Part shown: piece after piece, positions 1 to 64,000 of the stretch
Position numbering within the stretch: position 1 is the stretch's first letter
Layout of the letters: every line of letters starts with the position of its first letter
NCBI GenBank assembly: GCA_000004985.1
Contig: GG738870.1
Direction: 5' to 3' (one strand)
DNA from: Naegleria gruberi
Lineage: Eukaryota
DNA: 64,000 nucleotides
The notes under the pieces: model-generated
Seen by the model: the letters and a program-made list of their open reading frames with translations, nothing else
What the model was told of the DNA's origin: nothing
Database searches by the model: none
Program-made: the position numbers and the translations under genes

Positions 1-337
1 AATAATAATATGAATTCCATATCAATTTAATATTAAATTTGATGACATAGCATTGAATGCATACCTCTGATTCTTGGCTCTCGATATTCTTTCCTTTGTT
101 TTTCTGCAACAAGTTGATACAAAGGGATGGATTCTCTTCTCCTCAACTTTTCTTTGTTTTATTTCCAAAGATGATGACGATACACTTTCCATCTCTTTCC
201 TCTTCCTAGTATTGGCAGAGGGTGGAGAAGATGAAGAATTGGTTTCAACTTTTTTCATTTTTTTTTAAATTTAAAATATTATTAGATTTTATTCACTACA
301 TTTCAAAACTCTCCTGAAGAGTTTAGGTAACTTTATA

Positions 338-1069
338 TTGGAATATTTTCCAAACCAATCCGATGCTGGAAAATTGGTACATGCTTTTATAAAGTTATCC
401 AATCAAGCTTTGGAAATTGTAGAGAAGAAGGAAGTAATTACCATTGAAGATTCAGATAATGATGATGATTCGGAAGAGGATGAGAATACGGCATTGGTGA
501 AACAAAAAATCACGCAGTCGGGTTTTTCTGCTTTGCTTGACCATTATTTTGGAAATACTGTATTGGTTGAGGAATCAAGCTCCAATACAGATACAGGATA
601 TAGTTCAGAAACGGTGGAGGATGAAATAACTATTAAATTTGGTACTGCTTCGAAAAATATGACCATTTCGTTTACATCCAATATGAGGTATGATCCAATG
701 GAAGAAGGATCTGATGGAGAATTCAGCGCCTCATGTGTTCTGGAACCTGGCTCAATATCATTGCAACTATTTTCAAACGAAGAGGAAGTTGATTATTGTA
801 CTGGTTACGGTGGTGGAGATATTAATATGAAATCAGTGTTGAAACTGAAACAACATTTTGGAATGAGTAGTCAAATTTTGGTTAATGTTTGGAAAATGAT
901 TATTACAGCTTTTAATGCTCTTGGTTCTGAGCATGTTCGTGGCATGTTGGAAAATGTTGAGGATTTAGATATTCCAGCTTCAGATTCTAGAGTTGTAGCA
1001 AGTGGTGGTAGTGCAGTGAGTGGGAAACAAACCACAAAAACGGTCAGTAAAAGAAAAGGTCCCTATTAA
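338..1069 (+). CDS. hypothetical acidic protein (Asp/Glu/Ser-rich)
   Basis: 243-aa ORF with acidic low-complexity N-terminal part. No recognisable domain. Listed start is TTG; an in-frame ATG lies a few codons downstream. Confidence 0.35.
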   Translation: MEYFPNQSDAGKLVHAFIKLSNQALEIVEKKEVITIEDSDNDDDSEEDENTALVKQKITQSGFSALLDHYFGNTVLVEESSSNTDTGYSSETVEDEITIKFGTASKNMTISFTSNMRYDPMEEGSDGEFSASCVLEPGSISLQLFSNEEEVDYCTGYGGGDINMKSVLKLKQHFGMSSQILVNVWKMIITAFNALGSEHVRGMLENVEDLDIPASDSRVVASGGSAVSGKQTTKTVSKRKGPY

Positions 1070-1093
1070 CATGATGAATGCTTTTTATTTACT

Positions 1094-2284
1094 TTACAAA
1101 AATTTTCTTTGAACAATACTTGCTCCATATTCTCTATATTCAGTACTTGTCAAACACAGGGATGGGAATGTCGAAAGTGAGGCCATCATCATTCCGCCTG
1201 TACAAGCTGCAGTTGATCCCAATGGCTCACTAACTTTACATTCATTACCAGAATTTAATTTCACAAGTTCCTTAGTTAATCTTTGAGAAATTCCCTTAAA
1301 TTGAGAGCTGCCACCAACAAGAACAATGTTATTAAACAAGGTATTTCTCACACCTTCATCACATGACATGATTGAGTTGTAGATGGCACTGTGAATACCA
1401 GTACTAGATTGAACAGTGGTAGGATCAAATTGTGGAGAATCACGTAAACATGAAGGGCTTCCACAATCCCAACCATTTTCAATAGCATTTGGATTGAAAA
1501 GAGCTTCTGGACATCTGATACACTCACCATCCAAACTAATCATACTGCCATCTGGTGTTTCATAATATTGTTCAGTTGGTGCTTTGATTTCAGATTCATA
1601 ATCTTGAGAAACGAAACAGATTCTCTCCTTAATATCTCTCAACATTTCCCAATCAACAGTAGAATAGATCAATCCCTTTTCTGCCATCAATCTGAGGAAA
1701 TACTGATCTAAATTGTGTCCACCAAAATCTAAAGACATAATTCCTTCCTTCAATACCTTTCCATTGATGATTGGAACAATTGAAGTAACTGTATGTCCAA
1801 TATCCAACACAATTCCACTTTCTCTTCCAGAAGCTCGTATAGAAAGGCAAGCTTGATTTTCCAAACACAATTCATCTACCTGGAGTTTTTCAATCAACAC
1901 TTCAACCATCTTTTCTCTATTTTCCAAAGTATTTAACGGAGAATCAGTCATTAATACGGATTTTCCAATTTCCTCATTAATTCTCTTCAAATCATCCAAA
2001 GAATATTTCCAAATCTTTTCAGCATCATCCCAATTACTAACAATTCCCTTACTAATAGGATAGGTTAGTTTCAACATTCCTCTCTTTGAAACAGCTTCAT
2101 CTCCAAAATATTCACTCTTTGATCCGATCATGACTCCTGCTAAGTGTGGTCTTCCAACTGTTGCGGGAAAGCACATCCTAAATTCTTCTTTTTCCTCTGA
2201 TGATGATAATGATGGAGTAAGACCAACCTTCATCCTAAAGGAACCACTATCAATCACTACTGTTTGTTTTTGGGCCATCGACAT
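1094..2284 (-). CDS. actin-related protein (divergent actin-family member)
   Basis: 396-aa ORF with a real ATG start. Segments align to actin: VIDSGS…FPATVGRP (cf. DNGSG…FPSIVGRP), KRGMLKLTYPISKGIVSNWDD (cf. [21 protein letters not shown]), GIVLDIGHTVTSIVP, DIKERICFV. More diverged from actin than the paralog at 7981. Confidence 0.8.
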   Translation of the reverse strand: MSMAQKQTVVIDSGSFRMKVGLTPSLSSSEEKEEFRMCFPATVGRPHLAGVMIGSKSEYFGDEAVSKRGMLKLTYPISKGIVSNWDDAEKIWKYSLDDLKRINEEIGKSVLMTDSPLNTLENREKMVEVLIEKLQVDELCLENQACLSIRASGRESGIVLDIGHTVTSIVPIINGKVLKEGIMSLDFGGHNLDQYFLRLMAEKGLIYSTVDWEMLRDIKERICFVSQDYESEIKAPTEQYYETPDGSMISLDGECIRCPEALFNPNAIENGWDCGSPSCLRDSPQFDPTTVQSSTGIHSAIYNSIMSCDEGVRNTLFNNIVLVGGSSQFKGISQRLTKELVKLNSGNECKVSEPLGSTAACTGGMMMASLSTFPSLCLTSTEYREYGASIVQRKFL

Positions 2285-2553
2285 GAGTTGTTGTATTTTT
2301 TTTTAAAGTTGTAAATTTTATTAAGTTCATCTACGATAATACCCAATTCAAAAAAGAATTTCAAAATAATGTTCATTGTCTTTCGTATTGTTGAATGAGT
2401 GGATATATGCTGTAATGGTTATTATTTAAAATGTATTAATACTGAAAAGTATCAATGTTCATTGATTCAATGAACTCTGAACTGCAGTTTAATCTTACGA
2501 CTATTTAATGCTCTAGTTCATTTATTATCTCAAATATTCAATTTAAAAAAAAC

Positions 2554-3231
2554 ATGTCTAATACCACTACTAAGACCCTACAACCAGAAGTTGAAGTTAT
2601 TGATTCGAATAACATTTGGTTGATTAAGAATGCTTTCACTCCAGAAGAATGTGCTCAACTTTTAAAAGAAAGTGAAGAAATTGGTTATGGAGAAGCCCCA
2701 CTCACAACTGGACTAAATACCTTCACATTGGACAAGGAAGTGCGAAATAATTCGAGAGCCATGATTGATAATAACAAATATTCAAATATGTTATTCGAAA
2801 GGTTGGCTCAATATCTTCCACAAGATGTTTCAGAATTGAAAATATGTGCTCAGGATGGTTTTTCATTATGTGGTATGAATGAAAGAATTAGATTTTACAA
2901 GTATGCAGCAGGAGAATACTTTGCTCCTCACTACGATGGCTGTTATCAGAAACCTTTATTCCATCTTGAAGTGAATGGTGAGAAGAAAGTTTGTGTCGAG
3001 AGATCATTCATCACCGTGCTTCTCTATCTGAATGATGTCCACTCGGGAGGTGAAACAAACTTTCTCACATCGAGATATGACATATTGCACAGTGTGAAAC
3101 CAAGAACTGGTCAAGTTTTAATGTTCGTTCATGCTAATTATCATGAGGGTTGTTTATTGAATGATCCAAATGAGTTTAAATATGTCATGAGAAGTGATGT
3201 CATGTATAGAAAATTGAGAGATGAATTGTAA
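2554..3231 (+). CDS. 2-oxoglutarate/Fe(II)-dependent oxygenase, prolyl 4-hydroxylase-like
   Basis: 225-aa ORF starting at ATG. Carries an HxD…H iron-binding triad pattern (FAPHYDG … LHSVKP) and a C-terminal basic residue region (RSDVMYR) typical of the P4Hc/2OG-Fe(II) oxygenase fold. Confidence 0.55.
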   Translation: MSNTTTKTLQPEVEVIDSNNIWLIKNAFTPEECAQLLKESEEIGYGEAPLTTGLNTFTLDKEVRNNSRAMIDNNKYSNMLFERLAQYLPQDVSELKICAQDGFSLCGMNERIRFYKYAAGEYFAPHYDGCYQKPLFHLEVNGEKKVCVERSFITVLLYLNDVHSGGETNFLTSRYDILHSVKPRTGQVLMFVHANYHEGCLLNDPNEFKYVMRSDVMYRKLRDEL

Positions 3232-3313
3232 ATTAAATTATAGTAGGATGTGAATTATTTTCATGCCAATTTTCAATCCTTGAATGAAAAATGTTCTGTC
3301 AATAGTTATACAA

Positions 3314-4624
3314 TTAATTGAAATGAACATGAATGACCTTTCCATAGCCAATGATTTTTCCATTCTCCCTTAATAGAAATCTTCCTAAAAATCCACCCTT
3401 TTCCGTATAATTTTCCATAAATAAAATGTTATGGATTGGTGTCATGGTTACAATTTTCACCTTCTTTTGTTCTTGAATGGAATTGATACGACAAGAGATG
3501 TGCTGAAGGGAACAACTAACTATAGGAATGGCACCAACTCTAAATCCCTTGACTCCTGCCCTCAGAACAACTTCGGCCTCGAACGAAACGACAGGTTTCA
3601 ATTGATCTAGTTCATCACTTACAATAAAACCTGTTCTGACTAGATTATGTGGAATATCTCCAAGATACACTCCACAAATTGTATTACTATCTACTTGTTC
3701 TACTTTTTCATGATTAATCTCAAGGTCAATAACCTGTCTAGTTACAAATGAACTATTATTAAGTGGAAGTAAAACAGTTTGTCCTTTTCTTAGTTGACCA
3801 CATTGAACTTTTCCACAAATAATTTTTCCAACTCCAGAAATGAACATCTCCTTAATGATAATAAATCTTAAACCAGAGTATTTTTCAAAAACCATCGATT
3901 GAGATATCATCTCAAGGCTTTCGTATAGTGTTGGTCCCTTATACCAATTTAATTGTTGCGAATGACAGAGTAAATTATCCTCTGTAAATATACTGGTTGG
4001 TATTATTTGGTAATCTGTTAGCGATTTTTCGAAAATCTCTTTGAAAATTGGTTCAATCCTCTCAATTGATCTTTTAAATTCATTCTCATCATAATTACAC
4101 AAATCCATTCCATTCACACAAACAACAAACTCCCTAACTTGATTAACTCTCGCAGCAATCAATTGATTTTTCAACTCTTCAACATACTCGTCGTGTGAAT
4201 CCATCATGAAATGAGTATTAATTATGAGAATTGCCACATTTGCCATCGAAATGGCTCCCAACTGATTCTTTATATACATGGACAAAGCTCCAGAATCAAT
4301 AAATTGCAGCAAGGAAGAGTTTTCATCCTTCTCGAAAGAAACAAAGGCCATATTAGCAGAGACATAATAATCTCTACTGCAACGTGTAGCAATAAAGTAT
4401 GGTGAATACTTTCTCGGATAGTATCGATCGGTTCGTGTGGGACACGGATAGGAATTTCGATTTGGATTTTGATGAAAGTGTCGGAAGAGTCCTGCAACCT
4501 CAGATTTTCCACTATCAGTACAACCCATGAGTGCAATGTTTAGAATCTTTTCAGTAGTTTTGGTGGTTGTTGATTGGAGCATTTTTTTTTTGCAAAGTTC
4601 ATCATCACTTTTGATCTGGGACAT
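3314..4624 (-). CDS. eEF1A/HBS1/eRF3-family translational GTPase paralog with degenerate G motifs
   Basis: 436-aa ORF. LNIALMGCTDSGKS matches the eEF1A P-loop (INIVVIGHVDSGKS). The switch-II region reads IDSGALSMYIKNQLGAISMANVAILIIN (cf. [27 protein letters not shown]), with DxxG changed to DSGA and the catalytic His lost. NKxD reads NGMD. Beta-barrel domains II and III follow. Confidence 0.6.
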   Translation of the reverse strand: MSQIKSDDELCKKKMLQSTTTKTTEKILNIALMGCTDSGKSEVAGLFRHFHQNPNRNSYPCPTRTDRYYPRKYSPYFIATRCSRDYYVSANMAFVSFEKDENSSLLQFIDSGALSMYIKNQLGAISMANVAILIINTHFMMDSHDEYVEELKNQLIAARVNQVREFVVCVNGMDLCNYDENEFKRSIERIEPIFKEIFEKSLTDYQIIPTSIFTEDNLLCHSQQLNWYKGPTLYESLEMISQSMVFEKYSGLRFIIIKEMFISGVGKIICGKVQCGQLRKGQTVLLPLNNSSFVTRQVIDLEINHEKVEQVDSNTICGVYLGDIPHNLVRTGFIVSDELDQLKPVVSFEAEVVLRAGVKGFRVGAIPIVSCSLQHISCRINSIQEQKKVKIVTMTPIHNILFMENYTEKGGFLGRFLLRENGKIIGYGKVIHVHFN

Positions 4625-5026
4625 TTTTATTATTAAGGGCTATCAAATACTTGTACATGAAATATTCAGTGAGGATAGCATTGATGGAATAGTCTTCTTA
4701 TTACTGTTGAATGCCGAATGTTAATCGATTCGCATCAACTGCAATTTCTTCAACTCTTTCGCAATTAATTTCACATTAAGGCATTCTCTAGCAACTAGTT
4801 GATTTGCTTGAGTAAATTGGAAACTTGGTTTCTAATATATTACTCAAAGGGGAGTTCTGATATTTCCGTAAAGGCCTTAATTATAACGTTTAAATTTGAA
4901 AAGTCAGATAAGAAAGGTATTGACTTACTTGATGTGACGTGTGGCATCTTTAGGAAAAATTCATTTTTAATATTTGACCCTTTGAAAAAAGCAAAACAAA
5001 TTATCCTGTCTGTTCGACAAGACAAA

Positions 5027-7408
5027 ATGCCAACAATTTATTTCTTCATCTTTTCCTGTATTGTGGCTACCACACAGATGTTTAGTTTAGTTTCGGCTCT
5101 TTCGTTAGAAACAACAATGAAAATAGATGCTAGTCAATCATCATCTTTGAATTATCTATCATCCAATAACAGTTCATCCAATGATAACAGTATTATTAAT
5201 AATTTAACGCCACCCATTGGAGTAATTTTGAATAATTATAACACTTCGGATTTTATAAATCTTATTCTAAACATTACAACAAATATAACAGCCGCACAGG
5301 ACGAATTAGTCATGACTGAAGCAATGCGAACGAATCCAACAATCACAATCATTATCAGAGTGTTACTAACTTTATTTAATTTCTTTCTAATAATTTTGAT
5401 ACTTTCGTTTAGAAAGAAGGAACCAATCAAATCAAAATTTTATATTTCTATGGCGTTGGTATTGGTTAATATCATTGGACACATTCAGGGAATTATTGAA
5501 ATTCTTCCAGGTGCACCTTTATTCTTTCAAAGTTATTGGAATCAGTTTATTTCAGAAAAGTTGACGAAACAAGTTGATGCTCAAACATTTTACAGAAATA
5601 ATTTGAATTCGTATGGTGTTCCAACGTGGCTGGAAAGTTTTGCACTCTTTGAAAACATTTATTGTTTCATTGATGCCTATTTTATTTATGGATGTACTGT
5701 TATTGGATTGGCAATGTATTCGATTCAGATAATTAAACTAATGTTATTGTTGCTGTTGAAAGATAGAAAACAGGCAGTGGCTAGATCATTGGAAGAATTC
5801 AAAAAGAGACAAGTTGAAAAGTTTAAAGATCTCAAATTGAAAGAAGTTTCTTCAGAGACGAATCTTCAAGATCAGAAACCAATTAGTTTGATGAAACGAC
5901 TCTCAAGGAAGATTCTTTTTGTGGAAACAAACACGTCTTCTGAAAATTTGACGAAACAATCAGGTGAATCTTCACCAACCACTAGTGCTAGCTCAGTATC
6001 TAGTGCTCCTTCCACTTCCAATTTATTAGAATCTAATAATTCACAACAATCACAACAACAATTGCAACAAGAATCCTCAGAAGTATCAACTCCAAGATTA
6101 TCTAAAACTGGAGAGAATGATGATTCGTCCAGTTTAGCCTACGAAGATATTGCCCTCGATTTAACAACTGATGAAGATGCACTTTCAACTAGTTACGAAG
6201 AAATTTCAAAAAAGGGAAAATTTGTTAATTTCCTTAAAAAGATTTTAAAATATCAAATTATTGAGCTGAGCTACATTGGATTCTGGTTGACTGTGTGGTA
6301 TATTCTCGTTACAATTGTAATTATTATTCGTACAGAAGACACTTGGAGTAATTTTTTCATTTCTTGGGATTCGTATAGTGGATATTGTCGACATAATGAT
6401 AGAGTTCAGATTGGATATTATTCGATTGCCATCTTGTTCCTAATTTTTGTTTTCATTCCCATTACTTTAATATTCGATTTTGTAACTAGTTTAATCAAAT
6501 ATAGAAAAATTATTCGAATCAATAGAGAAAAGAATAGAAAGACAGAAAACTTTCTCATTTACTATTTTTATGAAACTGATCCTTTCGTTTACAGAACCGA
6601 AGTATTGGGAGTATTAATATTGGACTTTATAGTGGTCCTTACCTTTTTAATTGTGCTTCCAATTGGAGTTAACGCAAATTATTCTCAACAATTGGCGAGT
6701 TCAATACTCCTTTCCATTGGATTGAATTTTATTGGAGGTGTACTTTGTAATCCTGGAATTACAATTTCAAGAACTGTGTGGAATTATTTGGTTGAGTTCA
6801 AGACCAAAAGGGCAAATAAGAAAGATTCAAATGATTCTGATACTATATTTTCATTACAGCAATTGATTTCTTCACCAATTTGTTCTGAATCAATTGATTA
6901 TGTACTTTCCCACAAAACTGAAAGAGGTTTATTCTATCAATATCTGAAAGAAGAATATTCTGTGGAAAATCTACTATTCACAGAAGATCTTATCAAATTG
7001 AGAAAGATCCACAACGCACATATCAGAGCCAAAGTAATGAAAATTAAGGAAATGATCAAACTATACCTTTCCAATAGTGATTCAGTGTTTGAACTCAACG
7101 TTCCAACAAAAGTGATTCAACAAGAGTTGACTAATTTTAGGGAATTGATGGCTTTGTTGGATGAATTGAATTTAAAGGCTACTCAACTTCCTCGTGTATT
7201 TAAGGCTGATTCGAATACTAGATATTTTCCAAATATTGATTCGAATAAGGAAGAAAAGTTGAAACAATTAATTTCACAATTGGGTAGTGGTCGAATATTC
7301 ACAAATATTCAATCAGAGGTTTACAAAAACTTGATGGATTCATATTATCGATTCAATAACTCTAGAAAGTGGAAGGACTATATTAAGACTTCTTCTTCGT
7401 CAGCTTAA
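5027..7408 (+). CDS. polytopic membrane protein with C-terminal RGS (regulator of G-protein signalling) domain
   Basis: Listed ORF 4799..7408 begins at a TTG. The first ATG at 5027 (MPTIYFFIFSCIVATT…) gives a signal peptide/first TM. About six or seven hydrophobic helices interrupted by a Ser-rich cytosolic insert. The C-terminal segment SIDYVLSHKTERGLFYQYLKEEYSVENLLFTEDLIKLRK fits the RGS-box pattern (E/S-EN-L-x-F/W). Confidence 0.55.
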   Translation: MPTIYFFIFSCIVATTQMFSLVSALSLETTMKIDASQSSSLNYLSSNNSSSNDNSIINNLTPPIGVILNNYNTSDFINLILNITTNITAAQDELVMTEAMRTNPTITIIIRVLLTLFNFFLIILILSFRKKEPIKSKFYISMALVLVNIIGHIQGIIEILPGAPLFFQSYWNQFISEKLTKQVDAQTFYRNNLNSYGVPTWLESFALFENIYCFIDAYFIYGCTVIGLAMYSIQIIKLMLLLLLKDRKQAVARSLEEFKKRQVEKFKDLKLKEVSSETNLQDQKPISLMKRLSRKILFVETNTSSENLTKQSGESSPTTSASSVSSAPSTSNLLESNNSQQSQQQLQQESSEVSTPRLSKTGENDDSSSLAYEDIALDLTTDEDALSTSYEEISKKGKFVNFLKKILKYQIIELSYIGFWLTVWYILVTIVIIIRTEDTWSNFFISWDSYSGYCRHNDRVQIGYYSIAILFLIFVFIPITLIFDFVTSLIKYRKIIRINREKNRKTENFLIYYFYETDPFVYRTEVLGVLILDFIVVLTFLIVLPIGVNANYSQQLASSILLSIGLNFIGGVLCNPGITISRTVWNYLVEFKTKRANKKDSNDSDTIFSLQQLISSPICSESIDYVLSHKTERGLFYQYLKEEYSVENLLFTEDLIKLRKIHNAHIRAKVMKIKEMIKLYLSNSDSVFELNVPTKVIQQELTNFRELMALLDELNLKATQLPRVFKADSNTRYFPNIDSNKEEKLKQLISQLGSGRIFTNIQSEVYKNLMDSYYRFNNSRKWKDYIKTSSSSA

Positions 7409-7617
7409 CATCTTTGACAAATATTTTTTCAAAAATTATAATTAACGAGACGAAGAATAAGATGAATTTAATTTCACGGCACTTACATCCATACATCCAC
7501 ACGGAAGTGAAGTTACATTTTGAAGACCTGCAACAAAAAGGAGCTCCAAAACAAATTACAGCTCAAATAGAATAAAAACAAGTTGTTTTCAAATAAAAAG
7601 TGCAAAAACAAAAGGGC

Positions 7618-7706
7618 AGGGTGGTACGTGGATCGAACACGTGACCATCGGATGTCTGCTGCAAATAACTTTGCAATCCGGTGCTCTACCGCTGAGCTAA
7701 CCACCC
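7618..7706 (-). tRNA. tRNA-Cys (anticodon GCA) with 17-nt intron
   Basis: Reverse complement folds as GGGTGGT|TA|GCTC|AGCGGTA|GAGC|A|CCGGA|TTGCAA[intron AGTTATTTGCAGCAGAC]A|TCCGA|TGGTC|ACGTG|TTCGATC|CACGT|ACCACCC|T. Acceptor, D and T stems pair fully; the anticodon stem has a C27–A43 mismatch. Anticodon is GCA. Intron sits at the canonical 37/38 position. T-run lies downstream on the gene strand. Sequence identical to the copy at 14256. Confidence 0.8.
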
Positions 7707-7980
7707 ATTCAATATTCTTCAAAACTTAATCTAATACGACAATAGAAAACAGCAAATTTTTATAATACATACTTAAATGAAAGTAAGTAAGGAAAGTAAT
7801 ACTTACTCAGCTGAGTCTAAGTTTCAAATATAAGGAAAATTCAAAAAGTAATTATGTCTCATTGAATCTCACCGTTTATTTGTATCAACTCCCTGCCAAA
7901 ATCTGTGAGAAATTTGTAGTGTTACTCAACTTTCGTTCAATGAACTGTGAAGAAGAACCAAATCCAATAAATTTGAAAAA

Positions 7981-9168
7981 ATGAACAAAAGTCTACCACC
8001 ACCACTCTCTACCAAGAATTATCAACCTGTTCTCTGTGAACCCAGTCAAAATCCAACATTAATCATTGACAATGGTTCTTCCAATTCCAGAGTTGGTTTC
8101 TCATTTGAAGACATTCCTGGTTCTGTATTTCCTACAGTGTTTGGCAGAGTAGGAGGTAGACCGATTTATATAGGACCAGGTATCGCTAGGGAAGGATATG
8201 TTGGCCATGAAGCATTGTCCAAAAGGGGAATTGCTTCATTGAAATATCCTATTAAGAGAGGAATTGTAACTGATTGGCAATTTATGGAAAAGATATGGAG
8301 CCATAATCTTATTTTGGAAATGAACATTGCTATGGAGGAGCATTGTGTTTTATTGACAGAAACTCCATTGAATCCAACAGCAAATCGTGAAAAGATGTGC
8401 CAATTAATGTTCGAAAGGTTTCGTGTACCAGCAATGTGTGTTGCTGTTCAAGCTGTGTTGTCTTTGTTCGCTTCAGGTAGAAGTAGTGGAATAGTGTTAG
8501 ATTCAGGAGGTGGAGTTTCAAATGTTGTTCCAGTTTATGAAGGTCTTGCCTTGCCACATGCCATTTCTAGACAAGAATTGGCAGGTAGCGATGTGACTGA
8601 TCATTTGATGACATTGTTGATGGATCGTGGTTATAGTTTTATAAGTGCTGAACGAGATATTGTGAATGATATTAAGGAAAAGATGTGTTTTGTAGCTTTA
8701 GATTGTGATTCTGAAAAGAAATTATTCGAAAGTTCGATTCCAACAGCAGATTCCTCATATGAGTTGCCTGATGGAAATGTTATCAATCTAGGTTGCGAAA
8801 GATTCATTTGTCCAGAACTGTTATTCCAACCAAACATGGTGGAAATGGAAGAAATAGGTCTTCATGAATCCATACACAACTCTATCCGAAAGTGTGACCT
8901 CGATATTCGAAAGCAATTGTATTCCAACATTCTTCTCGCAGGAGGGTCTACTCAAATTAAAGGATTTTCTGAGAGATTGTTTAAGGAGTTGAAAGAAATT
9001 ACTTCTTCCTCTGTGGAATTCAATATTGTCACCCCACCAGATAGAAATAATTCTTCTTGGATTGGTGGAAGAATTCTTTCGTCCATGTCAACTTTTGGAT
9101 CAATGTGCATGTCCAAAGCCGAATATGAAGAGATTGGACCTGGAATAGTTCATAAAAAATGTTTCTAA
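7981..9168 (+). CDS. actin-like protein (divergent actin paralog)
   Basis: 395-aa ORF starting at ATG. Strong actin similarity across the whole length: IIDNGSS…FPTVFGR, KRGIASLKYPIKRGIVTDWQFMEKIW, VLLTETPLNPTANREKMCQLMFERFRVPAMCVAVQAVLSLFASGRSSGIVLDSGGGVS, DIKEKMCFVALD, WIGGRILSSMSTF. Confidence 0.85.
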   Translation: MNKSLPPPLSTKNYQPVLCEPSQNPTLIIDNGSSNSRVGFSFEDIPGSVFPTVFGRVGGRPIYIGPGIAREGYVGHEALSKRGIASLKYPIKRGIVTDWQFMEKIWSHNLILEMNIAMEEHCVLLTETPLNPTANREKMCQLMFERFRVPAMCVAVQAVLSLFASGRSSGIVLDSGGGVSNVVPVYEGLALPHAISRQELAGSDVTDHLMTLLMDRGYSFISAERDIVNDIKEKMCFVALDCDSEKKLFESSIPTADSSYELPDGNVINLGCERFICPELLFQPNMVEMEEIGLHESIHNSIRKCDLDIRKQLYSNILLAGGSTQIKGFSERLFKELKEITSSSVEFNIVTPPDRNNSSWIGGRILSSMSTFGSMCMSKAEYEEIGPGIVHKKCF

Positions 9169-9413
9169 TAAATACCTGAGTGTTTTATTATTGGGAAAGT
9201 ATCAATTCAATTAATCTTAATTGAAATGATTCAAATCGTTCACATTTTAAAAACTTAAAGTTTCACTTTGAAATAAATTTATGATGATGTACCAACTAGA
9301 ATTTTTCCTAATAATATTGTTCCAATATTTTTCTAAGTTCTTGTTTTGCAAATATTTTTATAAATTTAATTGAGGACAAAAACCAAATTTGCAAAGGATT
9401 GTTATTTAAAGAG

Positions 9414-10417
9414 TTAATAAGAAATCTTAGCAACCAGTGTGTCAAAATCAAATGTTGAATCTCTATTCTTGGCACAACTAACATATAAGCAATCACCATC
9501 TGCAAATCCAAACCTATCCCCAAATAAAGAGGCAAATAAACTTTTCTCTTTGGGAACATACTCTGCATCACCATATCCAAACAGGTAATTTTTAGTGTCC
9601 GTGTTAAATGCCATGGATTTATAATAGAAATCAAAATCTCCATCTGTAACGTCATACCAAAACAATAGGGGTGTCTTTGGAATATCCAACCATGTGATGG
9701 AATCTTCAATTCTGAATTCGTTGGCAATATTCTATTCAATTCTTCACAATTCAATTGTAAAATCAGGGAATGATCTGATAATTGACCACACCATTCTTTT
9801 GGAATGTCTGCACTTCCTCCAAGCTTTGACATTCCTTTAGTTATTTCCTTAGTTTCATCCCTATCCAATCCAATACTCCACTTTGTTTTTTCCAATATAT
9901 TAATCCAAGTTCTATGATGAATTCTAAAAGAATCTTCCAAATCCCTCTCAGAATGGAATGAATAATATGTTGATCTATTTTCAGGATTTTCCCATACCTT
10001 GTTCAATTTTTCCAATTCATCGACCGTTCGTCTAATACCTCTAGAAGAGCAATTAATAAATTTAATTAAATAACTATCGAAACCAGTGAGTAATGGAAAG
10101 TACCCTGACAAACAAAAAACTTTCCACTTTTCACTCAATTGAATAAATAATCGAAACAAGCATACAGTATTCTTTCTAAATTTTTTACATTCAGCCTTCA
10201 ACATGATCTGTAATCCCTTCAATGATTTATCTCTTTTAATCATTACTTCCATTCGATTTGAATAAATTTCATCAGAATATGTTTGCATAATTTCATTCCA
10301 TTCTTGAGAAATTAATTTACAATTTTCCAAATCTTTTACATTGGCAAGCATGGATAGAAAGTAACAAATAAATTCCTGATCCGATGAGTGAAAGAGTGGC
10401 GCTAGATCTTGAGACAT
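9414..10417 (-). CDS. hypothetical protein (reading frame broken near 9700)
   Basis: 369-aa ORF 9308..10417 starts at ATG (MSQDLAPL…). A second ORF at 9414..9689 in another frame extends it (…ITWLDIPKTPLLFWYDVTDGDFDFYYK…). Likely one gene with a short intron or frameshift near 9690–9730. No domain recognised. Confidence 0.35.
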
Positions 10418-10533
10418 TTTTTTTAATGTTCAATTTTGCATTTGCACCCTTACATCCAAAGTTGATTGAAATTCGAATATGCATTAGAAAGAAATAGTTT
10501 GATACACACAATGTGTATTTCTCCTTAGAATTT

Positions 10534-11688
10534 CTAATTGGTTGGTATTTCTGTAGTTTTTCCAAACAAGGCCAATAAAATACATCCTGGCACTAAAAGC
10601 ACCAAAACACTTATAAAGAATTGAAGAATTGCCTTCCATCCTCTTAATTCTCTGAAAAATACTAATCCACATATTCCTGTAATGACCATTGCTGTTTCAG
10701 TAAGTGGCATACCAATGGTCAATCCAAGTGGAGAAACTGAAACATAATAGGCAAAGAAATTTCCAGTTTGCCACAAGAATGCTGTTAATGCAGGAAATAT
10801 TGAAAGTTTGAGATGGAATGGAACTCTCTTTTTAAATCTAATCAAGTAATAAACGTAGTAAACAATTAAAATTGCTGTTGTAATGACAAACGATCCAATT
10901 CCAAAGGCGACCATATAGACAAGTCCTGTATCTTCATCTAAACGAGATGGTACGAACATACTTCCACCAGTTATTCCACATAATACCGAGGCTACTAATC
11001 CAATGAAATATCGTTTAGAATTTTTCAAAATCTTGATAAACTTTTGAGATTTGGTTTCATAAACTCCAATTGTTGATTCAATCTCTGATAATTCAGAATA
11101 TAGTGTTGGATCATTCACAGAAGGATAAATAGGAACATCACTACTAATATTCTCCTGTTGATTTGTGGAATTTTCTTGTTGATAAAGTGGTGTTGTTTCA
11201 GTATTATTTTCCTGTCCAGACTCTTCAACACTTGCATTGATTGAAGTTTCAGATTGTTTTTCAGCAACAGGTTCTGGATTATTCCACTTACTGCAAGTGG
11301 CAGTTCCAAAAATACCAATAATCATAATAACCAATCCAAAAACAGTCAAATAAATATTTCCAATTTTAGATTGAAACAATGTAACACCCCAAATGAAATT
11401 GGTAATAATCACACAACCGGCCCAAGTTGATTGAGCAACAGCAGCTCCAAGATACTCCACAGCCACAATGGAAAACAATGAAGAAGGAACCCAAATTCCA
11501 CTTCCTGCCACAGCCCACCAACTCCATTTAAACTCATTCCAAGCTAGAACAATTAAACTCATCAATCCAACCACAAGAGAAAAGTAAAATTGAAATACAA
11601 TCGGATCAAATTCAACATTTCTAACCCATTTAACTTTCATCGGCAAGACAAAAGTTCCCCATGTCAAAATACTGAAATGTGTCATCAA
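10534..11688 (-). CDS. polytopic membrane protein (about 10 TM helices, transporter-like)
   Basis: 384-aa ORF with ATG at 11685. Two hydrophobic halves are separated by an Asn/Ser/Glu-rich loop (…NASVEESGQENNTETTPLYQQENSTNQQENISSD…). Drug/metabolite-transporter-like topology. Family not confidently identified. Confidence 0.45.
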   Translation of the reverse strand: MMTHFSILTWGTFVLPMKVKWVRNVEFDPIVFQFYFSLVVGLMSLIVLAWNEFKWSWWAVAGSGIWVPSSLFSIVAVEYLGAAVAQSTWAGCVIITNFIWGVTLFQSKIGNIYLTVFGLVIMIIGIFGTATCSKWNNPEPVAEKQSETSINASVEESGQENNTETTPLYQQENSTNQQENISSDVPIYPSVNDPTLYSELSEIESTIGVYETKSQKFIKILKNSKRYFIGLVASVLCGITGGSMFVPSRLDEDTGLVYMVAFGIGSFVITTAILIVYYVYYLIRFKKRVPFHLKLSIFPALTAFLWQTGNFFAYYVSVSPLGLTIGMPLTETAMVITGICGLVFFRELRGWKAILQFFISVLVLLVPGCILLALFGKTTEIPTN

Positions 11689-12214
11689 TAATGATAATGA
11701 TGATACCTACCAAACAGAAACTCCAACCCATCCAAACCATTCCGGAACCTTATCTCCACCATTCGTTCCATTAGTATTATTATTGGAATTATTTTGCAAA
11801 AGTGTGTAGGATGAAATTTCATTAATTATTGATGGGATGGGATAGAGAGAATTTAGCATCGGAGGAAATGCACTCATCACTGATGATGACGCTTGTTGCG
11901 TTATTGGTGGTGCAACCATAATGATGTGAGACAAAAGTTGTCGTGTATTTTTTTTGTTAAAATTCCCAAGAATCTGGGAGGATTCTGCTTTATTCAAAGG
12001 ATTTGGTGAATTCTGCTTGATATTCTCGAATAATCATATATTTAATCCAATTATTGAATGGAATGTTACAGTCAATGTTGCTATTCTACCTAGCTATAAC
12101 TAATACACATGTGGTTCAACTCTCATTTGAAGTTGGTGCATATTAATATCGGCTTTAAATTGTAAAGCCTTAAGTACTTTAAAAAAAATAACAAACTACT
12201 TAATAAAAATACTA

Positions 12215-14126
12215 ATGGCCTCATCACCAACGAGAATTTTTGAAGCCTACGAGATGGTAAGCTATATTGGTGAAATTGAGAACCAACGCACACAATCAAT
12301 ACAAGAACTTGTACCTCTAAAATCAAAAGATCATAACATTTACCTTATGAACGACAGATATGAAATTGATTGTTTCCCTATCGATTATTCTATTCATATT
12401 AAAACGCATCCATTCAAATTTTCCCAACTAAAGAACTCCTCTGAAGCAGATATTTGGAAATTGATCAAGAGGATTGCTCTTCAACAAAGTATATTTAAAG
12501 GTAGATTTATTGGTTTGAAAGGAAAAGACGGCAAGGTTAAAACTGTATCCGAATTTAAGGCTTTTATAGATCAAGTTGATATTCAGACAGATTTAAAGTT
12601 CGTTATTGTTAAAGAGAGGTTTGAGAATGTATTTTCTACCATTGAATCAAGGCTAAACCAATTAAATTCCTTAGAAAGGAACACTTGTTCTATTATCACC
12701 CTGGCAAAGGACGCTTCCTTTAACTCAAGTGCATTGGAAGGGAATATTCACAGCAACAAAGGACGAATTTGAGGCATCCGAAAGTGAGGATGAAGATTCA
12801 CTCACTCCTGATACTAAAGAAATACGAGTACTGAGAAAGATGCATGAAAGATTCCAAACCGATATAATTAATGGAAAGGTTTATACACTCGATGAAGAGC
12901 TACTGTTGACAGAACACAAAGAAATGGCCATTGGTCTTGGAGAGGGTGCAGGAAGATTCAGAAGTGTAAATGTTTATGTTAAAGGATCTTCCCACAAGTT
13001 TGCACCTTATGATACAATAAGAAGCAAGTTGGCATCTGTTTTAATGATTTTCTACTCCAAAATCACCAGCGCCAATTCGTTGGAAGAACGAATTAAGGCT
13101 GCAATTTACATCCATTATGAAATTGTTAACATTCACCCATTCAGAGATTACAACGGAAGAATGGCAAGATATATCATGAACTTAGTTTTATTTCAGTATT
13201 GTAGAATTCCTCCGGTATCAATATTGCCAGGAATTAAGGATGAATACTTTGCTTCTGTTCGCGAAGTTGATAAGAATAATGATTATAGATTTATTACTAC
13301 CATCATTACAGAATCAATTATTAGGTCTATCGAAAAAGCATTTTATTATACTCACATACAGGATGGAATGGGACTATTGTTGAATAGATTTACATTGGAT
13401 CAGCTTGCAGAATATTGTAAATCTAACAACATTACCACTGACGAAAGTTCCAAGTCTAAAATGATAAGAGATATTTTGAGACTCTCTAATAGAATTGGAG
13501 AATTTGCTTTTGTGTTGGAGTTGGAAAAACAAGATTTACAATCAATAGTTCTGGACAATAATCTATCCACTTTTTCTCAATTGCAAACATGTTTAATAGA
13601 GATTTTATTTTCTAATCCAAACACCAACCTGAAACAATTTCTCAATTTATTCAACACTGAAGGTTTAGACAGATTCTTGGAATTATTAAGAATGAAAGAT
13701 GAGTCCTCTAAGGAAGGAAAAATTACAGCTATCATGGAAGAAGTATTAATATTAGGTATGAGAATCGGATTTGGTAATATGAAGGAAGAGAACATCTCTT
13801 CTTTATGCAATGAACTGAAGATCTCTTCATTTGGTTCCAAACTTGAAAACATTCATTCAATGTTTGGTGTTATTTATCCTCATTACTCTAGATTTAAACA
13901 TTTATTATTTAAAGAATACATTTGGGATATTAAGAAAGGTATTTCTTTGGAACAATTATATCAATTTCATTACTATGACTTACTCGTTTATGCAAAAAAA
14001 CAACAATTGAATTTAAAACATAAATCCAAGAAGAGCATTTGTAAGAATATTTTAACCAGTGGTCATATTAAGAGACTTAATGAGAATGACGATTTGTTGC
14101 AAAATCTCAAGAAAAAGAAGTTATAA
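12215..14126 (+). CDS. Fic (Fido) domain protein, putative AMPylase. Two ORFs (12215..12772 and 12729..14126) in different frames.
   Basis: HPFRDYNGRMARYIMNLVL matches the Fic core motif HPFx(D/E)GNGR (D/E-G read as D-Y-N-G here). ORF1 starts at a real ATG. ORF2's listed start is GTG. The frames overlap over 12729–12772. Confidence 0.65.
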
Positions 14127-14255
14127 CCAAATATATTAGGTTTCATTTCACTTATGAATTTGACTCTTTCCAAATTTGCAAACCAAAATATTTAACATAA
14201 AGCAAATTGTCATTATAAATTGTCGTATTAGATTTAGTTTTGAAGAATATTGAAT

Positions 14256-14344
14256 GGGTGGTTAGCTCAGCGGTAGAGCACCGGATTGCAAAGTTATTTG
14301 CAGCAGACATCCGATGGTCACGTGTTCGATCCACGTACCACCCT
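14256..14344 (+). tRNA. tRNA-Cys (anticodon GCA) with 17-nt intron
   Basis: Sequence is identical to the minus-strand copy at 7618..7706, so the cloverleaf is the same. TTTT lies just downstream. The ORF-track entry 14152..14391(-) is a translation through this tRNA. Confidence 0.8.
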
Positions 14345-14739
14345 ACCTTTTGACTGTGCAATTTACTTAAAGGGTAAGATTTTTTTAACATGTTTACAGT
14401 AAAAACATAACGAAATTGATAACTTTACTAATGAGACAAACTTCTTCTCCATTGGACTGTTCATGAATTCATGAAAGTTAAATGTCAACATTGTTGATAA
14501 GTTTGAAATGTAACTTCTAAAGTGGAATGAAAAATAATATTTTGGTAATATTGCGAAAACAGAAGTTTCCCTTATCGTCCATTCATTACTCTAACTTTCG
14601 TCTCATTTCCAATAAGGAGCAGTAAATTTCGAAGAGTCTTTTAATTGCATTGTAATGATGTCAATTAAACATTTAAATATTTGATCACTGATTCTATTCT
14701 TAATTATTCACATTTAAAAAACTACAAACACAATTAACA

Positions 14740-15710
14740 ATGCAATCTCCACAATTCTGGCTTCAAGATGTCAAACCAAAATGGTTACCTGAAGGTTTCC
14801 AAGTTGTAAGTATTGTTGACTTCTTGATTCTTATTAACATTGAAAAGCCAACTGAAATGATGGATCAAATTGAACAATTAACTCAAGAAGCACAGAATGC
14901 CTATTATTCTGTAGATAAAGAACGTAATGGATTCTTGAGAAGAAGAGAATTCAAGAAGGCAATGAAGAAATTGGGTATTAACAAGTTTGAAGCAAAGTAA
15001 GTTTATTTGTGGTATTTTGATTCATCCAAATCTAAAGACATATGTTAATCTTGGTTGATCAAGAACGTCTCAAGGTTGTTAGCATTAAGAACTATGTCAA
15101 TGCCTACTTGTTTATTAAGAGTGGTGGTTTGAATCATGAACACACTGATTATCAAGGTCCAATTACAACTGGTGTTGACAAGAGAGAGCACTTACTCAAA
15201 AATCAATCCCAATTAATCAAAGTTGACTTTAAAACTTTCGTTAACAATCAAGGAACAGCCAACGTTTCAGCAGCATTCATTACCCAAAATGGTTTCACAA
15301 GAATTCCACGTGGTATTTTCATTTGGTTAATAGTCAACTTGAAGAATGCAGCCACTGGCATGTTCTTATGTTCTGAGAATGGAAAAATTGTTGCCAATCG
15401 TCCAGCTGCTGGCACTTGGGAAACTTTCACATTTTACAACCATACCGATTGGGCAGATAGTTTCCTTCGTGCCTTTAAAACAGTTTGGAACACTTACTTG
15501 TGTTGTGAAGATACTAATATCCTCGTTGATAATAGAGCTAACATTGGAGATTGGGAAAAGTTTGAAGCTTTCCCATGTCCTGGTGGTTATTATTTCAAAT
15601 CTTGGACAGGAAAGTATATTTCTGGTGATGCTTCTGGAAATGTTTCAATGGCAAACTCTGTTGGTCTAAATGAAGCATGGGATATTACAATTCTTGGATC
15701 ATATCCATAG
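14740..15710 (+). CDS. EF-hand-like N-terminus fused to a domain of unknown type (possibly beta-trefoil/fascin-like). Two exons.
   Basis: Exon 1 starts at ATG 14740 and ends at …KFEAK. Donor GTAAGT at about 14997, acceptor …TCTAAAG at about 15037, a 41-nt intron joining in frame (…FEAK|HMLILVD…). DKERNGFLRRREFKKAMKKLG is EF-hand-like. The second-exon domain has W…F spacing (GTWETFTF, GDWEKFEAF). Confidence 0.5.
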
Positions 15711-15862
15711 ATGTTAGATGTTGCATTGATTAAGGACTATTGTATATTATATTATTGTATTATTATTGTATTTAAAGACTCAGTAAAAAGTGAATTCCCA
15801 ACTCAAGTTTATTTTTATATTTAATAAGAATCTGTGGAAACTAAGAGAAACGATCGAAAAAA

Positions 15863-16693
15863 ATGTTAAATTTCGACTTGATACAATCCACTGACGAAGA
15901 GTTTGATATTGCGATCAATCAAGGTTTTCTTTATGAACATGAACGAGATGGAAGGCAAATTCTTGTACATCGAAACATGGAAAATCAAATATTGTTCTAC
16001 ATTTGCACAACCCATCATGAAGAAGAAGAAACATTAGATTTGGTGAGAGAGGCATGTCTTTTGTTAAAGGAGGATAAAGTAAAAGGATATGGCACCAGCA
16101 ACTCACCAATTATTGATCAAGGAATTACCAAATCAACCACATTACAAGAAATGATAGAACTCTTAAAAAATGGACTATCACCAAGAATTATCATGAAAAA
16201 GAGTTGCATTATTAATCGCGTTGATTTTGTGCAATATTTGATTGAGAATAATTTGTTTCAAATCAATGAAATCTGTGACAAACATAATAGATACTCAATC
16301 TTACACTTTGCTTGTTATTTCTATTGTCCAGAAATTGTAAAATATGCACTTGATATGGGAATCGACACAAATTTGAAAGATGCCAGAGATTGTATCACTG
16401 CCTATACAGATCTTGTGTGGAGAATACTTAAACAATTAGTTTACAAATCTAGCAATCAAGAAGAAGTCAGTTCAATGCTTTCTAAGAATGGTCTTCCTAC
16501 TAATCTGAAAAGTAATTCTCAAGTTGGTGATGTTGATGTGAATCTGTTGGAGAGTGTCATGTTGGAGACGAAGGGGCTCACTATCACATCCATTGTTAGA
16601 TTAGGATATGAATTGGCCATGTTAAGAATGTTAAGGAAGGCAATTTATAATGTAGATTCACCAAGCAGTAGAGTTAGTTCAGTATTTCAATGA
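15863..16693 (+). CDS. hypothetical protein with ankyrin-repeat-like segments
   Basis: 276-aa ORF starting at ATG. …YSILHFACYFYCPEIVKYALDMGIDTNLKD… resembles the ankyrin consensus (xLHxAax…vv..LL..Gad.n.kd). Confidence 0.4.
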   Translation: MLNFDLIQSTDEEFDIAINQGFLYEHERDGRQILVHRNMENQILFYICTTHHEEEETLDLVREACLLLKEDKVKGYGTSNSPIIDQGITKSTTLQEMIELLKNGLSPRIIMKKSCIINRVDFVQYLIENNLFQINEICDKHNRYSILHFACYFYCPEIVKYALDMGIDTNLKDARDCITAYTDLVWRILKQLVYKSSNQEEVSSMLSKNGLPTNLKSNSQVGDVDVNLLESVMLETKGLTITSIVRLGYELAMLRMLRKAIYNVDSPSSRVSSVFQ

Positions 16694-16701
16694 CTCAAAC
16701 G

Positions 16702-18207
16702 TTACTGATTTGAAAATTTAAATCTATTAATTAAATCAGCCAAGTCATTCACACAATGAGTTTCAATCTCCTCAAATAAATCATTTCCAAAATAATATTC
16801 CTCAGATTCAATTTTTGAAATGATTAATCGTTTCCTCAATTCAACATTTTCAATATTCAATTCTGCAGGAGCACCAATTGTTAGAAATTGTTCCAAAATA
16901 AACTCTGCTGCCATTTTCTTATTGTGATAATTCTCCTTCTTGTATTGTTGAATAGATTTCCAGCAGAGAAGTGATTCTGGACAGTAACATCGTCTGGCAA
17001 AGTCCAACAATTTCTGATAATAATTCTCATCTTCCAAATTGCTTGCTACTTGCGAATCTTTGTTATTGGATAGATTACCTGTTGAATCTAGACGTGCTGA
17101 CCTATTCTTCTTGAAACGGTCCAAATAAATCTCCCAAGCAATTGGTCTCAATACTGTAATGATAATTTCCAAACTTGCAAAAGCGAATAGGAATAAACTA
17201 TATGGAATAATATAATCAACCAATGTAATATATCCATTAATATTACCCAAAATTACAAATAGCGCCAATCCAATTACTTGCGTAATGATAATTACAATAG
17301 ATTCAGTCTTGATATTCCAGGCATCTCTATCTGCCATTAGTAATAGAATTATTGAACCAATTTCAAAAATGAGATAGATCAGCGTAAGGCAAGACACCAA
17401 TATTAGCCCATTAATTGTTAAAACACATCCAAATCTGAATTCAAACATTCCAGGGTAGACAAATAATTGAGAAGCTCCATTCTCAAACTTTTTCCCAGTC
17501 TTGTCAATTCCAAATTCAATACCAGCCATCAAGAGCCATAACAGTGTATTGAATAGAAAGCAAGTAATGTACACAACCGCCACAAATTTGTAACTGGTCA
17601 AGAATTGTAATGTTTTGATTTTAAACTTCATGGAAAAATTAGTTTTCATCAAGGAATAATCCATCTTGTTGGCAACAGCTGCATTACTTGGTATTTCATC
17701 AGGTATTTCCATATTATAAGTATCCACAACACTCTGATCAGATAAACTCTTAGAAGATTCCACCTTTTCCACTGGCACACTTTCCAAATTGTTATCATTC
17801 ACTTCATTTTCCAGAGCTATCTCTTGCTTCACTTCCATCTCAATATTGGAAGATTTACTTTCCAATACTTTCTGTTGTAATTGATTCTCAAATAGTTTCA
17901 TCTTGACCTTATTCAATTTATAACTCGAAAATACACGAATGCATCGACACGTCGAGGGAAGTGTCATTATTGGACCCAGACAGAAGCACCACGAGTAGAT
18001 TGCACATGGAAATAACTTTCTTCCAATTAAAGTCCTAATACAGAATATTGTGATGAAGAAAAAACTTGAAAGTAGAGTTAGAATGGAATGCGAAAGGTTT
18101 CGTGCTCGGATACTTTTCGAATTTTGTTTAAATATTAGTCCAATAATCGAGAGAATGATGAGTGAGAAGTAGTAGAGAAGAAAGAGAGAAGTAATTCCTA
18201 CAGACAC
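16702..18207 (-). CDS. polytopic membrane protein with C-terminal RGS domain (paralogous architecture to 5027..7408)
   Basis: 501-aa ORF; listed start is GTG, so the true start or an upstream exon is uncertain. N-terminal TM cluster, soluble acidic insert, second cluster of 4 TM helices. C-terminal NYYQKLLDFARRCYCPESLLCWKSIQQYKK…FILEQFLTIGAPAELNI fits the RGS box. Confidence 0.55.
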   Translation of the reverse strand: MSVGITSLFLLYYFSLIILSIIGLIFKQNSKSIRARNLSHSILTLLSSFFFITIFCIRTLIGRKLFPCAIYSWCFCLGPIMTLPSTCRCIRVFSSYKLNKVKMKLFENQLQQKVLESKSSNIEMEVKQEIALENEVNDNNLESVPVEKVESSKSLSDQSVVDTYNMEIPDEIPSNAAVANKMDYSLMKTNFSMKFKIKTLQFLTSYKFVAVVYITCFLFNTLLWLLMAGIEFGIDKTGKKFENGASQLFVYPGMFEFRFGCVLTINGLILVSCLTLIYLIFEIGSIILLLMADRDAWNIKTESIVIIITQVIGLALFVILGNINGYITLVDYIIPYSLFLFAFASLEIIITVLRPIAWEIYLDRFKKNRSARLDSTGNLSNNKDSQVASNLEDENYYQKLLDFARRCYCPESLLCWKSIQQYKKENYHNKKMAAEFILEQFLTIGAPAELNIENVELRKRLIISKIESEEYYFGNDLFEEIETHCVNDLADLINRFKFSNQ

Positions 18208-18639
18208 TGTTTCCGATCGATATTAATAAATACATTCGAATAAAAGAACAAATTCTAAATAAACAATTGGCTACTACATACTATAAGTATCTGGACATAT
18301 TAAATGTTCCATCTTGGGATACTTTTCAATGCTGTACATTCCTTGAAATAACATTGAATCGCACACGGTATTGTTTAATCCATCTTCGTTAGAAAGTTGG
18401 GCGTGGACATTGTTTAGGTTCATTTCGTGTCAATTTTTTGTTGCCTTTTTAATCATGTGATAGTCAATGAAGTGAAATAATCAATAATCACATCCTATTG
18501 ATCTATATGTTTAATAATTTCTCAGATTTTTCAACAATTTCCAAAAATTGCTCGAGTATTAAATAAATTAAACACGTGGAACAAGATTCAAACTAGTTGT
18601 CAAATAAATTTCTTACTTCTTATTGACTTGTTTTGGGTT

Positions 18640-20488
18640 GTTGTTGTTGTGGAGTGTGGTGATGGAGTGAAAATCCATTAAATACATAACCTCTATCTCT
18701 ATTGCCATCCAAGAAACGAATTCCACAATTGTTTGGATTAACTTCTGCATCGAACCATTCAGGTTTCAAATCCAACCACTGGTGTTTAAATATTATTATT
18801 AGAAATATGGGATAATGAATTATAATTTACAATTATTTTGAAAGTTCTGATAAAAACTTACCACTGAAAATTGTTAGCAAAATGTAATTTAATTAGAAAA
18901 CTTACTCTGAGTAAAGGCACGAACAGTAACACCGTGAGAAACAATAATGATATCATTAATACCCTCTGTTTCACTATCTGAAATGAGTTTCTCAAATAAT
19001 AATTTCACTCTCTTTGAAACATCAACTGTGTGAAAGAATTATGAATATTAAAAATTACTTGAAAACCTACATCTTGATTCTCCTAATGGAGGACGAGCAT
19101 AAAATCTTCCAAAAAATCCAATGTGCTTTTCAAAATGTTGAAATTCTTGTGGGAATCTCTTATTCAATTCATCTAATGGAACTCCTTCAAATAAACCAAA
19201 TTGTTGCTCCACCAGAAGAATGCTCTCTCTGAATGGTTGTTCTTGTGTTAAAAATTCTTTCAATAAATAACTATTTACCTTTGATCTTGAATTACGTTAG
19301 AGGCCTCAGACATGATAATATTGGCAGTTTCTCTAGCTCTATTGTAGGTCGAATTCCACATTCTAACTCTCAATGGATAGGTAACACTTTCCAATTTTTC
19401 TGATTCATCCTCATCCTCACTCAAATCATTATCAAATTTGAAGTCTGTTGTTTCATTTGAAACAAATTTCAATTCTCTCGAGAATTTCTTTTTTGAAATG
19501 TCTGTATATTTCAGATTTTCTTTTTGAATCTTTTCCCATAATCTCCTATTCATGTCTTCATAGAATCGTTTAATATATACACCAGCCTGTACATATTATG
19601 ATATTTGTGAATAAACACCACTTGACTACTTACAGCTTTTGCTTGTTCTTCACCAGCTTTACTCAATGGAATGGAGTGATCTGATTTCTCTTGTAAAATT
19701 GTCTTGTGTACATTGGTGACACATTGACCGTGTCTCACCAAAAGTATTCTGATATGTCTGGCTTTTTTCTTCAAATGTAAAATGTTCAATTTAATATCCT
19801 TTGGTTCAATTTCCTTACAAATAGGCAGAGAAATGATTGAATTTCTATGTGTATTTCTAGGAGATTCACAAATAGATTGTTTTCTAGTTGGAGAAGTTAA
19901 TTCTGCATTTTGTAATCTCACTGCAGTTGGTGCATTCTCAACATTTTGAGAATTTTCACAATCTACCATAATATTATTATTATTAGTATTTGTATCAGAA
20001 TTAGAGTCGTCCATTTCCACACACTCTGTAAAACTCTCCAAAGATACACTCTTCGGAACTTCGTCATCCTCCAGAGAATCGTAAAACATTTCCTTCAACA
20101 CAATAAATGCAGGTGATTGAGTTATTGAATACTCATCCCATTCCGATCGACCAGATGATGGAATATATAAATTGGACATGATTTCATTCTTTGAATTTTT
20201 ACCACCATCATGCTGTTGATTACTACTAGGTAGTGATAAGGAAGAATGACTTGATGAACTATAGTTTAGGGCTTGTTGTGATGATGAATTATTTGTGGGT
20301 GATGATGATGAAATAACCTCATCATTTAACGATAGAATTGGAATTTCCGATAACGTTGGTGCACTGTTGGTTGTAGGATGATGACTCGGAGTTGATGAAA
20401 CTTCATTGTTTTTCATGTTTTTTTTTGGTGGTTCAACAAATTCAAAATTTTCATCGTTTTGCTTGTTGCTGTTTGCTCGTTTCTTCAT
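18640..20488 (-). CDS. histidine phosphatase superfamily (phosphoglycerate-mutase-like) protein with a long low-complexity N-terminal extension. Multi-exon.
   Basis: RHG catalytic motif (IRILLVRHGQCVTNV) in the exon ending at about 19630. GTAAGT…ACAG introns join downstream exons that encode …STYNRARETANIIM… and …IIIVSHGVTVRAF (second catalytic His, SHG). About four introns, each 45–90 nt. The N-terminal roughly 230 aa are Ser/Asn-rich. Confidence 0.6.
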
Positions 20489-20544
20489 TTTTTATAATAA
20501 ATATTTAATTTTATTCGAAATCAAGTTGGATATCACTTGACTTG

Positions 20545-23500
20545 TTACTTTTTGATACCAATGAGGGCACTGTTGAGTTTGCTACTGTCAATGTTACCAC
20601 CTCCATCGAGATCATCACCTCCAGCTCCTCCTCTTGCTCCACCTCTACGGAGAGCAACTGATTTGGCAGCTGTGGCAAGTTTTAATTGTTGCATCTTTTC
20701 ATCCATAGCTCCTCTTCCTTCACCTCCACCAACTGTGGATTTGTTCTTAAGTACATCAAGTTTTTGCTTGGCTGAATTGATCTTAAGTTGTTGTTTGGCA
20801 GCTTCCTTCTTAACCTTTTCTTCTTCGGCCTTCTTTTTCTTTTCTTCTGCCTTTTTGGCTTGTTCATTCTTTTCATTGGCCTGTTTGAATTGTTGCATGA
20901 ATAGATCGATGAGAGCCAAGAATTTATCAGGTTCCTTTTGTAAATCTTCTGGTCTTTCATCAAATGACTTGGCAAGAGAATCAATTTCAGTTTTCATAAT
21001 CTTGAATTTAGCTTCAATACCTTCCAATTCATCCTTAACTTTTTGTTCAAAGCTTTCCATTGTTGAAACGAACTTGTCTTCTTCAGAGGTATTTTCCCTA
21101 GCTTTTGTAATTTGTTGTGAAAGTTGAGTGAGACACTTCTTCAATTCGTTGATATCATCTTCAACTGATCCAACCAAAACACGTGTAGCTGGTTGAATAT
21201 GAGTTAATTGAGTATCAAAGTCCATCAAGTGTTTCTTCTTTTCTCCAATGAAATCGACAATGTACTGGAGTAAACTAGTTTTACCATCACCTGATTTGGT
21301 GTCAGCAAGTTTTTGCAATGATTTGAGCTTGAAACCAAATGATATTTTCTTCTTTTGTTGACCGTTCAAAAAGTTACCAAATGTAAGAATGACAGCAAGA
21401 ATTTCCATGAATTTTTCACTTTCTCTAGCTTCCTTACATCCCAAAATCATATTTTCAATATCTGGCTTAATTTTTGAAATCATTTCATTGAAACGGAACT
21501 TGAATGACCAAGCATCCAATCTTCCAATCAAGTTAGGTATACCGTTCATGACACGGAAGAATTTATCTGGTTCAGCCAATTCATCCATCGGTCCATCATA
21601 TCCCATCACAGTATCAACTTCTTCTTGTTCTGGAGCAATTTGCTTAATAGTTCCAATATTATCAGCAGTCACAACTGCTTCATCCATAGCAATAATAGCT
21701 TTTCTGAGCATATCATATGATACACCTCTGATACTACCTAATTGGAGTGATACAGAGTAACTACGCTTAGCATCAAGCAATGATTTAACTTCCTTCTTCT
21801 TTTCCTTTGGTTCTGCTTTTTCACCTTCTTTTTCTTTCTTTGCTGTAGAGAATACAGTTGACAATTCATCAAGATTCAGCTTGGAAATAATAGAATTGGT
21901 TTCTTGAGCAATATTCTTCTTAATGAAAATTGTTTTTGCGACATTGTTCTTGTTGATAGCATCAAAGTGAACTTGACGAGTTGTTTCAGTTGGTGCCTTA
22001 GTTGGCAATGTTGGTAAACCATCACCAACACCAACACCTCTTCCACGGCCCATCATTGGCATACCAGGTACACCAGGTACTCCTGGAATACCAGGAACAC
22101 TTGGCACTCCTGGAATACCCATACCAGGTGGCATAGGAACACCTCCCATACCAGGTGGCATTGGTACTCCACCACCCATTCCAGGTGGCATTGGAATACC
22201 ACTACCAGGAGGCATTGGAATACCACCAGGTGGAGGAGGAATACCACCCATTCCTGGAGGCATTGGAATACCACCCATTCCAGGTGGCATTGGAATACCA
22301 CTACCAGGAGGAGGAGGAATACCAGTTCCAATAGGAGGAGGAGGAATACCCATTCCAGGAGGTGTTGGAATACCTACACCAATTGGTGGTGGAGGAATAC
22401 CCATTCCAGGAGGTGTTGGTATATCACCACCACCCAAAATTGGAGGTGGAGGAACACCAACTCCAGGAGGAAGAGGAATATTACTAGTTGTAGGTGCAAG
22501 TGAAGGATCTTCTTGTGTTGGTGGATTCTTCTTTAATTGATCCCTTTCTGTTTCCAATTCTTTCTCCTTCTTTTTCAAAGTTTCAATCTTGGTATTACAT
22601 TCAGAAATTAATTTCTTAACATTGTCCTCCTCTTTGGTCCAGTGTTTTTTCTTATCATCGAGTACCTTCTTTGCATGTTGGACTTGTTCATTGTTTGCCT
22701 TCTTTGAAAAGACTTCATTCTTAAGTTTTTCAATTTCTTGGTGGAGTTGAGTGAGTTCAGCCTTAATGTGGGAGTGCTTTTCTTGTTGAGTAGCCTTTTC
22801 CTTCTCAGTTTCAGAAAGCTCACTTCTAGTTTGAGCTGTTTGTTCTTCAATTTCTTTCAAGAACTTTTCCTTTTCTTCAGAAAGGGAATTCTTCTTCTTT
22901 TCAATTTCTTCCAAAGTTTTGGAAATTTCAACAATTTTAGTCTCGTACTCTTGAAGAATAGATTCGCGTTCTGATTGCAAGTTATTAAGTTGATATTGTT
23001 GGGTTTTGACTCTGTCAGCAAGTTGTTTTTCCTTCTCTGTTTTGATTTTCATGTCTTCTTCTGCTCTCTTTGGTGCCAATCCAGCATCAACCAAAAGTTT
23101 AATCTTGCTCCAATTTTGAGCTGATTGTTGTTCGGTAAGAGACTTGTCAATAGCCACCGAGTTGTAAATGATCAATTCAGTTAACAATTCATAGAGCATA
23201 TTTTTCAAAGGTTCATCATCGGAAACTTCATTCAATTTTTGTTTAAGAAGCTTGACAACATTTACAGAATCTGATAAATCATTTTCCAAAAATTCTTTTT
23301 GACAAACTTCCAGTTCACCAGCTAAAACTTCCATTTGACTGTTCAAATCAGTAATAAATTCTTGAGCTTCCTCATCTTCCATAGATTGAACAGATTTTTC
23401 CAAGCTTTGATTCTTGAGCTCTGTAATTACTTCCAAACATTTCAAATTTCTAAATTCCTTCTTGAACAAGGATTTGGTACCTTCATCAGGAGATTGATCC

Positions 23501-24658
23501 AATAATGTATTGAACAAGAACAATGCATAGTATGCATAGTCGAGATTAGATTTTGTCATTCTTTGAATAATATCATAAAATCTGGTCTTTTCTCTCTTGA
23601 CAAGTCTATAGTGACTCAATGCACTGACAACCAAACTAAAACCATGACTTGCCCAACTGGCCATGACAATCAAAATTTGTAAAATATCACAAGCTGCTTC
23701 AATATTTGGAGTATCTAAAATGAGAACCAAGTTTTTCATGGCATCTTTTTCTGCCAAAAATTCTTCAATACCCACATTGGTATTCAACAAGGCCTTCAAG
23801 GCAGCAATACAGAGGGATTGTTTTTCCAAATCCTCTACAGTAGCAACCATATTTGTGGATGTGAGTGTTCCACTTTCGTGCTCAGAGACAGCAGTTGATG
23901 TACCGCCTTGCTCAGAGTTGGATTGGTGATGTTGATGGAAATTTGGTGTATAATCTTCAGAGTCAGAATATTCTCCTTGATCGATTTCCATATTATCGGA
24001 GGCAGGTGTTACATCTTCCTCAGATTGTTGTTTTCTAGAAAGAACATTGGTCATATTCAAACAATGGATCAAATGTTTGATACCTCCTTGCATAATAAAT
24101 TGGTTGACCCATCGAATTGGCTTGTCAACCAAAAGTTCAGCAATACGAGCCAAACGTGCAGAATCATAATTGTGTTTTTCCCATTGAGAAAGGAGTACGA
24201 AAGGAGTATCCTCATCAGCAGTTTGATCATTATCGTTTTTAAAGTAATACAAACGTCTATTGATTATATTGTATTAACATGATTGATTATATTGTAATGA
24301 AACATTTTAAACATAACATCCAAAGAGTTACATACCTGACTTTTTCCTGTACAGTTTTAGTTGCCAATTGTTTTCTTCTGATACTATCTGGTACTCCCAT
24401 TTCCACTAACATTTCATTGAAATTTCCATTGACATCATCGTCATTCCATTGTAATTGTTGTTGGTAGGCAAGAGCATTAAAAGGTTCTCTATTAAAACCT
24501 CCATTATTACTACCACCAATGTTTGATGATGAGTGGGATGGGGAATTATTTGGTGAGTGATGAAGCGCCGAAGATGATGAAGAAGCAGCCTGAATCGTCA
24601 GTTGCTGCGAGTGAGAGAGCGCGGAAGTACTCTTTGATGTATTCTTTTTTGGCGCCAT
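20545..24658 (-). CDS. formin (GBD/FH3 – coiled coil – FH1 polyproline – FH2), two exons
   Basis: Real ATG at 24656–24658 (MAPKKNTSKS…). Intron at about 24257..24335 (GTATGT…AATAG, 79 nt) joins in frame to RLYYFKNDND… The FH1 region has more than 15 tandem GIP(M/P)PPG(M/S)GG repeats (about 21990–22520). The FH2 hallmark region follows (…NYLLDSK-like lasso/knob, GNFLNGQQKKKISFGFKLKSLQKLADTKS). Confidence 0.9.
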
Positions 24659-24985
24659 AATTTCAAAGAGAGAAAATTTGTAGAGTTACTGTTGTTGTTT
24701 GTAGGTGGTTTGTATCACACACTAAATTTTTAATTGATTGTTGTGTGAAGGGAATGGTAGGATGAGTGGAATGGTTAGATTGATTTTTTTTTAAATTTTT
24801 GTGATTTTGGATGTCGTTTGTCATGTGATTGACAAGTGAATTTGGAACCACAAAAAAATTAGCACCACACTAACATTTAATGATAATTACTCATATAAAC
24901 ATGGAAGCGTATCATAATCGCAAATAAAATAGTGCTTCTCTATATTCATTAAGATTTACTAAGACAATTTTCATTATGAATGTAA

Positions 24986-25059
24986 GCAGCGATAGATCAG
25001 TTGGTTAGATCGTAAGCCTAACACGCTTAAGGTCGCGGGTTCAAGCCCCGCTCGCTGTA
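24986..25059 (+). tRNA. tRNA-Val (anticodon AAC)
   Basis: Folds as GCAGCGA|TA|GATC|AGTTGGTTA|GATC|G|TAAGC|CTAACAC|GCTTA|AGGTC|GCGGG|TTCAAGC|CCCGC|TCGCTGT|A. All stems paired, with a G1·U72 wobble. Anticodon loop is CT-AAC-AC. TTTT downstream. ORF 24974..25231(-) is an artefact over this gene. Confidence 0.85.
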
Positions 25060-25428
25060 TCATTTTGTTACACAATGTTAAATCTTTGAACTTGTTTAAA
25101 TTAAAGAACTTTGAATTGTTAGGTTTTACTTTGACAAACTTTATTTTATGAAATTTGTTGAAATAAAAACGCAAAGAAGATGGTGCATTTTTAGATACTA
25201 ATTGTAAGACAAAGCATGATAGAGGACACATATGGTGCTCTTCTCTTGTGAGCTAAACTCGCTGGTGTAATTTGTAGGCATCCTTGAGGATTTGGAAGTA
25301 ATAGCTTGGTCTATTATTAACACCCTTCACATTCCTAGCGTGGCTGTGAATCAAAGTTGGGTTTTATTGGAAATGTTGATTAGGTATTAAGTACCCAAAC
25401 AAAAGGTGTTGGTGAACTAAAAACGTAA

Positions 25429-25517
25429 GGCGGCTTAGCACAGTGGCAGTGCATCAGTCTTGTAGACAGAAATGCTGAGATAACTGAGGGTCGAGGGTTC
25501 AATTCCCTCAGTCGCCT
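25429..25517 (+). tRNA. tRNA-Thr (anticodon UGU) with 17-nt intron
   Basis: Folds as GGCGGCT|TA|GCAC|AGTGGCA|GTGC|A|TCAGT|CTTGTA[intron GACAGAAATGCTGAGAT]A|ACTGA|GGGTC|GAGGG|TTCAATT|CCCTC|AGTCGCC|T. Perfect 5-bp anticodon stem, intron at the 37/38 position, TTTT terminator. A Tyr(GTA) reading was tested and rejected because the stem register then fails. Confidence 0.6.
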
Positions 25518-25538
25518 TTTGTTAATTGATAATCAAGT

Positions 25539-26549
25539 TTATGCTAATTTTTTTAATGTTTCTACTGATCCATCCCATGGCAATATTGAGACTACCATTC
25601 TTGAAACAATCGAAACAGCAGGTTGGAAACCTACAACATCCTTAGCCAACGAATATTGATAATCTACAATGCTATCTCCAAAACAAGTATAGAATTTCAT
25701 ATTCACATCCAGACCTTTTTGATAAAATTCCACACCAATAACATCTCCCTCTCGATTATTATTATTTGCCCTGGAGTATTCGCACTGCCCCCTATAAGAT
25801 TTAGAGTGAGAATGAACGCAATATCCCACTCCATTAGAGGTTTCCTTTCCGATATAATAATGGATTGCAGAGCTGGTTGAATTTCTGCTTTGATTCTCCT
25901 TATCATCAATTCCAATAACAATTCCCCAGGCATTTGAACCTTCATTGTGATAATTTGTCAAATGAATAGCCCAGAAATATCTGAATTCTTGTATCAATTT
26001 TTTTCCAACTATACAAGTTTCCCAATCACCATTCAAATTTTTATGACATGAATGAAAACAATGGTCATTATTAGTAAAATCAACACACGAATGATGAGCT
26101 TCATGCTCATAACTGTTAATAAAAGAAGGAATTGATAGTGGAAATCCCGATCTATCAAATGAAAAAGCCTTAAACAAGCAAATCAAGAAAAAATAGGCAT
26201 TCTCTTGATGATCGTCATACACTTTACGAAACTCTTCCTCTTGCAAATAGTTCATAATTCCACTCATAGTATCCTTCTCCTTAAATTCTTTAATTTGCAA
26301 TGAAAATTCATCAAATAATTTTCTCATCACTCGTCCAACATTTAGCTCCTTCTCCGATAATTTAAATTCATCCTCCTGATGCTTAATCATTGATCGGAGA
26401 GAATTTTCCCAAACACTTGACGAAGATAAGAGAATACTTCTCAATGATCGGTTGATTTTCAATAGAGAGAATAAAGACTTTACATCCAAAAAGGAGCACA
26501 CAACATCCTCCAACACTTCTGTTGGAATTGCATTGATCAGACTTTCCAT
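25539..26549 (-). CDS. F-box / SPRY (B30.2-like) domain protein
   Basis: Listed ORF start 26684 is TTG. The first ATG gives MESLINAIPTEVLEDVVCSFLDVKSLFSLLKINRSLRSIL, a canonical F-box. The C-terminal GDVIGVEFYQKGLDVNMKFYTCFGDSIVDYQYS resembles the SPRY core. Confidence 0.55.
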   Translation of the reverse strand: MESLINAIPTEVLEDVVCSFLDVKSLFSLLKINRSLRSILLSSSSVWENSLRSMIKHQEDEFKLSEKELNVGRVMRKLFDEFSLQIKEFKEKDTMSGIMNYLQEEEFRKVYDDHQENAYFFLICLFKAFSFDRSGFPLSIPSFINSYEHEAHHSCVDFTNNDHCFHSCHKNLNGDWETCIVGKKLIQEFRYFWAIHLTNYHNEGSNAWGIVIGIDDKENQSRNSTSSAIHYYIGKETSNGVGYCVHSHSKSYRGQCEYSRANNNNREGDVIGVEFYQKGLDVNMKFYTCFGDSIVDYQYSLAKDVVGFQPAVSIVSRMVVSILPWDGSVETLKKLA

Positions 26550-26942
26550 TTTTTTGTAATATTGTTGTGCTAATAATAGTAACGTTACAAGTTCTGATAA
26601 TGTCAAACGAGAACTCTTTGTTCGAATTTTTAGTCCTTCCACTTTATTACTGAGCTCTTTAAATGTTCCTAAATCAGTAATCAACCAATTCCAATATTAA
26701 TATTAGGAATGTTTGCAAATGTGTATTTCAAGTCTTGAGAAATGAAGATATTTTTTTGAAGATTTTGTGCTTGGATCTGGAAAAGGAAACAGATGGCGCA
26801 GAGCTTCTAAGAAGGAATGAGATTAAATATAAAGAAAATATAAATGAGAATAAATCAATTCTCAACGATTATCAAATTAAGCTTATAATCTCCAACAGTT
26901 TAATATATTAATATTAAATATACAATCTCTAAATTTCTAAAA

Positions 26943-27716
26943 TTACAATGTTTCTTCCGAGTCAGCAAATGCAAATTTGCTCACAGTAAAATAGTTCAAA
27001 ATTCCAACAAGAATTAATGATAAAATCCAAGCATAAGTATGCCCCACTTTGAAATATCCAACTAACATGTAATTCAAAATTGTTGAAAATACCATTGAAA
27101 TTCCATAAACAAAATAAGTTCTAATCAAAGATCGCCAATATTCAGAATTTGACCTCTTTCCAAAAACTATTCTACAATGCAATTCATATTGACACCATAT
27201 CGAAAGTGAATATGACAATAACCAACACAAACTCGATTTTGTCGATTCATCCTCTGAAGTTATGAATTGATATAAAAAGTGATAAAACAAGAAGAAGATA
27301 AACGTTCCAATTATTGTAGAAACTTGAAACAAGAATACCTTTCTTCCTTCTGTCATTCTTGATGGCCCATTATTATAAAAGAAGGAATCTACAAGAGCAG
27401 AAATATCATCGGGTGATGAAGTCGTTACTTCCTGAAGGCTTTGTGAAGTGTCTTTAATTTCCACTATTGAAGATGACAATAATGCATCACTCTGATGATG
27501 TATTGGTGATGAAGGTGATTCACTTCGGTGATGATGAATCAAATCTTCCAAATCTTGAGGTGAAGTTACAACACTTGAATCCTTTGAAGGAGGAAGAGAA
27601 CCCACCACACTGCTACTACTGCTACCAATCACATTATTTATACCACCCCCACTAGCATTGCTATTCGTTTGCAATAGAGAGGAAACATTGGTTCGGAGGG
27701 TTGGTGGTTGTAACAT
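26943..27716 (-). CDS. small membrane protein (4 C-terminal TM helices, GtrA-like topology), Ser-rich N-terminus
   Basis: 257-aa ORF with ATG start. Family assignment is tentative. Confidence 0.3.
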   Translation of the reverse strand: MLQPPTLRTNVSSLLQTNSNASGGGINNVIGSSSSSVVGSLPPSKDSSVVTSPQDLEDLIHHHRSESPSSPIHHQSDALLSSSIVEIKDTSQSLQEVTTSSPDDISALVDSFFYNNGPSRMTEGRKVFLFQVSTIIGTFIFFLFYHFLYQFITSEDESTKSSLCWLLSYSLSIWCQYELHCRIVFGKRSNSEYWRSLIRTYFVYGISMVFSTILNYMLVGYFKVGHTYAWILSLILVGILNYFTVSKFAFADSEETL

Positions 27717-27991
27717 TTTTTATCAAAGCGATGACGAAGACAAGAGGATGATGGTTGTGTGATGAAGAATTGAAATTCTCTTTCTGTGGATGACGATTGG
27801 TTTTACATGATGAATGAGCATGAAAGGAGAATGAATGGAATTGGGAATTTGATTTTTTTCATTGTGAAAGAACTGGAGAACAATGATTGGCGCTCATTTG
27901 CATGGAGGAGTACCTTGTCTTGTTCTATTATGAAAAGTGCATGCCGTTAAATTTCCTGTTAATGCTGATAATTTAATTTTAAAATTAAAAA

Positions 27992-28648
27992 ATGTCCTTC
28001 TTTTTAAAGCTGTTCGGAGGCTCATCAAATTCTGTTGAGAAGGATTTGAAAAAGAAGAGAAGAATGCTAGAATTAACAGAAAATCAAATGCAAGTTCAAG
28101 AGGAAACATATGAAACACTAACGGAAACAATTAATACAATGAAAAAACATTTAGAATCGATAAAATTGAGAGAACAGGAGATGATTCTTCTTCATGTACA
28201 AACGGAACAAGAATTAAAGGAAGATTATGAATTATATTTAGCAAAACAAGTTAAGGATGAAGATTACGAAAGAAAGTATGAATATTCTAGAAAGTTTCTC
28301 GAAGAAACAATTATTGAAAAGAAGAGGGTAATTAAACTCAAAATGGATGAATACATTGAAAGGATAGAATCATTGGAGAAGAAAGCAGAGGATATTTTGA
28401 AAACTAAAAAACTGACACAAGAGAGTAATATTAAACTTGCCGAAGATATTTCAAATTTGGAGGAAGCTAGAAGAAAAGAATTCCATGCCTCCGATGACTA
28501 TAACCATCTACATGATGATGATTTGGAAGCAGGATCCTCCTCTACTCACGTTCCTCTCACTACCAATACCAGTGAGATTCAACCACATCAAGAACCATTA
28601 GATCACAAAGGAGATTTGTGGACTAGACAGGAGGAAGATCTCACCTAA
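27992..28648 (+). CDS. coiled-coil protein (Glu/Lys-rich heptad repeats)
   Basis: 218-aa ORF with ATG start and charged heptad-like repeats. No catalytic motif. Confidence 0.4.
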   Translation: MSFFLKLFGGSSNSVEKDLKKKRRMLELTENQMQVQEETYETLTETINTMKKHLESIKLREQEMILLHVQTEQELKEDYELYLAKQVKDEDYERKYEYSRKFLEETIIEKKRVIKLKMDEYIERIESLEKKAEDILKTKKLTQESNIKLAEDISNLEEARRKEFHASDDYNHLHDDDLEAGSSSTHVPLTTNTSEIQPHQEPLDHKGDLWTRQEEDLT

Positions 28649-28782
28649 TCTGTTTACCACCACACTGATTTTATCATTAGAAAAATCTGAAATGATCTAG
28701 TTAAGATTACAAATTTAGAAAATTGTCAATATTTCAATTGAAATATTGAAAGTGTACATAAAAATTCGAATAAATTAGTGAC

Positions 28783-29649
28783 TTATTTATTAGATGTTTC
28801 TTTGAGCTTCTTTTGTAACTTGTTTCGTATTTTCCTCAAATATTCCTTTTGATTTTTCTTTGTTTTCTTTGAAATCTTTGATGAATCACCACGAGCAAGG
28901 TTACAGATAAGTTTTTGTTGTTTCTTCAATTGGGCAGCAACACCATTTTCAAGAATAGAGCTATGAGCATCTTCCTTCTTGAATTTGAAAATTTGCTTTT
29001 GTCTAGCCAATGGATTGTCACCATCTAACATGGAAACACGAATAACTCTATCATTCAGCAGATAATAATCAAAAGTTTCTACAATCATTTTAGCAATTTC
29101 AGGATCTTCCATTTGGACATAGGCCTTGTTGAGTGGATGACCAGTATTCTTACTTCTTGGTACTCTGACATTGATAACAGTTCCGACTTGAGAGAAGAAT
29201 TTTGTAACTTCTTCTTCATAGAATCCGTGTGGAAGTTTTCTAATTACAAATGTTCTAATAGTATTTGAAAAATCGACACCTTGTTTGGCATCACCCGATT
29301 GTTTACCATCCTTGTTATTTTCTTGTCCAATATTACGTGAGGACTTTAAGTTTTCAAAGAGGGCTGCAATTTTAGTAACAGCTTCTTCCTTTCTATTTTG
29401 GAAAAATGGTTTCTTATCTTCTTCTTCTTCTTCGTTTATGTCTGTCATATCTTCAGATGTTACTTCAGTTGTGGTTGCTTCTACTCCGGAAGTTTCATCT
29501 TCTTCATCCTCAGAATCTGATTCATACAATGCTTGAACATCCTTTGTAAATTCCTCGTTCTTATCTTTATATTCTTGTTCCTTTACTTGGATTACTTGTT
29601 GTTGTTGTTTTAATTCACGAAGTCTACTCTTTAAATCTGTTGAAGACAT
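28783..29649 (-). CDS. RRM-containing nucleolar protein, Nop15/NIFK-like
   Basis: ATG start. Acidic N-terminus. The RRM segment is RTFVIRKLPHGFYEEEVTKFFSQVGTVINVRVPRSKNTGHPLNKAYVQMEDPEIAKMIVETFDYYLLNDRVIRVSM. A basic KKxxK tail follows, matching Nop15/NIFK architecture. Confidence 0.55.
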   Translation of the reverse strand: MSSTDLKSRLRELKQQQQVIQVKEQEYKDKNEEFTKDVQALYESDSEDEEDETSGVEATTTEVTSEDMTDINEEEEEDKKPFFQNRKEEAVTKIAALFENLKSSRNIGQENNKDGKQSGDAKQGVDFSNTIRTFVIRKLPHGFYEEEVTKFFSQVGTVINVRVPRSKNTGHPLNKAYVQMEDPEIAKMIVETFDYYLLNDRVIRVSMLDGDNPLARQKQIFKFKKEDAHSSILENGVAAQLKKQQKLICNLARGDSSKISKKTKKNQKEYLRKIRNKLQKKLKETSNK

Positions 29650-29943
29650 TTTTTATTCAATTCAAAAAACGAGAAATTTACTTCATTTTTCATCATCAGA
29701 AATTTATTTGAACTGAATTTCACCATCACACAAAGCAAAGAAGAAGCACAAGTCTTTGGTATCATGTTGCTTTCATAAGAAATCATCTTCGGAACCATCA
29801 TCAATAAATTATGTTGCGATAAATCAAAATTAACGTTAATTTATCATCAAAACAGATATTAATATATCAATCCAATCAATTTATGATATATTTTCAAGCA
29901 ACATGAAGATTTTCAAAGCCTTTTAAAACACAAAAAGAATAAA

Positions 29944-32124
29944 ATGACCAAAGGCTTTAAAAGTACCAACAAGTTTCCTGCCGATTCGGAAGGAAACCAT
30001 CATCAGCAACAAGAGGAACATCTTTTGGATCAGCAGGCGTCAATTTCTAACATGATGGTCAAACAACATGAATATCATGTCTATCAACAACAAGAATTTG
30101 AAAAGACTGTTTTTAATAAGCCTACATTAACAATAGTGGAGGAGGAGAAGACTTCACTTCTCGAGAATCAACAACAGGATGGAAGGGAAAATTTGGAATT
30201 TGATAAGGAGGATACTCTGAGTACCTTTCTGTTGAATAAAAAGAAACAAGAAGTATCGGATTTAATAGATTTGGGAATTAGTCATGATGAAAGATTGCAT
30301 ATTGAAGTATCTAAATTGAAACAATTAATAGAATGGTTTTTAAAGGCAACAAAGGAAGAAACATTTGTGGGAAGTCACAAGATTTTGTCAATCATTGGAA
30401 CAATTTCAAGTATTGTTGGACTCTTTTCAATATTTGAAAATTATAATTTATCAGAAAGTGCCATGTATCACTTGACATCTAATGCTGCCATCTATACTGC
30501 AGTACCTGCTGGAAGTGCCACTATTTATTTATTATTGGAAGATTTATTTCAATCTCTGAAGGATGTAAATCATGTGGAGGATTTACCACAACTTGAAATT
30601 CTCTCCATTCTTGTCAAGTCTCATGCTTGCTTGTGTTTATTCTTATTAATGATTGATGATATTGCTCTGCACAAAAAGACAATTTTTGGTGTTGATTTGA
30701 AACAATTTGGTTTGATTGAGAATATTGAAATTATCAAAGCTGCCTTTTACTTTACCAGTTCGATAGCCATGTTCAGTAAGATTGAAAGTATTAATCCACA
30801 TATTATCGAATTATTCTTAGAGAATGGAACCAAAATTATTCCTGGATTGGCATTGATGACACTTTCTCTGAGAAGTTATGGTTACTATTTCAATGAGCCA
30901 GTACTGTATAATATTCTTTCGACCATGTATTATTATTTGCTACTGATTAACGGTGTAGCTTCTGTAGTGGCAGGTTTTGGTTTCTTGACAATGGATTCAG
31001 AGAGATTCTTTGAATTGCTTCCACTGGTTGGGAAATCCTTGACCTCTGACCATCCACTTATTGCCAACACTTACCAGACCATTGTTTCAGCAGTCATTAC
31101 ACTATTTGGTATTCAATCCATTCAAAAGCATTGTAACATGGAGGAGAGAACATTTGAGAGTGTACTTTCTTATGTATCCTCAACCAAGTTTGGAGCCTTC
31201 TTGATTAGTTTGGGATTAATGTACTATGGCAAGAGAGCTTTACAATATTCATATACTGGTCTTCCAATTCACGACATGAATCATAGTAATCTTATGGATG
31301 AATTTATCAATATTTGTATCAACTCGGTTGGTTTATTGAGCATCAGTGGAGGTATTTCATTGTTTGGTAATGTTTTTGATATTGAACCATTTAAGAACAT
31401 GCTGGAATCATCAAGTTCTCTTGTTGGAGCTCTTGCATTGACCTTCTCTGGTTTCGCAATCACAAAACACGAAGTTTCCATCTATAGAGAAAGTGAAATT
31501 ATTGGACTACCATCCTATAAGGATACACTCTTTGCAATTTCAGCCTCTCTATTCGCATTGAAGGGAGTTTCTATCATTTTCGAAAAGATTTCAACAAGAA
31601 AGATTGCTAACACAATCTACAGAATGGGTTACAACATTCTAGTGAGCTCTAGTTGTTTCTATTTTGGATTCAAACTTTGTTATGATTTTTGGTTCCCAAA
31701 TATTGAAGCCCTATCACTAAAAGCATCTTTTGATCCAATGATTAACTTGGGAATGATTACTATTGGTAGTGCCTTCCTCTTCTCATCAGGAGGTAAACTC
31801 ATTGGTGACATGTTCGATTGTAGACACATCCAATTGAAACTGAATCAAAAACCACTTTCATGGAGTGAAAAGATGAAATATTACCTGAAGAATGGTCTCA
31901 AATTTGTGCATCAGACAACATGCAATGCCATCAATACTATTTTCCATTGGGGATATTATGATGTGATCAAGAAAATTCTCTATCGTTCTTCAAGCAAACC
32001 TTTTTTAACACTTTCTACTTTGGGTTTGACTATTGGTTTATTTTCATATATTAACAAGTTGCAATTCCAACAATTACAACTTCAAACACAAATCCACAAT
32101 TTATCAAAAGTTTCAAAAGTTTAA
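29944..32124 (+). CDS. large polytopic membrane protein, unknown family
   Basis: 726-aa ORF with ATG start. Soluble acidic N-terminus of about 130 aa followed by more than 12 hydrophobic helices. Confidence 0.4.
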   Translation: MTKGFKSTNKFPADSEGNHHQQQEEHLLDQQASISNMMVKQHEYHVYQQQEFEKTVFNKPTLTIVEEEKTSLLENQQQDGRENLEFDKEDTLSTFLLNKKKQEVSDLIDLGISHDERLHIEVSKLKQLIEWFLKATKEETFVGSHKILSIIGTISSIVGLFSIFENYNLSESAMYHLTSNAAIYTAVPAGSATIYLLLEDLFQSLKDVNHVEDLPQLEILSILVKSHACLCLFLLMIDDIALHKKTIFGVDLKQFGLIENIEIIKAAFYFTSSIAMFSKIESINPHIIELFLENGTKIIPGLALMTLSLRSYGYYFNEPVLYNILSTMYYYLLLINGVASVVAGFGFLTMDSERFFELLPLVGKSLTSDHPLIANTYQTIVSAVITLFGIQSIQKHCNMEERTFESVLSYVSSTKFGAFLISLGLMYYGKRALQYSYTGLPIHDMNHSNLMDEFINICINSVGLLSISGGISLFGNVFDIEPFKNMLESSSSLVGALALTFSGFAITKHEVSIYRESEIIGLPSYKDTLFAISASLFALKGVSIIFEKISTRKIANTIYRMGYNILVSSSCFYFGFKLCYDFWFPNIEALSLKASFDPMINLGMITIGSAFLFSSGGKLIGDMFDCRHIQLKLNQKPLSWSEKMKYYLKNGLKFVHQTTCNAINTIFHWGYYDVIKKILYRSSSKPFLTLSTLGLTIGLFSYINKLQFQQLQLQTQIHNLSKVSKV

Positions 32125-32135
32125 AATACACAAAA

Positions 32136-32927
32136 TTAATTTAATAATTCTCGAATGGAAATGGAAGTTCTTCCTAAAGATTTTCTGCTGGTTGTATTGG
32201 AGGATGGTAGCATGTTACTACCTTCCAAAGTTGGAGTTTTGGATGTGGAGATTATTTTGCTTACATTAGTGGTATTGGATGGTGGTGCGATAGTTGCATT
32301 GTTAGTAGTGACGAGTGCTACAATGAGATGAGTGTTTTCTGTCAAGTTGATTGAGTTTCCAATAAGGGAAATATGAGGCATGCATGAATGTGGACGCATG
32401 TGTTTTGATTCAAGAGTTGTTGGGAAAGAAAGTGAAGGATCAACACACATCTTTTGAATTATATTTGTTTCACTTTCCATGTTAGTAGATGTTGGTGGCA
32501 TGTTAGATGTTGAGCATGGTGTTGGGAAATTGGATGACAAGTTAGTTTGCTTGAGTTTTTTCTTTGGAAGGAGACTTGTTGTATTGTCACATGTGTTTGG
32601 AGTTGTTGGAAGGAGACTTGTACATGCATTCACATTTGATGTATTGTTATTCGAAACTACCTTTGGTTTCTCATTATTAGAACCATTAGCTTCATAACTA
32701 AACCATTCATGATTACCCATGAAAATTTCAGTCGATTTAATGGTCATCTTTACTTGACTTTCATCAATTGGATGCTTTCTCTTTCTTCCTCTTTTAGAAA
32801 CTTGAATAAAGTGTGGCATCTTCATCATGCTTGTGAATTGAAACATGTTTTGTTGTTGTGGTTTCGAATTCTTTTGAGAAACCTTTGTAGCAGATTGAAA
32901 CTCAACGATACTGAACTTATTGTACAT
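32136..32927 (-). CDS. hypothetical Ser/Thr/Asn-rich protein with basic KRGRKRK (AT-hook/NLS-like) motif
   Basis: 263-aa ORF with low-complexity composition. Weak support only. Confidence 0.3.
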   Translation of the reverse strand: MYNKFSIVEFQSATKVSQKNSKPQQQNMFQFTSMMKMPHFIQVSKRGRKRKHPIDESQVKMTIKSTEIFMGNHEWFSYEANGSNNEKPKVVSNNNTSNVNACTSLLPTTPNTCDNTTSLLPKKKLKQTNLSSNFPTPCSTSNMPPTSTNMESETNIIQKMCVDPSLSFPTTLESKHMRPHSCMPHISLIGNSINLTENTHLIVALVTTNNATIAPPSNTTNVSKIISTSKTPTLEGSNMLPSSNTTSRKSLGRTSISIRELLN

Positions 32928-34177
32928 TGTGTGAGAATGTCAATTTTGTTTGATTTGGATTGTTGAAGGCTTTTTTTTGTGTTTGTTTATCAGCCTCAAT
33001 ACTACAGCTCTATTTTTCCAACAAGCCTTCCTGGTGATTTAAATCGACCAATTCCAAAGGCTTGTTTCGTCATGTTTCGAAATGAAACGCTATTGCAACA
33101 ACATCTTCACATAAACTGATGGTTGTTGATAGTCGAGATTAACACTAGCAATATGCAATCTCGCATCTCTGTAGCATTTCAATTTTTCTTTCAGGTATCT
33201 TTGGATATAAAAGGAGAAGGTAAGTGCCCAATACAATGATTGGATGCAACTACAGAACGTTCATCGTTTTATAATTACCAATCGGAGATGTTGACAATGA
33301 CACGAATTTTATTGGGAATATTTCAGAATTGGAAGCTGAAATTAAAATTATAAGGTATGGAGAATAAGTGAGCAGACAATTAGAGAAATTAGCCGAAATG
33401 TGATATGAACTGGAGATACATTAAGACATCACATCATCTCAACACTGAGATTTTTCAATAACGTGAACATTTTCGTTAATTAGTTCAGATTCGAATACTG
33501 AATTGTGAAATAATCCATTTGGATTTCATTGCCCAATTGTTATTTGTACACATTTTACCTCAATATATTTAGGCAAGAATATCACCATTTTAAAATATAC
33601 TATCATGAGTGCTTGATCAAATGAAATTGAACTTGTCACTTTATTCTCAACAAGTAAAATTTTCAATTTGTGGGCATAACATCGTCCAGTAACGTAGATG
33701 CACATGAACCTATCATTATATTGAAGTATATGCTTCAAAAATTGAATTCGCCATTGGCTTATCAAATATCAGAACTTGTACAAACTCCCTCTTCTTTCCG
33801 TGCCTCAACCTTAATTCATGATTAGAAAAGCCAACATCAACGATGAGTGTCGCCCTTAACAGTAAAACCTTCAAGCGCCTATGATAAACACATTTGAGTA
33901 GCATATTCAATCATTTATCTTCAAAACGCAAGTCCATTGGCCCATTAGCCATTCAAATATTTAGTTAACGATTCATCAATAAGGACCATACGCTCAATTA
34001 CTGTAAATACCGTATTATCCTGTATTCACGCATATCTCTAGAACTAGTCATCAACACAAAGGCGGGAAGCCAGGATGTCTCCCCGAACAATCTCAAGAGC
34101 AAACAAGATGCTACCGATTGGGATGAAATGTGTTGAAAAGATGCACCTCTTGCACTACAAAGACAAAAAGTTAGAAA

Positions 34178-36631
34178 ATGCGCGTTCATCCAACAAGCAA
34201 TCATGTAAGTGGTGTTTTCTTATTTATTTTTATTTAATATGTTGATGATAACTGTAGTATAAGGTAAAGACTCAATCGATTGATCAAGAAGCAAATAAAG
34301 CAAATCAAGAAGCGGAAGAAGATGAAGGTCAATTGCTATTTGAGAGAAAAACAAGAAAATATGATGGTTGTTGTTCCTTTAGAGGATTTACAATCATGCT
34401 AATTGTCTTGTTGTTGTTGGTATGCTCGATATCTATTTGGCTAGCTTCATATATTGGCTCTGCAAATGCTCTCAATGAATTGTCCAGTACCATTGTGGAT
34501 AAGGTTGCTGAGAGAGTTTTGGCATTCTTGACAAGTAGTATTCATCCATTTTCAGGATTATCCAGAACTATTGCTTTTGATTTTAATAGTGGTTATGTTA
34601 TGAGAGATCCCAATTCTATATTGCCTTACTTTTTCAAGAGAAGTTTAGTTTATTCACCTTCTTCCATTGGATTCCACTTTTACAATGAGGCTTATAGTTA
34701 TTTCAATATTACTTACTTTTATAGTGGTGTTCCAGTTCAATCTTTTACAACTTATCATCAACCATTCAATTATCCAGGTTTGGTTCACTATTTGGCTAGT
34801 CCAATTAATGGAAGTATTATTGGATTGATTGCTAATCAGACAACTCCTTTCAAACAATATACTCAGAGTTATTGGATTAGTAGTGAGAAATATTTTGCCA
34901 AGTTTAATACTGATAGTATATATGGAGATCCTTATACTGTGGTCAATTCGAGTACTTGCATTTTTTATGCAAGTAAGCTGTATAATCCAGTTGAGTTTGC
35001 AGTGAATGGAACCAAATCTGCACTTATTGGATTGGCAAAAATTAACATTTCCTTATTAAGTATTCAAAACTTTTTGAAAACAATTACCATGATTGGAGAT
35101 GGCTATGTATTGGTTTCAGAACTGAATGATTTGGTGATTGGCGGAAGTATCAATACGACTGCTTTGAATTTCTACTCAAGGGTGTCAATGTTCCAGCTCA
35201 TAGATAGAGATTCAGGAACTTTAATGTCAGAGCTGGCTCAGAAATATGGAAATTTATCAAGCGTTCCAAATACTGGAGCCATTCATTTTGCAAGCAAAGG
35301 AGTTGACTACTTTATTTCAAGAAGATCATTCTATTTGGAGAATATTTCATGGAATGTCTTTTTGATTGTATACAAGTCAGATGTAGAAAAGGTCAGTAAC
35401 ATAAATACTGCCATATCAGTTGGTGTTTGTGTTGGGGTGATTTTACTTGGTCTGGTCATGAGTGCTCTGTTAGGTCACTGGATTACAAAACCACTCAGAT
35501 ATTTAGAGAGACAATTCAATCAGATCAAGACATTTAGTTTGGAGAATGTTGAATTCAGATCGAGTTCTTTCGGTGAAATGAATAGAATTTACAAGCACTT
35601 ATACGAAATGGTGTTATTCTTAAATGAATTCAAACCCTACCTTCCAGCCAGTTTGTTCAATCAAATCAGAGAGAAAACTCAAGAAACTCCAAAAGAAGTT
35701 GAACAGTCAAATAGTAATATGGCTCAATCCATGGCAATGACTGAGAAAAGTTCAGCTTTGAGAAGTTCAATTTCAAACGATTCTTCCAAGCATGAACGAA
35801 AGGGTACTATTAATGAGCTCTTCAGAAAGGGACTATTCAAAAAGAAGGTGAGTGTAATCATGATTGAGATTTGTAAAGATTCCAATCATGATTATTCAGA
35901 TATTGAAAATCAATTCTCCAAAGTCATCACATTGATTAGTTCCATCACCAAGAAGGTTCATGCTGATTTGCAAGTATTGAGTGTGCACACCTTCCAATTG
36001 TCATTCTCTGATAACAACTCATCCAATAACAGACGCCACAATCTATTGGCCATTGAGTGTGGTCTCAAAATTGGTCGACTCTTGACCAGTATCAATGTGC
36101 AGTATTATATGGCATTATCTGGAGGTGAAGTCTTGGCTGGAAACTTGGGAACTAAAGCTCTGAGATATTATGGTATTGTTGGACCAGTAATGGCCAATGT
36201 TCAGCATGTTTTGCAGGTAGCCAAATCGTTGAAGTGTGAAATTCTCTCAGATGCATTCTCTCTTCATGAACATAGTGCCAAGACAAGGATTGTTGCTAGA
36301 CCAGTTTCGAAAGAAGAACTTTCTCATGGTGTTGAGACTATTTATCAAGTCCTTAAAGAGAATATTGTGGAACAAGATGGTAAGTATTATTTTTCAAAAT
36401 ATTATAGTTTAAATGTGAAAAATAGAATGGCTCTATGAATTGGAACAAGAAAAAGTCAATGCCAAATATAAAAAGTTTGAGCATGCATTCTCGATATTTG
36501 ACATGACTCCAAATACTGACGATTATTTCAAACAGTTAGAAGAATCGAGGGAAATATTCAATGAGTATAAGGAAAGTGATCCATCAGATTTGGTAACAAT
36601 TAGATTGCTTTCCTTATTGGAAAATATGTAA
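34178..36631 (+). CDS. receptor-like membrane protein: N-terminal TM, large extracytoplasmic domain, TM, HAMP-like linker, degenerate class III nucleotidyl-cyclase homology domain. Three exons.
   Basis: Putative exon 1 at 34178–34204 (ATG…CAT|GTAAGT) joins exon 2 at about 34258 after a 53-nt intron. The main ORF is 34333..36438. A 3' intron at about 36380..36425 (GTAAGT…AATAG) joins the small ORF 36440..36631 in frame. Cyclase homology: VSVIMIEICKDS / ADLQVLSVHTFQLSF / EVLAGNLGTKALRYYGIVGPVMANVQHV versus the class III consensus VTILFADIVGFT / LRIKILGDCY / [27 protein letters not shown]. Confidence 0.55.
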
Positions 36632-36659
36632 ACTGATTTTACACAAAAATGTTAGGAAT

Positions 36660-38147
36660 TTACTGTTGGTCATAGTCAGTAAATTTGTTAAATGGAAGCA
36701 TGATTTGTTGATAGAATAGCATCCAATTCTTTCTCCAATTACGTTGTATTTTTGGTTGGTAGGTATACTTTTCTGGATTGAAATGCTCAACTGAGGCCAT
36801 GTTAAAAGTAATCATGTAGAGTTGAACGCCACTCATGAAACCAACAAAGGCTAAAACCAATCCAGCAATTCCCAAATTGATGACATTCAACACAATAAAT
36901 AAAAATGTGTGGAATTGCATGATTGGATTATTGCTGTGCACGAATTGAAGCATTTGTTGAGTTTTTCCATCAGTGTACAATTCTTCAATTCTCTTTCCGT
37001 GGAGGGATGATATTCTCTTCATGGATTCATACTGAAATGCATAATCAAAGAGTTGATTCACCTCACAATAAGTCAAGTAGAACAAGCAAATTACCATAAT
37101 AAAGCATAAAGACATTTGAACTACCATACTCAAAAGGAATGCCAAAAATGTCAATTGATTCTTTTCTCCAACACAATTAGAAATCCACAGACAGTGATGG
37201 TCATACTTTGCAGCTCTATGTCCACATCTGGTACAAAATTTGGATCTTGTTGGAAATTCCACAACTTTGGTTTCTTCCTTCTTGGTAGCATTTGCTGTGA
37301 TAGCAGTGGCCGAGTCACTTGATTCATTCTCTTGCTTTTCATTTTCCAAATTCTTTTCACCACTCTTTCTATTTCTCAAAGTGGTTGTTGATGTCTGTTG
37401 TTCCTGTACCTTTTCACTATTGATTGCTTTTTGTTCTTCCTTTCTCTCAAATGTAATACTATCCTTATGTGAAATGTAACCCAAATGTTTTTCATCACCT
37501 TCCACAAAAATTCTTCCAGGATTTGACCTCTTACTCATCTCATAGGTAATATAACTCAAAATCCAACCAATATAATACAAGTAAAAACTCCAGTGAGCTC
37601 CCAATAAATTAAGTTTATCCCAATCCTGTGTGGAATAAGTAGTTTGCAACTCTAACAAGGGATATTTCATATTGGGAGCCTTTTCAGAATCGACAAATAA
37701 ACCAAAAATGTCAATCCAATAATAAGAAACAATGAAAGGAATAACTCCCATATACAAAAATCCAAACAAAATTAAATAATAAACACCAGCCTCCAATTTT
37801 CTATTATAGTGCATATTCTTTTCCTTTCTCTTTAATTTCTTCAATGCCAATTCTTCTTCCGAAAGTGTTGGTGGTGATGTTGCTACAATAGTCTTCTTTG
37901 TATTATTACAATTACACTTGTCATCATGTTGATGATGATGATCATGTAATTTACCACCACTTGATGTTCCTTCCGAGGAAGATGACGATGCTGATGATTT
38001 TGTATTCTCCTCTTCTTCTTCATCTTCATTACAACATTCATAACAAGGACACCATCTATACCGACACAGACACAAATTACATCCCAAACTACACGCCACA
38101 TCACAGGATTTATCCCACACCAATAGACACAAATCTTCGGAACACAT
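36660..38147 (-). CDS. DHHC-type protein S-acyltransferase (palmitoyltransferase)
   Basis: 495-aa ORF with ATG start. CTRCGHRAAKYDHHCLWISNCVGEKN is a full DHHC-CRD (Cx2Cx9HCx2Cx4DHHCx5C), flanked by TM helices. The N-terminus is an unusual Cys cluster: MCSEDLCLLVWDKSCDVACSLGCNLCLCRYRWCPCYECC. Confidence 0.85.
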   Translation of the reverse strand: MCSEDLCLLVWDKSCDVACSLGCNLCLCRYRWCPCYECCNEDEEEEENTKSSASSSSSEGTSSGGKLHDHHHQHDDKCNCNNTKKTIVATSPPTLSEEELALKKLKRKEKNMHYNRKLEAGVYYLILFGFLYMGVIPFIVSYYWIDIFGLFVDSEKAPNMKYPLLELQTTYSTQDWDKLNLLGAHWSFYLYYIGWILSYITYEMSKRSNPGRIFVEGDEKHLGYISHKDSITFERKEEQKAINSEKVQEQQTSTTTLRNRKSGEKNLENEKQENESSDSATAITANATKKEETKVVEFPTRSKFCTRCGHRAAKYDHHCLWISNCVGEKNQLTFLAFLLSMVVQMSLCFIMVICLFYLTYCEVNQLFDYAFQYESMKRISSLHGKRIEELYTDGKTQQMLQFVHSNNPIMQFHTFLFIVLNVINLGIAGLVLAFVGFMSGVQLYMITFNMASVEHFNPEKYTYQPKIQRNWRKNWMLFYQQIMLPFNKFTDYDQQ

Positions 38148-38651
38148 TTTTTTCTTTTAGATATTGAAAAGATGACGAGTTGGAAGATGATGAGGGAACT
38201 TGATGATTTGGAAAGATTATTGTTCATGAAATGTTTTAGTCTTTCTCATTTAATAAGAATATTTAAAATGTTATATTGTAAAGTATTTAATCTTAAGATA
38301 CACGAAAAAAGAATAAATAAGGGCCTATCGTTTTGAATATTCAATCCTTCCTCACACCCCAGGCAATTCGCTCTTAAAAACGCCGATTGAAATAATTGCG
38401 GAGTTGATTCAACCTTAAATAATACTAATAACCACTTAATAATATTGATTGGTTTTCTTGCATTATAATTGGTCCCAACCCAACCACGCAAAATACTCTC
38501 CTATATTGATGATATTGAATGCTCATCATTCATGCATTAGGCAATGCTCAAGTTCAAATGTGGGACATCAACTATATTATTGGTCCTTAACCGGTTACCA
38601 CCGCGTAAATTAACAAATTTTTTGTTGAAAAAAATTGCGTTATTAAGGAGG

Positions 38652-39873
38652 ATGAAGATTTGTACTGTTGCCTTGATCGCAACCTTGATGGTTGTTTTTG
38701 CTGTTGCTGCTAATGCTCAACAAAATTTTAATAGATTGCCAAGACTTAATGTTAGAAAGCAAAGCTTTACTGTGTCTGGTATTTCTTCTGGAGCTTTCAT
38801 GGCCCAACAATTTGCTGTTGCTTTCTCAAAGACTGTTACCGGAACTGGTGTTGTTGCTGGTGGTCCATATTATGTAAGTTTTTAAATGAATGGATTCGGA
38901 ATATTAATAATAATTGATATAAAGTGTTCTCTTGGTAACGAATTCGTTGCTCTCGACAGCTGTATGAAGATTCCACAAATGATTGATTTGGTAGGTTTAA
39001 AGATTTTAAAAAACTAATATGAACATTATAATGATACTAAATTGATATTATTCCACCAAAATTAACACATGAAATATTTCCACATATATCATTAATAGTC
39101 AATCATTCAAGACATGATTAAGGAAATGGAATCAACTGGTGCTATCGATCATTCAAGCAATGTTAAGAACCACAAGTTCTACCTCTTCTCTGGTACTGAT
39201 GATTTCATTGTTTTCCAAGGTGTTATGAGAAAGCTCCAACAACAATTGTACACCACTTTCCAAGTCCCAATTTCTAACATTGTTACTGACTTTAAGACTC
39301 CTGCTGTTCACGGTTTCATCACCAATGATTATGGTAATGCTTGTGCTATGTTTGGTAGTCCATTCATTAACAATTGTGGTTTGGATCAAGCTAAGATTAT
39401 CCTTGAAACTGTCCTTTCTACCAAGTTGAATGCTTCTCAACCTATTGATAGAAACCTTTTCACTTTCTCTCAATCTGGTAACTACACTGCTACCAGCTTT
39501 GATGAAAAGGGTTACATTTACATTCCAACTTCTTGTCAAGCTAATCGTGCTCCATGTGTTGTTCACTTGGCTTTCCACGGTTGCAACCAAGGTGTTCAAA
39601 GCGTTGGTGATGTTTTCGTCAAGCATTCTGGTTACCTCAAGTATGCTGAAAGCAATAATATTGTTGTTGTTTTCCCTCAAGTCAGAAAGACTGAATCATT
39701 CTTGGTCAACCCAGAAGGTTAGTAATTATTTAACTTTTCAATTATTTAATTTCAATAATATAGGTTGTTTCGATTGGTGGGGATTCAGTGGTCAAAACTT
39801 TGCCACTAAACAAGGTCCACAAATGAAGGCTATTGCTAACATGCTTCTCGATCTCGGTGTTGATGTTCAATAA
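38652..39873 (+). CDS. secreted esterase, PHB-depolymerase/feruloyl-esterase-like alpha/beta hydrolase family. Three exons.
   Basis: Signal peptide MKICTVALIATLMVVFAVAANAQQ. GxSxG nucleophile elbow (GISSG). CVVHLAFHGCNQG motif typical of the Esterase_PHB family. Intron 1 at about 38874..39098 (GTAAGT…TAATAG, phase 0). Intron 2 at about 39718..39763 (GTTAGT…ATATAG, 46 nt). Both joins are in frame, ending …GCFDWWGFSGQNF…VDVQ*. Confidence 0.7.
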
Positions 39874-39901
39874 ACTCAACAATTATTTTAAATGTGGAAT
39901 A

Positions 39902-51761: not shown

Positions 51762-53828
51762 ATGCCGAAAGTATCTGCAACACCAGTTTCTTCCTTCAAC
51801 ATGCGAGGTCAGGTGTTTCAGGTGTCGTTGCTACTGGTAGTGATGCTAATCATCATGATGACAACAGGAAGGAATGTGGAGGCCAACACGTTATCTTCTG
51901 AAACGAAACTAGAAGAATTTGTAGAATGTCCTTTCGAATATTACACTTCTGGGCAATTAAACACGAAAAAGTATGATCAGTTGGTGGCAGAATGTGCTTT
52001 TGCTCGAGTCCCTTTCCAATACGAAACTAACACCACAGATATAACTTCACTCTTCATCAAGAGAATTAGAAAACGAGACGAAACTAATCTGCCAAGAAAA
52101 ATAGTTTGGTTTATTCCAGGAGGTGGATTTGGACCTGGTCACTCAACCATTCACCTCGATGTGGAAATGGTTAAATATTTCATCTCTGAACTGTATAACA
52201 GAACTGACAATTATCAATATTCCATTTATAGTGTCGAACATCGAGGTGTTGGAAGAAGTGATAGATTATCTTGTCAATCAAGTCAAGCAGAATCACCTTC
52301 TAGTGATGGTGGTTATTATATTACTAAAAAGGAATGGCCAAAATGTGTGCAAGATTTGTCAAAACTTGAAACTCTGGTTTATTCTTCGGATAATGCTGCA
52401 ATTGACTTGTTGAAAGTAATGAAAATGGTCAAGACAATGTACAGTGATTCAATTCATTACATGTATGGATATTATTATGGAGCTTTTTGGATTATGAAAA
52501 CTTTGAGATTTACTGAATTAAATGATTTGACCATGTTAAATTCAATTAAGGGAATTATGATTGAGAATCCATTCACTAAAAAGTTTCATTTGAATGATAT
52601 TGATTCAGTCATGATTGATACTTTCAAAAATGTGTTGAAATTTTGCTCGGATAAAACACTTGCTGATAAGTATGACAAGACGTGTTATGAAAAATTGGGA
52701 GGACAAGATGTCTATGCATTATTGAAAAGTACAATGAAGAAGGTTTACAATGTAGATTTTGATTCTCATTCATCAGGACATTCAGTGATGAGTGGAGGTG
52801 GAGGTGGTGGAGGTAGTGGAGGTGGAGAGTCTGATGGTGGACATGGAACTGTACCAAACACTCCATGTGGCCTTGTTTCTTCCAAACTTCCATTCTACAA
52901 TTTAACAAGAATATTCGGTTCATTGATGAGGACAAGGAATGGGCAAGCAATCATTCCTGCCATTATTTACCGATTCAATAGATGTGATGACAGTAAGGAT
53001 GTTCACATCTTGTACAATTTGGTCAAATATTATGCAACATATGTTGAATCCAAATCATATGCCACTAACTATTTGTTGGATAGTGATTCTGTATTTTACA
53101 ATATTGTCTTTTCAGAGTTTTGGAAGGAATCTCACCAGACAGAGAGTGAAATTTCTGAAGATATGGCTCATTCCTATGTAAATACAGGTTTTGATTTGAA
53201 ACTGGCTCAAGTTTGGAATGCAACACATCACTGGGAGGGCCCAGAAATCTACACTCCTAAAATTGACACGTCCTTCTCCAATCCAACAAATATTCCAATT
53301 TTGGTTATTGATGCTGATGCAGATACTTATATGACTTCTGATTATCCTACTGATTTTGAGAGCTCTCTCAGTGGAACAAATCACAAACTTGTCACCATTC
53401 CATTTTCTCTCCCACCAACAATTGTCAATTCACCAGTGAAAGGAAAATCAGATTGTGGAAGCCAAATACTAACTAGCTTAATAACATTGGATTCAACTAA
53501 TCCAAATGTTCAACAAGTCAACACTCAATGCCTAGATCAATTACAATTCAATTTCACTGGATCATCTTCCTTCAACAAGTTAGTCTTCCAAGTTTCAGAT
53601 ATTTACGAGGGAGTCTATGTCTACTCAACCTTCTACACTGGAACCATCTCTACCACTCTCTTCTTTGCAGTTGTTTTGGGAATTTCCATTGGTTTCCTAG
53701 TTGTTCTCATAGTTGCCATGTGTGTCACTTGTACCATGAGATTGACCTTCCTTAATAACAAGGCCTATAAGAAACTCACCTCAAGCACAGCAAGTGGTCA
53801 CGATCCATCCATGTGGAACAATCTATAA
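51762..53828 (+). CDS. type-I membrane alpha/beta-hydrolase-fold protein (proline-iminopeptidase/S33-like)
   Basis: ATG start with N-terminal signal/TM segment (VFQVSLLLVVMLIIMM). VWFIPGGGFGPGHS…SVEHRGVGRS resembles the S33 HGGPG/HxRGxGxS region. Gly-rich linker SGGGGGGGSGGGESDGGHG. C-terminal TM FFAVVLGISIGFLVVLIVAMCV. Confidence 0.4.
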   Translation: MPKVSATPVSSFNMRGQVFQVSLLLVVMLIIMMTTGRNVEANTLSSETKLEEFVECPFEYYTSGQLNTKKYDQLVAECAFARVPFQYETNTTDITSLFIKRIRKRDETNLPRKIVWFIPGGGFGPGHSTIHLDVEMVKYFISELYNRTDNYQYSIYSVEHRGVGRSDRLSCQSSQAESPSSDGGYYITKKEWPKCVQDLSKLETLVYSSDNAAIDLLKVMKMVKTMYSDSIHYMYGYYYGAFWIMKTLRFTELNDLTMLNSIKGIMIENPFTKKFHLNDIDSVMIDTFKNVLKFCSDKTLADKYDKTCYEKLGGQDVYALLKSTMKKVYNVDFDSHSSGHSVMSGGGGGGGSGGGESDGGHGTVPNTPCGLVSSKLPFYNLTRIFGSLMRTRNGQAIIPAIIYRFNRCDDSKDVHILYNLVKYYATYVESKSYATNYLLDSDSVFYNIVFSEFWKESHQTESEISEDMAHSYVNTGFDLKLAQVWNATHHWEGPEIYTPKIDTSFSNPTNIPILVIDADADTYMTSDYPTDFESSLSGTNHKLVTIPFSLPPTIVNSPVKGKSDCGSQILTSLITLDSTNPNVQQVNTQCLDQLQFNFTGSSSFNKLVFQVSDIYEGVYVYSTFYTGTISTTLFFAVVLGISIGFLVVLIVAMCVTCTMRLTFLNNKAYKKLTSSTASGHDPSMWNNL

Positions 53829-54283
53829 ATTGAAAAATTTTACCTTTTCACTGTAAATCTCATCCAACCCAAAGTAATTCCTTAATCCACTGATCTAATG
53901 TGAAATTTATATCGCTTAGTAGCGTCGAGAATCCAAAAACAACTTCGCGCACATTTTAAAATCATAACACAAAAAAAAGCGCGAAAAGTTCAGCACAGAT
54001 AACCACGAGCTGTAAATAATTGTCATCTTCAAGAAGCGACGAGTTAGTACATTGAAGAATACAAGTCAGATAATAGAGAGAAAGAATTTGATCAAATAGG
54101 ATTAATCGGATCAAGTTATTTGGGAGGTTTTGATCATGAATGATAAAAGAAGAAATTTAGATGATGTTTCTCCTTCGCCATTGTTGATGATGAATCATCA
54201 CACTCATCACCATCATTTATATGAAGAGAAACATCAACAACAACCACCCACAGTAATATCAGGTTTGTTTTGATTAATTTCTA

Positions 54284-56014
54284 GTGGAAATTAAAAAGGA
54301 AAAATGGATGTTTTTAGAAAGTGATAATAGATCAGCGTTGTTTTCAGAGGGTAGTGGTGTGCATGGAGCAGAGTTATTCTCTGATTCACATTCCATGTTT
54401 AGTGGGGAATTTAATAGTAGACAGAGTGGGATTATGGTTTCTTGGGAAAATTCTAGTATTGTAACTGTTTCGAATATTTACTCATCAAATGAAGAGACTG
54501 TAGGTGAGGAGCAACAGCATGAGGAAGGGACAAGAATAAGTGAAAAGAATTACAAACTTGTGAACTGGAACAAATTGACGAGTCAGCAGTTGGTTCACAT
54601 ATTCTCCTTCCTCGTTGGTCGTGTGGAATTGTGTAAGGAAGACGAATTTTATTGGAATATTGTGAAACATCATTTACATGTGGAATCTGAACATGATGCT
54701 CTTCTTGCCCTCTTTAAATTAATTCCACCAAAGGAAAGTGTATTTCCACTCCATCATCTCATTAGTGAAATGAATAAGAGAGGAAAGTTCCAGGATTCTA
54801 AGTTTGAGGAATTTTACAAGATGGCCTACACCCATTTTGAAAAGATATTACTCCTTCTAAGATGTACAAACTTTACCAATCTAGTTCTAGCCCAGGGCAG
54901 AATTTCTTGGTTTGAAAGAGAGCAATTGGCCAATATGCAACGATTGATTATTTCGAGAGAATTGGGTTATTTACAACCTCTGAAAGTGGGAGAGACAGTC
55001 GAACAATTCGATGATGAAGTTGAATTGATTGATTCAGACAATGATCCTGCCCAATCTAATGACTACCTGGCAGAATTGTTCAGAAGGCGATTGTGCAGAC
55101 TCAACTTGACAAAATCAGATGAGGAATTTATTTCTCATCAAGAAAATGGATTCATGGATCTTGCATTCCACAAAATGATGCAACTCAGTGAGAAAATGTT
55201 CAGAGATTTTGACATGGACTGTAAAGATTTGGCACTCCCTTATAATTTCAGAAACTCTCATGTAAAATTTGAAATGGATATTTTCAATACCAATTCGAAA
55301 AAGTTAGGATTTTGTATGGATTATAATAGCTCGTATCAATTTGAAGTAGAAGATGAGGAAGAAGTTGAAGAATTGGTCAGTAACCTATCTCACTATCAAG
55401 TATTAGACATTAGAGATGTGACCCACTTTTCTACGTTTATGAACTTTGAAATCCCTAAAGAAATTGAGTTTGTTAATTTTTCAGGATCCATCCCTTATAA
55501 TTATGATCTAGGACAGGTCTACTTCCCAAATGTTAAATTTTTGAGGATAAATATTGAGAGCAATCAATCACATACCAATGATCTTGGAGATGAATACTTT
55601 TTAGATTTCGAAGATAGTACCAGCATGTTCTTGAATGAGTTTTTGAAAAGATTTCCAAACTTGATCCATCTCGTTATTAGGGGAATTGAGAATATATCAT
55701 TTTTTGAAAAATTGGATGAACTATTGAGTCATCTCTGGGTTTTAGAATTAATGATAGATGATGAGGACAGTTTTTGGGGAAAACCAGATTCTATTGAATG
55801 TTTGGAGAGAATTACTGACAAGGCCAAGAATCTCAAACAGCTCTTTTTGAATGTCAATTTGGATGTTAGAAGACCTCTAGCTGTTGACTATGAAAAGCTT
55901 AAATTATACTATAGTTTGGGCAATAACAGATTTTCAACTAGCATTGGTAGAGCAAGTATTGCAAGATTTTGTAAATCAGCCTTTGCCAATGTTTATCAAA
56001 CAACCAGAAATTAA
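54284..56014 (+). CDS. hypothetical protein, possibly with an upstream exon starting at ATG about 54136
   Basis: 576-aa ORF; listed start is GTG. An upstream ATG at about 54136 (MNDKRRNLDD…HHHHLYEE…) ends at TCAG|GTTTGT. No domain recognised. Confidence 0.35.
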   Translation: MEIKKEKWMFLESDNRSALFSEGSGVHGAELFSDSHSMFSGEFNSRQSGIMVSWENSSIVTVSNIYSSNEETVGEEQQHEEGTRISEKNYKLVNWNKLTSQQLVHIFSFLVGRVELCKEDEFYWNIVKHHLHVESEHDALLALFKLIPPKESVFPLHHLISEMNKRGKFQDSKFEEFYKMAYTHFEKILLLLRCTNFTNLVLAQGRISWFEREQLANMQRLIISRELGYLQPLKVGETVEQFDDEVELIDSDNDPAQSNDYLAELFRRRLCRLNLTKSDEEFISHQENGFMDLAFHKMMQLSEKMFRDFDMDCKDLALPYNFRNSHVKFEMDIFNTNSKKLGFCMDYNSSYQFEVEDEEEVEELVSNLSHYQVLDIRDVTHFSTFMNFEIPKEIEFVNFSGSIPYNYDLGQVYFPNVKFLRINIESNQSHTNDLGDEYFLDFEDSTSMFLNEFLKRFPNLIHLVIRGIENISFFEKLDELLSHLWVLELMIDDEDSFWGKPDSIECLERITDKAKNLKQLFLNVNLDVRRPLAVDYEKLKLYYSLGNNRFSTSIGRASIARFCKSAFANVYQTTRN

Positions 56015-56084
56015 TTTCCAATTTCGATTTCAATTTGACAAAAATAGCTACCACTCCTTATTTGAAAAATAAATACTTTACAAT

Positions 56085-57214
56085 ATGACAGGTTTAGTTG
56101 TCAAAAAAATGTTTACATTTATTGAGCCCTTGAAAAAGATATTGTCTGTAGTAATTCGCACCGTCGATAATTTGCGAGAAGAAAACAGAATCAATGATGA
56201 AAGGGAAGGAAGAAATCAACCATCCGAAACTAGTAGCAAAATATCAAACTATTCAAAAAGTGAAATAGAAGAAACCTACAAGGTAAAAATTTGCGAAAAA
56301 TTGGGACCAGTTGTTGACATTTCAAAACTAGGACAAGGCTCAAGTGGTGAGGTATTCAAGGTTTGTTTCATTGACCATTAATTATTAGAAATCACATTTA
56401 GGTTCACACTAAAAGTGAAATTCTTGTTGTGAAAATAGTCAACTCTAGTGAAAGAGCAAAAAAAGAAGCTAAAAGACACTTCTCACATCCTCATCTGCTT
56501 GCAATATATCCAGAGAAAACCTTTATAGATGGTGAATACCACTATATTGTGAGCGAATATGTTGGAGAAACTAATCTGTGTGATTATAGACGAAACTTGG
56601 AAAATATAGAAGAGGAATTAGTATGGAAAATGATCAAGCAGATGTACAAGGCACTAACCCATATGCATTCAAAATATATCTGTCATGGAGATTTCAAACT
56701 TGCAAACATTTTTGTAAAAAGTCATCATGATTTTCGTTTAGTGTTGGGAGATTTTGGACTTTCGAATAATGAAGAATCTGTAAACCTCAACATACTTGGA
56801 GGAACTCTTGGATTCCAAGCACCTGAACTTTTCAATGGTTTGACTGAAAAGTGTGATGTGTATTCTTTCGGAAAATCAATAATTCAACTAATTATTGGAA
56901 CAAAATTTAAACATAATATTTCAAATGAACAACTGATGGAAATGGTTGCAACAAGTCAACCAAAAATATCCTCATCACTCATAGATTTAATCAAGAAAAT
57001 GATTAAAGAAAATCCTGAAGAAAGACTATCACTAGATCAAGTTGGAGTACTTATCAGAAACAAGAATAAACCAAAGCAAAAGCAAACCAAACGAGATTCT
57101 AGTACTGAATCTGAAGAAGAATTAAAATCCTTACAAAGAACCTCCACAGGTGTCCAGAAACAAAAATCTAAACCTCAGACTGGCTTTTTTAGATATTGGG
57201 GTTTTAACAAATAA
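56085..57214 (+). CDS. protein kinase (Ser/Thr or dual-specificity fold). Two exons.
   Basis: Exon 1 from ATG 56085 to …LGQGSSGEVFK (Gly-rich loop). Intron at about 56361..56401 (GTTTGT…ATTTAG, 41 nt, phase 0). Exon 2 carries VHTKSEILVVKIV (beta-3 Lys), HGDFKLANIF (catalytic loop, HGD in place of HRD), DFG, and APE (FQAPELF). Confidence 0.8.
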
Positions 57215-57219
57215 AAAAA

Positions 57220-58664
57220 ATGACAAGTAATCAGCACATTTACACGATTGCCAAAAACTTGAATATTGAACAAGACAAAATTGAAGAAATTGTTGACTGT
57301 GTCTTCAAGGTTGGTTTCGGATTTTGGTTTCTAATATGTTTTTGCAAAGGTAACAATTCATAATTCTTCAGCAACACGGAAAGTTGAACTGTTCGTAGTT
57401 AAAGCTGTACTAAAGTCAAACCATGCTGAAGCAGAAAGTAGAAGAAACTTTAATCATAAGCACTTGATGAAAACCTTTCTAATAAGAAATTTCACTTCTG
57501 CTACACATTATTATTTATTCAGTGAATATGTTGGCGAGCAAAACTTGGTACAATACCGAAAAAATGTTAAAGAATTGCATGAGGAAAGAGTTTGGGATTT
57601 TATTAATCAAATGTCAAAAGCTCTCAATTACATGAATTCATATCCACATTTTACCATTCATAGAGATTTTTAGACAGTTGTAGGTAGATAAAATTTTGTC
57701 CCCAAATTTTTTTTGGCCAAGTCGAAACTCCAGCCATTTTTAGCTTGCGATTTTAAAAAATGTTACAAGTCGAGAATAAACCGTTACATTAGTTGGCGCC
57801 ACGAAAGAAGACGTTACACTTTCATCAAATAAACTTTAATTTCATCAAACAAAAAAAACCAAACCTCTCTTCACTTTTTGGTTGTTTTCCAACACAGGAT
57901 TTCACTATTGGTGCAACAACAACAACATCTTGAGAAATAACATTGTCCTCCAACACTTTCTTCATGTCCCGTTTTTGTTGTCCCCAAGCCAAGCCTTTTA
58001 GACTTGTAAAAAAATATTGGTCAGAGCAACAAATGTCCATTACCTACAACTGTCTAGAGATTTTAAATTGGAAAACATTATTCTAAAGAGTGGACATGAT
58101 TTTCATCTTGTTTTGGCTGATTATGGATTATGTAAGAGTGAGCTCACTAATTATGTGATCAGTGACAGGGGAACATTTGAATTTAAAGCACCAGAATTGA
58201 AAAATCAAAAAGATGAACAAGATGTAGAATTCCCTTTCAAATGTGATGTTTATTCATTTGGGAGATCAATCATTCATTTCATTTTGGGAAGTCAATTTTT
58301 AACTCTCGCTCAAAATGAAATCATCCTTAAAAACGATCCAAATAAGAAAACAGTGATGGATCACCTTATGGATCATAAACCATCTGAGGCCCTTTTCGAA
58401 TTGATTGAGAATATGATTGAGGAAGATCCAAAGTTTAGATTTGATATTAAGGAAGTAATTGCCTTTTATGAAAACAACAGACCAAGCAAATCAAAGACAT
58501 CCTTAGTCTTTCCAAAACCTGGGGAAATGAAACAGAAGATATCTAACAAAACCCCAAATCAAAGAACATCTAATTCCACTTCCTCCTCCAACACTATTTC
58601 ACGCTCTAGTCAAGGAATATCCAAACAACATAAAACCAAAGATAGGAGAGGTACAAAAAGATAA
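57220..58664 (+). pseudogene. tandem kinase paralog, degenerate (no Gly-rich loop, DFG→DYG) and interrupted by a TIR element within the catalytic-loop codons
   Basis: Its ATG lies 5 nt after the stop of the upstream kinase. Exon 1 MTSNQHIYTIAKNLNIEQDKIEEIVDCVFKV. A 56-nt intron (GTTTCG…TTCAG) joins …ATRKVELFVVKAV…YLFSEYVGEQNL…HFTIHRDF. The 386-bp insertion follows, then KLENIILKSGHDFHLVLADYGLCK…FKAPEL… Collinear with the upstream kinase. Confidence 0.55.
57671..58056. mobile_element. hAT-like non-autonomous TIR element (MITE) with 8-bp target-site duplication GAGATTTT, inserted in the kinase paralog coding sequence
   Basis: 16-bp perfect TIR TAGACAGTTGTAGGTA … TACCTACAACTGTCTA. Flanking direct repeat GAGATTTT at 57663–57670 and 58057–58064. 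Removing the element plus one TSD copy restores the open frame …HFTIHRDFKLENIILK… collinear with HGDFKLANIFVK of the neighbouring paralog. Confidence 0.75.
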
Positions 58665-59277
58665 TTCTAATTCCTTATAATCATTGATGGTTGTTCAAAC
58701 TCTTGATTGTAATGGACCTGTCATATTAAATTAAGAGTAATAGAATTTTTCGTGTCTCTAATCAAGCGATCACTCAATGTTGTGCACTTTCACTCTGGTT
58801 TGAAGTTTATTTCGATTGTTCTCATAGCTGGATGAGAATGAACGAATCAAATGATTGAAAAATCAAGATTGCTTCCATTACAAAAAGTGTAATATGAAAG
58901 GTTATCAATGAAATGCTCAATTTTACAGAAGCTCAATTGGTGATTCTTTGGAAATCCCATCAAATTTTCATAGTTAGGATAAGCCGTCCGAACAACTGAT
59001 AATAATTGAATATTGCAACTTATCGTACTTTCAATATTGGATTTTTTTTCATTCCAAGATATTCCACACATACTATTGAACATGTGCACAATCCAACCAT
59101 TGAAGTTCTTTCATTCTGTTCTTGTTTAATTCCCCGCACTGATTAACAAAGACCAAATGAACAATGTCCAAAATCTGTGGCTACTCTCTTTTTGGAACAT
59201 TATTCATCTTCTTTCATACCAAAAAAATCAATATATACTAATCAAACGAAACCTTTCAAATCTTTAAAAACTGGAAC

Positions 59278-59535
59278 ATGTTTCACTTCTTGAAAACAAT
59301 CAACAAACAAAAAATGAAAAGATTCGTTTCAATCTTATTGATTGCATTGACTTTGGCAATTCTTGCACTTTCCTTCACTTCTGGAGTTTCTGCTGAAGAA
59401 TCAACAACTGCTGCCTCAACTCTTTCCTTGTACATTAAAAAGAATAAAACAAGAAGAGAAATCTTAAGAGATTCAAACTCAACAAGAAGCTCAACAAGTA
59501 CATTGACACCTATGGAAGAAAGAGAAGAGGATTGA
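59278..59535 (+). CDS. small secreted protein (signal peptide) followed by a purine-rich region
   Basis: ATG start. MKRFVSILLIALTLAILALSFTSGVSA is a signal peptide. The region downstream of about 59440 is AAG/AGA-rich and open in several frames. Confidence 0.3.
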   Translation: MFHFLKTINKQKMKRFVSILLIALTLAILALSFTSGVSAEESTTAASTLSLYIKKNKTRREILRDSNSTRSSTSTLTPMEEREED

Positions 59536-59967
59536 AGAAATTTGGAAAGAAGAGAATTATTAGAAAGAAGATTGATGTTTACGGAAAGAAGAGAAGATTG
59601 AATAAGAAGAGAAGAATTGACACTTATAGAAAGAAGAACAGAAAGAATAGAAGAGGTGGAAAGAAGTATAAGAAAGTTGACCTCTACAAGCGTAAATAAT
59701 TGAAACAAATCTGCAAATTTTTGAATCAATTTTGCTAATAGTAAAGCACAGATGTGAGTCCATTAGAATCTGTTTTCTTAATGAAATTACAACCTAGACT
59801 TGTGCAAGTGGTCATGAATATTTAGTCGTTTAATCATATCAATTTGTGCAATTAGATTAAATGGACAGGAATGGTGACAATCCCACTACAGTCTTTGAGT
59901 GATTGAATAGTGAAGGCAACAAGGACAGTTTTGCTGTCTTTGTTGAATCATTTTTCTTTATTGAAAA

Positions 59968-61239
59968 TTATCTATCATTAATTCTGTACAATGCTTCATC
60001 CAGCAAATTAATGCCCAATGTTGAAATAAATTTGAACAACCAACATTGACCATCATCATCAATCTTTACAAAATCTTGTCCAATCCATTCTTTCTTAAAT
60101 GTTGAAATAGCTTGTTCTCTATTTGATAAACCTCTTTGTTCATCCCCATCAGTTTCGTCTTGTTCAGATTCTTCATCCTCATCATTCTCCTCTTCCTCGT
60201 CAGCTCCATTCCCCTCACTTTGTTTCAAGATGAGTTTAGTTTGGTTTTTTGGTTTTTTCAAGTCACTAGCTTGATCACTGTGTAATCTAGATACAGAAAT
60301 AGAAATACCTTTTTCATGAGCTTCACCACCATAGGAAACACTATAGTCAACATCAATCCTCATAGAAAAAGGAATGAGTGCAGTGTAATAATCCAATGTA
60401 AAGTGAATAGTTGATATTGTATTGTTAGTATCTCCATCATCAGTTACACTAATATAGGTCAACTTGTGATCTACAGATGTAATGTGAAATCTTGAATAAA
60501 GGGATGGTGCAATAAGAGTAGTATCAGCATAACTACTATCCTGATGGGTAGTTAAAAAGAAAGCTCTCACAGGTCCAATTCTTGAATGTTTGTTAAAACT
60601 TGCGTGTTTTAACAAACAAAATTCCTTCATAAATTGATATGAGTGCTTTTTAATCATCTCCTTGCCACTCTTTTTAAATATAGTTGGTTTTGTTGTAAAA
60701 CGAGTAGTTCTGTTAATTTCTACATATGTATCATTGCTATCGTATTGTGTTGGCCATTTAGTCCAATTTTTCAAACTTTCCAATGTCATATCCCACAATC
60801 TACAAAACAATTCTTGCCACATTCTTTCCTCATCAATCATACCTTCATACCAAGAACGACAAACCAAAAACACTGATCCATTCAATACACTTTCCAAATC
60901 CATAAATGGAACAATCGAATAGGCAACAACTTCTGGTGGTAATGATTTGATTAAAGAAGGTACACGTTCCATTTCATATTTTCTCTTCTTTCTTACCAAT
61001 ACATCCATCATCAAATCACAAAATTCATCATAATTTCGTACTTTCTTATCATCATTCTTTTGATAATTTTCATAACAAGTTGATTCAACAAACTTGAGCA
61101 TGTGTTCATCTACTTGTTCAATTCTTTTCTTTTCCTCCTGTAAGAATTTTTCATAGAGTCTTGATGATGATTTATTGGATGCTGATTTTTGGTTCTTCTT
61201 TGGTGCTTTTTTTGTGGTGGCTTTTCTCTTTGGTGGCAT
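59968..61239 (-). CDS. F-box domain protein with basic N-terminus
   Basis: Listed ORF start 61557 is TTG. The ATG at 61237–61239 gives MPPKRKATTKKAPKK… (NLS-like). F-box is LPPEVVAYSIVPFMDLESVLNGSVFLVCRSWYEGM. C-terminal domain unknown. Confidence 0.5.
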   Translation of the reverse strand: MPPKRKATTKKAPKKNQKSASNKSSSRLYEKFLQEEKKRIEQVDEHMLKFVESTCYENYQKNDDKKVRNYDEFCDLMMDVLVRKKRKYEMERVPSLIKSLPPEVVAYSIVPFMDLESVLNGSVFLVCRSWYEGMIDEERMWQELFCRLWDMTLESLKNWTKWPTQYDSNDTYVEINRTTRFTTKPTIFKKSGKEMIKKHSYQFMKEFCLLKHASFNKHSRIGPVRAFFLTTHQDSSYADTTLIAPSLYSRFHITSVDHKLTYISVTDDGDTNNTISTIHFTLDYYTALIPFSMRIDVDYSVSYGGEAHEKGISISVSRLHSDQASDLKKPKNQTKLILKQSEGNGADEEEENDEDEESEQDETDGDEQRGLSNREQAISTFKKEWIGQDFVKIDDDGQCWLFKFISTLGINLLDEALYRINDR

Positions 61240-61336
61240 TTTTTTTTGGTGAGGTTTACTAATCGCGAGTTGCACTTTTATTGTAACGAAGATGGAGTTT
61301 GAAGTTTTTTTCGACTGTTTTTTGGAATAATTTATG

Positions 61337-61400
61337 ATAATGTTCATGATTACAACAAGAATGTTCATGGTCATGTTTACAATCAGAATGTTCATCACAG
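61337..61400. repeat. three spaced copies of AATGTTCAT(G/C) in the 5' region of the F-box gene
   Basis: …taATGTTCATGattacaacaagAATGTTCATGgtcatgtttacaatcagAATGTTCATCacag… Copies are spaced 22–25 nt apart, just upstream of the ATG on the gene (minus) strand. Confidence 0.3.
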
Positions 61401-62208
61401 CTCTCCCAACATGTTGATATTCAAAGTATTGATTATATTGGCTAGATTCTGAATCATTTGCAGACAAAAATTCTGAAGTGAAAATTTCCAAGCTATTAAC
61501 GTGATCTTTTTCCCAGAAATTAGTTTTCCATTTAAAGAAGTCTTGGACAATATTCAATCTGGTGCATTATATATAATGAAAGCAAAAAGACTACAGCACC
61601 ACAGGTTCCCAAGTTGTCTCCAACCTCAGTACTGATGTGGCTCGACGATGCTTAACTTCTCAAATCGGACGGGATGAGGTGCATTCATCGTGATATGGCC
61701 GTAGCCATTAACTCTCACCAAATGTGAAATTTCTTTCAATTCCCTTAAAGCATCTGTTTGCAACAATATTTCTCATCCAATATAATACAGTTTCTGATGT
61801 AACATAATTGTAAATGTTTGGTTATAGATGGAGTTTGTTGTAAGAAATCATCACCACTAGCCAACCATCCAGGTGATGAAGAAAAGCTGACCAACTTGAC
61901 AGGTGCATCCTTAAAATTAATTCTGTAATGTTTGTAAATTCTCAACATGTATTGATAAGGAGCCCAGGTGGCATGAGTAAGGAAAAGATTCTTCTTGTCT
62001 TCACTATACTTGATGAATGCAGTGCATCTTGTGTGAAGGAGTGTATATTTTTCAATAGGTTTCCATTAAATTGGCAGTTGTAAGACTCAACAAGGAGCTT
62101 CTCTTCATTGGGGAGGATGACGAACATGTTGCCAAAGGCTAAAATCGTGCGATTGTTACAATTTGGAGACTCTAGTTTACAATATCTTGTGGTTTGTCCA
62201 CAAAGTAT

Positions 62209-63231
62209 TTACTGATACACTCGAATGATACAAGCTTGTTGATCGACAACATAGAGTAGTCCAGATTGATCGTCATAGAAAATTCCAAATGGATGGAGAT
62301 GTTCCTCGTGGTGAATTTTAATTTCACACTCCTGCAACAAGTCCCAAACAACAATCCTCTTATTTCCATAATCTGAGATGTAAATTCTATGTTGACTCAA
62401 TTCTTTTGCAACCGAAAGTGGATGTTTCCAAGGATTTTGTACTTGAAACATGTCTGAGTTTTCACATTTGCCATCGGTTAATGTAATTTTAAAGACCATA
62501 TTAGATTCGTGATTGAGAGCAATGAATTCTGAATTTGAAATGGCAAACAGTCCAGGAGAATCACATAATGACAGGACTGGATATTTGGCCAATAGAGAAC
62601 CATCACAATCTCTATGAGCATTTAATCCTTGTGCATCATTGTTCCATCTCAATACTACCTTTTCCTTTCTACTTGCATCATGTATTACCATTATAGATCC
62701 AGACAGTTTTTCAGAAATCTTCCACATGGGCTCTATATCTTTCAACTTTACTTGTGCATGTTCAACCAATTTGGCAATATTAAATTTAAAAGTAATTCCA
62801 TTATCTCCAAAATAAATATATTCATTTCCAGCACTATCAGACTCAATCCAAAAATCAGTGACACTCTCTTCCAAAGTAAATTCAGTCCTCAATTGATAAT
62901 TATCCAAATTGAGAAATACTATTCTATCATTATGATCATCAGCAATTACAAGACAACCATGATGGCGAGCAATTTTAATATCGGAAGGATAATGAAGTTT
63001 CAACTTTTTGTCTTGATCAGAAACTTCTTCCACATCTCCATCCTCGGTAATAACAGGCCTTTGATAGCCAATCGTTTTGTGGGGAGTAAATTGCATGGAG
63101 AAGGTTTTGCTCTTTTTGTTGGACGAAAGTTTTTCACGAAGTTTAGCATAGAGAGGATTGCAGACTTCGGATTGATTGAAATCAAAGAAGGTGAAAGAAA
63201 CTTTATCTTCATCATTATCGTGATTGATCAT
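62209..63231 (-). CDS. NHL-repeat beta-propeller protein
   Basis: ATG start. Repeated blade-like units with hydrophobic–Asp–x–x–Asn–x–Arg–(I/V)–x–(V/F) signatures (CLVIADDHNDRIVFLNL, HRIYISDYGNKRIVVWDL, LLYVVDQQACIIRVYQ). The downstream minus-strand ORFs 61745..62127 may be further 3' exons. Confidence 0.5.
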   Translation of the reverse strand: MINHDNDEDKVSFTFFDFNQSEVCNPLYAKLREKLSSNKKSKTFSMQFTPHKTIGYQRPVITEDGDVEEVSDQDKKLKLHYPSDIKIARHHGCLVIADDHNDRIVFLNLDNYQLRTEFTLEESVTDFWIESDSAGNEYIYFGDNGITFKFNIAKLVEHAQVKLKDIEPMWKISEKLSGSIMVIHDASRKEKVVLRWNNDAQGLNAHRDCDGSLLAKYPVLSLCDSPGLFAISNSEFIALNHESNMVFKITLTDGKCENSDMFQVQNPWKHPLSVAKELSQHRIYISDYGNKRIVVWDLLQECEIKIHHEEHLHPFGIFYDDQSGLLYVVDQQACIIRVYQ

Positions 63232-63489
63232 TTTTTTTGTTTTAAAACGTTGATGATTACATTAATTTTGTAAATAATTTCATCAAATAATCTTTCTAAT
63301 TTTATTCAATATATTGTTTTAATGTTCTTTCTTGACAATTTCCATTTTACATTTTGTAATAGTAATATATTATTGTAATATTCATTATAGTTAAAGGTTA
63401 ACCAGCAAAGATGCTATTACTTCCAAATTGGTGCTCGAAAACGTAGAGTACCTGTGAATGTTGAATTCATGAACCATTTTCTTTCAGCT

Positions 63490-63960
63490 TCATACAATCA
63501 TGCAATTATTTGTTGAGTCCATCAAATGGCTTTGACTTGCAGATTTAACTCTATTGTTAATGGCCATCCTTTCAAAGTACTGTAATCTTTGGACACTCAA
63601 AGGTTTAAAATTGACTTTGAGATTTGGGAATAGATGGAAAAGGTTTGGATTAACTGAGAGAACATTTTCTAATATTTTCTCATCAAGATACACATCTTTC
63701 AATAATGCACATTCTACCAGATTTGGATCAACCTTGAAAATTGATTGAAGATGTTCACGAGAGGATAGCAGATTAGTTAATTGGCCAATATTAAATTCAC
63801 TAAATATATTTGGATTCGCTTTAAAACATTTGACAAGCAAGTCATTGGATAATCCATGTAAAAAAATAAGAATTTTAGGATTTTTCAATATAAGTTCAAA
63901 TATTAATTCCTCATCCAGAACTACTTCCTCAAGAAATTGTCTACTAAATGAAAATAACAA
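63490..63960 (-). CDS. hypothetical protein (leucine-rich), probably incomplete at window edge
   Basis: 156-aa ORF with regular Leu spacing (…LxxLxNLxxL…). Confidence 0.2.
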   Translation of the reverse strand: MLFSFSRQFLEEVVLDEELIFELILKNPKILIFLHGLSNDLLVKCFKANPNIFSEFNIGQLTNLLSSREHLQSIFKVDPNLVECALLKDVYLDEKILENVLSVNPNLFHLFPNLKVNFKPLSVQRLQYFERMAINNRVKSASQSHLMDSTNNCMIV

Positions 63961-64000
63961 AATTGAATCTTAATTGCCTTACGAAACAGATTCTTATGAT

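Follow-up and report, generated by a model that had tools for sequence, protein, structure and literature searches.

In translational GTPases, a histidine in switch II is the universal ribosome-activated catalytic residue. It positions the hydrolytic water upon activation by the sarcin-ricin loop, and the Gly of the DxxG motif senses the gamma-phosphate. In HAS-GTPases, a hydrophobic residue occupies the catalytic position and GTP can still be hydrolysed by other means. The present locus has been likened to Ski7, a protein with a degenerate catalytic centre. Ski7 is a paralog of Hbs1 that occurs only in some saccharomycete yeasts (PMC2613156). Protists, in addition, have 're-modelled' divergent EF-1alpha proteins which are proposed to keep only auxiliary functions (Kamikawa et al. 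2013, PMC3699394), and the species-specific eEF1A duplicates of protists are described as 'often highly divergent' in a published survey (Atkinson 2015, PMC4342817). The census of Naegleria gruberi in that survey (Additional file 2) lists 12 eEF1A, 1 aEF1A, 1 Hbs1 and 1 eRF3, which puts the EF1A-type copies at about 13. Divergent copies of both eEF1A and eEF2 are unusually numerous in N. gruberi; the divergent extra EF1A copies have already been counted (PMC4342817), and the gene described here, NAEGRDRAFT_67982, is one of many. The present finding is a modest, descriptive one.

The window, a 64-kb stretch of N. gruberi DNA, contains a single-exon ORF on the minus strand (3314..4624) that runs from ATG to a TAA stop at 3314-3316 and encodes 436 residues. 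The product matches N. gruberi XP_002676810.1 / EFC44066.1 / NAEGRDRAFT_67982 with 100% identity, and this is a real, intact N. gruberi gene. The public model starts at Met15 of the ORF (codon 4580-4582) and is labelled "predicted protein", a label under which readers could wrongly take the product either for a functioning elongation factor or for a surveillance factor of the Hbs1/Ski7 type. Direct reading of the sequence reveals an in-frame TAG six codons 5' of the ATG (4640..4642, minus strand), so that the ORF cannot continue into an adjoining N-terminal extension. The G domain is preceded by no more than 27 residues, and the intergenic DNA between NAEGRDRAFT_67982 and the divergent RGS-domain gene measures approximately 400 bp. 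Neither the accession nor the locus tag was found in the literature and supplements searched.

Several lines of evidence show that NAEGRDRAFT_67982 belongs to the EF1A/EF-Tu family, as a highly divergent protein that has all three domains of the fold. The Pfam GTP_EFTU model matches with 39.8 bits (4.8e-10; gathering cut-off 26.5 bits), and the Pfam matches to domains 2 and 3 are weak. A phmmer search of the PDB reached 7e-26 to archaeal aEF1A, with residues 28-433 aligning to residues 7-427 of 1jny, and the NCBIfam EF-1-alpha models match at 5e-42, with scores below their cut-offs (NF008969, 144 bits versus 502; TIGR00483, 133.8 bits versus 540). An AF2 model based on a 72-sequence alignment, which replaced a single-sequence model with a pLDDT of 34, has a pLDDT of 89.4 and a pTM of 0.88. 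The best Foldseek matches, at a TM of approximately 0.8, are aEF1A-GTP with Pelota or aRF1, 80S-bound eEF1A, Hbs1L and eRF3; for aEF1A-GTP (3vmf/3wxm), the TM is 0.81. The G domain and both beta-barrels that characterise the superfamily are therefore present and alignable over their full length, bearing out the proposal of the first-pass annotation that the downstream barrels had been retained. The domain II barrel (approximately residues 250-340; 3605..3877, minus strand), located by Pfam, AF2 and alignment, keeps R253, G271, G276, G318 and G332, and has Asn for G314. The domain III barrel (approximately residues 345-435; 3320..3592, minus strand; Pfam, AF2 and alignments) keeps the LGRFxxR...G motif (L413, G414, R415, R419 and G428) and lacks a loop of approximately 17 residues, the gap lying between residues 383 and 392. 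Of the 70 columns conserved in at least 70% of the 72-sequence alignment, 45 are kept, versus an overall identity of approximately 24%, and the losses cluster in the nucleotide and switch elements.

To locate these elements, we used HMMER together with two MAFFT alignments. G1 (residues 34-41; 4502..4525, minus strand; HMMER and MAFFT) reads GCTDSGKS and fits the P-loop consensus GxxxxGK[ST], with Cys-Thr where the family has His-Val. The end of switch I (G2; RDYYVSANM, residues 84-92; 4349..4375, minus strand) carries Ser89 in place of the conserved Thr according to the alignments and the AF2 model, in which switch-I residues 50-90 are of low confidence. In switch II (G3; residues 110-114; 4283..4297, minus strand), the alignments set DSGAL against the family's DxPGH, so that other residues stand in for the Pro, for the Gly of DxxG and for the catalytic His. 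Ungapped, D110-S-G-A-L114 pairs with D-A-P-G-H, giving Pro to Gly, Gly to Ala and His to Leu; in one MAFFT run, the Pro is gapped, G pairs with G and A pairs with H. In neither alignment is there a His at G3, and none is found in residues 100-130. G4 (residues 171-174; 4103..4114, minus strand; alignments) reads NGMD instead of NKxD, having lost the Lys and kept the Asn and the guanine-specifying Asp, and the G5 region (PTSI, residues 209-212; 3989..4000, minus strand; alignments) keeps the conserved Pro and Ser. Among G1 to G4 only G1 is intact, and the protein fails to show the canonical eEF1A set of G1-G5 consensus, DxPGH and NKxD. As judged from these placements, the motif differences are not alignment artefacts; misalignment, combined with a tree placement inside bona fide eEF1A/HBS1, was what the first-pass annotation had named as undoing its reading. 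Its descriptions of an intact P-loop, of a switch II without the Gly and His (the Gly becoming Ala when aligned without gaps) and of an NGMD at G4 all hold.

This motif state is, at the level of sequence, the signature of a pseudo-GTPase or a hydrolysis-impaired GTPase, in agreement with the earlier proposal of a pseudo-GTPase-type pattern: catalysis appears eroded, while the P-loop and both beta-barrels are kept. Ribosome-triggered GTP hydrolysis is most likely impossible because the catalytic His is missing and Ala stands for the DxxG Gly, and a protein incapable of it could not go through the cycle of a factor for elongation, termination or rescue. Binding of Mg-GTP is nevertheless plausible, since the P-loop, the switch-I Ser, the switch-II Asp and the Asn and Asp of NKxD are present. 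These same residues leave room for a still-active, specialised GTPase that delivers tRNA or a tRNA-shaped protein and hydrolyses GTP non-canonically, the catalytic residue coming from another molecule or from another site, as in HAS-GTPases. Such an enzyme would be in keeping with the predicted structure, whose domains are arranged in the closed, GTP-like manner, and with the preserved core of domains II and III and its GRFxxR motif. However, not only the universal switch-II His but also the neighbouring DxxG Gly and Pro are gone, the NKxD Lys is missing, Thr stands where the P-loop has its hydrophobic-gate Val, the domain-III loop is deleted, and the EF-1alpha models give 134-144 bits against cut-offs of 502-540, so that we regard continued activity as quite unlikely. 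The reading that we consider reasonably probable is that NAEGRDRAFT_67982 is a lineage-specific, eEF1A-derived and probably hydrolysis-dead paralog, not an Hbs1/Ski7 adaptor.

The first-pass annotation had assigned the gene to an eEF1A/HBS1 family with eroded motifs; EF1A-family membership and erosion stand, but the HBS1 affiliation does not survive the scores and the bootstrapped tree. Bit scores are 83-94 for aEF1A, 70-74 for eEF1A, 53-74 for eRF3 and 54-57 for Hbs1, with a/eEF1A as the reference class that scores best, and those of the nearest relative, the N. lovaniensis protein P0004 (see below), are 174-177 for eEF1A, 115-117 for eRF3 and 101-103 for Hbs1. The phylogeny against eEF1A, HBS1 and eRF3 that had been proposed as a check was run as a neighbour-joining (NJ) tree of 38 labelled taxa with long branches and 300 bootstrap replicates, replacing an earlier NJ tree of all 150 matches in which the distances were saturated (approximately 1.5 or more) and hence uninformative. 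NAEGRDRAFT_67982 falls outside both the Hbs1 (88%) and the eRF3 (78%) clades; moving outward from it, one meets canonical eEF1A before any other labelled class in 259 of the 300 replicates, eRF3 in 5 and Hbs1 in 1. Scores and tree together show that the protein groups with eEF1A and not with Hbs1/eRF3. A 12-residue 'WYKGW...' insertion considered as an eEF1A marker was dropped as uninformative because, among the reference eEF1As, only that of yeast carries it; the plant-like eEF1A sequences of the reference set are without it. P0015, a candidate Hbs1-like relative of P0004, was rejected as well, being a fused canonical eEF1A from Meloidogyne.

This placement bears on the suggestion that the gene encodes a Ski7-like adaptor, i.e., an Hbs1-derived pseudo-GTPase forming a bridge between stalled ribosomes, Ski complex and exosome. 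The motif pattern is the same in kind, with a kept P-loop and a lost catalytic His, and the predicted fold superposes on Hbs1L and eRF3 too (TM approximately 0.80). Ski7 binds GTP without hydrolysing it; among the motifs concerned, NAEGRDRAFT_67982 keeps the P-loop and the Asn and Asp of NKxD and has lost the catalytic His. But Ski7 (4zkd_A) is the weakest family match (13.8 bits, E 0.17), and the closest relative of NAEGRDRAFT_67982 is eEF1A-like. The N-terminal extension typical of Hbs1 and eRF3 is absent from the ORF, with no room for one in the approximately 400 bp upstream, so that the exosome- or Ski-binding motifs for which the first-pass annotation recommended inspecting the N-terminal region have no extension to carry them. 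Ski7 itself is limited to some saccharomycete yeasts (PMC2613156), and on the point of an HBS1 elsewhere in the genome, also raised at the outset, the published census records a separate Hbs1 and a separate eRF3 (PMC4342817, Additional file 2). We infer that NAEGRDRAFT_67982 is not an Hbs1/Ski7-type exosome adaptor, and consider that proposal, left unsupported by these observations, very unlikely indeed.

The nearest relatives are N. lovaniensis C9374_000474 (P0004) and N. fowleri FDP41_004214 (P0043), at 25-28% identity. In an exhaustive HMMER scan of 1.84 billion representatives, P0004 was the only match other than the query below 1e-30 (5e-36), and no ortholog at least 50% identical to NAEGRDRAFT_67982 was found. 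Word-indexed searches, run both with the protein alone and with a profile combining it with P0004, returned only the query, P0004 and two bacterial CysN-type proteins; such searches are too insensitive for paralogs, and the N. gruberi paralog count was therefore taken from the literature. P0004 and P0043 are syntenic orthologs of each other with a dN/dS of approximately 0.21, a value that belongs to this pair and not to NAEGRDRAFT_67982 itself. Derived features common to NAEGRDRAFT_67982 and P0004 are GxTxSGK[ST]E, ARVN, VCVNxMD (with the Lys lost) and IPTS. At G3, N. lovaniensis P0004 reads DIGGH and keeps the His, whereas N. fowleri P0043 reads DIGGD and has lost it. The N. fowleri reading requires two frame switches in its assembly, at VFQX01000036.1 near positions 11450 and 12342 of locus L002, so the subfamily could be dispensable. 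In the NJ tree, NAEGRDRAFT_67982 clusters with other Naegleria proteins at 54% bootstrap, a grouping whose position amid long branches makes long-branch attraction possible. None of the neighbouring genes of the 64-kb window occurs at the loci of N. lovaniensis and N. fowleri, and the adjacent 2OG-oxygenase gene has an ortholog in N. lovaniensis that sits among unrelated neighbours with no EF1A-like gene there; synteny as an orthology test for NAEGRDRAFT_67982 is uninformative either way. Taken together, these comparisons show that the nearest detectable relatives form a Naegleria-specific gene pair in which the GTPase motifs are likewise degenerating.

Could NAEGRDRAFT_67982 be a relic left by the eEF1A expansion in N. 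gruberi, with little or no function, drifting to loss with its frame still unbroken? Its divergence is extreme (approximately 24% identity to everything), its EF-1alpha model score is the lowest among the relatives examined, no ortholog of at least 50% identity turned up in the scan, the related N. fowleri gene has frame discontinuities, and paralogs are numerous and redundant (PMC4342817). However, an intact 436-codon ORF in a genome of 33% GC argues against a neutral relic, given that by simple arithmetic approximately 7% of random codons in such AT-rich DNA would be stops. Structurally critical Gly, Pro, Trp and Arg residues are selectively kept, as reflected in the 45 of 70 conserved columns at 24% identity, the predicted fold is confident and compact, and the related Naegleria pair has a dN/dS of approximately 0.2. 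We therefore view the relic explanation as doubtful. If the hydrolysis-dead paralog that we favour is functional, it would most likely be a non-hydrolysing, eEF1A-shaped binder, either nucleotide-locked or nucleotide-independent, with a Naegleria-specific role; it would parallel the 're-modelled' EF-1alpha of other protists, for which solely auxiliary, non-translational functions are proposed (PMC3699394).

Loss of the catalytic His is not confined to this gene: it is missing in approximately 45 of the best 150 representative matches (approximately 30%), the named ones being from Anaeramoeba flamelloides. That unrelated protists have repeatedly lost this one His suggests that the question of what such proteins do is a general one. 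It is conceivable, though in our view unlikely, that there is a recurrent class of eEF1A-derived, non-hydrolysing 'decoy' or adaptor proteins under purifying selection, with NAEGRDRAFT_67982, the N. lovaniensis/N. fowleri pair and the His-less Anaeramoeba and environmental eukaryote proteins as members. Were this so, their binding partners might be tRNA-like ligands, ribosomes or the cytoskeleton, bound without any cycling, and protists would have in them a lineage-specific layer of control over translation or the cytoskeleton. A giant-virus origin was also considered and rejected, with full-length EF1-type structural matches in BFVD at most 15% identical and no relative in IMG/VR. A literature search for 'pseudoGTPase' together with 'eEF1A' returned nothing, and the accessible parts of PMC3699394 and PMC4342817 hold no description of a motif-level loss of the catalytic His in NAEGRDRAFT_67982. 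With its fold and P-loop intact and no catalytic His, the gene is a handy entry point for asking whether extra copies are non-hydrolysing binders or evolutionary debris. For its annotation, the sequence evidence says that the product is probably neither a working elongation factor nor an Hbs1/Ski7 surveillance factor.

Set against known systems, NAEGRDRAFT_67982 resembles canonical eEF1A and aEF1A in having three domains, a similar length and an end-to-end alignment, and in keeping the P-loop, the Asn and Asp of NKxD, WYxG and the C-terminal GRFxxR...G; it differs from them in its identity of only approximately 21-24%, in the replacement of the switch-II PGH, the NKxD Lys and the switch-I Thr, and in the absence of the approximately 17-residue domain-III loop. 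With P0004 and P0043 it shares the lost NKxD Lys and a greater likeness to eEF1A than to Hbs1 or eRF3, and with P0043 the lost catalytic His as well, whereas N. lovaniensis P0004 keeps both the G3 His and the domain-III loop. The likeness to S. cerevisiae Ski7 (PDB 4zkd/4zke), which has an EF1-family fold and whose catalytic centre is degenerate, is one of analogy only: Ski7 is Hbs1-derived and restricted to saccharomycetes, whereas NAEGRDRAFT_67982 appears eEF1A-derived and is without an N-terminal domain. NAEGRDRAFT_67982 also resembles the copies described in the Kamikawa and Atkinson papers (PMC3699394, PMC4342817) in being a fast-evolving extra EF-1alpha beside a principal elongation factor. 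The Kamikawa cases co-occur with EFL (PMC3699394), whereas the N. gruberi census lists eEF1A copies and no EFL (PMC4342817).

NAEGRDRAFT_67982 occupies 3314-4624 on the minus strand as an uninterrupted ORF of 436 codons, from ATG to TAA, in a window of uniform base composition (~33% GC). Its product is identical (100%) to N. gruberi XP_002676810.1 / EFC44066.1 / D2VGH6, publicly labelled "predicted protein", which identifies the window as nuclear DNA of this species; the public model begins at Met15 of the 436-aa ORF. Profile matches well beyond chance indicate a member of the EF1A/EF-Tu family: Pfam GTP_EFTU exceeds its threshold at 4.8e-10, the NCBIfam EF-1-alpha models match at 5e-42 and 6e-39, and the top PDB matches are archaeal aEF1A (7e-26 and 3e-24, the second covering residues 28-433). 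The protein is nevertheless very divergent, with 134-144 bits to the EF-1alpha models (cut-offs 502-540), the lowest score among the relatives examined. As AF2 on the single sequence reached a pLDDT of 34, a 72-sequence alignment was used instead. The resulting model (pLDDT 89.4, pTM 0.88) has a G domain and two beta-barrels, and its only uncertain parts are the first 25 residues and switch I (~residues 50-90); its Foldseek matches are aEF1A-GTP/Pelota, ribosome-bound eEF1A, Hbs1L and eRF3, at TM ~0.8. The downstream beta-barrel domains are thus retained, as the first-pass annotation had stated, and Pfam domains 2 and 3 give matches below threshold.

The fold encloses an eroded GTPase centre, whose motifs fall at the same positions by HMMER and in two independent MAFFT alignments. 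G1 is intact (G34-CTDSGKS-41, fitting GxxxxGK[ST]), G2 has Ser89 for the family switch-I Thr, G3 reads D110-S-G-A-L114 instead of D-x-P-G-H, G4 is N171-G-M-D174 instead of N-K-x-D, and G5 (P-T-S211-I) keeps Pro and Ser. In one alignment the G3 Pro stands opposite a gap and the two Gly residues are paired; neither alignment yields a catalytic His, and no His lies nearby. The earlier description of these motifs is correct in every particular.

Of 70 columns at least 70% conserved in the 72-sequence alignment, the protein retains 45, at an overall identity to any relative of only ~24%. Those kept include G34/G39/K40/S41, D110, K119-N120, N171/M173/D174 and P209/S211/N217, W227-Y-x-G230, R253, G271, G276, G318 and G332, and the C-terminal L413-G-R-F-x-x-R419...G428. 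Most losses affect the elements that bind nucleotide or switch: the Thr that follows GKS, residues of switch I, the switch-II Pro-Gly, the NKxD Lys and G162. G314 in domain II and a ~17-residue domain-III loop are missing too. This distribution supports a constraint that is relaxed or altered for GTPase function specifically. A fold kept around an eroded catalytic centre speaks against neutral decay, and we regard a drifting relic as unlikely.

To place the protein, we used references verified against PDB (human eRF3a, 5lzt_jj; human Hbs1L, 5lzw_jj; yeast eEF1A, 1f60_A) and a Sulfolobus aEF1A sequence from the 1jny alignment. Bit scores were 83-94 for aEF1A, 70-74 for eEF1A, 53-74 for eRF3, 54-57 for Hbs1 and 40 for CysN. 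In a neighbour-joining tree (38 labelled sequences, 423 columns), the Hbs1 clade (88%), the eRF3 clade (78%) and the two joined (66%) all exclude NAEGRDRAFT_67982. It groups on the eEF1A side with two further Naegleria proteins (54%), surrounded by divergent, long-branched EF1A-like sequences from eukaryotes; long-branch attraction among these is possible, given the large distances and the simple method. In 300 replicates, the first labelled class outward was canonical eEF1A in 259, aEF1A in 22, eRF3 in 5 and Hbs1 in 1. The affinity is therefore with the eEF1A side of the family, and neither the scores nor the tree points to Hbs1 or Ski7. The initial reading of an eEF1A/HBS1-family paralog with eroded catalytic motifs thus stands for the eroded centre and falls for the Hbs1 affiliation.

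The suggested likeness to Ski7, which drew on the same eroded motifs, is likewise unsupported. The match to Ski7 is 13.8 bits (E 0.17), and only some saccharomycete yeasts carry Ski7, which is a paralog of Hbs1 (PMC2613156). In addition, NAEGRDRAFT_67982 has no N-terminal domain: an in-frame TAG (4640-4642, minus strand) lies six codons 5' of its ATG, and the next gene upstream, at 4799-7408 (+), is divergent, with an ORF that opens at 4799 and a first Met near 5027, leaving only ~400 bp of intergenic DNA. The product of this neighbour is a large multi-pass membrane protein that carries a Ser/Gln-rich linker and a C-terminal RGS domain (Pfam RGS, 1.4e-8). A Ski7-like adaptor is accordingly the least credible reading, and a highly improbable one.

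Searched exhaustively with HMMER, 1.84 billion cluster representatives gave 2130 matches at E <= 0.001, of which only two were below 1e-30: the query itself and N. lovaniensis C9374_000474 (P0004; 5e-36, 28% identity). The latter scores 174-177 bits with eEF1A, 165-176 with aEF1A, 115-117 with eRF3 and 101-103 with Hbs1L, and has a syntenic ortholog in N. fowleri (FDP41_004214, P0043); both loci share the order kinase, SUI1, PARG, ADI, EF1A-like gene, RNase III, and none of these neighbours occurs in the window. The three Naegleria proteins have in common the derived features ARVN and IPTS and a VCVNxMD motif that has lost the NKxD Lys (NGMD, NMMD and, in N. fowleri genomic DNA, NRMD). The N. 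gruberi and N. lovaniensis proteins both have GxTxSGK[ST]E, and in N. fowleri the Thr of this motif is Leu. Switch II differs between the species: N. gruberi has DSGAL, N. lovaniensis DIGGH and N. fowleri DIGGD. Despite 68% identity, the P0004/P0043 pair has a dN/dS of ~0.21 (dS ~1.0), indicating that the Naegleria subfamily is constrained. The N. fowleri ortholog (VFQX01000036.1, ~10956-12443) switches frame from +3 to +2 near 11450 and back near 12342, reflecting either assembly indels or real lesions of a pseudogene; the public model treats both switches as introns and has an N-terminal stretch of 336 aa fused to it.

Translational GTPases depend on the sarcin-ricin loop to position the switch-II His, which activates the hydrolytic water; the DxxG Gly touches the gamma-phosphate and drives switch-II movement, and the NKxD Lys packs on guanine. 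With Leu (or Ala) for His, Ala for Gly and Gly for Lys, ribosome-triggered GTP hydrolysis by NAEGRDRAFT_67982 would be very unlikely and nucleotide affinity probably reduced, and a protein without such hydrolysis could not be expected to cycle in elongation, termination or rescue. We consider a GTPase still working by a non-canonical mechanism quite unlikely. Judging from the motifs, the protein, if functional, is probably a non-hydrolysing, eEF1A-shaped binder.

NAEGRDRAFT_67982 lies between two divergent actin-family genes, 1094-2284 (-) and 7981-9168 (+), each within ~3.5 kb of it and scoring 290 and 390 bits with Pfam Actin. The window also encodes a formin with FH2 and GBD/FH3 at 20545-24252 (-). 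eEF1A binds actin in other amoebae; the proximity may be coincidental. A 2OG-Fe(II) oxygenase / prolyl-4-hydroxylase-like gene at 2554-3231 (+) is convergent with NAEGRDRAFT_67982 across an 82-bp gap. It has an N. gruberi paralog on another scaffold (P0178, 71% identity) and orthologs in N. fowleri and N. lovaniensis (49% identity) in non-syntenic surroundings, the N. lovaniensis neighbours being unrelated. Further along are a gene for a Fic/DOC-domain protein (12729-14126, +; Pfam Fic, 1.1e-13), which may have a role in AMPylation, tRNA-Val(AAC) (24986-25059, +) and, ~370 bp away, tRNA-Thr(TGT) (25428-25518, +), which at 91 nt is long enough for an intron. For many long ORFs of 243-726 aa, Pfam gives nothing at E <= 1e-4; these are presumably lineage-specific Naegleria genes (338-1069, 9308-10417, 16702-18207, 25539-26684, 29944-32124, 34333-36438, 45884-47881, 51762-56014 and 59968-63231).

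A literature search found no paper naming the locus, an IMG/VR search found no relative, and no viral structure with a full EF1-type fold is more than 15% identical. In the Atkinson census (PMC4342817, Additional file 2), N. gruberi has 37 translational GTPases, among them 12 eEF1A, one classed as aEF1A, nine eEF2, a single eRF3 and a single Hbs1, so that a canonical HBS1, for which the first-pass annotation had advised looking, exists elsewhere in the genome. The best match to archaeal-type models makes NAEGRDRAFT_67982 a candidate for the "aEF1A" entry; its accession does not appear in the supplements. The switch-II His is also missing from ~45 of the best 150 representatives of the 2130 matches (~30%; for example DTPGR, NTPGL, DTPGC and DTPGK). 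These include P0007, P0008, P0009, P0012, P0014, P0024, P0033 and P0131, some with a degenerate NKxD as well, and come from Anaeramoeba flamelloides, Naegleria and many environmental eukaryote contigs. The Tetrahymena thermophila copy is divergent too, but keeps the His (DIIGH). Divergent EF-1alpha copies in EFL-using protists are proposed to keep only auxiliary, non-translational roles (PMC3699394). NAEGRDRAFT_67982, individually undescribed, belongs to this known phenomenon of divergent protist EF-1alpha paralogs and to the N. gruberi eEF1A expansion.

What the first reader, a model, noticed from the sequence alone, without database searches (positions are those of the whole stretch)
12215..14126. 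Fic-domain gene split across two frames; a 25-nt GT…AG segment would restore the frame
ORF1 (ATG 12215…stop 12772) and ORF2 (open from about 12729) overlap out of frame. ORF2 holds the Fic motif HPFRDYNGRMAR. Excising GTGCATTGGAAGGGAATATTCACAG (about 12729–12753) joins …DASFNS|T|TKDEFEAS… in frame. Either this is an unusually small intron, or the gene carries a frameshift (pseudogene or sequencing error). A Fic AMPylase is a notable gene in its own right.
Basis: partly seen in the sequence, partly recalled or inferred. Interest (0 to 1): 0.5.

Follow-up and report, generated by a model that had tools for sequence, protein, structure and literature searches.

The report
Frameshifted Naegleria Fic gene, no intron
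This is an ordinary Fic-enzyme gene of the amoeba Naegleria gruberi whose reading frame is broken by four extra bases; the proposed 25-base "mini-intron" is in fact the code for the enzyme's conserved self-inhibiting helix, so it is not an intron.

Summary
The sequence facts are right. ORF1 (12215-12772) and ORF2 (12729-14126) overlap with ORF2 in the +1 frame. ORF2 carries HPFRDYNGRMAR. Removing 12729-12753 (GT…AG, 25 nt) joins the frames. The intron reading fails. The window is Naegleria gruberi, and ORF2 from Met 12840 is XP_002676713.1. In the ORF1 frame the 25 nt encode SSALEGN, the Fic inhibitory-helix motif (S/T)xxxE(G/N). A repaired protein aligns in one stretch across the junction to human FICD (TVAIEGN) and to about 340-385-aa 'fido' proteins, in which E175 and G176 are nearly invariant. 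A 77%-identical metagenomic DNA relative (L001) reads …SSVMEGN|AVTKDQFEAS… in a single frame. N. gruberi has four extra bases, ATTC (12746-12749), exactly between those codons. Without them the motif is EGN-TAT-KDE, which fits the family pattern. The segment evolved as coding DNA (dN/dS 0.24-0.27). The GT…AG pair is one of 110 that would restore the frame. Best reading: a recent 4-nt insertion frameshift, giving a disrupted or truncated class II-type Fic gene. A sequencing error is the main rival. The G→Y change in the Fic signature makes "AMPylase" uncertain. Low interest.

The parts
12215..12772 (+). ORF1 (185 aa). It holds the N-terminal region of the ancestral Fic protein, including the inhibitory helix. 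After N177 it runs out of frame through 8 unrelated codons (IHSNKGRI) to a TGA stop.
   Evidence: Residues about 46-177 align with the N-terminal parts of full-length 'fido' proteins. dN/dS against L001 is 0.25-0.27 in this frame and 2-3 in the other frames.
12725..12745 (+). Codons for S171-S-A-L-E175-G176-N177, the Fic inhibitory-helix motif (S/T)xxxE(G/N), in the ORF1 frame.
   Evidence: It aligns to FICD TVAIEGN. E175 and G176 are at least 90% conserved in alignments of 12 and 69 sequences. Of 138 Fic hits, 98 have the motif 90-170 aa upstream of the Fic motif. The motif definition is from PMC3667792.
12729..12753 (+). The 25-nt GT...AG segment proposed as an intron. It is coding sequence for the inhibitory-helix motif plus the frameshift site, not an intron.
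12746..12749 (+). ATTC: four extra bases relative to the closest DNA relative. This is the frameshift. With the preceding GAAT it forms the palindrome GAATATTC.
   Evidence: DNA alignment with L001. L001 reads GGA AAT|GCA GTA ACA AAG in one frame. Removing the 4 nt gives EGN-TAT-KDE, which fits the family pattern EGN-xxT-xxE.
12750..14126 (+). Continuation of the ancestral coding frame (the ORF2 frame): TATKDEFEAS..., the Fic core, a C-terminal extension, and the TAA stop at 14124-14126.
   Evidence: L001 AVTKDQFEASKSE matches codon for codon. The alignment to FICD and the Foldseek matches run through to residue about 364-379.
12840..14126 (+). The CDS of the public gene model NAEGRDRAFT_67987 / XP_002676713.1 (428 aa, 'predicted protein'). 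It starts at the first ATG of ORF2 after ORF1's stop and lacks the N-terminal region and the inhibitory helix.
   Evidence: 100% identity.
12888..13190 (+). Pfam Fic/DOC domain match (PF02661).
   Evidence: ORF2 residues 54-154, E = 1.1e-13.
13134..13169 (+). Fic signature HPFRDYNGRMAR. It is non-canonical, with Tyr in place of the first Gly of HxFx(D/E)GNGRxxR.
   Evidence: Sequence. Of 138 homologues with the motif, 131 have Gly here and only 2 others have Tyr. The consensus is from PMC3667792.
13851..14054 (+). SAP-like motif at the C-terminal end. It is part of a 230-aa tail related to an N. gruberi SAP-domain protein.
   Evidence: It is 40% identical to the SAP region (Pfam SAP at 212-253) of XP_002680558.1. 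The window sequence does not itself reach a Pfam SAP hit.

Best explanation
This is a single, intronless gene of Naegleria gruberi for a class II-type Fic protein. Its layout is an N-terminal domain, then the inhibitory helix SSALEGN, then the Fic core with HPFRDYNGRMAR, then a SAP-like tail, about 635 aa in all. A 4-nt insertion (ATTC, 12746-12749) lies directly after the inhibitory-helix motif and has broken the gene. Translation from ATG 12215 therefore ends at TGA 12772, after 8 out-of-frame codons. The Fic core can only be made from an internal start, and the database model uses ATG 12840. Shown here: the two ORFs are consecutive parts of one family, the position and size of the indel, and the coding-type evolution of the 'intron'. 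Inferred: the insertion is a real and recent mutation (an incipient pseudogene or truncated gene), because both halves are otherwise still open.
For: The window is N. gruberi.

The repaired protein aligns in one stretch, residues 121-364, to solved FICD structures, with SSALEGN over TVAIEGN. It also aligns in one stretch, residues about 46-380, to 340-385-aa metagenomic 'fido' proteins. E175 and G176 are at least 90% conserved.

The spacing from the inhibitory motif to the Fic motif is 137 aa, against a family mode of 133.

An AF2 model of the repaired residues 1-379 is confident across the junction. Its best Foldseek matches are FICD, with E about 1e-10 over about 260 columns.

The relative L001 (77% nt identity) is in frame across the site and lacks exactly 4 nt. 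Without them the N. gruberi motif becomes EGN-TAT-KDE, matching the family's EGN-xxT-xxE.

dN/dS is 0.27 overall and 0.24 for the block containing the 25 nt, against 2-3 in the wrong frames.

No GT donor lies between the motif and ORF1's stop.

A single 4-nt palindrome-forming insertion (GAAT|ATTC) is a more parsimonious event than a base-calling slip (inference).

L001 itself carries two other frame-breaking indels, +2 and -8. No close intact orthologue was retrieved. Both fit a dispensable, decaying gene.
Against: Both halves are otherwise perfectly open (185 and 465 codons in a 33% GC genome). The break is therefore either very recent, not real (an assembly error), or tolerated because the halves still function. 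No reads, ESTs or second assembly could be consulted. Exact-sequence look-ups for ORF1, ORF2 and the annotated protein in the contig collection found nothing. The 4-nt difference could also be a real 3-nt insertion plus a 1-nt error. L001 is a short metagenomic contig of unknown organism and is itself not intact.
Confidence: 0.75

Rival explanations
1. The frameshift is a sequencing or assembly error, or one defective haplotype. The real gene would then be an intact class II-type Fic ORF of about 635 aa, and the database model is wrongly truncated.
For: Both ORFs are otherwise intact, and the N-terminal part shows purifying selection (dN/dS 0.27). All motif spacing is preserved in the repaired protein. 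The repaired protein also gives a confident Fic model.
Against: The difference from the in-frame relative is 4 nt, not 1. The site has no homopolymer run. Removing all 4 nt, not 1, restores the family's EGN-xxT-xxE register. An error would therefore need a real codon insertion as well. No direct read data were available.
Confidence: 0.17
2. An unusually small (25-nt) GT-AG spliceosomal intron at 12729-12753 is removed to give a 629-aa protein.
For: GT...AG termini are present and excision restores the frame.
Against: Excision deletes the conserved inhibitory-helix motif, whose E175 and G176 are at least 90% invariant.

The homologous segment in L001 is 21 nt, in frame, and encodes SSVMEGN. The substitution pattern is that of coding DNA.

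110 alternative GT...AG pairs would also restore the frame. The donor GTGCAT is unlike the GTAAGT/GTATGT donors of the probable introns found in the window, although that scan required a GT[AG][ATC]GT donor by design.

The published mean N. gruberi intron is 203 bp, and 30 bp was used as the minimum for N. fowleri (PMC8296547).
Confidence: 0.01
3. The gene is a functional split or a recoded gene. In one version ORF1 supplies the inhibitory helix in trans to a separately translated Fic core, a class I-like toxin/antitoxin arrangement. In the other, a programmed +1 ribosomal frameshift near 12746-12772 makes the full-length protein.
For: Both ORFs are retained open. Class I Fic systems do encode the inhibitory helix on a separate upstream protein (PMC3667792).
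Against: The frameshift is not conserved, since L001 is in frame here. By inspection, from my own knowledge of the known motifs, no known +1 slippery motif (CUU-AGG-C, GCG-AGU-U, UCC-UGA-U, CUU-UGA-C, AAA-UAA) lies in 12746-12772. There is no unusual downstream RNA structure (z = -0.66). A shift at the TGA would replace the conserved T..E segment with 8 unrelated residues. A eukaryotic ribosome would have to reinitiate after a 185-codon upstream ORF.
Confidence: 0.05

Closest known systems
Human FICD/HYPE and other class II Fic proteins (inhibitory helix N-terminal to the Fic core), e.g. PDB 4U04, 6I7G; SoFic 3EQX
   Same: The repaired protein aligns over about 245 residues, including the inhibitory helix (SSALEGN against TVAIEGN) and the Fic active-site loop. 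The AF2 model's best Foldseek hits are FICD structures. The order of inhibitory helix and core, and their spacing, are the same.
   Different: It has no TPR or transmembrane N-terminus. The N-terminal domain is that of an uncharacterised metagenomic 'fido' family (SIHKGKFLGL block). The signature has Tyr for the first Gly. It has a SAP-like C-terminal tail. The frame is broken right after the inhibitory helix.
Uncharacterised 340-385-aa 'fido (protein-threonine AMPylation protein)' family from metagenomes (P0002, P0004-P0006, P0008, P0009, P0011, P0013-P0015)
   Same: They are 25-32% identical and collinear from about residue 46 to 380, including ORF1's N-terminal domain, the inhibitory helix and the Fic core.
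   Different: All are continuous single ORFs. Most carry a canonical HPFxDGNGR signature (P0005 has HPFANGSGR). They lack the 250-aa SAP-like tail. Their organisms are unknown. One sits on a 49-kb contig of 45% GC whose neighbours include DUF4116 and DUF5857 genes.
Class I Fic toxin-antitoxin pairs (VbhA/VbhT, EcFicA/EcFicT)
   Same: After the frameshift, the inhibitory helix and the catalytic core lie on two adjacent, slightly overlapping ORFs. This is superficially like an antitoxin gene upstream of a Fic gene (PMC3667792).
   Different: Here the arrangement arises from a 4-nt indel inside a class II-type gene in a eukaryote. ORF1 is 185 aa rather than a 60-80-aa antitoxin. There is no evidence that either product is made.
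Tiny spliceosomal introns (Paramecium about 25 nt, Bigelowiella nucleomorph 18-21 nt, Giardia 35 nt)
   Same: Only the length and the GT...AG ends of the 25-nt segment.
   Different: The segment is conserved coding sequence. Naegleria is not known for such introns: the published mean is 203 bp, and the probable introns found in the window are 47-225 nt with GTAAGT/GTATGT donors.

Membership tests
Fic/DOC (Fido) superfamily | Fic domain and fold (Pfam PF02661; helical core around the active-site loop) | tested here: met
   PF02661 scores 52 bits against a cut-off of 24. phmmer to FICD chains gives E = 6e-12. The AF2 model with Foldseek gives FICD at E about 1e-10.
Canonical Fic AMPylases | Strict signature HxFx(D/E)GNGRxxR | tested here: not met
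   The sequence is HPFRDYNGRMAR, with Tyr replacing the first Gly. Gly is present in 131 of 138 homologues and Tyr in only 3, counting this one. Deviating signatures are associated with other activities, e.g. AnkX HxFxDANGRxxV (PMC3667792). AMPylation activity is therefore not established.
Class II Fic proteins | Inhibitory helix with (S/T)xxxE(G/N) in the same polypeptide, N-terminal to the core | tested here: inconclusive
   The motif SSALEG(N) is present at the right distance (137 aa against a mode of 133). In the sequence as it stands, however, it is in a different reading frame from the core. The feature is met only in the repaired protein.
Intact protein-coding gene | One uninterrupted reading frame covering all homologous parts | tested here: not met
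   A +1 frame change sits at 12746-12749.
Spliceosomal intron | GT...AG termini and frame restoration on removal | tested here: met
   This is not discriminating, because 110 such pairs exist.
Spliceosomal intron | The segment is absent from the mature coding sequence: no homologous residues in relatives and no coding constraint | tested here: not met
   The segment encodes the conserved inhibitory motif. L001 has the segment in frame. dN/dS is 0.24.
Spliceosomal intron | Length and donor typical of the organism | tested here: not met
   It is 25 nt with donor GTGCAT. The published mean is 203 bp for N. gruberi, and 30 bp was used as the minimum for N. fowleri. Probable local introns are 47-225 nt with GTAAGT/GTATGT donors, a donor form the scan itself required.
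Spliceosomal intron | Spliced junction seen in RNA | not testable with these tools
   No transcript data were accessible.
Programmed +1 ribosomal frameshift | Known slippery or shift-prone site, a stimulatory element, and conservation of the shift in relatives | tested here: not met
   No known motif was found by inspection of 12746-12772 (own knowledge of the motifs). The downstream RNA fold has z = -0.66. The relative L001 is in frame here.
Pseudogene | A frame-disrupting lesion that is real in the genome, plus loss of constraint or expression | tested here: inconclusive
   The lesion is present. Whether it is real in the genome could not be verified (searches were empty). Historical constraint is evident, and both halves are still open, so any decay is recent.

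The most novel reading that the evidence does not exclude
The 4-nt insertion is real and tolerated. On this reading N. gruberi expresses the downstream ORF (from ATG 12840) as a Fic enzyme that lacks its inhibitory helix and carries an unusual HPFRDYNGR active site and a SAP-like, possibly DNA-binding, tail. ORF1 would be expressed separately and supply the inhibitory helix in trans. That would be a class II Fic gene caught converting into a class I-like two-gene system in a eukaryote.
Probability: 0.05. Interest if true: 0.5.

Novelty: already known. Interest (0 to 1): 0.1.

Why it matters
It matters little beyond annotation. The public model XP_002676713.1 is an N-terminally truncated rendering of a frameshifted gene. 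It should be flagged as disrupted, or corrected to an ORF of about 635 aa if resequencing removes the 4 nt. There is no evidence for ultra-short introns in Naegleria. The gene should not be called an AMPylase without caution, because its signature deviates at a phosphate-binding glycine. The case also shows that a frame-restoring GT...AG pair is expected by chance and must be checked against protein conservation.

Tried and rejected
- **Exact-sequence look-ups.** I searched the contig collection (which includes Logan read assemblies) for ORF1, ORF2 and the annotated protein, hoping for independent DNA or RNA assemblies of the site. Nothing was on record.
- **Word-indexed protein searches.** Two searches returned only the N. 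gruberi model itself, so no annotated close orthologue was retrieved, for example from N. fowleri. This index also missed P0007, so absence is weak evidence.
- **JGI metagenome scans.** A protein-based scan and a conserved 22-mer both found nothing. An IMG/VR scan with the family alignment also found nothing.
- **Paralogues in the window.** None were found (tblastn).
- **Literature.** Searches for the locus tag and accessions, for Naegleria with Fic, and for the ENA project of L001 gave no papers.
- **Other introns.** No GT donor lies after the inhibitory motif. The two homologous frames abut with only 4 nt between them, so any intron model is excluded.
- **Programmed +1 frameshift.** There is no known motif, no RNA structure and no conservation of the shift.
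- **Transcriptional slippage.** There is no homopolymer at the site.

Full report
**What is in the sequence.** ORF1 (ATG 12215 to TGA 12772, 185 aa) and ORF2 (listed from GTG 12729, frame open from 12675, to TAA 14126, 465 aa) are present as described. ORF2 lies in the +1 frame relative to ORF1. ORF2 carries HPFRDYNGRMAR (13134-13169) and a significant Pfam Fic domain (PF02661, 52 bits against a cut-off of 24). The 25-nt GTGCATTGGAAGGGAATATTCACAG is at 12729-12753. Deleting it yields one open frame reading ...DASFNSTTKDEFEAS....

The GT...AG coincidence carries no weight. With donors in ORF1 and lengths of 16-400 nt, 110 different GT...AG pairs restore a single open frame.

**Where the window comes from.** ORF2 from its 38th codon (ATG 12840) is 100% identical to XP_002676713.1 / NAEGRDRAFT_67987, 'predicted protein' of Naegleria gruberi NEG-M. 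The window's GC content (32-37%) fits the published 33% (PMC8296547). ORF1 is not in the protein collection. The public model simply starts at the first ATG after ORF1's stop.

**Why the 25 nt are not an intron.**
- In the ORF1 frame the end of ORF1 reads ...AKDASFNSSALEGN-IHSNKGRI*. SSALEG(N) is the (S/T)xxxE(G/N) signature of the Fic inhibitory helix. This signature defines class I, II and III Fic proteins (PMC3667792).
- I joined ORF1 up to N177-I178 to the ORF2 frame. The resulting protein aligns in a single HMMER stretch, residues 121-364, to solved human FICD structures. SSALEGN lies over FICD's TVAIEGN, and the Fic loop lies over the Fic loop.
- A full HMMER scan of 1.84 billion representatives found 2229 relatives. 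The best full-length ones (P0002, P0004-6, P0008, P0009, P0011, P0013-15; 340-385 aa; named 'fido' where they are named) match residues about 46-380 in one stretch. They cover ORF1's N-terminal domain (the SIFKGRFIGL block against SIHKGKFLGL), the inhibitory helix and the Fic core.
- E175 and G176 are at least 90% conserved in alignments of 12 and 69 sequences.
- Of 138 hits with a Fic motif, 98 have (S/T)xxxE(G/N) 90-170 aa upstream, with a mode of 133 aa. The repaired Naegleria protein has 137 aa.
- An AlphaFold model of repaired residues 1-379 is confident through the junction. Block pLDDT values are 93, 81, 73 and 88 for residues 161-200, and helix 157-174 ends at E175/G176. Its best Foldseek matches are FICD structures, with E about 1e-10 over about 260 columns.
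- Excising 12729-12753 would remove exactly this motif.

**The closest DNA relative locates the lesion.** One hit, P0007, led to a 629-nt ENA metagenome contig, L001. It is 77% identical at the DNA level to 12300-12790. Across the site it reads, in one frame...AKDASFNSSVMEGN|AVTKDQFEASKSE.

The codons on both sides align one for one with N. gruberi. AGT GCA TTG GAA GGG AAT in the ORF1 frame pairs with AGT GTT ATG GAA GGA AAT. ACA GCA ACA AAG GAC GAA TTT GAG in the ORF2 frame pairs with GCA GTA ACA AAG GAT CAA TTT GAG.

Between these two blocks N. gruberi has four extra bases, ATTC (12746-12749). Without them the protein would read EGN-TAT-KDE, the family's EGN-xxT-xxE register. The two homologous frames therefore abut with 4 nt between them. 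No intron of any kind fits, and no GT lies between the motif and ORF1's stop.

Nei-Gojobori counts between N. gruberi and L001 give dN/dS = 0.27 overall. The value is 0.24 for the block that contains the '25-nt intron', and 2-3 in the two wrong frames. The segment has evolved as protein-coding DNA.

**Context for intron size.** The published mean N. gruberi intron is 203 bp. A 30-bp minimum was judged appropriate for N. fowleri gene models (PMC8296547). A crude scan of the window turned up probable introns of 47, 79 and 225 nt with GTAAGT/GTATGT donors, but the scan required a donor of that form. For the 47-nt one, a His_Phos_1 match crosses the junction. The candidate's GTGCAT donor and 25-nt length match neither the published figures nor these local examples.

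**What it most likely is.** It is a class II-type Fic gene disrupted by a 4-nt insertion directly after its inhibitory helix.
- Shown: the position and size of the indel, and the unity of the two ORFs.
- Inferred: that the insertion is a real mutation.

Four points favour a real mutation. The difference is 4 nt rather than a single base. The site is not a homopolymer. ATTC is the reverse complement of the preceding GAAT, giving the palindrome GAATATTC, which looks like a templated insertion. One 4-nt event is more parsimonious than a real codon insertion plus a 1-nt error.

Two further observations fit a dispensable gene. L001 itself has two other frame-breaking indels, +2 and -8 nt. No close intact orthologue was retrieved, although that word index is insensitive.

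Against a long-dead pseudogene, both halves are otherwise open (185 and 465 codons at 33% GC), so the event is recent. A sequencing error or a single defective haplotype therefore remains the main rival, at about 0.17. I could not settle this, because no reads, ESTs or second assembly were reachable.

A programmed +1 frameshift or a functional split into inhibitory and catalytic genes is unlikely. The shift is not conserved in L001. No known +1 motif is present, judged from my own knowledge of the motifs. The downstream RNA has no unusual structure (z = -0.66).

**Is it an AMPylase?** The fold is Fic, but the signature is HPFRDYNGRMAR, with Tyr replacing the first Gly of HxFx(D/E)GNGRxxR. Gly is present in 131 of 138 homologues, and only two others (P0073, P0082) have Tyr. 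Deviations from the consensus are associated with other activities, as in AnkX, which varies at the same position (PMC3667792). 'Fic-domain protein' is safe. 'AMPylase' is not established.

**The C-terminal tail.** The C-terminal 230 aa (residues about 388-614 of the repaired protein) are 37% identical to N. gruberi XP_002680558.1, a SAP-domain protein. The last SAP-like motif (13851-14054) is 40% identical to that protein's Pfam-SAP region.

**Verdict.** This is an ordinary disrupted gene, or possibly a mis-assembled one. The exotic reading, a 25-nt intron, is refuted by protein conservation and by a collinear relative. Interest is low. The practical outcome is an annotation correction.

Noticed in passing
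window 12742-12749: The four extra bases ATTC are the reverse complement of the preceding GAAT, so the frameshift site is a perfect 8-nt palindrome, GAATATTC. This looks like a templated or hairpin-type insertion footprint.
   Followed up: no
window 14256-14344 (+) and 7618-7706 (-): Two copies of an intron-containing tRNA gene (anticodon region reads GCA, so Cys) lie in inverted orientation. Rfam scores both at 54.7 bits, and ARAGORN missed both. They sit inside 148-nt inverted arms (7611-7758 and 14204-14351, 93% complementary) that bracket a 6.4-kb stretch including the Fic gene.
   Followed up: partly
L001 (ENA ERZ929261 contig, 629 nt), positions about 228 and about 500: The metagenomic relative of the Fic gene's 5' half is in frame at the N. 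gruberi frameshift site. It has two other frame-breaking indels (+2 and -8 nt) relative to N. gruberi ORF1, so it looks disrupted too, at different places.
   Followed up: partly
window 19587-19633 (-), 24257-24335 (-), 38874-39098 (+): These are probable spliceosomal introns of 47, 79 and 225 nt with GTAAGT/GTATGT donors. They lie in a histidine-phosphatase-like gene, a formin-like gene (Drf_GBD, FH1 prolines) and an unidentified gene. Only the 47-nt one has homology support across the junction.
   Followed up: partly
window 61588-61706 (-); 24986-25059 (+); 25428-25518 (+): There is a 5S rRNA gene (105 bits). There are also tRNA-Val(AAC) and an intron-containing tRNA-Thr(TGT) about 370 nt apart.
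   Followed up: no
L002 (JGI 3300051796 contig, 49 kb), 6001-7158 and neighbours: One of the closest full-length relatives of the Naegleria Fic protein (P0009) sits on a contig of 45% GC. Most neighbouring genes have no Pfam hit, apart from a DUF4116-repeat protein and a DUF5857 protein. The contig could come from a protist or a giant virus, which hints at the source of this Fic family.
   Followed up: partly
window 13350-14123 (+): The Fic core is followed by a tail of about 250 aa made of repeated helical SAP-like units. The tail is related to a separate N. gruberi SAP-domain protein (XP_002680558.1). I did not see this Fic-plus-SAP-like architecture in the other family members.
   Followed up: partly

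Follow-up and report, generated by a model that had tools for sequence, protein, structure and literature searches.

Organization of the locus

We report that the window analysed here, a stretch of 64,000 nt from Naegleria gruberi contig GG738870.1 (assembly GCA_000004985.1), contains two predicted Ser/Thr kinase genes arranged head-to-tail, copy 1 (56085-57214) and copy 2 (57220-58664), with 5 nt between them (Table 1). When read from the ATG at 56085 the copy 1 product is 362 aa long and has a basic C-terminal tail; the gene ends with a TAA stop at 57212-57214, while the TAA stop of copy 2 is located at 58662-58664. The intron positions of the two genes are homologous (phase 0 after ...VFK in both), and in this genome the second exon of copy 2 is interrupted within the catalytic loop, between HRDF and KLEN, by a MITE. 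Tandem kinase genes with a common intron position, and a second copy that starts 5 nt after the stop of the first, had already been described in the first-pass annotation, and we recover them at the same coordinates, together with the G-loop, HGD and DFG motifs that it assigned to copy 1 and the missing glycine-rich loop, DYG motif and MITE that it assigned to copy 2.

Table 1. Positions of the gene parts, spacer and inserted element in the window.
Feature	Position	Strand	Description
Copy 1 exon 1	56085..56360	+	low-complexity N-terminal extension, beta1, G-loop LGQGSSG, beta2; ends ...LGQGSSGEVFK
Copy 1 intron	56361..56401	+	41 nt, GTTTGT...TTTAG, phase 0; splits K and V in ...EVFK/V
Copy 1 exon 2	56402..57214	+	VVK (beta3 Lys), SEYVGE hinge, HGDFKLAN catalytic loop (non-RD), DFG, APE
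Spacer	57215..57219	+	AAAAA between copy 1 stop and copy 2 ATG
Copy 2 exon 1	57220..57309	+	30 codons; IEEIVDCVFK where the G-loop would sit, glycine-free
Copy 2 intron	57310..57349	+	40 nt, GTTGGT...CAAAG, phase 0
Copy 2 exon 2, 5' of insertion	57350..57670	+	beta3 VVK, alphaC Glu, SEYVGE, HRDF
Target-site duplication, left copy	57663-57670	+	8 nt, GAGATTTT; closes the 5' part of copy 2 exon 2
MITE	57671..58056	no strand	386 bp, non-autonomous DNA transposon
Target-site duplication, right copy	58057..58064	+	GAGATTTT
Copy 2 exon 2, 3' of insertion	58065..58664	+	KLEN, DYG, APE, C-lobe, Ser/Thr/Lys-rich tail

A ciliate genetic code, an idea suggested by the AT-rich sequence, was rejected, the 362 codons of copy 1 and the 336 codons of copy 2 containing no in-frame TAA or TAG. 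Likewise, a 145-bp repeat detected on comparing L001 with the window was considered as a mobile element and then identified as a duplicated tRNA gene.

Start, splicing and annotation of copy 1

A second, related strain is represented by ENA metagenome contigs (project PRJEB11402), of which L002 and L003 originate from one sample. A literature search on this project gave no results. L003 covers the 5' part of copy 1 with 98.5% identity and carries a 1-nt deletion at 56093 that throws the ATG at 56085 out of frame. Because the deletion disables this ATG, the true start of copy 1 is probably the ATG at 56109, which encodes Met9 and is also where the ORF called in the related strain (P0140) begins. 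P0140 runs into the copy 1 intron and ends with ...EVFKVCFIDH and a stop; the unspliced reading meets a TAA after 6 codons, and the joining of the copy 1 G-loop to the beta3 VVK requires that the intron be spliced. A 43-nt GT..AG candidate intron (57150-57192) that would remove the copy 1 stop was discarded after manual checking, given that it shifts the frame and the reading still ends in a stop.

The last 190 aa of copy 1 are identical to the N. gruberi protein XP_002676723.1 (NAEGRDRAFT_68007; P0135), and in the reference annotation copy 1 is present as this 190-aa fragment only. No gene model for copy 2 was found in the reference annotation, which may be explained by the insertion. A word-index protein search with copy 1 returned only kinases at 24-37% identity; the identical N. 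gruberi entry was missed by this search and surfaced in an exhaustive profile search, and negative results of the word-index search, including those for copy 2, are therefore weak evidence.

Kinase domains and catalytic residues

Both copies match the Pfam Pkinase family (PF00069) above the gathering cut-off of 31.7 bits, copy 1 with 132.6 and copy 2 with 88.3 bits. Copy 1 has VVK, HGD, the catalytic-loop Asn and DFG, and copy 2 has VVK (K48), HRD (D136), N141 and DYG (D156) as well as APE and the alphaC Glu; the catalytic residues of both are all in invariant columns (alignments A1 and A2), and the two proteins are predicted to be Ser/Thr-specific kinases. The GxGxxG motif is present in copy 1 (GQGSSG), while EEIVDC takes its place in exon 1 of copy 2, and the Pkinase match of copy 2 begins at residue 52, corresponding to profile position 43. 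The AF2 model of copy 2 is a complete bilobal kinase in which a beta1-beta2 hairpin is predicted with low confidence, and a Foldseek search with this model gave RIPK1, Aurora and CDPK1 as the best matches. The glycine-rich loop is the sole long-standing degeneration in copy 2, and lacking this loop the protein may never have bound ATP normally.

Age of the duplication

The first-pass annotation had regarded the pair as a recent tandem duplication, with copy 2 drifting toward a pseudokinase or pseudogene, such that the loss of the G-loop, the change of DFG to DYG and the insertion would be successive steps in its decay. The tandem arrangement and the common intron position, together with the missing loop, the DYG motif and the insertion, are all in keeping with such a history, but the divergence between the copies is not. 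As proteins they are 40% identical (E = 5e-55), a resemblance far above chance, and the core nucleotide identity is 56%. Synonymous sites are saturated (pS 0.69-0.71), with dS at ~1.9-2.2 and dN at ~0.5-0.58; the resulting pairwise dN/dS of ~0.25 is unreliable because dS is saturated. A third paralogue in N. gruberi, which lies on a different scaffold (NAEGRDRAFT_66375; P0136), is 35-39% identical to both copies. A recent tandem duplicate was accordingly rejected on nucleotide identity and on synonymous saturation, the unlinked paralogue being about equally distant. Given the protein and DNA identities and the saturated synonymous sites, the tandem duplication is, by its divergence, ancient and not recent.

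Ten library proteins were found at E ≤ 1e-30, and four of these represent copy 1, copy 2 and the third paralogue (P0134, P0135, P0136 and P0140). The other six are from unrelated taxa and have 2-5 matched stretches each, and the next-best matches are a similar mix. No orthologue outside N. gruberi was found at E < 1e-30 in the library profile search, and a scan of JGI metagenomes with peptide patterns from both copies gave no matches. The kinase pair belongs to a small subfamily that is so far known from N. gruberi only.

The inserted element

The ends of the element are perfect 16-bp terminal inverted repeats (TIRs; 16/16, TAGACAGTTGTAGGTA) and the target-site duplication (TSD) is perfect as well (8/8). 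No ORF exceeds 71 aa, and a Pfam search with the six longest ORFs gave no match and no transposase remnant. TIRs, a TSD, small size and no coding capacity together place the element among MITEs. No second copy was present in the 64-kb window (n = 1) or in JGI metagenomes, using a scan that required both ends.

With respect to superfamily, the TIR starts with TAGAC, unlike the usual YARNG start of hAT TIRs. The TSD of 8 bp and the TIR of 16 bp agree with the lengths given for hAT elements, i.e. an 8-bp TSD and short TIRs of 5-27 bp (PMC3517528). The TSD sequence GAGATTTT (reverse complement AAAATCTC) fits neither of the published hAT target consensuses, nTnnnnAn for Ac and nnnTAnnn for Buster (PMC3517528), and as a single site it constitutes weak evidence. 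We consider the MITE to be hAT-like by the length of its TSD, with hAT as a candidate superfamily only. A small fraction of the N. gruberi repeats is classified (PMC12344493), and our literature search on Naegleria MITEs and hAT elements found nothing specific.

The empty site in the second strain

L002 is 99.5-99.7% identical to the window over 57082-58700 and lacks exactly the MITE and one TSD, with a single GAGATTTT at the empty site. The contig also spans the 3' end of copy 1 and a spacer of 6 A compared to 5 A here. Since the copy 2 intron is retained, L002 represents genomic DNA and not cDNA. The protein called on it (P0134) is 100% identical to the copy 2 protein reconstructed from the window, and between the strains copy 2 differs by one non-synonymous and two synonymous changes, counts that are too small to test selection. 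The MITE insertion is very recent and polymorphic, as evident from the perfect TIRs and TSD and from a genome of ~99.6% identity in which the site is precisely empty.

That the insertion is an assembly artefact, where a repeat was misplaced into copy 2, might be suspected from its single copy in the window and its absence from a near-identical strain. A perfect 8-bp TSD surrounds perfect 16-bp inverted ends, however, which identifies a real transposition and not a mis-joining, and we assign next to no probability to an artefact.

A different proposal is that the MITE acts as an introner that is spliced out, leaving copy 2 a full-length kinase also in this genome. The MITE and one TSD add up to 394 nt, the removal of which restores the frame exactly, and AG dinucleotides are present at the right boundary (...CTGTCTAG/AG). 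On the left side none of the nine precise-removal offsets provides a GT, GC or AT donor, the boundary being GAGATTTT/TA. Moreover, the first three bases of the MITE constitute an in-frame TAG directly after codon 137 of copy 2 and there is no GT in the preceding 50 nt; a donor within the MITE would therefore have to follow a stop codon. L002, where the element is absent, is genomic with the real intron retained, and this too speaks against an introner. Taken together, splicing of the element is extremely improbable.

Integrity of copy 2 apart from the insertion

Removal of 57671-58064 (the 386-bp MITE plus one TSD) yields a clean ORF of 336 codons. Among 20,000 shuffles of this ORF none was stop-free; ~26.5 stops are expected and the chance probability is ~3e-12, while the other two frames of the reconstructed gene have 21 and 43 stops. 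Codon usage is normal in copy 2, the correlation with the other genes in the window being 0.86 for copy 2 and 0.76 for copy 1. In a relative-rate test copy 2 had 20 and copy 1 had 27 unique changes (p = 0.31), i.e. copy 2 does not evolve faster.

The idea that copy 2 is drifting toward a pseudokinase or pseudogene holds to the extent that the gene as assembled here is disrupted and non-functional, with the in-frame TAG straight after HRDF (residue 137). It does not extend to the remainder of the gene, where we found no other lesion: the MITE is the sole disabling change in 336 open codons, the Lys and the two Asp residues are all kept, there is no rate acceleration, and an intact allele exists in L002. 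A decaying pseudogene was rejected on these observations, and considering also the divergence described above, a recent duplication followed by stepwise decay of copy 2 is very unlikely. Judged only by ORF integrity and retention of motifs, copy 2 would have been functional until the insertion.

Spacing and transcription of the two genes

No other head-to-tail neighbours in the window are nearly as close together, their spacings being ~70-650 nt. A spacer of 5 nt (window) or 6 nt (L002) is too short to contain a promoter or 5' UTR and the tight junction is kept in both strains, which raises the alternative of a single transcription unit for the two copies, with either a bicistronic transcript and re-initiation or a spliced tandem-kinase fusion having a second domain without a G-loop. 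Formally, 16 in-frame GT/GC..AG combinations could bridge the copy 1 stop; these candidates span 74-269 nt compared with 40-41 nt for the real introns, and their number is what chance would produce given how abundant GT and AG dinucleotides are. Furthermore, the ORFs do not share a reading frame, the copy 2 ATG is in an A-rich context like those of the neighbouring genes, and our literature search found no paper that pairs Naegleria with polycistronic or bicistronic transcription. On balance we regard a single transcription unit as unlikely. This alternative touches expression only, and the conclusions about the age of the duplication and the MITE are unaffected by it.

Discussion

The data are very probably explained by an old pair of separately maintained kinase genes, in which copy 2 of this genome is a recent transposon-insertion null allele. 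An ancient duplication gave rise to two predicted Ser/Thr kinase genes, each of which was maintained, and the 386-bp MITE entered the catalytic loop of copy 2 very recently in this genome. The insertion, with its immediate TAG, would leave a 137-aa N-lobe fragment and hence a simple insertional null allele. Because the genes are only 5-6 nt apart, the promoter of copy 2 would presumably be placed inside copy 1.

The MITE provides a clean, dated example of recent DNA-transposon activity in N. gruberi and, if this is true, would represent the first DNA transposon family shown to be active in this species; its presence/absence polymorphism might be used to mark strains or to track down an active transposase. 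The kinase pair is an example of a lineage-specific subfamily of fast-evolving kinases, and copy 2, long maintained although it has no glycine-rich loop, is a candidate for binding nucleotides in an unusual manner. How closely packed Naegleria genes are transcribed is a small question that follows from the 5-6-nt spacing, and a kinase pair on one transcript, if true, would be a gene organization not described for Heterolobosea. The practical value is modest: this is ordinary biology and current understanding is unchanged.

Compared to known systems, both copies resemble the PF00069 superfamily in having a full bilobal domain with the beta3 Lys, the alphaC Glu, a Ser/Thr-type H(R/G)D-x-K-x-x-N loop, D(F/Y)G and APE. 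The nearest solved relatives by sequence are Aurora A and calcium-dependent/CAMK-type kinases, and the identity to any characterised kinase is merely ~20-30%. The two copies have no regulatory domains, and copy 1 is non-RD (HGD) while copy 2 is without a glycine-rich loop. Classical pseudokinases are defined by a kinase fold that lacks the VAIK Lys, the HRD Asp or the DFG Asp; none of these three residues is substituted in either copy, and pseudokinase status by residue loss was rejected for both. Copy 2 is similar to some pseudokinases in that the nucleotide-binding (glycine-rich) loop is degenerate, but differs from the classical ones in keeping K48, D136 and D156, the change from DFG to DYG retaining the metal-binding Asp.

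The MITE is comparable to hAT-type MITEs such as Mar and Vege of Drosophila willistoni and Ds1 of maize, which are short and non-coding with perfect short TIRs and an 8-bp TSD, and which likewise show presence/absence polymorphism between close genomes. Finally, the insertion into copy 2 is like exon insertions of Ds or mPing, that is, one clean, TSD-flanked insertion, an immediate stop and an intact, ancestral empty-site allele in a close relative, and with no substantive difference from such null alleles it appears to be an ordinary example of them.

Main finding

Comparison of the sequences leads us to infer that the kinase pair is ancient and lineage-specific with both genes maintained, and that in the N. 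gruberi reference genome copy 2, the downstream gene, is a null allele created by a very recent, polymorphic MITE insertion. The features listed in the first-pass annotation had all been seen correctly; its evolutionary account did not hold, since the pair is old and it is the MITE null allele that is recent.

Gene organization

The two genes lie head-to-tail on the + strand, and the tandem arrangement, the shared intron position and the 5-nt spacing were all read as described earlier. Both introns are phase 0 and fall between K and V of the ...VFKV sequence, so their position is common to the two copies; if either one is retained, translation meets a stop after only a few codons.

Features of the tandem kinase locus
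Feature	Position	Strand	Remarks
Copy 1 exon 1	56085-56360	+	ATG at 56085
Copy 1 intron	56361-56401	+	41 nt, GT..AG, phase 0
Copy 1 exon 2	56402-57214	+	TAA at end; product 362 aa
Spacer copy 1/copy 2	57215-57219	+	five A residues
Copy 2 exon 1	57220-57309	+	ATG at 57220; frame differs from copy 1
Copy 2 intron	57310-57349	+	40 nt, GT..AG, phase 0
Copy 2 exon 2	57350-58664	+	TAA at 58662-58664; element inside
MITE	57671-58056		386 bp, within copy 2 exon 2

Because a 1-nt deletion at 56093 in L003 (a metagenome contig from a near-identical strain) throws the ATG at 56085 out of frame, translation of copy 1 probably begins at 56109 instead, with an ATG in an A-rich context similar to that of copy 2. 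The public N. gruberi model of copy 1 (XP_002676723.1/NAEGRDRAFT_68007; 190 aa, on a 418 kb scaffold) is identical to its C-terminus and comprises the last 190 aa only, i.e. the annotation appears truncated. The match assigns the window to Naegleria gruberi, in agreement with its G+C content of 33%, its closely packed genes and the relatives of its actin (see below).

The spacer (5-6 nt) is too short for a promoter or 5' UTR, and hence transcription of copy 2 must either start inside copy 1 or be shared with it. A bicistronic or fused product is possible but unsupported: enumeration of in-frame GT/GC..AG pairs bridging the copy 1 stop gave 16 candidates (74-269 nt), which is about the chance expectation, and all of them are unlike the pair of genuine introns (40-41 nt). 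Across the window (G+C content 33%, compact gene spacing) convergent ORF ends are 8-24 nt apart, e.g. 16693/16702, 32124/32136 and 1069/1094, so that 3' ends must overlap or abut; given this extreme packing the 5-nt head-to-tail spacer is less isolated as an oddity.

Kinase domains

Both products score above the Pfam protein-kinase cut-off of 31.7 bits (copy 1, 132.6 bits; copy 2, 88.3 bits), and their nearest solved relatives are Aurora A and calcium-dependent/CAMK-type kinases. Every motif noted in the first reading was found, including the absent G-loop and the DYG of copy 2: copy 1 has LGQGSSGEVFKV, VVK, SEYVGE, HGDFKLAN, DFG and APE, and copy 2 IEEIVDCVFKV, VVK, SEYVGE, HRDFKLEN, DYG and APE. 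Copy 1 is unusual too, being a non-RD (HGD) kinase. By the usual criterion (loss of the beta3 Lys, HRD Asp or DFG Asp) copy 2 is not a pseudokinase because K48, D136 and D156 are all retained, as are the alphaC Glu, N141 and APE; the DFG to DYG change leaves the metal-binding Asp in place. Its real oddity is a beta1-beta2 turn without any glycine, and the Pfam model alignment begins only at profile position 43. The AlphaFold2 model of copy 2, built on a shallow alignment of 15 sequences, is a complete bilobal kinase fold (pTM 0.66) with a confident C-lobe and a predicted beta1-beta2 hairpin with a pLDDT of only ~45-50; Foldseek matched it to ordinary kinases (RIPK1, Aurora A and CDPK1).

The inserted element and a second strain

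As first noted, copy 2 carries a MITE insertion. The element, present once in the window, has perfect 16 bp terminal inverted repeats (TAGACAGTTGTAGGTA) and is flanked by a perfect 8 bp direct duplication, GAGATTTT, at 57663-57670 and 58057-58064; its ORFs do not exceed 71 aa, and Pfam gave no similarity. The insertion point follows codon 137 in the catalytic loop, splitting HRDF from KLEN, and the first three bases of the element create an in-frame TAG. Introner-like splicing was rejected, as no GT/GC donor is present at any offset allowing exact removal and all donors within the element lie downstream of the TAG. Misassembly is very unlikely, the target-site duplication being perfect.

When the two copies were used as queries in an exhaustive profile search, four proteins clearly of this locus or family were identified: the public copy 1 model (P0135), the paralogue NAEGRDRAFT_66375 (P0136) on another scaffold, and P0134 (267 aa) and P0140 (90 aa), both from the ENA metagenome assembly ERZ929261. 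A word-index protein search missed the 100%-identical P0135 and the 35%-identical P0136, and its negatives are not to be trusted for such queries. Apart from proteins of unrelated taxa with 2-5 matched kinase stretches, the profile search gave matches at E < 1e-30 only in N. gruberi and the ENA strain, and the next-ranked matches were likewise from mixed unrelated taxa. Since matches beyond N. gruberi are scattered in this way, the subfamily appears lineage-specific.

The contig encoding P0134 (L002; 1,226 nt) is 99.5-99.7% identical to 57082-58700 and contains the copy 1 3' end, a 6-A spacer, the copy 2 ATG and the 40-nt copy 2 intron; the intron identifies it as genomic rather than cDNA-derived. 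Its sequence across the insertion site is CATAGAGATTTTAAATTGG, the exact empty site with a single GAGATTTT, and its uninterrupted copy 2 shows one non-synonymous (S59G) and two synonymous changes relative to the window. Together with L003 from the same sample (covering 55852-56585, 98.5% identical), this means that a near-identical strain has both genes, spaced by 6 nt compared to 5 nt, without the MITE. The empty site carries no footprint and is thus ancestral rather than an excision product; the insertion is younger than, or about equal in age to, the ~0.4% divergence of the two genomes.

Age and constraint of the pair

Protein identity between the copies is 40% across 245 residues. When aligned by codon, the kinase cores share 56% of their nucleotides; synonymous differences make up a proportion of 0.69-0.71 (near saturation; dS ~1.9-2.2), and dN is ~0.5-0.58. 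The identity of NAEGRDRAFT_66375 is 35% with copy 1 and 38-39% with copy 2. Near-saturated synonymous sites and these distances indicate an old duplication within a small, old family, and the suggested recent tandem duplication has to be abandoned.

With NAEGRDRAFT_66375 as outgroup, 27 lineage-specific changes were assigned to copy 1 and 20 to copy 2 over 211 core columns (p = 0.31); copy 2 has not evolved faster. Removing the element and one duplication copy restores a 336-codon ORF with no further lesion; ~26.5 stops are expected in this frame from composition, not one of 20,000 shuffled sequences lacked a stop, and the other two frames have 21 and 43 stops. Codon usage correlates with that of other window genes, slightly more closely in copy 2 (r = 0.86) than in copy 1 (0.76). 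The proposed drift of copy 2 towards a pseudokinase or pseudogene is thus contradicted by a frame open except for the MITE, conserved catalytic residues, a rate no faster than that of copy 1 and the uninterrupted gene in L002.

Other features of the window

A second MITE-like element of another family (51232-51585, ~354 bp) is intergenic, upstream of the gene at 51762, with inverted ends CTGTAAAACCCCAGCCGTAAGACT... / ...AGTCTTACGGATGGGGTTTTACAG and TA on both flanks, resembling the TA duplication of Tc1/mariner (Stowaway-like) elements. Two 89-nt, apparently intron-containing tRNA genes, 7618-7706 (-) and 14256-14344 (+), lie within a ~145-bp duplicated segment (copies 95% identical); more tRNA genes are at 24986-25059 and 25429-25517. 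Beside a tRNA gene, the intergenic 59 nt at 7745-7803 are missing from the metagenome contig L001 (97-99% identical), so that the strains are polymorphic for this indel. Amid protein-coding genes lies a full-length 5S rRNA gene (61588-61706, -; Rfam 105 bits), and Naegleria and Willaertia actins are among the best named full-length (~375-aa) matches to an actin of the window.

Discussion

A MITE null allele of copy 2 is ordinary biology; the locus is of value for annotation, it marks recent transposon activity in Naegleria, and it also points to a putative kinase lacking a G-loop and to a gene junction of unusual tightness. Short inverted ends combined with an 8-bp duplication are the hallmark of hAT elements (PMC3517528); GAGATTTT agrees with neither of the target consensus sequences, Ac or Buster, and we class the element as hAT-like by the length of its target-site duplication only. 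DNA transposons as well as retrotransposons are reported from N. gruberi, whose repeats are mostly unclassified, with the younger insertions more methylated (PMC12344493).

Follow-up and report, generated by a model that had tools for sequence, protein, structure and literature searches.

The 64,000-nucleotide stretch analyzed here as a whole (the window) is nuclear DNA of Naegleria gruberi NEG-M from a 418-kb scaffold, and contains exact matches to proteins of this organism, including EFC43968, EFC44075, and EFC43977. Pfam scans place ordinary cellular genes in the neighborhood of the locus, namely a formin, RGS proteins, a RasGEF, actins, a DHHC palmitoyltransferase, and a Fic protein. Two divergent actin-family genes (1094-2284 on the minus strand and 7981-9168 on the plus strand) are found within 7 kb of one another, and a protein with a Fic/DOC domain, which is unusual in a eukaryote, is encoded at 12729-14126 (plus strand). 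The locus itself consists of two protein kinase genes in tandem, the second of which is interrupted by an insertion of 386 bp that ends in terminal inverted repeats (TIRs) and is bordered by a target-site duplication (TSD). Its features are as follows, L010 and P0012 being a contig from another sample and the kinase protein it encodes (see below):

56085-57214, plus strand: kinase 1, the intact upstream tandem paralogue, with exons at 56085-56360 and 56402-57214 (Pkinase, E=2e-38; 37% identical to kinase 2)
56361-56401, plus strand: intron of kinase 1, 41 nt, GT..AG
57220-57309, plus strand: exon 1 of kinase 2 (MTSNQ...VDCVFK), with a degenerate glycine-rich loop and a Pkinase match that starts at profile position 43
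57310-57349, plus strand: intron of kinase 2, 40 nt, GT...AG, retained in L010
57350-57670, plus strand: exon 2 of kinase 2, part 5' of the insertion, ending in ...YPHFTIHRDF
57663-57670, no strand: left TSD copy, GAGATTTT, codons aGA GAT TTT (R-D-F), present as a single copy in L010
57671-58056, plus strand: the insertion, a non-autonomous TIR element of 386 bp, missing from the empty-site contig L010, which has one copy of the repeat; no Pfam, protein, Rfam, or tRNA match
57671-57686, plus strand: left TIR, TAGACAGTTGTAGGTA, the first 3 nt of which (TAG) are an in-frame stop
58041-58056, minus strand: right TIR (TACCTACAACTGTCTA on the plus strand), complementary to the left TIR at 16/16 positions
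58057-58064, no strand: right TSD copy, GAGATTTT, from sequence reading and a repeat search
58065-58664, plus strand: exon 2 of kinase 2, part 3' of the insertion (KLENIILK...DYG...APE... to the stop), with a protein sequence 100% identical to P0012

Kinase 1 carries HGD in place of HRD. In kinase 2 the G-loop is devoid of all three glycines (IEEIVDCVFKV versus GQGSSGEVFKV), and VxK, HRD, N, DYG, and APE are kept. Both tandem paralogues are thus atypical, and based on the missing G-loop glycines and on a Pfam match that begins only at profile position 43, kinase 2 may have been so before the insertion took place. A homology search at E ≤ 1e-10 did not retrieve either kinase as a reference protein of N. 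gruberi, and the spliced kinase models and the truncated product have no exact match in the protein collection; the pair may be absent from the reference annotation or be modelled differently there.

The ends of the inserted segment display the two hallmarks of a class II transposon. In the 64-kb window, the pattern search located TAGACAGTTGTAGGTA at just two places, also when up to three mismatches were tolerated, and these two form a perfect TIR (16/16), the sole such pair in the window, so that the perfect 16-bp TIRs described in a first-pass annotation of this DNA are borne out by sequence reading and pattern search alike. Perfect inverted repeats of at least 16 nt within 1 kb are expected ~0.07 times per window (one was observed, and 19 of 20 shuffled windows gave none), and once a direct repeat of 8 nt on either side is required as well, the number expected by chance drops to ~2.5e-6. 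The second hallmark, the TSD, is found as GAGATTTT on both sides of the element and only once at the empty site of L010; the duplicated 8 bp correspond to codons (A)GA-GAT-TTT of kinase 2. If the final TA of the right TIR is counted, the direct repeat extends to 10 nt (TAGAGATTTT, 57661-57670 and 58055-58064). Since the TA that ends the TIR also stands in front of the left repeat, and with one copy only, the length of the TSD is formally 8-10 bp. The 8-bp target duplication proposed at first therefore stands as far as the presence of GAGATTTT on both sides is concerned, its length being less certain in view of the 10-nt repeat. In base composition the element (35.5% GC) resembles the window (~34%), contrary to its initial description as an AT-rich segment. 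Apart from the TIRs it contains no more than a few short subterminal motifs, with GTTACA present three times, CAAGTC in either orientation, and TTGTCCCCAA close to both ends. DNA folding did not reveal any significant overall hairpin (z = -1.6), and the element is therefore not a long-hairpin MITE.

The insertion point (57670/57671) lies between the Phe and Lys codons of the H-R-D-F/K-L-E-N stretch in the second of the two tandem paralogues. An ORF (57464-57673) closes with ...HRDF followed by TAG, i.e., the first 3 nt of the element, and the frame resumes right past the right-hand repeat with AAA TTG GAA AAC (KLEN). Deletion of 57671-58064 in silico yields an uninterrupted kinase of 336 aa (Pkinase, E = 7e-25), which shares 37% identity overall with kinase 1 and aligns with it free of gaps across the junction (HRDFKLENIILKSGHDFHLVLADYGL versus HGDFKLANIFVKSHHDFRLVLGDFGL), …HRDF/KLENIILK… of the excised kinase 2 pairing with …HGDFKLANIFVK… of kinase 1. 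It had been noted from the letters alone that the two flanking ORFs fuse upon removal of the segment into a frame matching the upstream kinase, and that the segment sits between the HRD Asp and the catalytic-loop Lys; the 336-aa kinase and its alignment confirm the former, and the latter can be specified as a position after the Phe of HRDF. In the filled allele, kinase 2 stops at residue 137, at HRDF, on the TAG of the first TIR triplet. The predicted 137-aa product is devoid of the catalytic-loop Lys and Asn, of the DYG motif, and of the whole C-lobe, and the NEG-M kinase 2 is therefore predicted to be a null allele.

A counterpart of the locus that does not carry the element was found in public data. 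When the repaired kinase 2 protein was searched against 5.8 billion proteins (E ≤ 1e-10), a single match was obtained, 100% identical and running across the junction: P0012, an uninterrupted kinase ORF of 267 aa with a Pfam Pkinase domain, encoded on L010, a contig of 1,226 bp from the ENA metagenome assembly ERZ929261 (run ERR1078381, PRJEB11402). Positions 1-590 of this contig align with 57082-57670 of the window at 99.5% identity and positions 581-1226 with 58055-58700 at 99.7% identity, the two alignments sharing an overlap of 10 nt, TAGAGATTTT. The site reads …CATTCATAGAGATTTTAAATTGGAAAAC… (also given as ...CATAGAGATTTTAAATTGGAA...), with a single GAGATTTT, no element, and no footprint. 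In the coding region of P0012, both differences from the window are synonymous. The contig represents genomic DNA and not cDNA, since the 40-nt intron of kinase 2 is retained. L076, a further contig from this sample, matches positions 40090-43375 of the window at 99.67% identity (11 mismatches in 3,286 bp), and the empty allele therefore stems from a slightly different haplotype or strain of N. gruberi. The public "metagenome" ERZ929261 thus holds nuclear contigs of N. gruberi that are 99.5-99.7% identical to NEG-M, and is a source of alternative alleles. The first-pass annotation had proposed to look for empty-site alleles, and one is now at hand, with one copy of GAGATTTT and an intact kinase ORF. 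It follows that the 386-bp segment is a true, recent, and polymorphic transposon insertion with a TSD. The same allele, with its intact kinase ORF, led us to reject the idea of a domain-splitting linker.

The comparison of the two alleles could also be read in the opposite direction, the empty allele being the product of a precise excision in the other lineage and not the ancestral state. Cut-and-paste elements do excise, and the empty site corresponds precisely to one copy of the target. Yet excision of the hAT type normally leaves footprints and none is present at the empty site, and a young insertion is a simpler fit for perfect TIRs, a perfect TSD, and an undamaged ORF, so that we consider an excision very unlikely. 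Even less credit can be given to an artefactual origin, in which a bacterial IS or MITE would have entered a clone while the library was propagated in E. coli, or in which the region would have been misassembled. The NEG-M assembly is indeed Sanger-era and clone-based, the element is known from a single copy, and the sole other allele seen does not carry it. However, the element has no blastn match in 5,426 complete E. coli genomes or 72,556 plasmids, and is therefore not an IS of the cloning host, a candidate that we rejected on this basis; moreover, its base composition is N. gruberi-like, 386 bp is far smaller than an E. coli IS, and a misassembly would not yield such an exact TIR/TSD structure.

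Could the segment be spliced out as an intron, leaving kinase 2 functional? Introner elements are MITE-like transposons turned spliceosomal introns (in Micromonas, Aureococcus, and others), and the element shares with them its TIR/TSD structure and its position within a coding exon of a protist gene, in this case one that already contains an intron and whose downstream frame is fully intact. It differs from them in that no usable splice donor precedes its own in-frame stop: no GT, GC, or AT-AC donor is found at or before the TAG at 57671-57673, and the first GT (57677) lies past this stop; its use together with the AG at 58056-58057 would retain the stop and add 13 nt to the message. That GT…AG is missing from the ends of the segment had been pointed out at first reading, and this holds. 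In addition, the genuine introns of both kinases are 40-41 nt long with GT...AG borders, no Rfam self-splicing intron is matched, and the segment is dispensable, being missing from the near-identical gene of the empty-site allele. As there is no canonical donor ahead of the stop, rescue of kinase 2 by splicing is very unlikely, and together with the empty-site allele this led us to reject the intron or introner reading, to which we attribute hardly any probability.

The element thus has to be considered as a transposon, and its content is that of a non-autonomous one. With 386 bp and a longest ORF of 71 aa, it lies well within the size range of MITEs (under about 800 bp, non-coding). No Pfam domain was detected in any of its ORFs, the 71-aa ORF has no homologue among 5.8 billion proteins, nor among 1.84 billion representatives searched with full HMMER, and the six frames of the element, concatenated, have no protein homologue in either of these collections. 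Likewise, none of nine element or junction ORFs has an exact match in the protein collection, and Rfam and tRNA scans of the region gave no match. A second copy is not found in the 64-kb window, either with the TIR (up to three mismatches) or by blastn of the element. In IMG/VR, a collection that does not include the N. gruberi genome, the TIR 16-mer has nine single matches, all due to chance and none extending beyond 20 nt. The JGI metagenome contigs, also without the N. gruberi genome, gave 65 matches to the 16-mer, again all due to chance, none of which reaches further than 24 nt into the element or is accompanied by a correctly oriented second TIR (GC content of 29-56% in the contigs checked), and no match to a 20-mer of the element; and there are no matches to the left and right 20-mers in the GTDB genomes, which do not comprise N. 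gruberi either. The window contains 40 ORFs with a length of 150 aa or more, among which Pfam scans identified cellular genes only, and no transposase. The term MITE, as applied to this segment in the first-pass annotation, is therefore appropriate for its structure (386 bp, non-coding, with TIRs), the second copy that would go with it being absent from the window and from the collections searched.

Two other regions of the window stood out. A second MITE-like structure of 387 bp (51215-51601) is intergenic, upstream of a gene at 51762, and displays imperfect terminal inverted repeats of 45 nt (82%) with the core TACTGTAAAACCCCAGCCGTAAGACT; its sequence is unrelated to the element in the kinase gene, and it may be flanked by TA, in which case it could be Tc1/mariner-like. 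An ORF of 340 aa (62209-63231, minus strand; EFC44080) has no Pfam domain and clusters at 90% identity with EFC47508, its paralogue from another scaffold of N. gruberi, as well as with members from ENA and Logan; an ORF of 214 aa overlaps it in antisense. The 340-aa ORF may represent a repeated gene, or else belong to some unclassified mobile element.

Based on the length of the TSD and on the terminal bases, the superfamily that appears most likely for the kinase element is hAT, an assignment that we hold at about even odds. hAT elements usually have 8-bp TSDs (PMC12730594). A TSD of 8 bp with symmetric termini is what is found here, its length being formally 8-10 bp. The hAT terminal motif has the consensus YARNG, which the terminus TAGAC matches at four of five positions, the fifth base being C and not G. 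hAT target sites follow the consensus nTnnnnAn (Ac/hobo/Hermes) or nnnTAnnn (Buster), as a statistical preference and not an absolute rule; GAGATTTT and its complement AAAATCTC fit neither of them, both having A as the second base, T as the seventh, and AT in the center (positions 4-5). The hAT-like designation given at first is hence justified as a resemblance (8-bp TSD with symmetric ends, short TIR starting with TAG), whereas membership of the superfamily is not demonstrated, given that no transposase partner was found, that YARNG is matched at 4/5 positions, and that the target consensus is missed.

An origin from another superfamily is a serious contender, its chances falling a little short of even. 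The element would then be either a Mutator-like element (MULE) with a TSD of 9 or 10 bp (AGAGATTTT or TAGAGATTTT), or belong to one of the other superfamilies with 8-bp TSDs (Zisupton/KDZ, P, Merlin, Novosib). Neither the mechanism nor the consequence for the kinase would change, the difference being confined to the mobilizing transposase. The 10-nt direct repeat with its terminal TA, which reappears as the 10-nt overlap of the L010 alignments, is in line with such an origin, as are the target lying outside both hAT consensuses and the C in place of G as fifth TIR base. Furthermore, MuDRF with 9-bp TSDs has been described in N. gruberi (PMC3164196), Zisupton also yields 8-bp TSDs (PMC12730594), and the literature searched contains no published record of hAT in Naegleria, and likewise nothing specific on MITEs; Kolobok, for its part, is documented in N. 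gruberi (PMC9587614). Against this, a 9- or 10-bp repeat can be read only at the price of asymmetric termini, with one or two extra bases at the left end only, whereas the 8-bp reading gives fully symmetric 16-bp TIRs, and the extra TA match has a probability of ~1 in 9 by chance in this AT-rich DNA. Mutator-like elements have TSDs of 9-11 bp and usually long TIRs, typically far longer than the 16 bp found here, and no other superfamily gives rise to nearly as many MITEs with 8-bp TSDs and TAG/CAG ends as hAT does.

When compared to known systems, the element follows the general mode of non-autonomous TIR transposons and comes closest to the hAT-derived MITEs and non-autonomous hAT elements (maize Ds1, rice nDart, "hAT-N" of Repbase). 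It is similar to these in its small size and lack of coding capacity, in its short perfect TIR starting with TAG and its 8-bp TSD, and in the disruption of a gene with a presence/absence polymorphism, but differs in its fifth terminal base (C versus the consensus G), in a target, GAGATTTT, that is off both consensuses, and in that a hAT transposase partner, which would combine a BED finger, a DDE/RNase H-like core, and the hAT dimerization domain PF05699, is not encoded by any ORF of 150 aa or more in the window. With MuDRF and the Mutator-like elements of N. gruberi (PMC3164196) it has in common that it is a DNA transposon of the same species with a repeat readable as 9-10 bp; it differs from them in its short TIR (16 bp) and in the asymmetric termini such a reading requires, a comparison made independently of the MuDRF sequence. 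As to Zisupton/KDZ, P, Merlin, and Novosib, the 8-bp TSD and the TIRs are shared, but none of these transposases is seen in the window. Their typical terminal motifs are unlike those of the element.

The insertion, its TSD, the stop codon it introduces, and its polymorphism can be read directly from the two alleles. We interpret the segment at 57671-58056, with a probability of about 0.92, as a non-autonomous class II (cut-and-paste) DNA transposon of N. gruberi, structurally a MITE, that was recently inserted into kinase 2. Its insertion is recent, given that the TIRs and the TSD are perfect, that the remaining ORF is undamaged, and that another sample of N. gruberi contains an element-free allele. 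A transposase acting in trans would bind the 16-bp TIRs, and this putative DDE enzyme would stagger its cut by 8 bp at the target GAGATTTT within the kinase gene; repair of the gaps would then duplicate the 8 bp, as the structure of the site suggests. With TAG as the first triplet of the element directly after HRDF, the NEG-M allele would be limited to the 137-aa product. We further speculate, with considerable reserve, that the DNA-transposon system is still active in N. gruberi, the element having inserted after the NEG-M haplotype split from one that is ~0.3-0.5% different. Less likely, the transposase could come from a superfamily not yet described for excavates.

[quoted passage not shown] The value of the present case, a real but ordinary mobile-element insertion, is local, and transposons in genes are commonplace. 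It nevertheless flags a gene whose reference allele cannot express a full kinase, supplies a 394-bp presence/absence marker for typing strains or haplotypes, and gives a lead towards a transposase/TIR pair as a genetic tool. If the system were indeed still active, no cut-and-paste element of Heterolobosea would have been documented as polymorphic and recently mobile before this one, and the element and its transposase could serve for transgenesis or insertional mutagenesis in an organism with very few genetic tools. The locus offers a clean case in which a recent transposon inactivates one of two tandem kinase duplicates, with both the filled and the empty alleles available, and shows that at least one family of cut-and-paste transposons has moved recently in N. 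gruberi.
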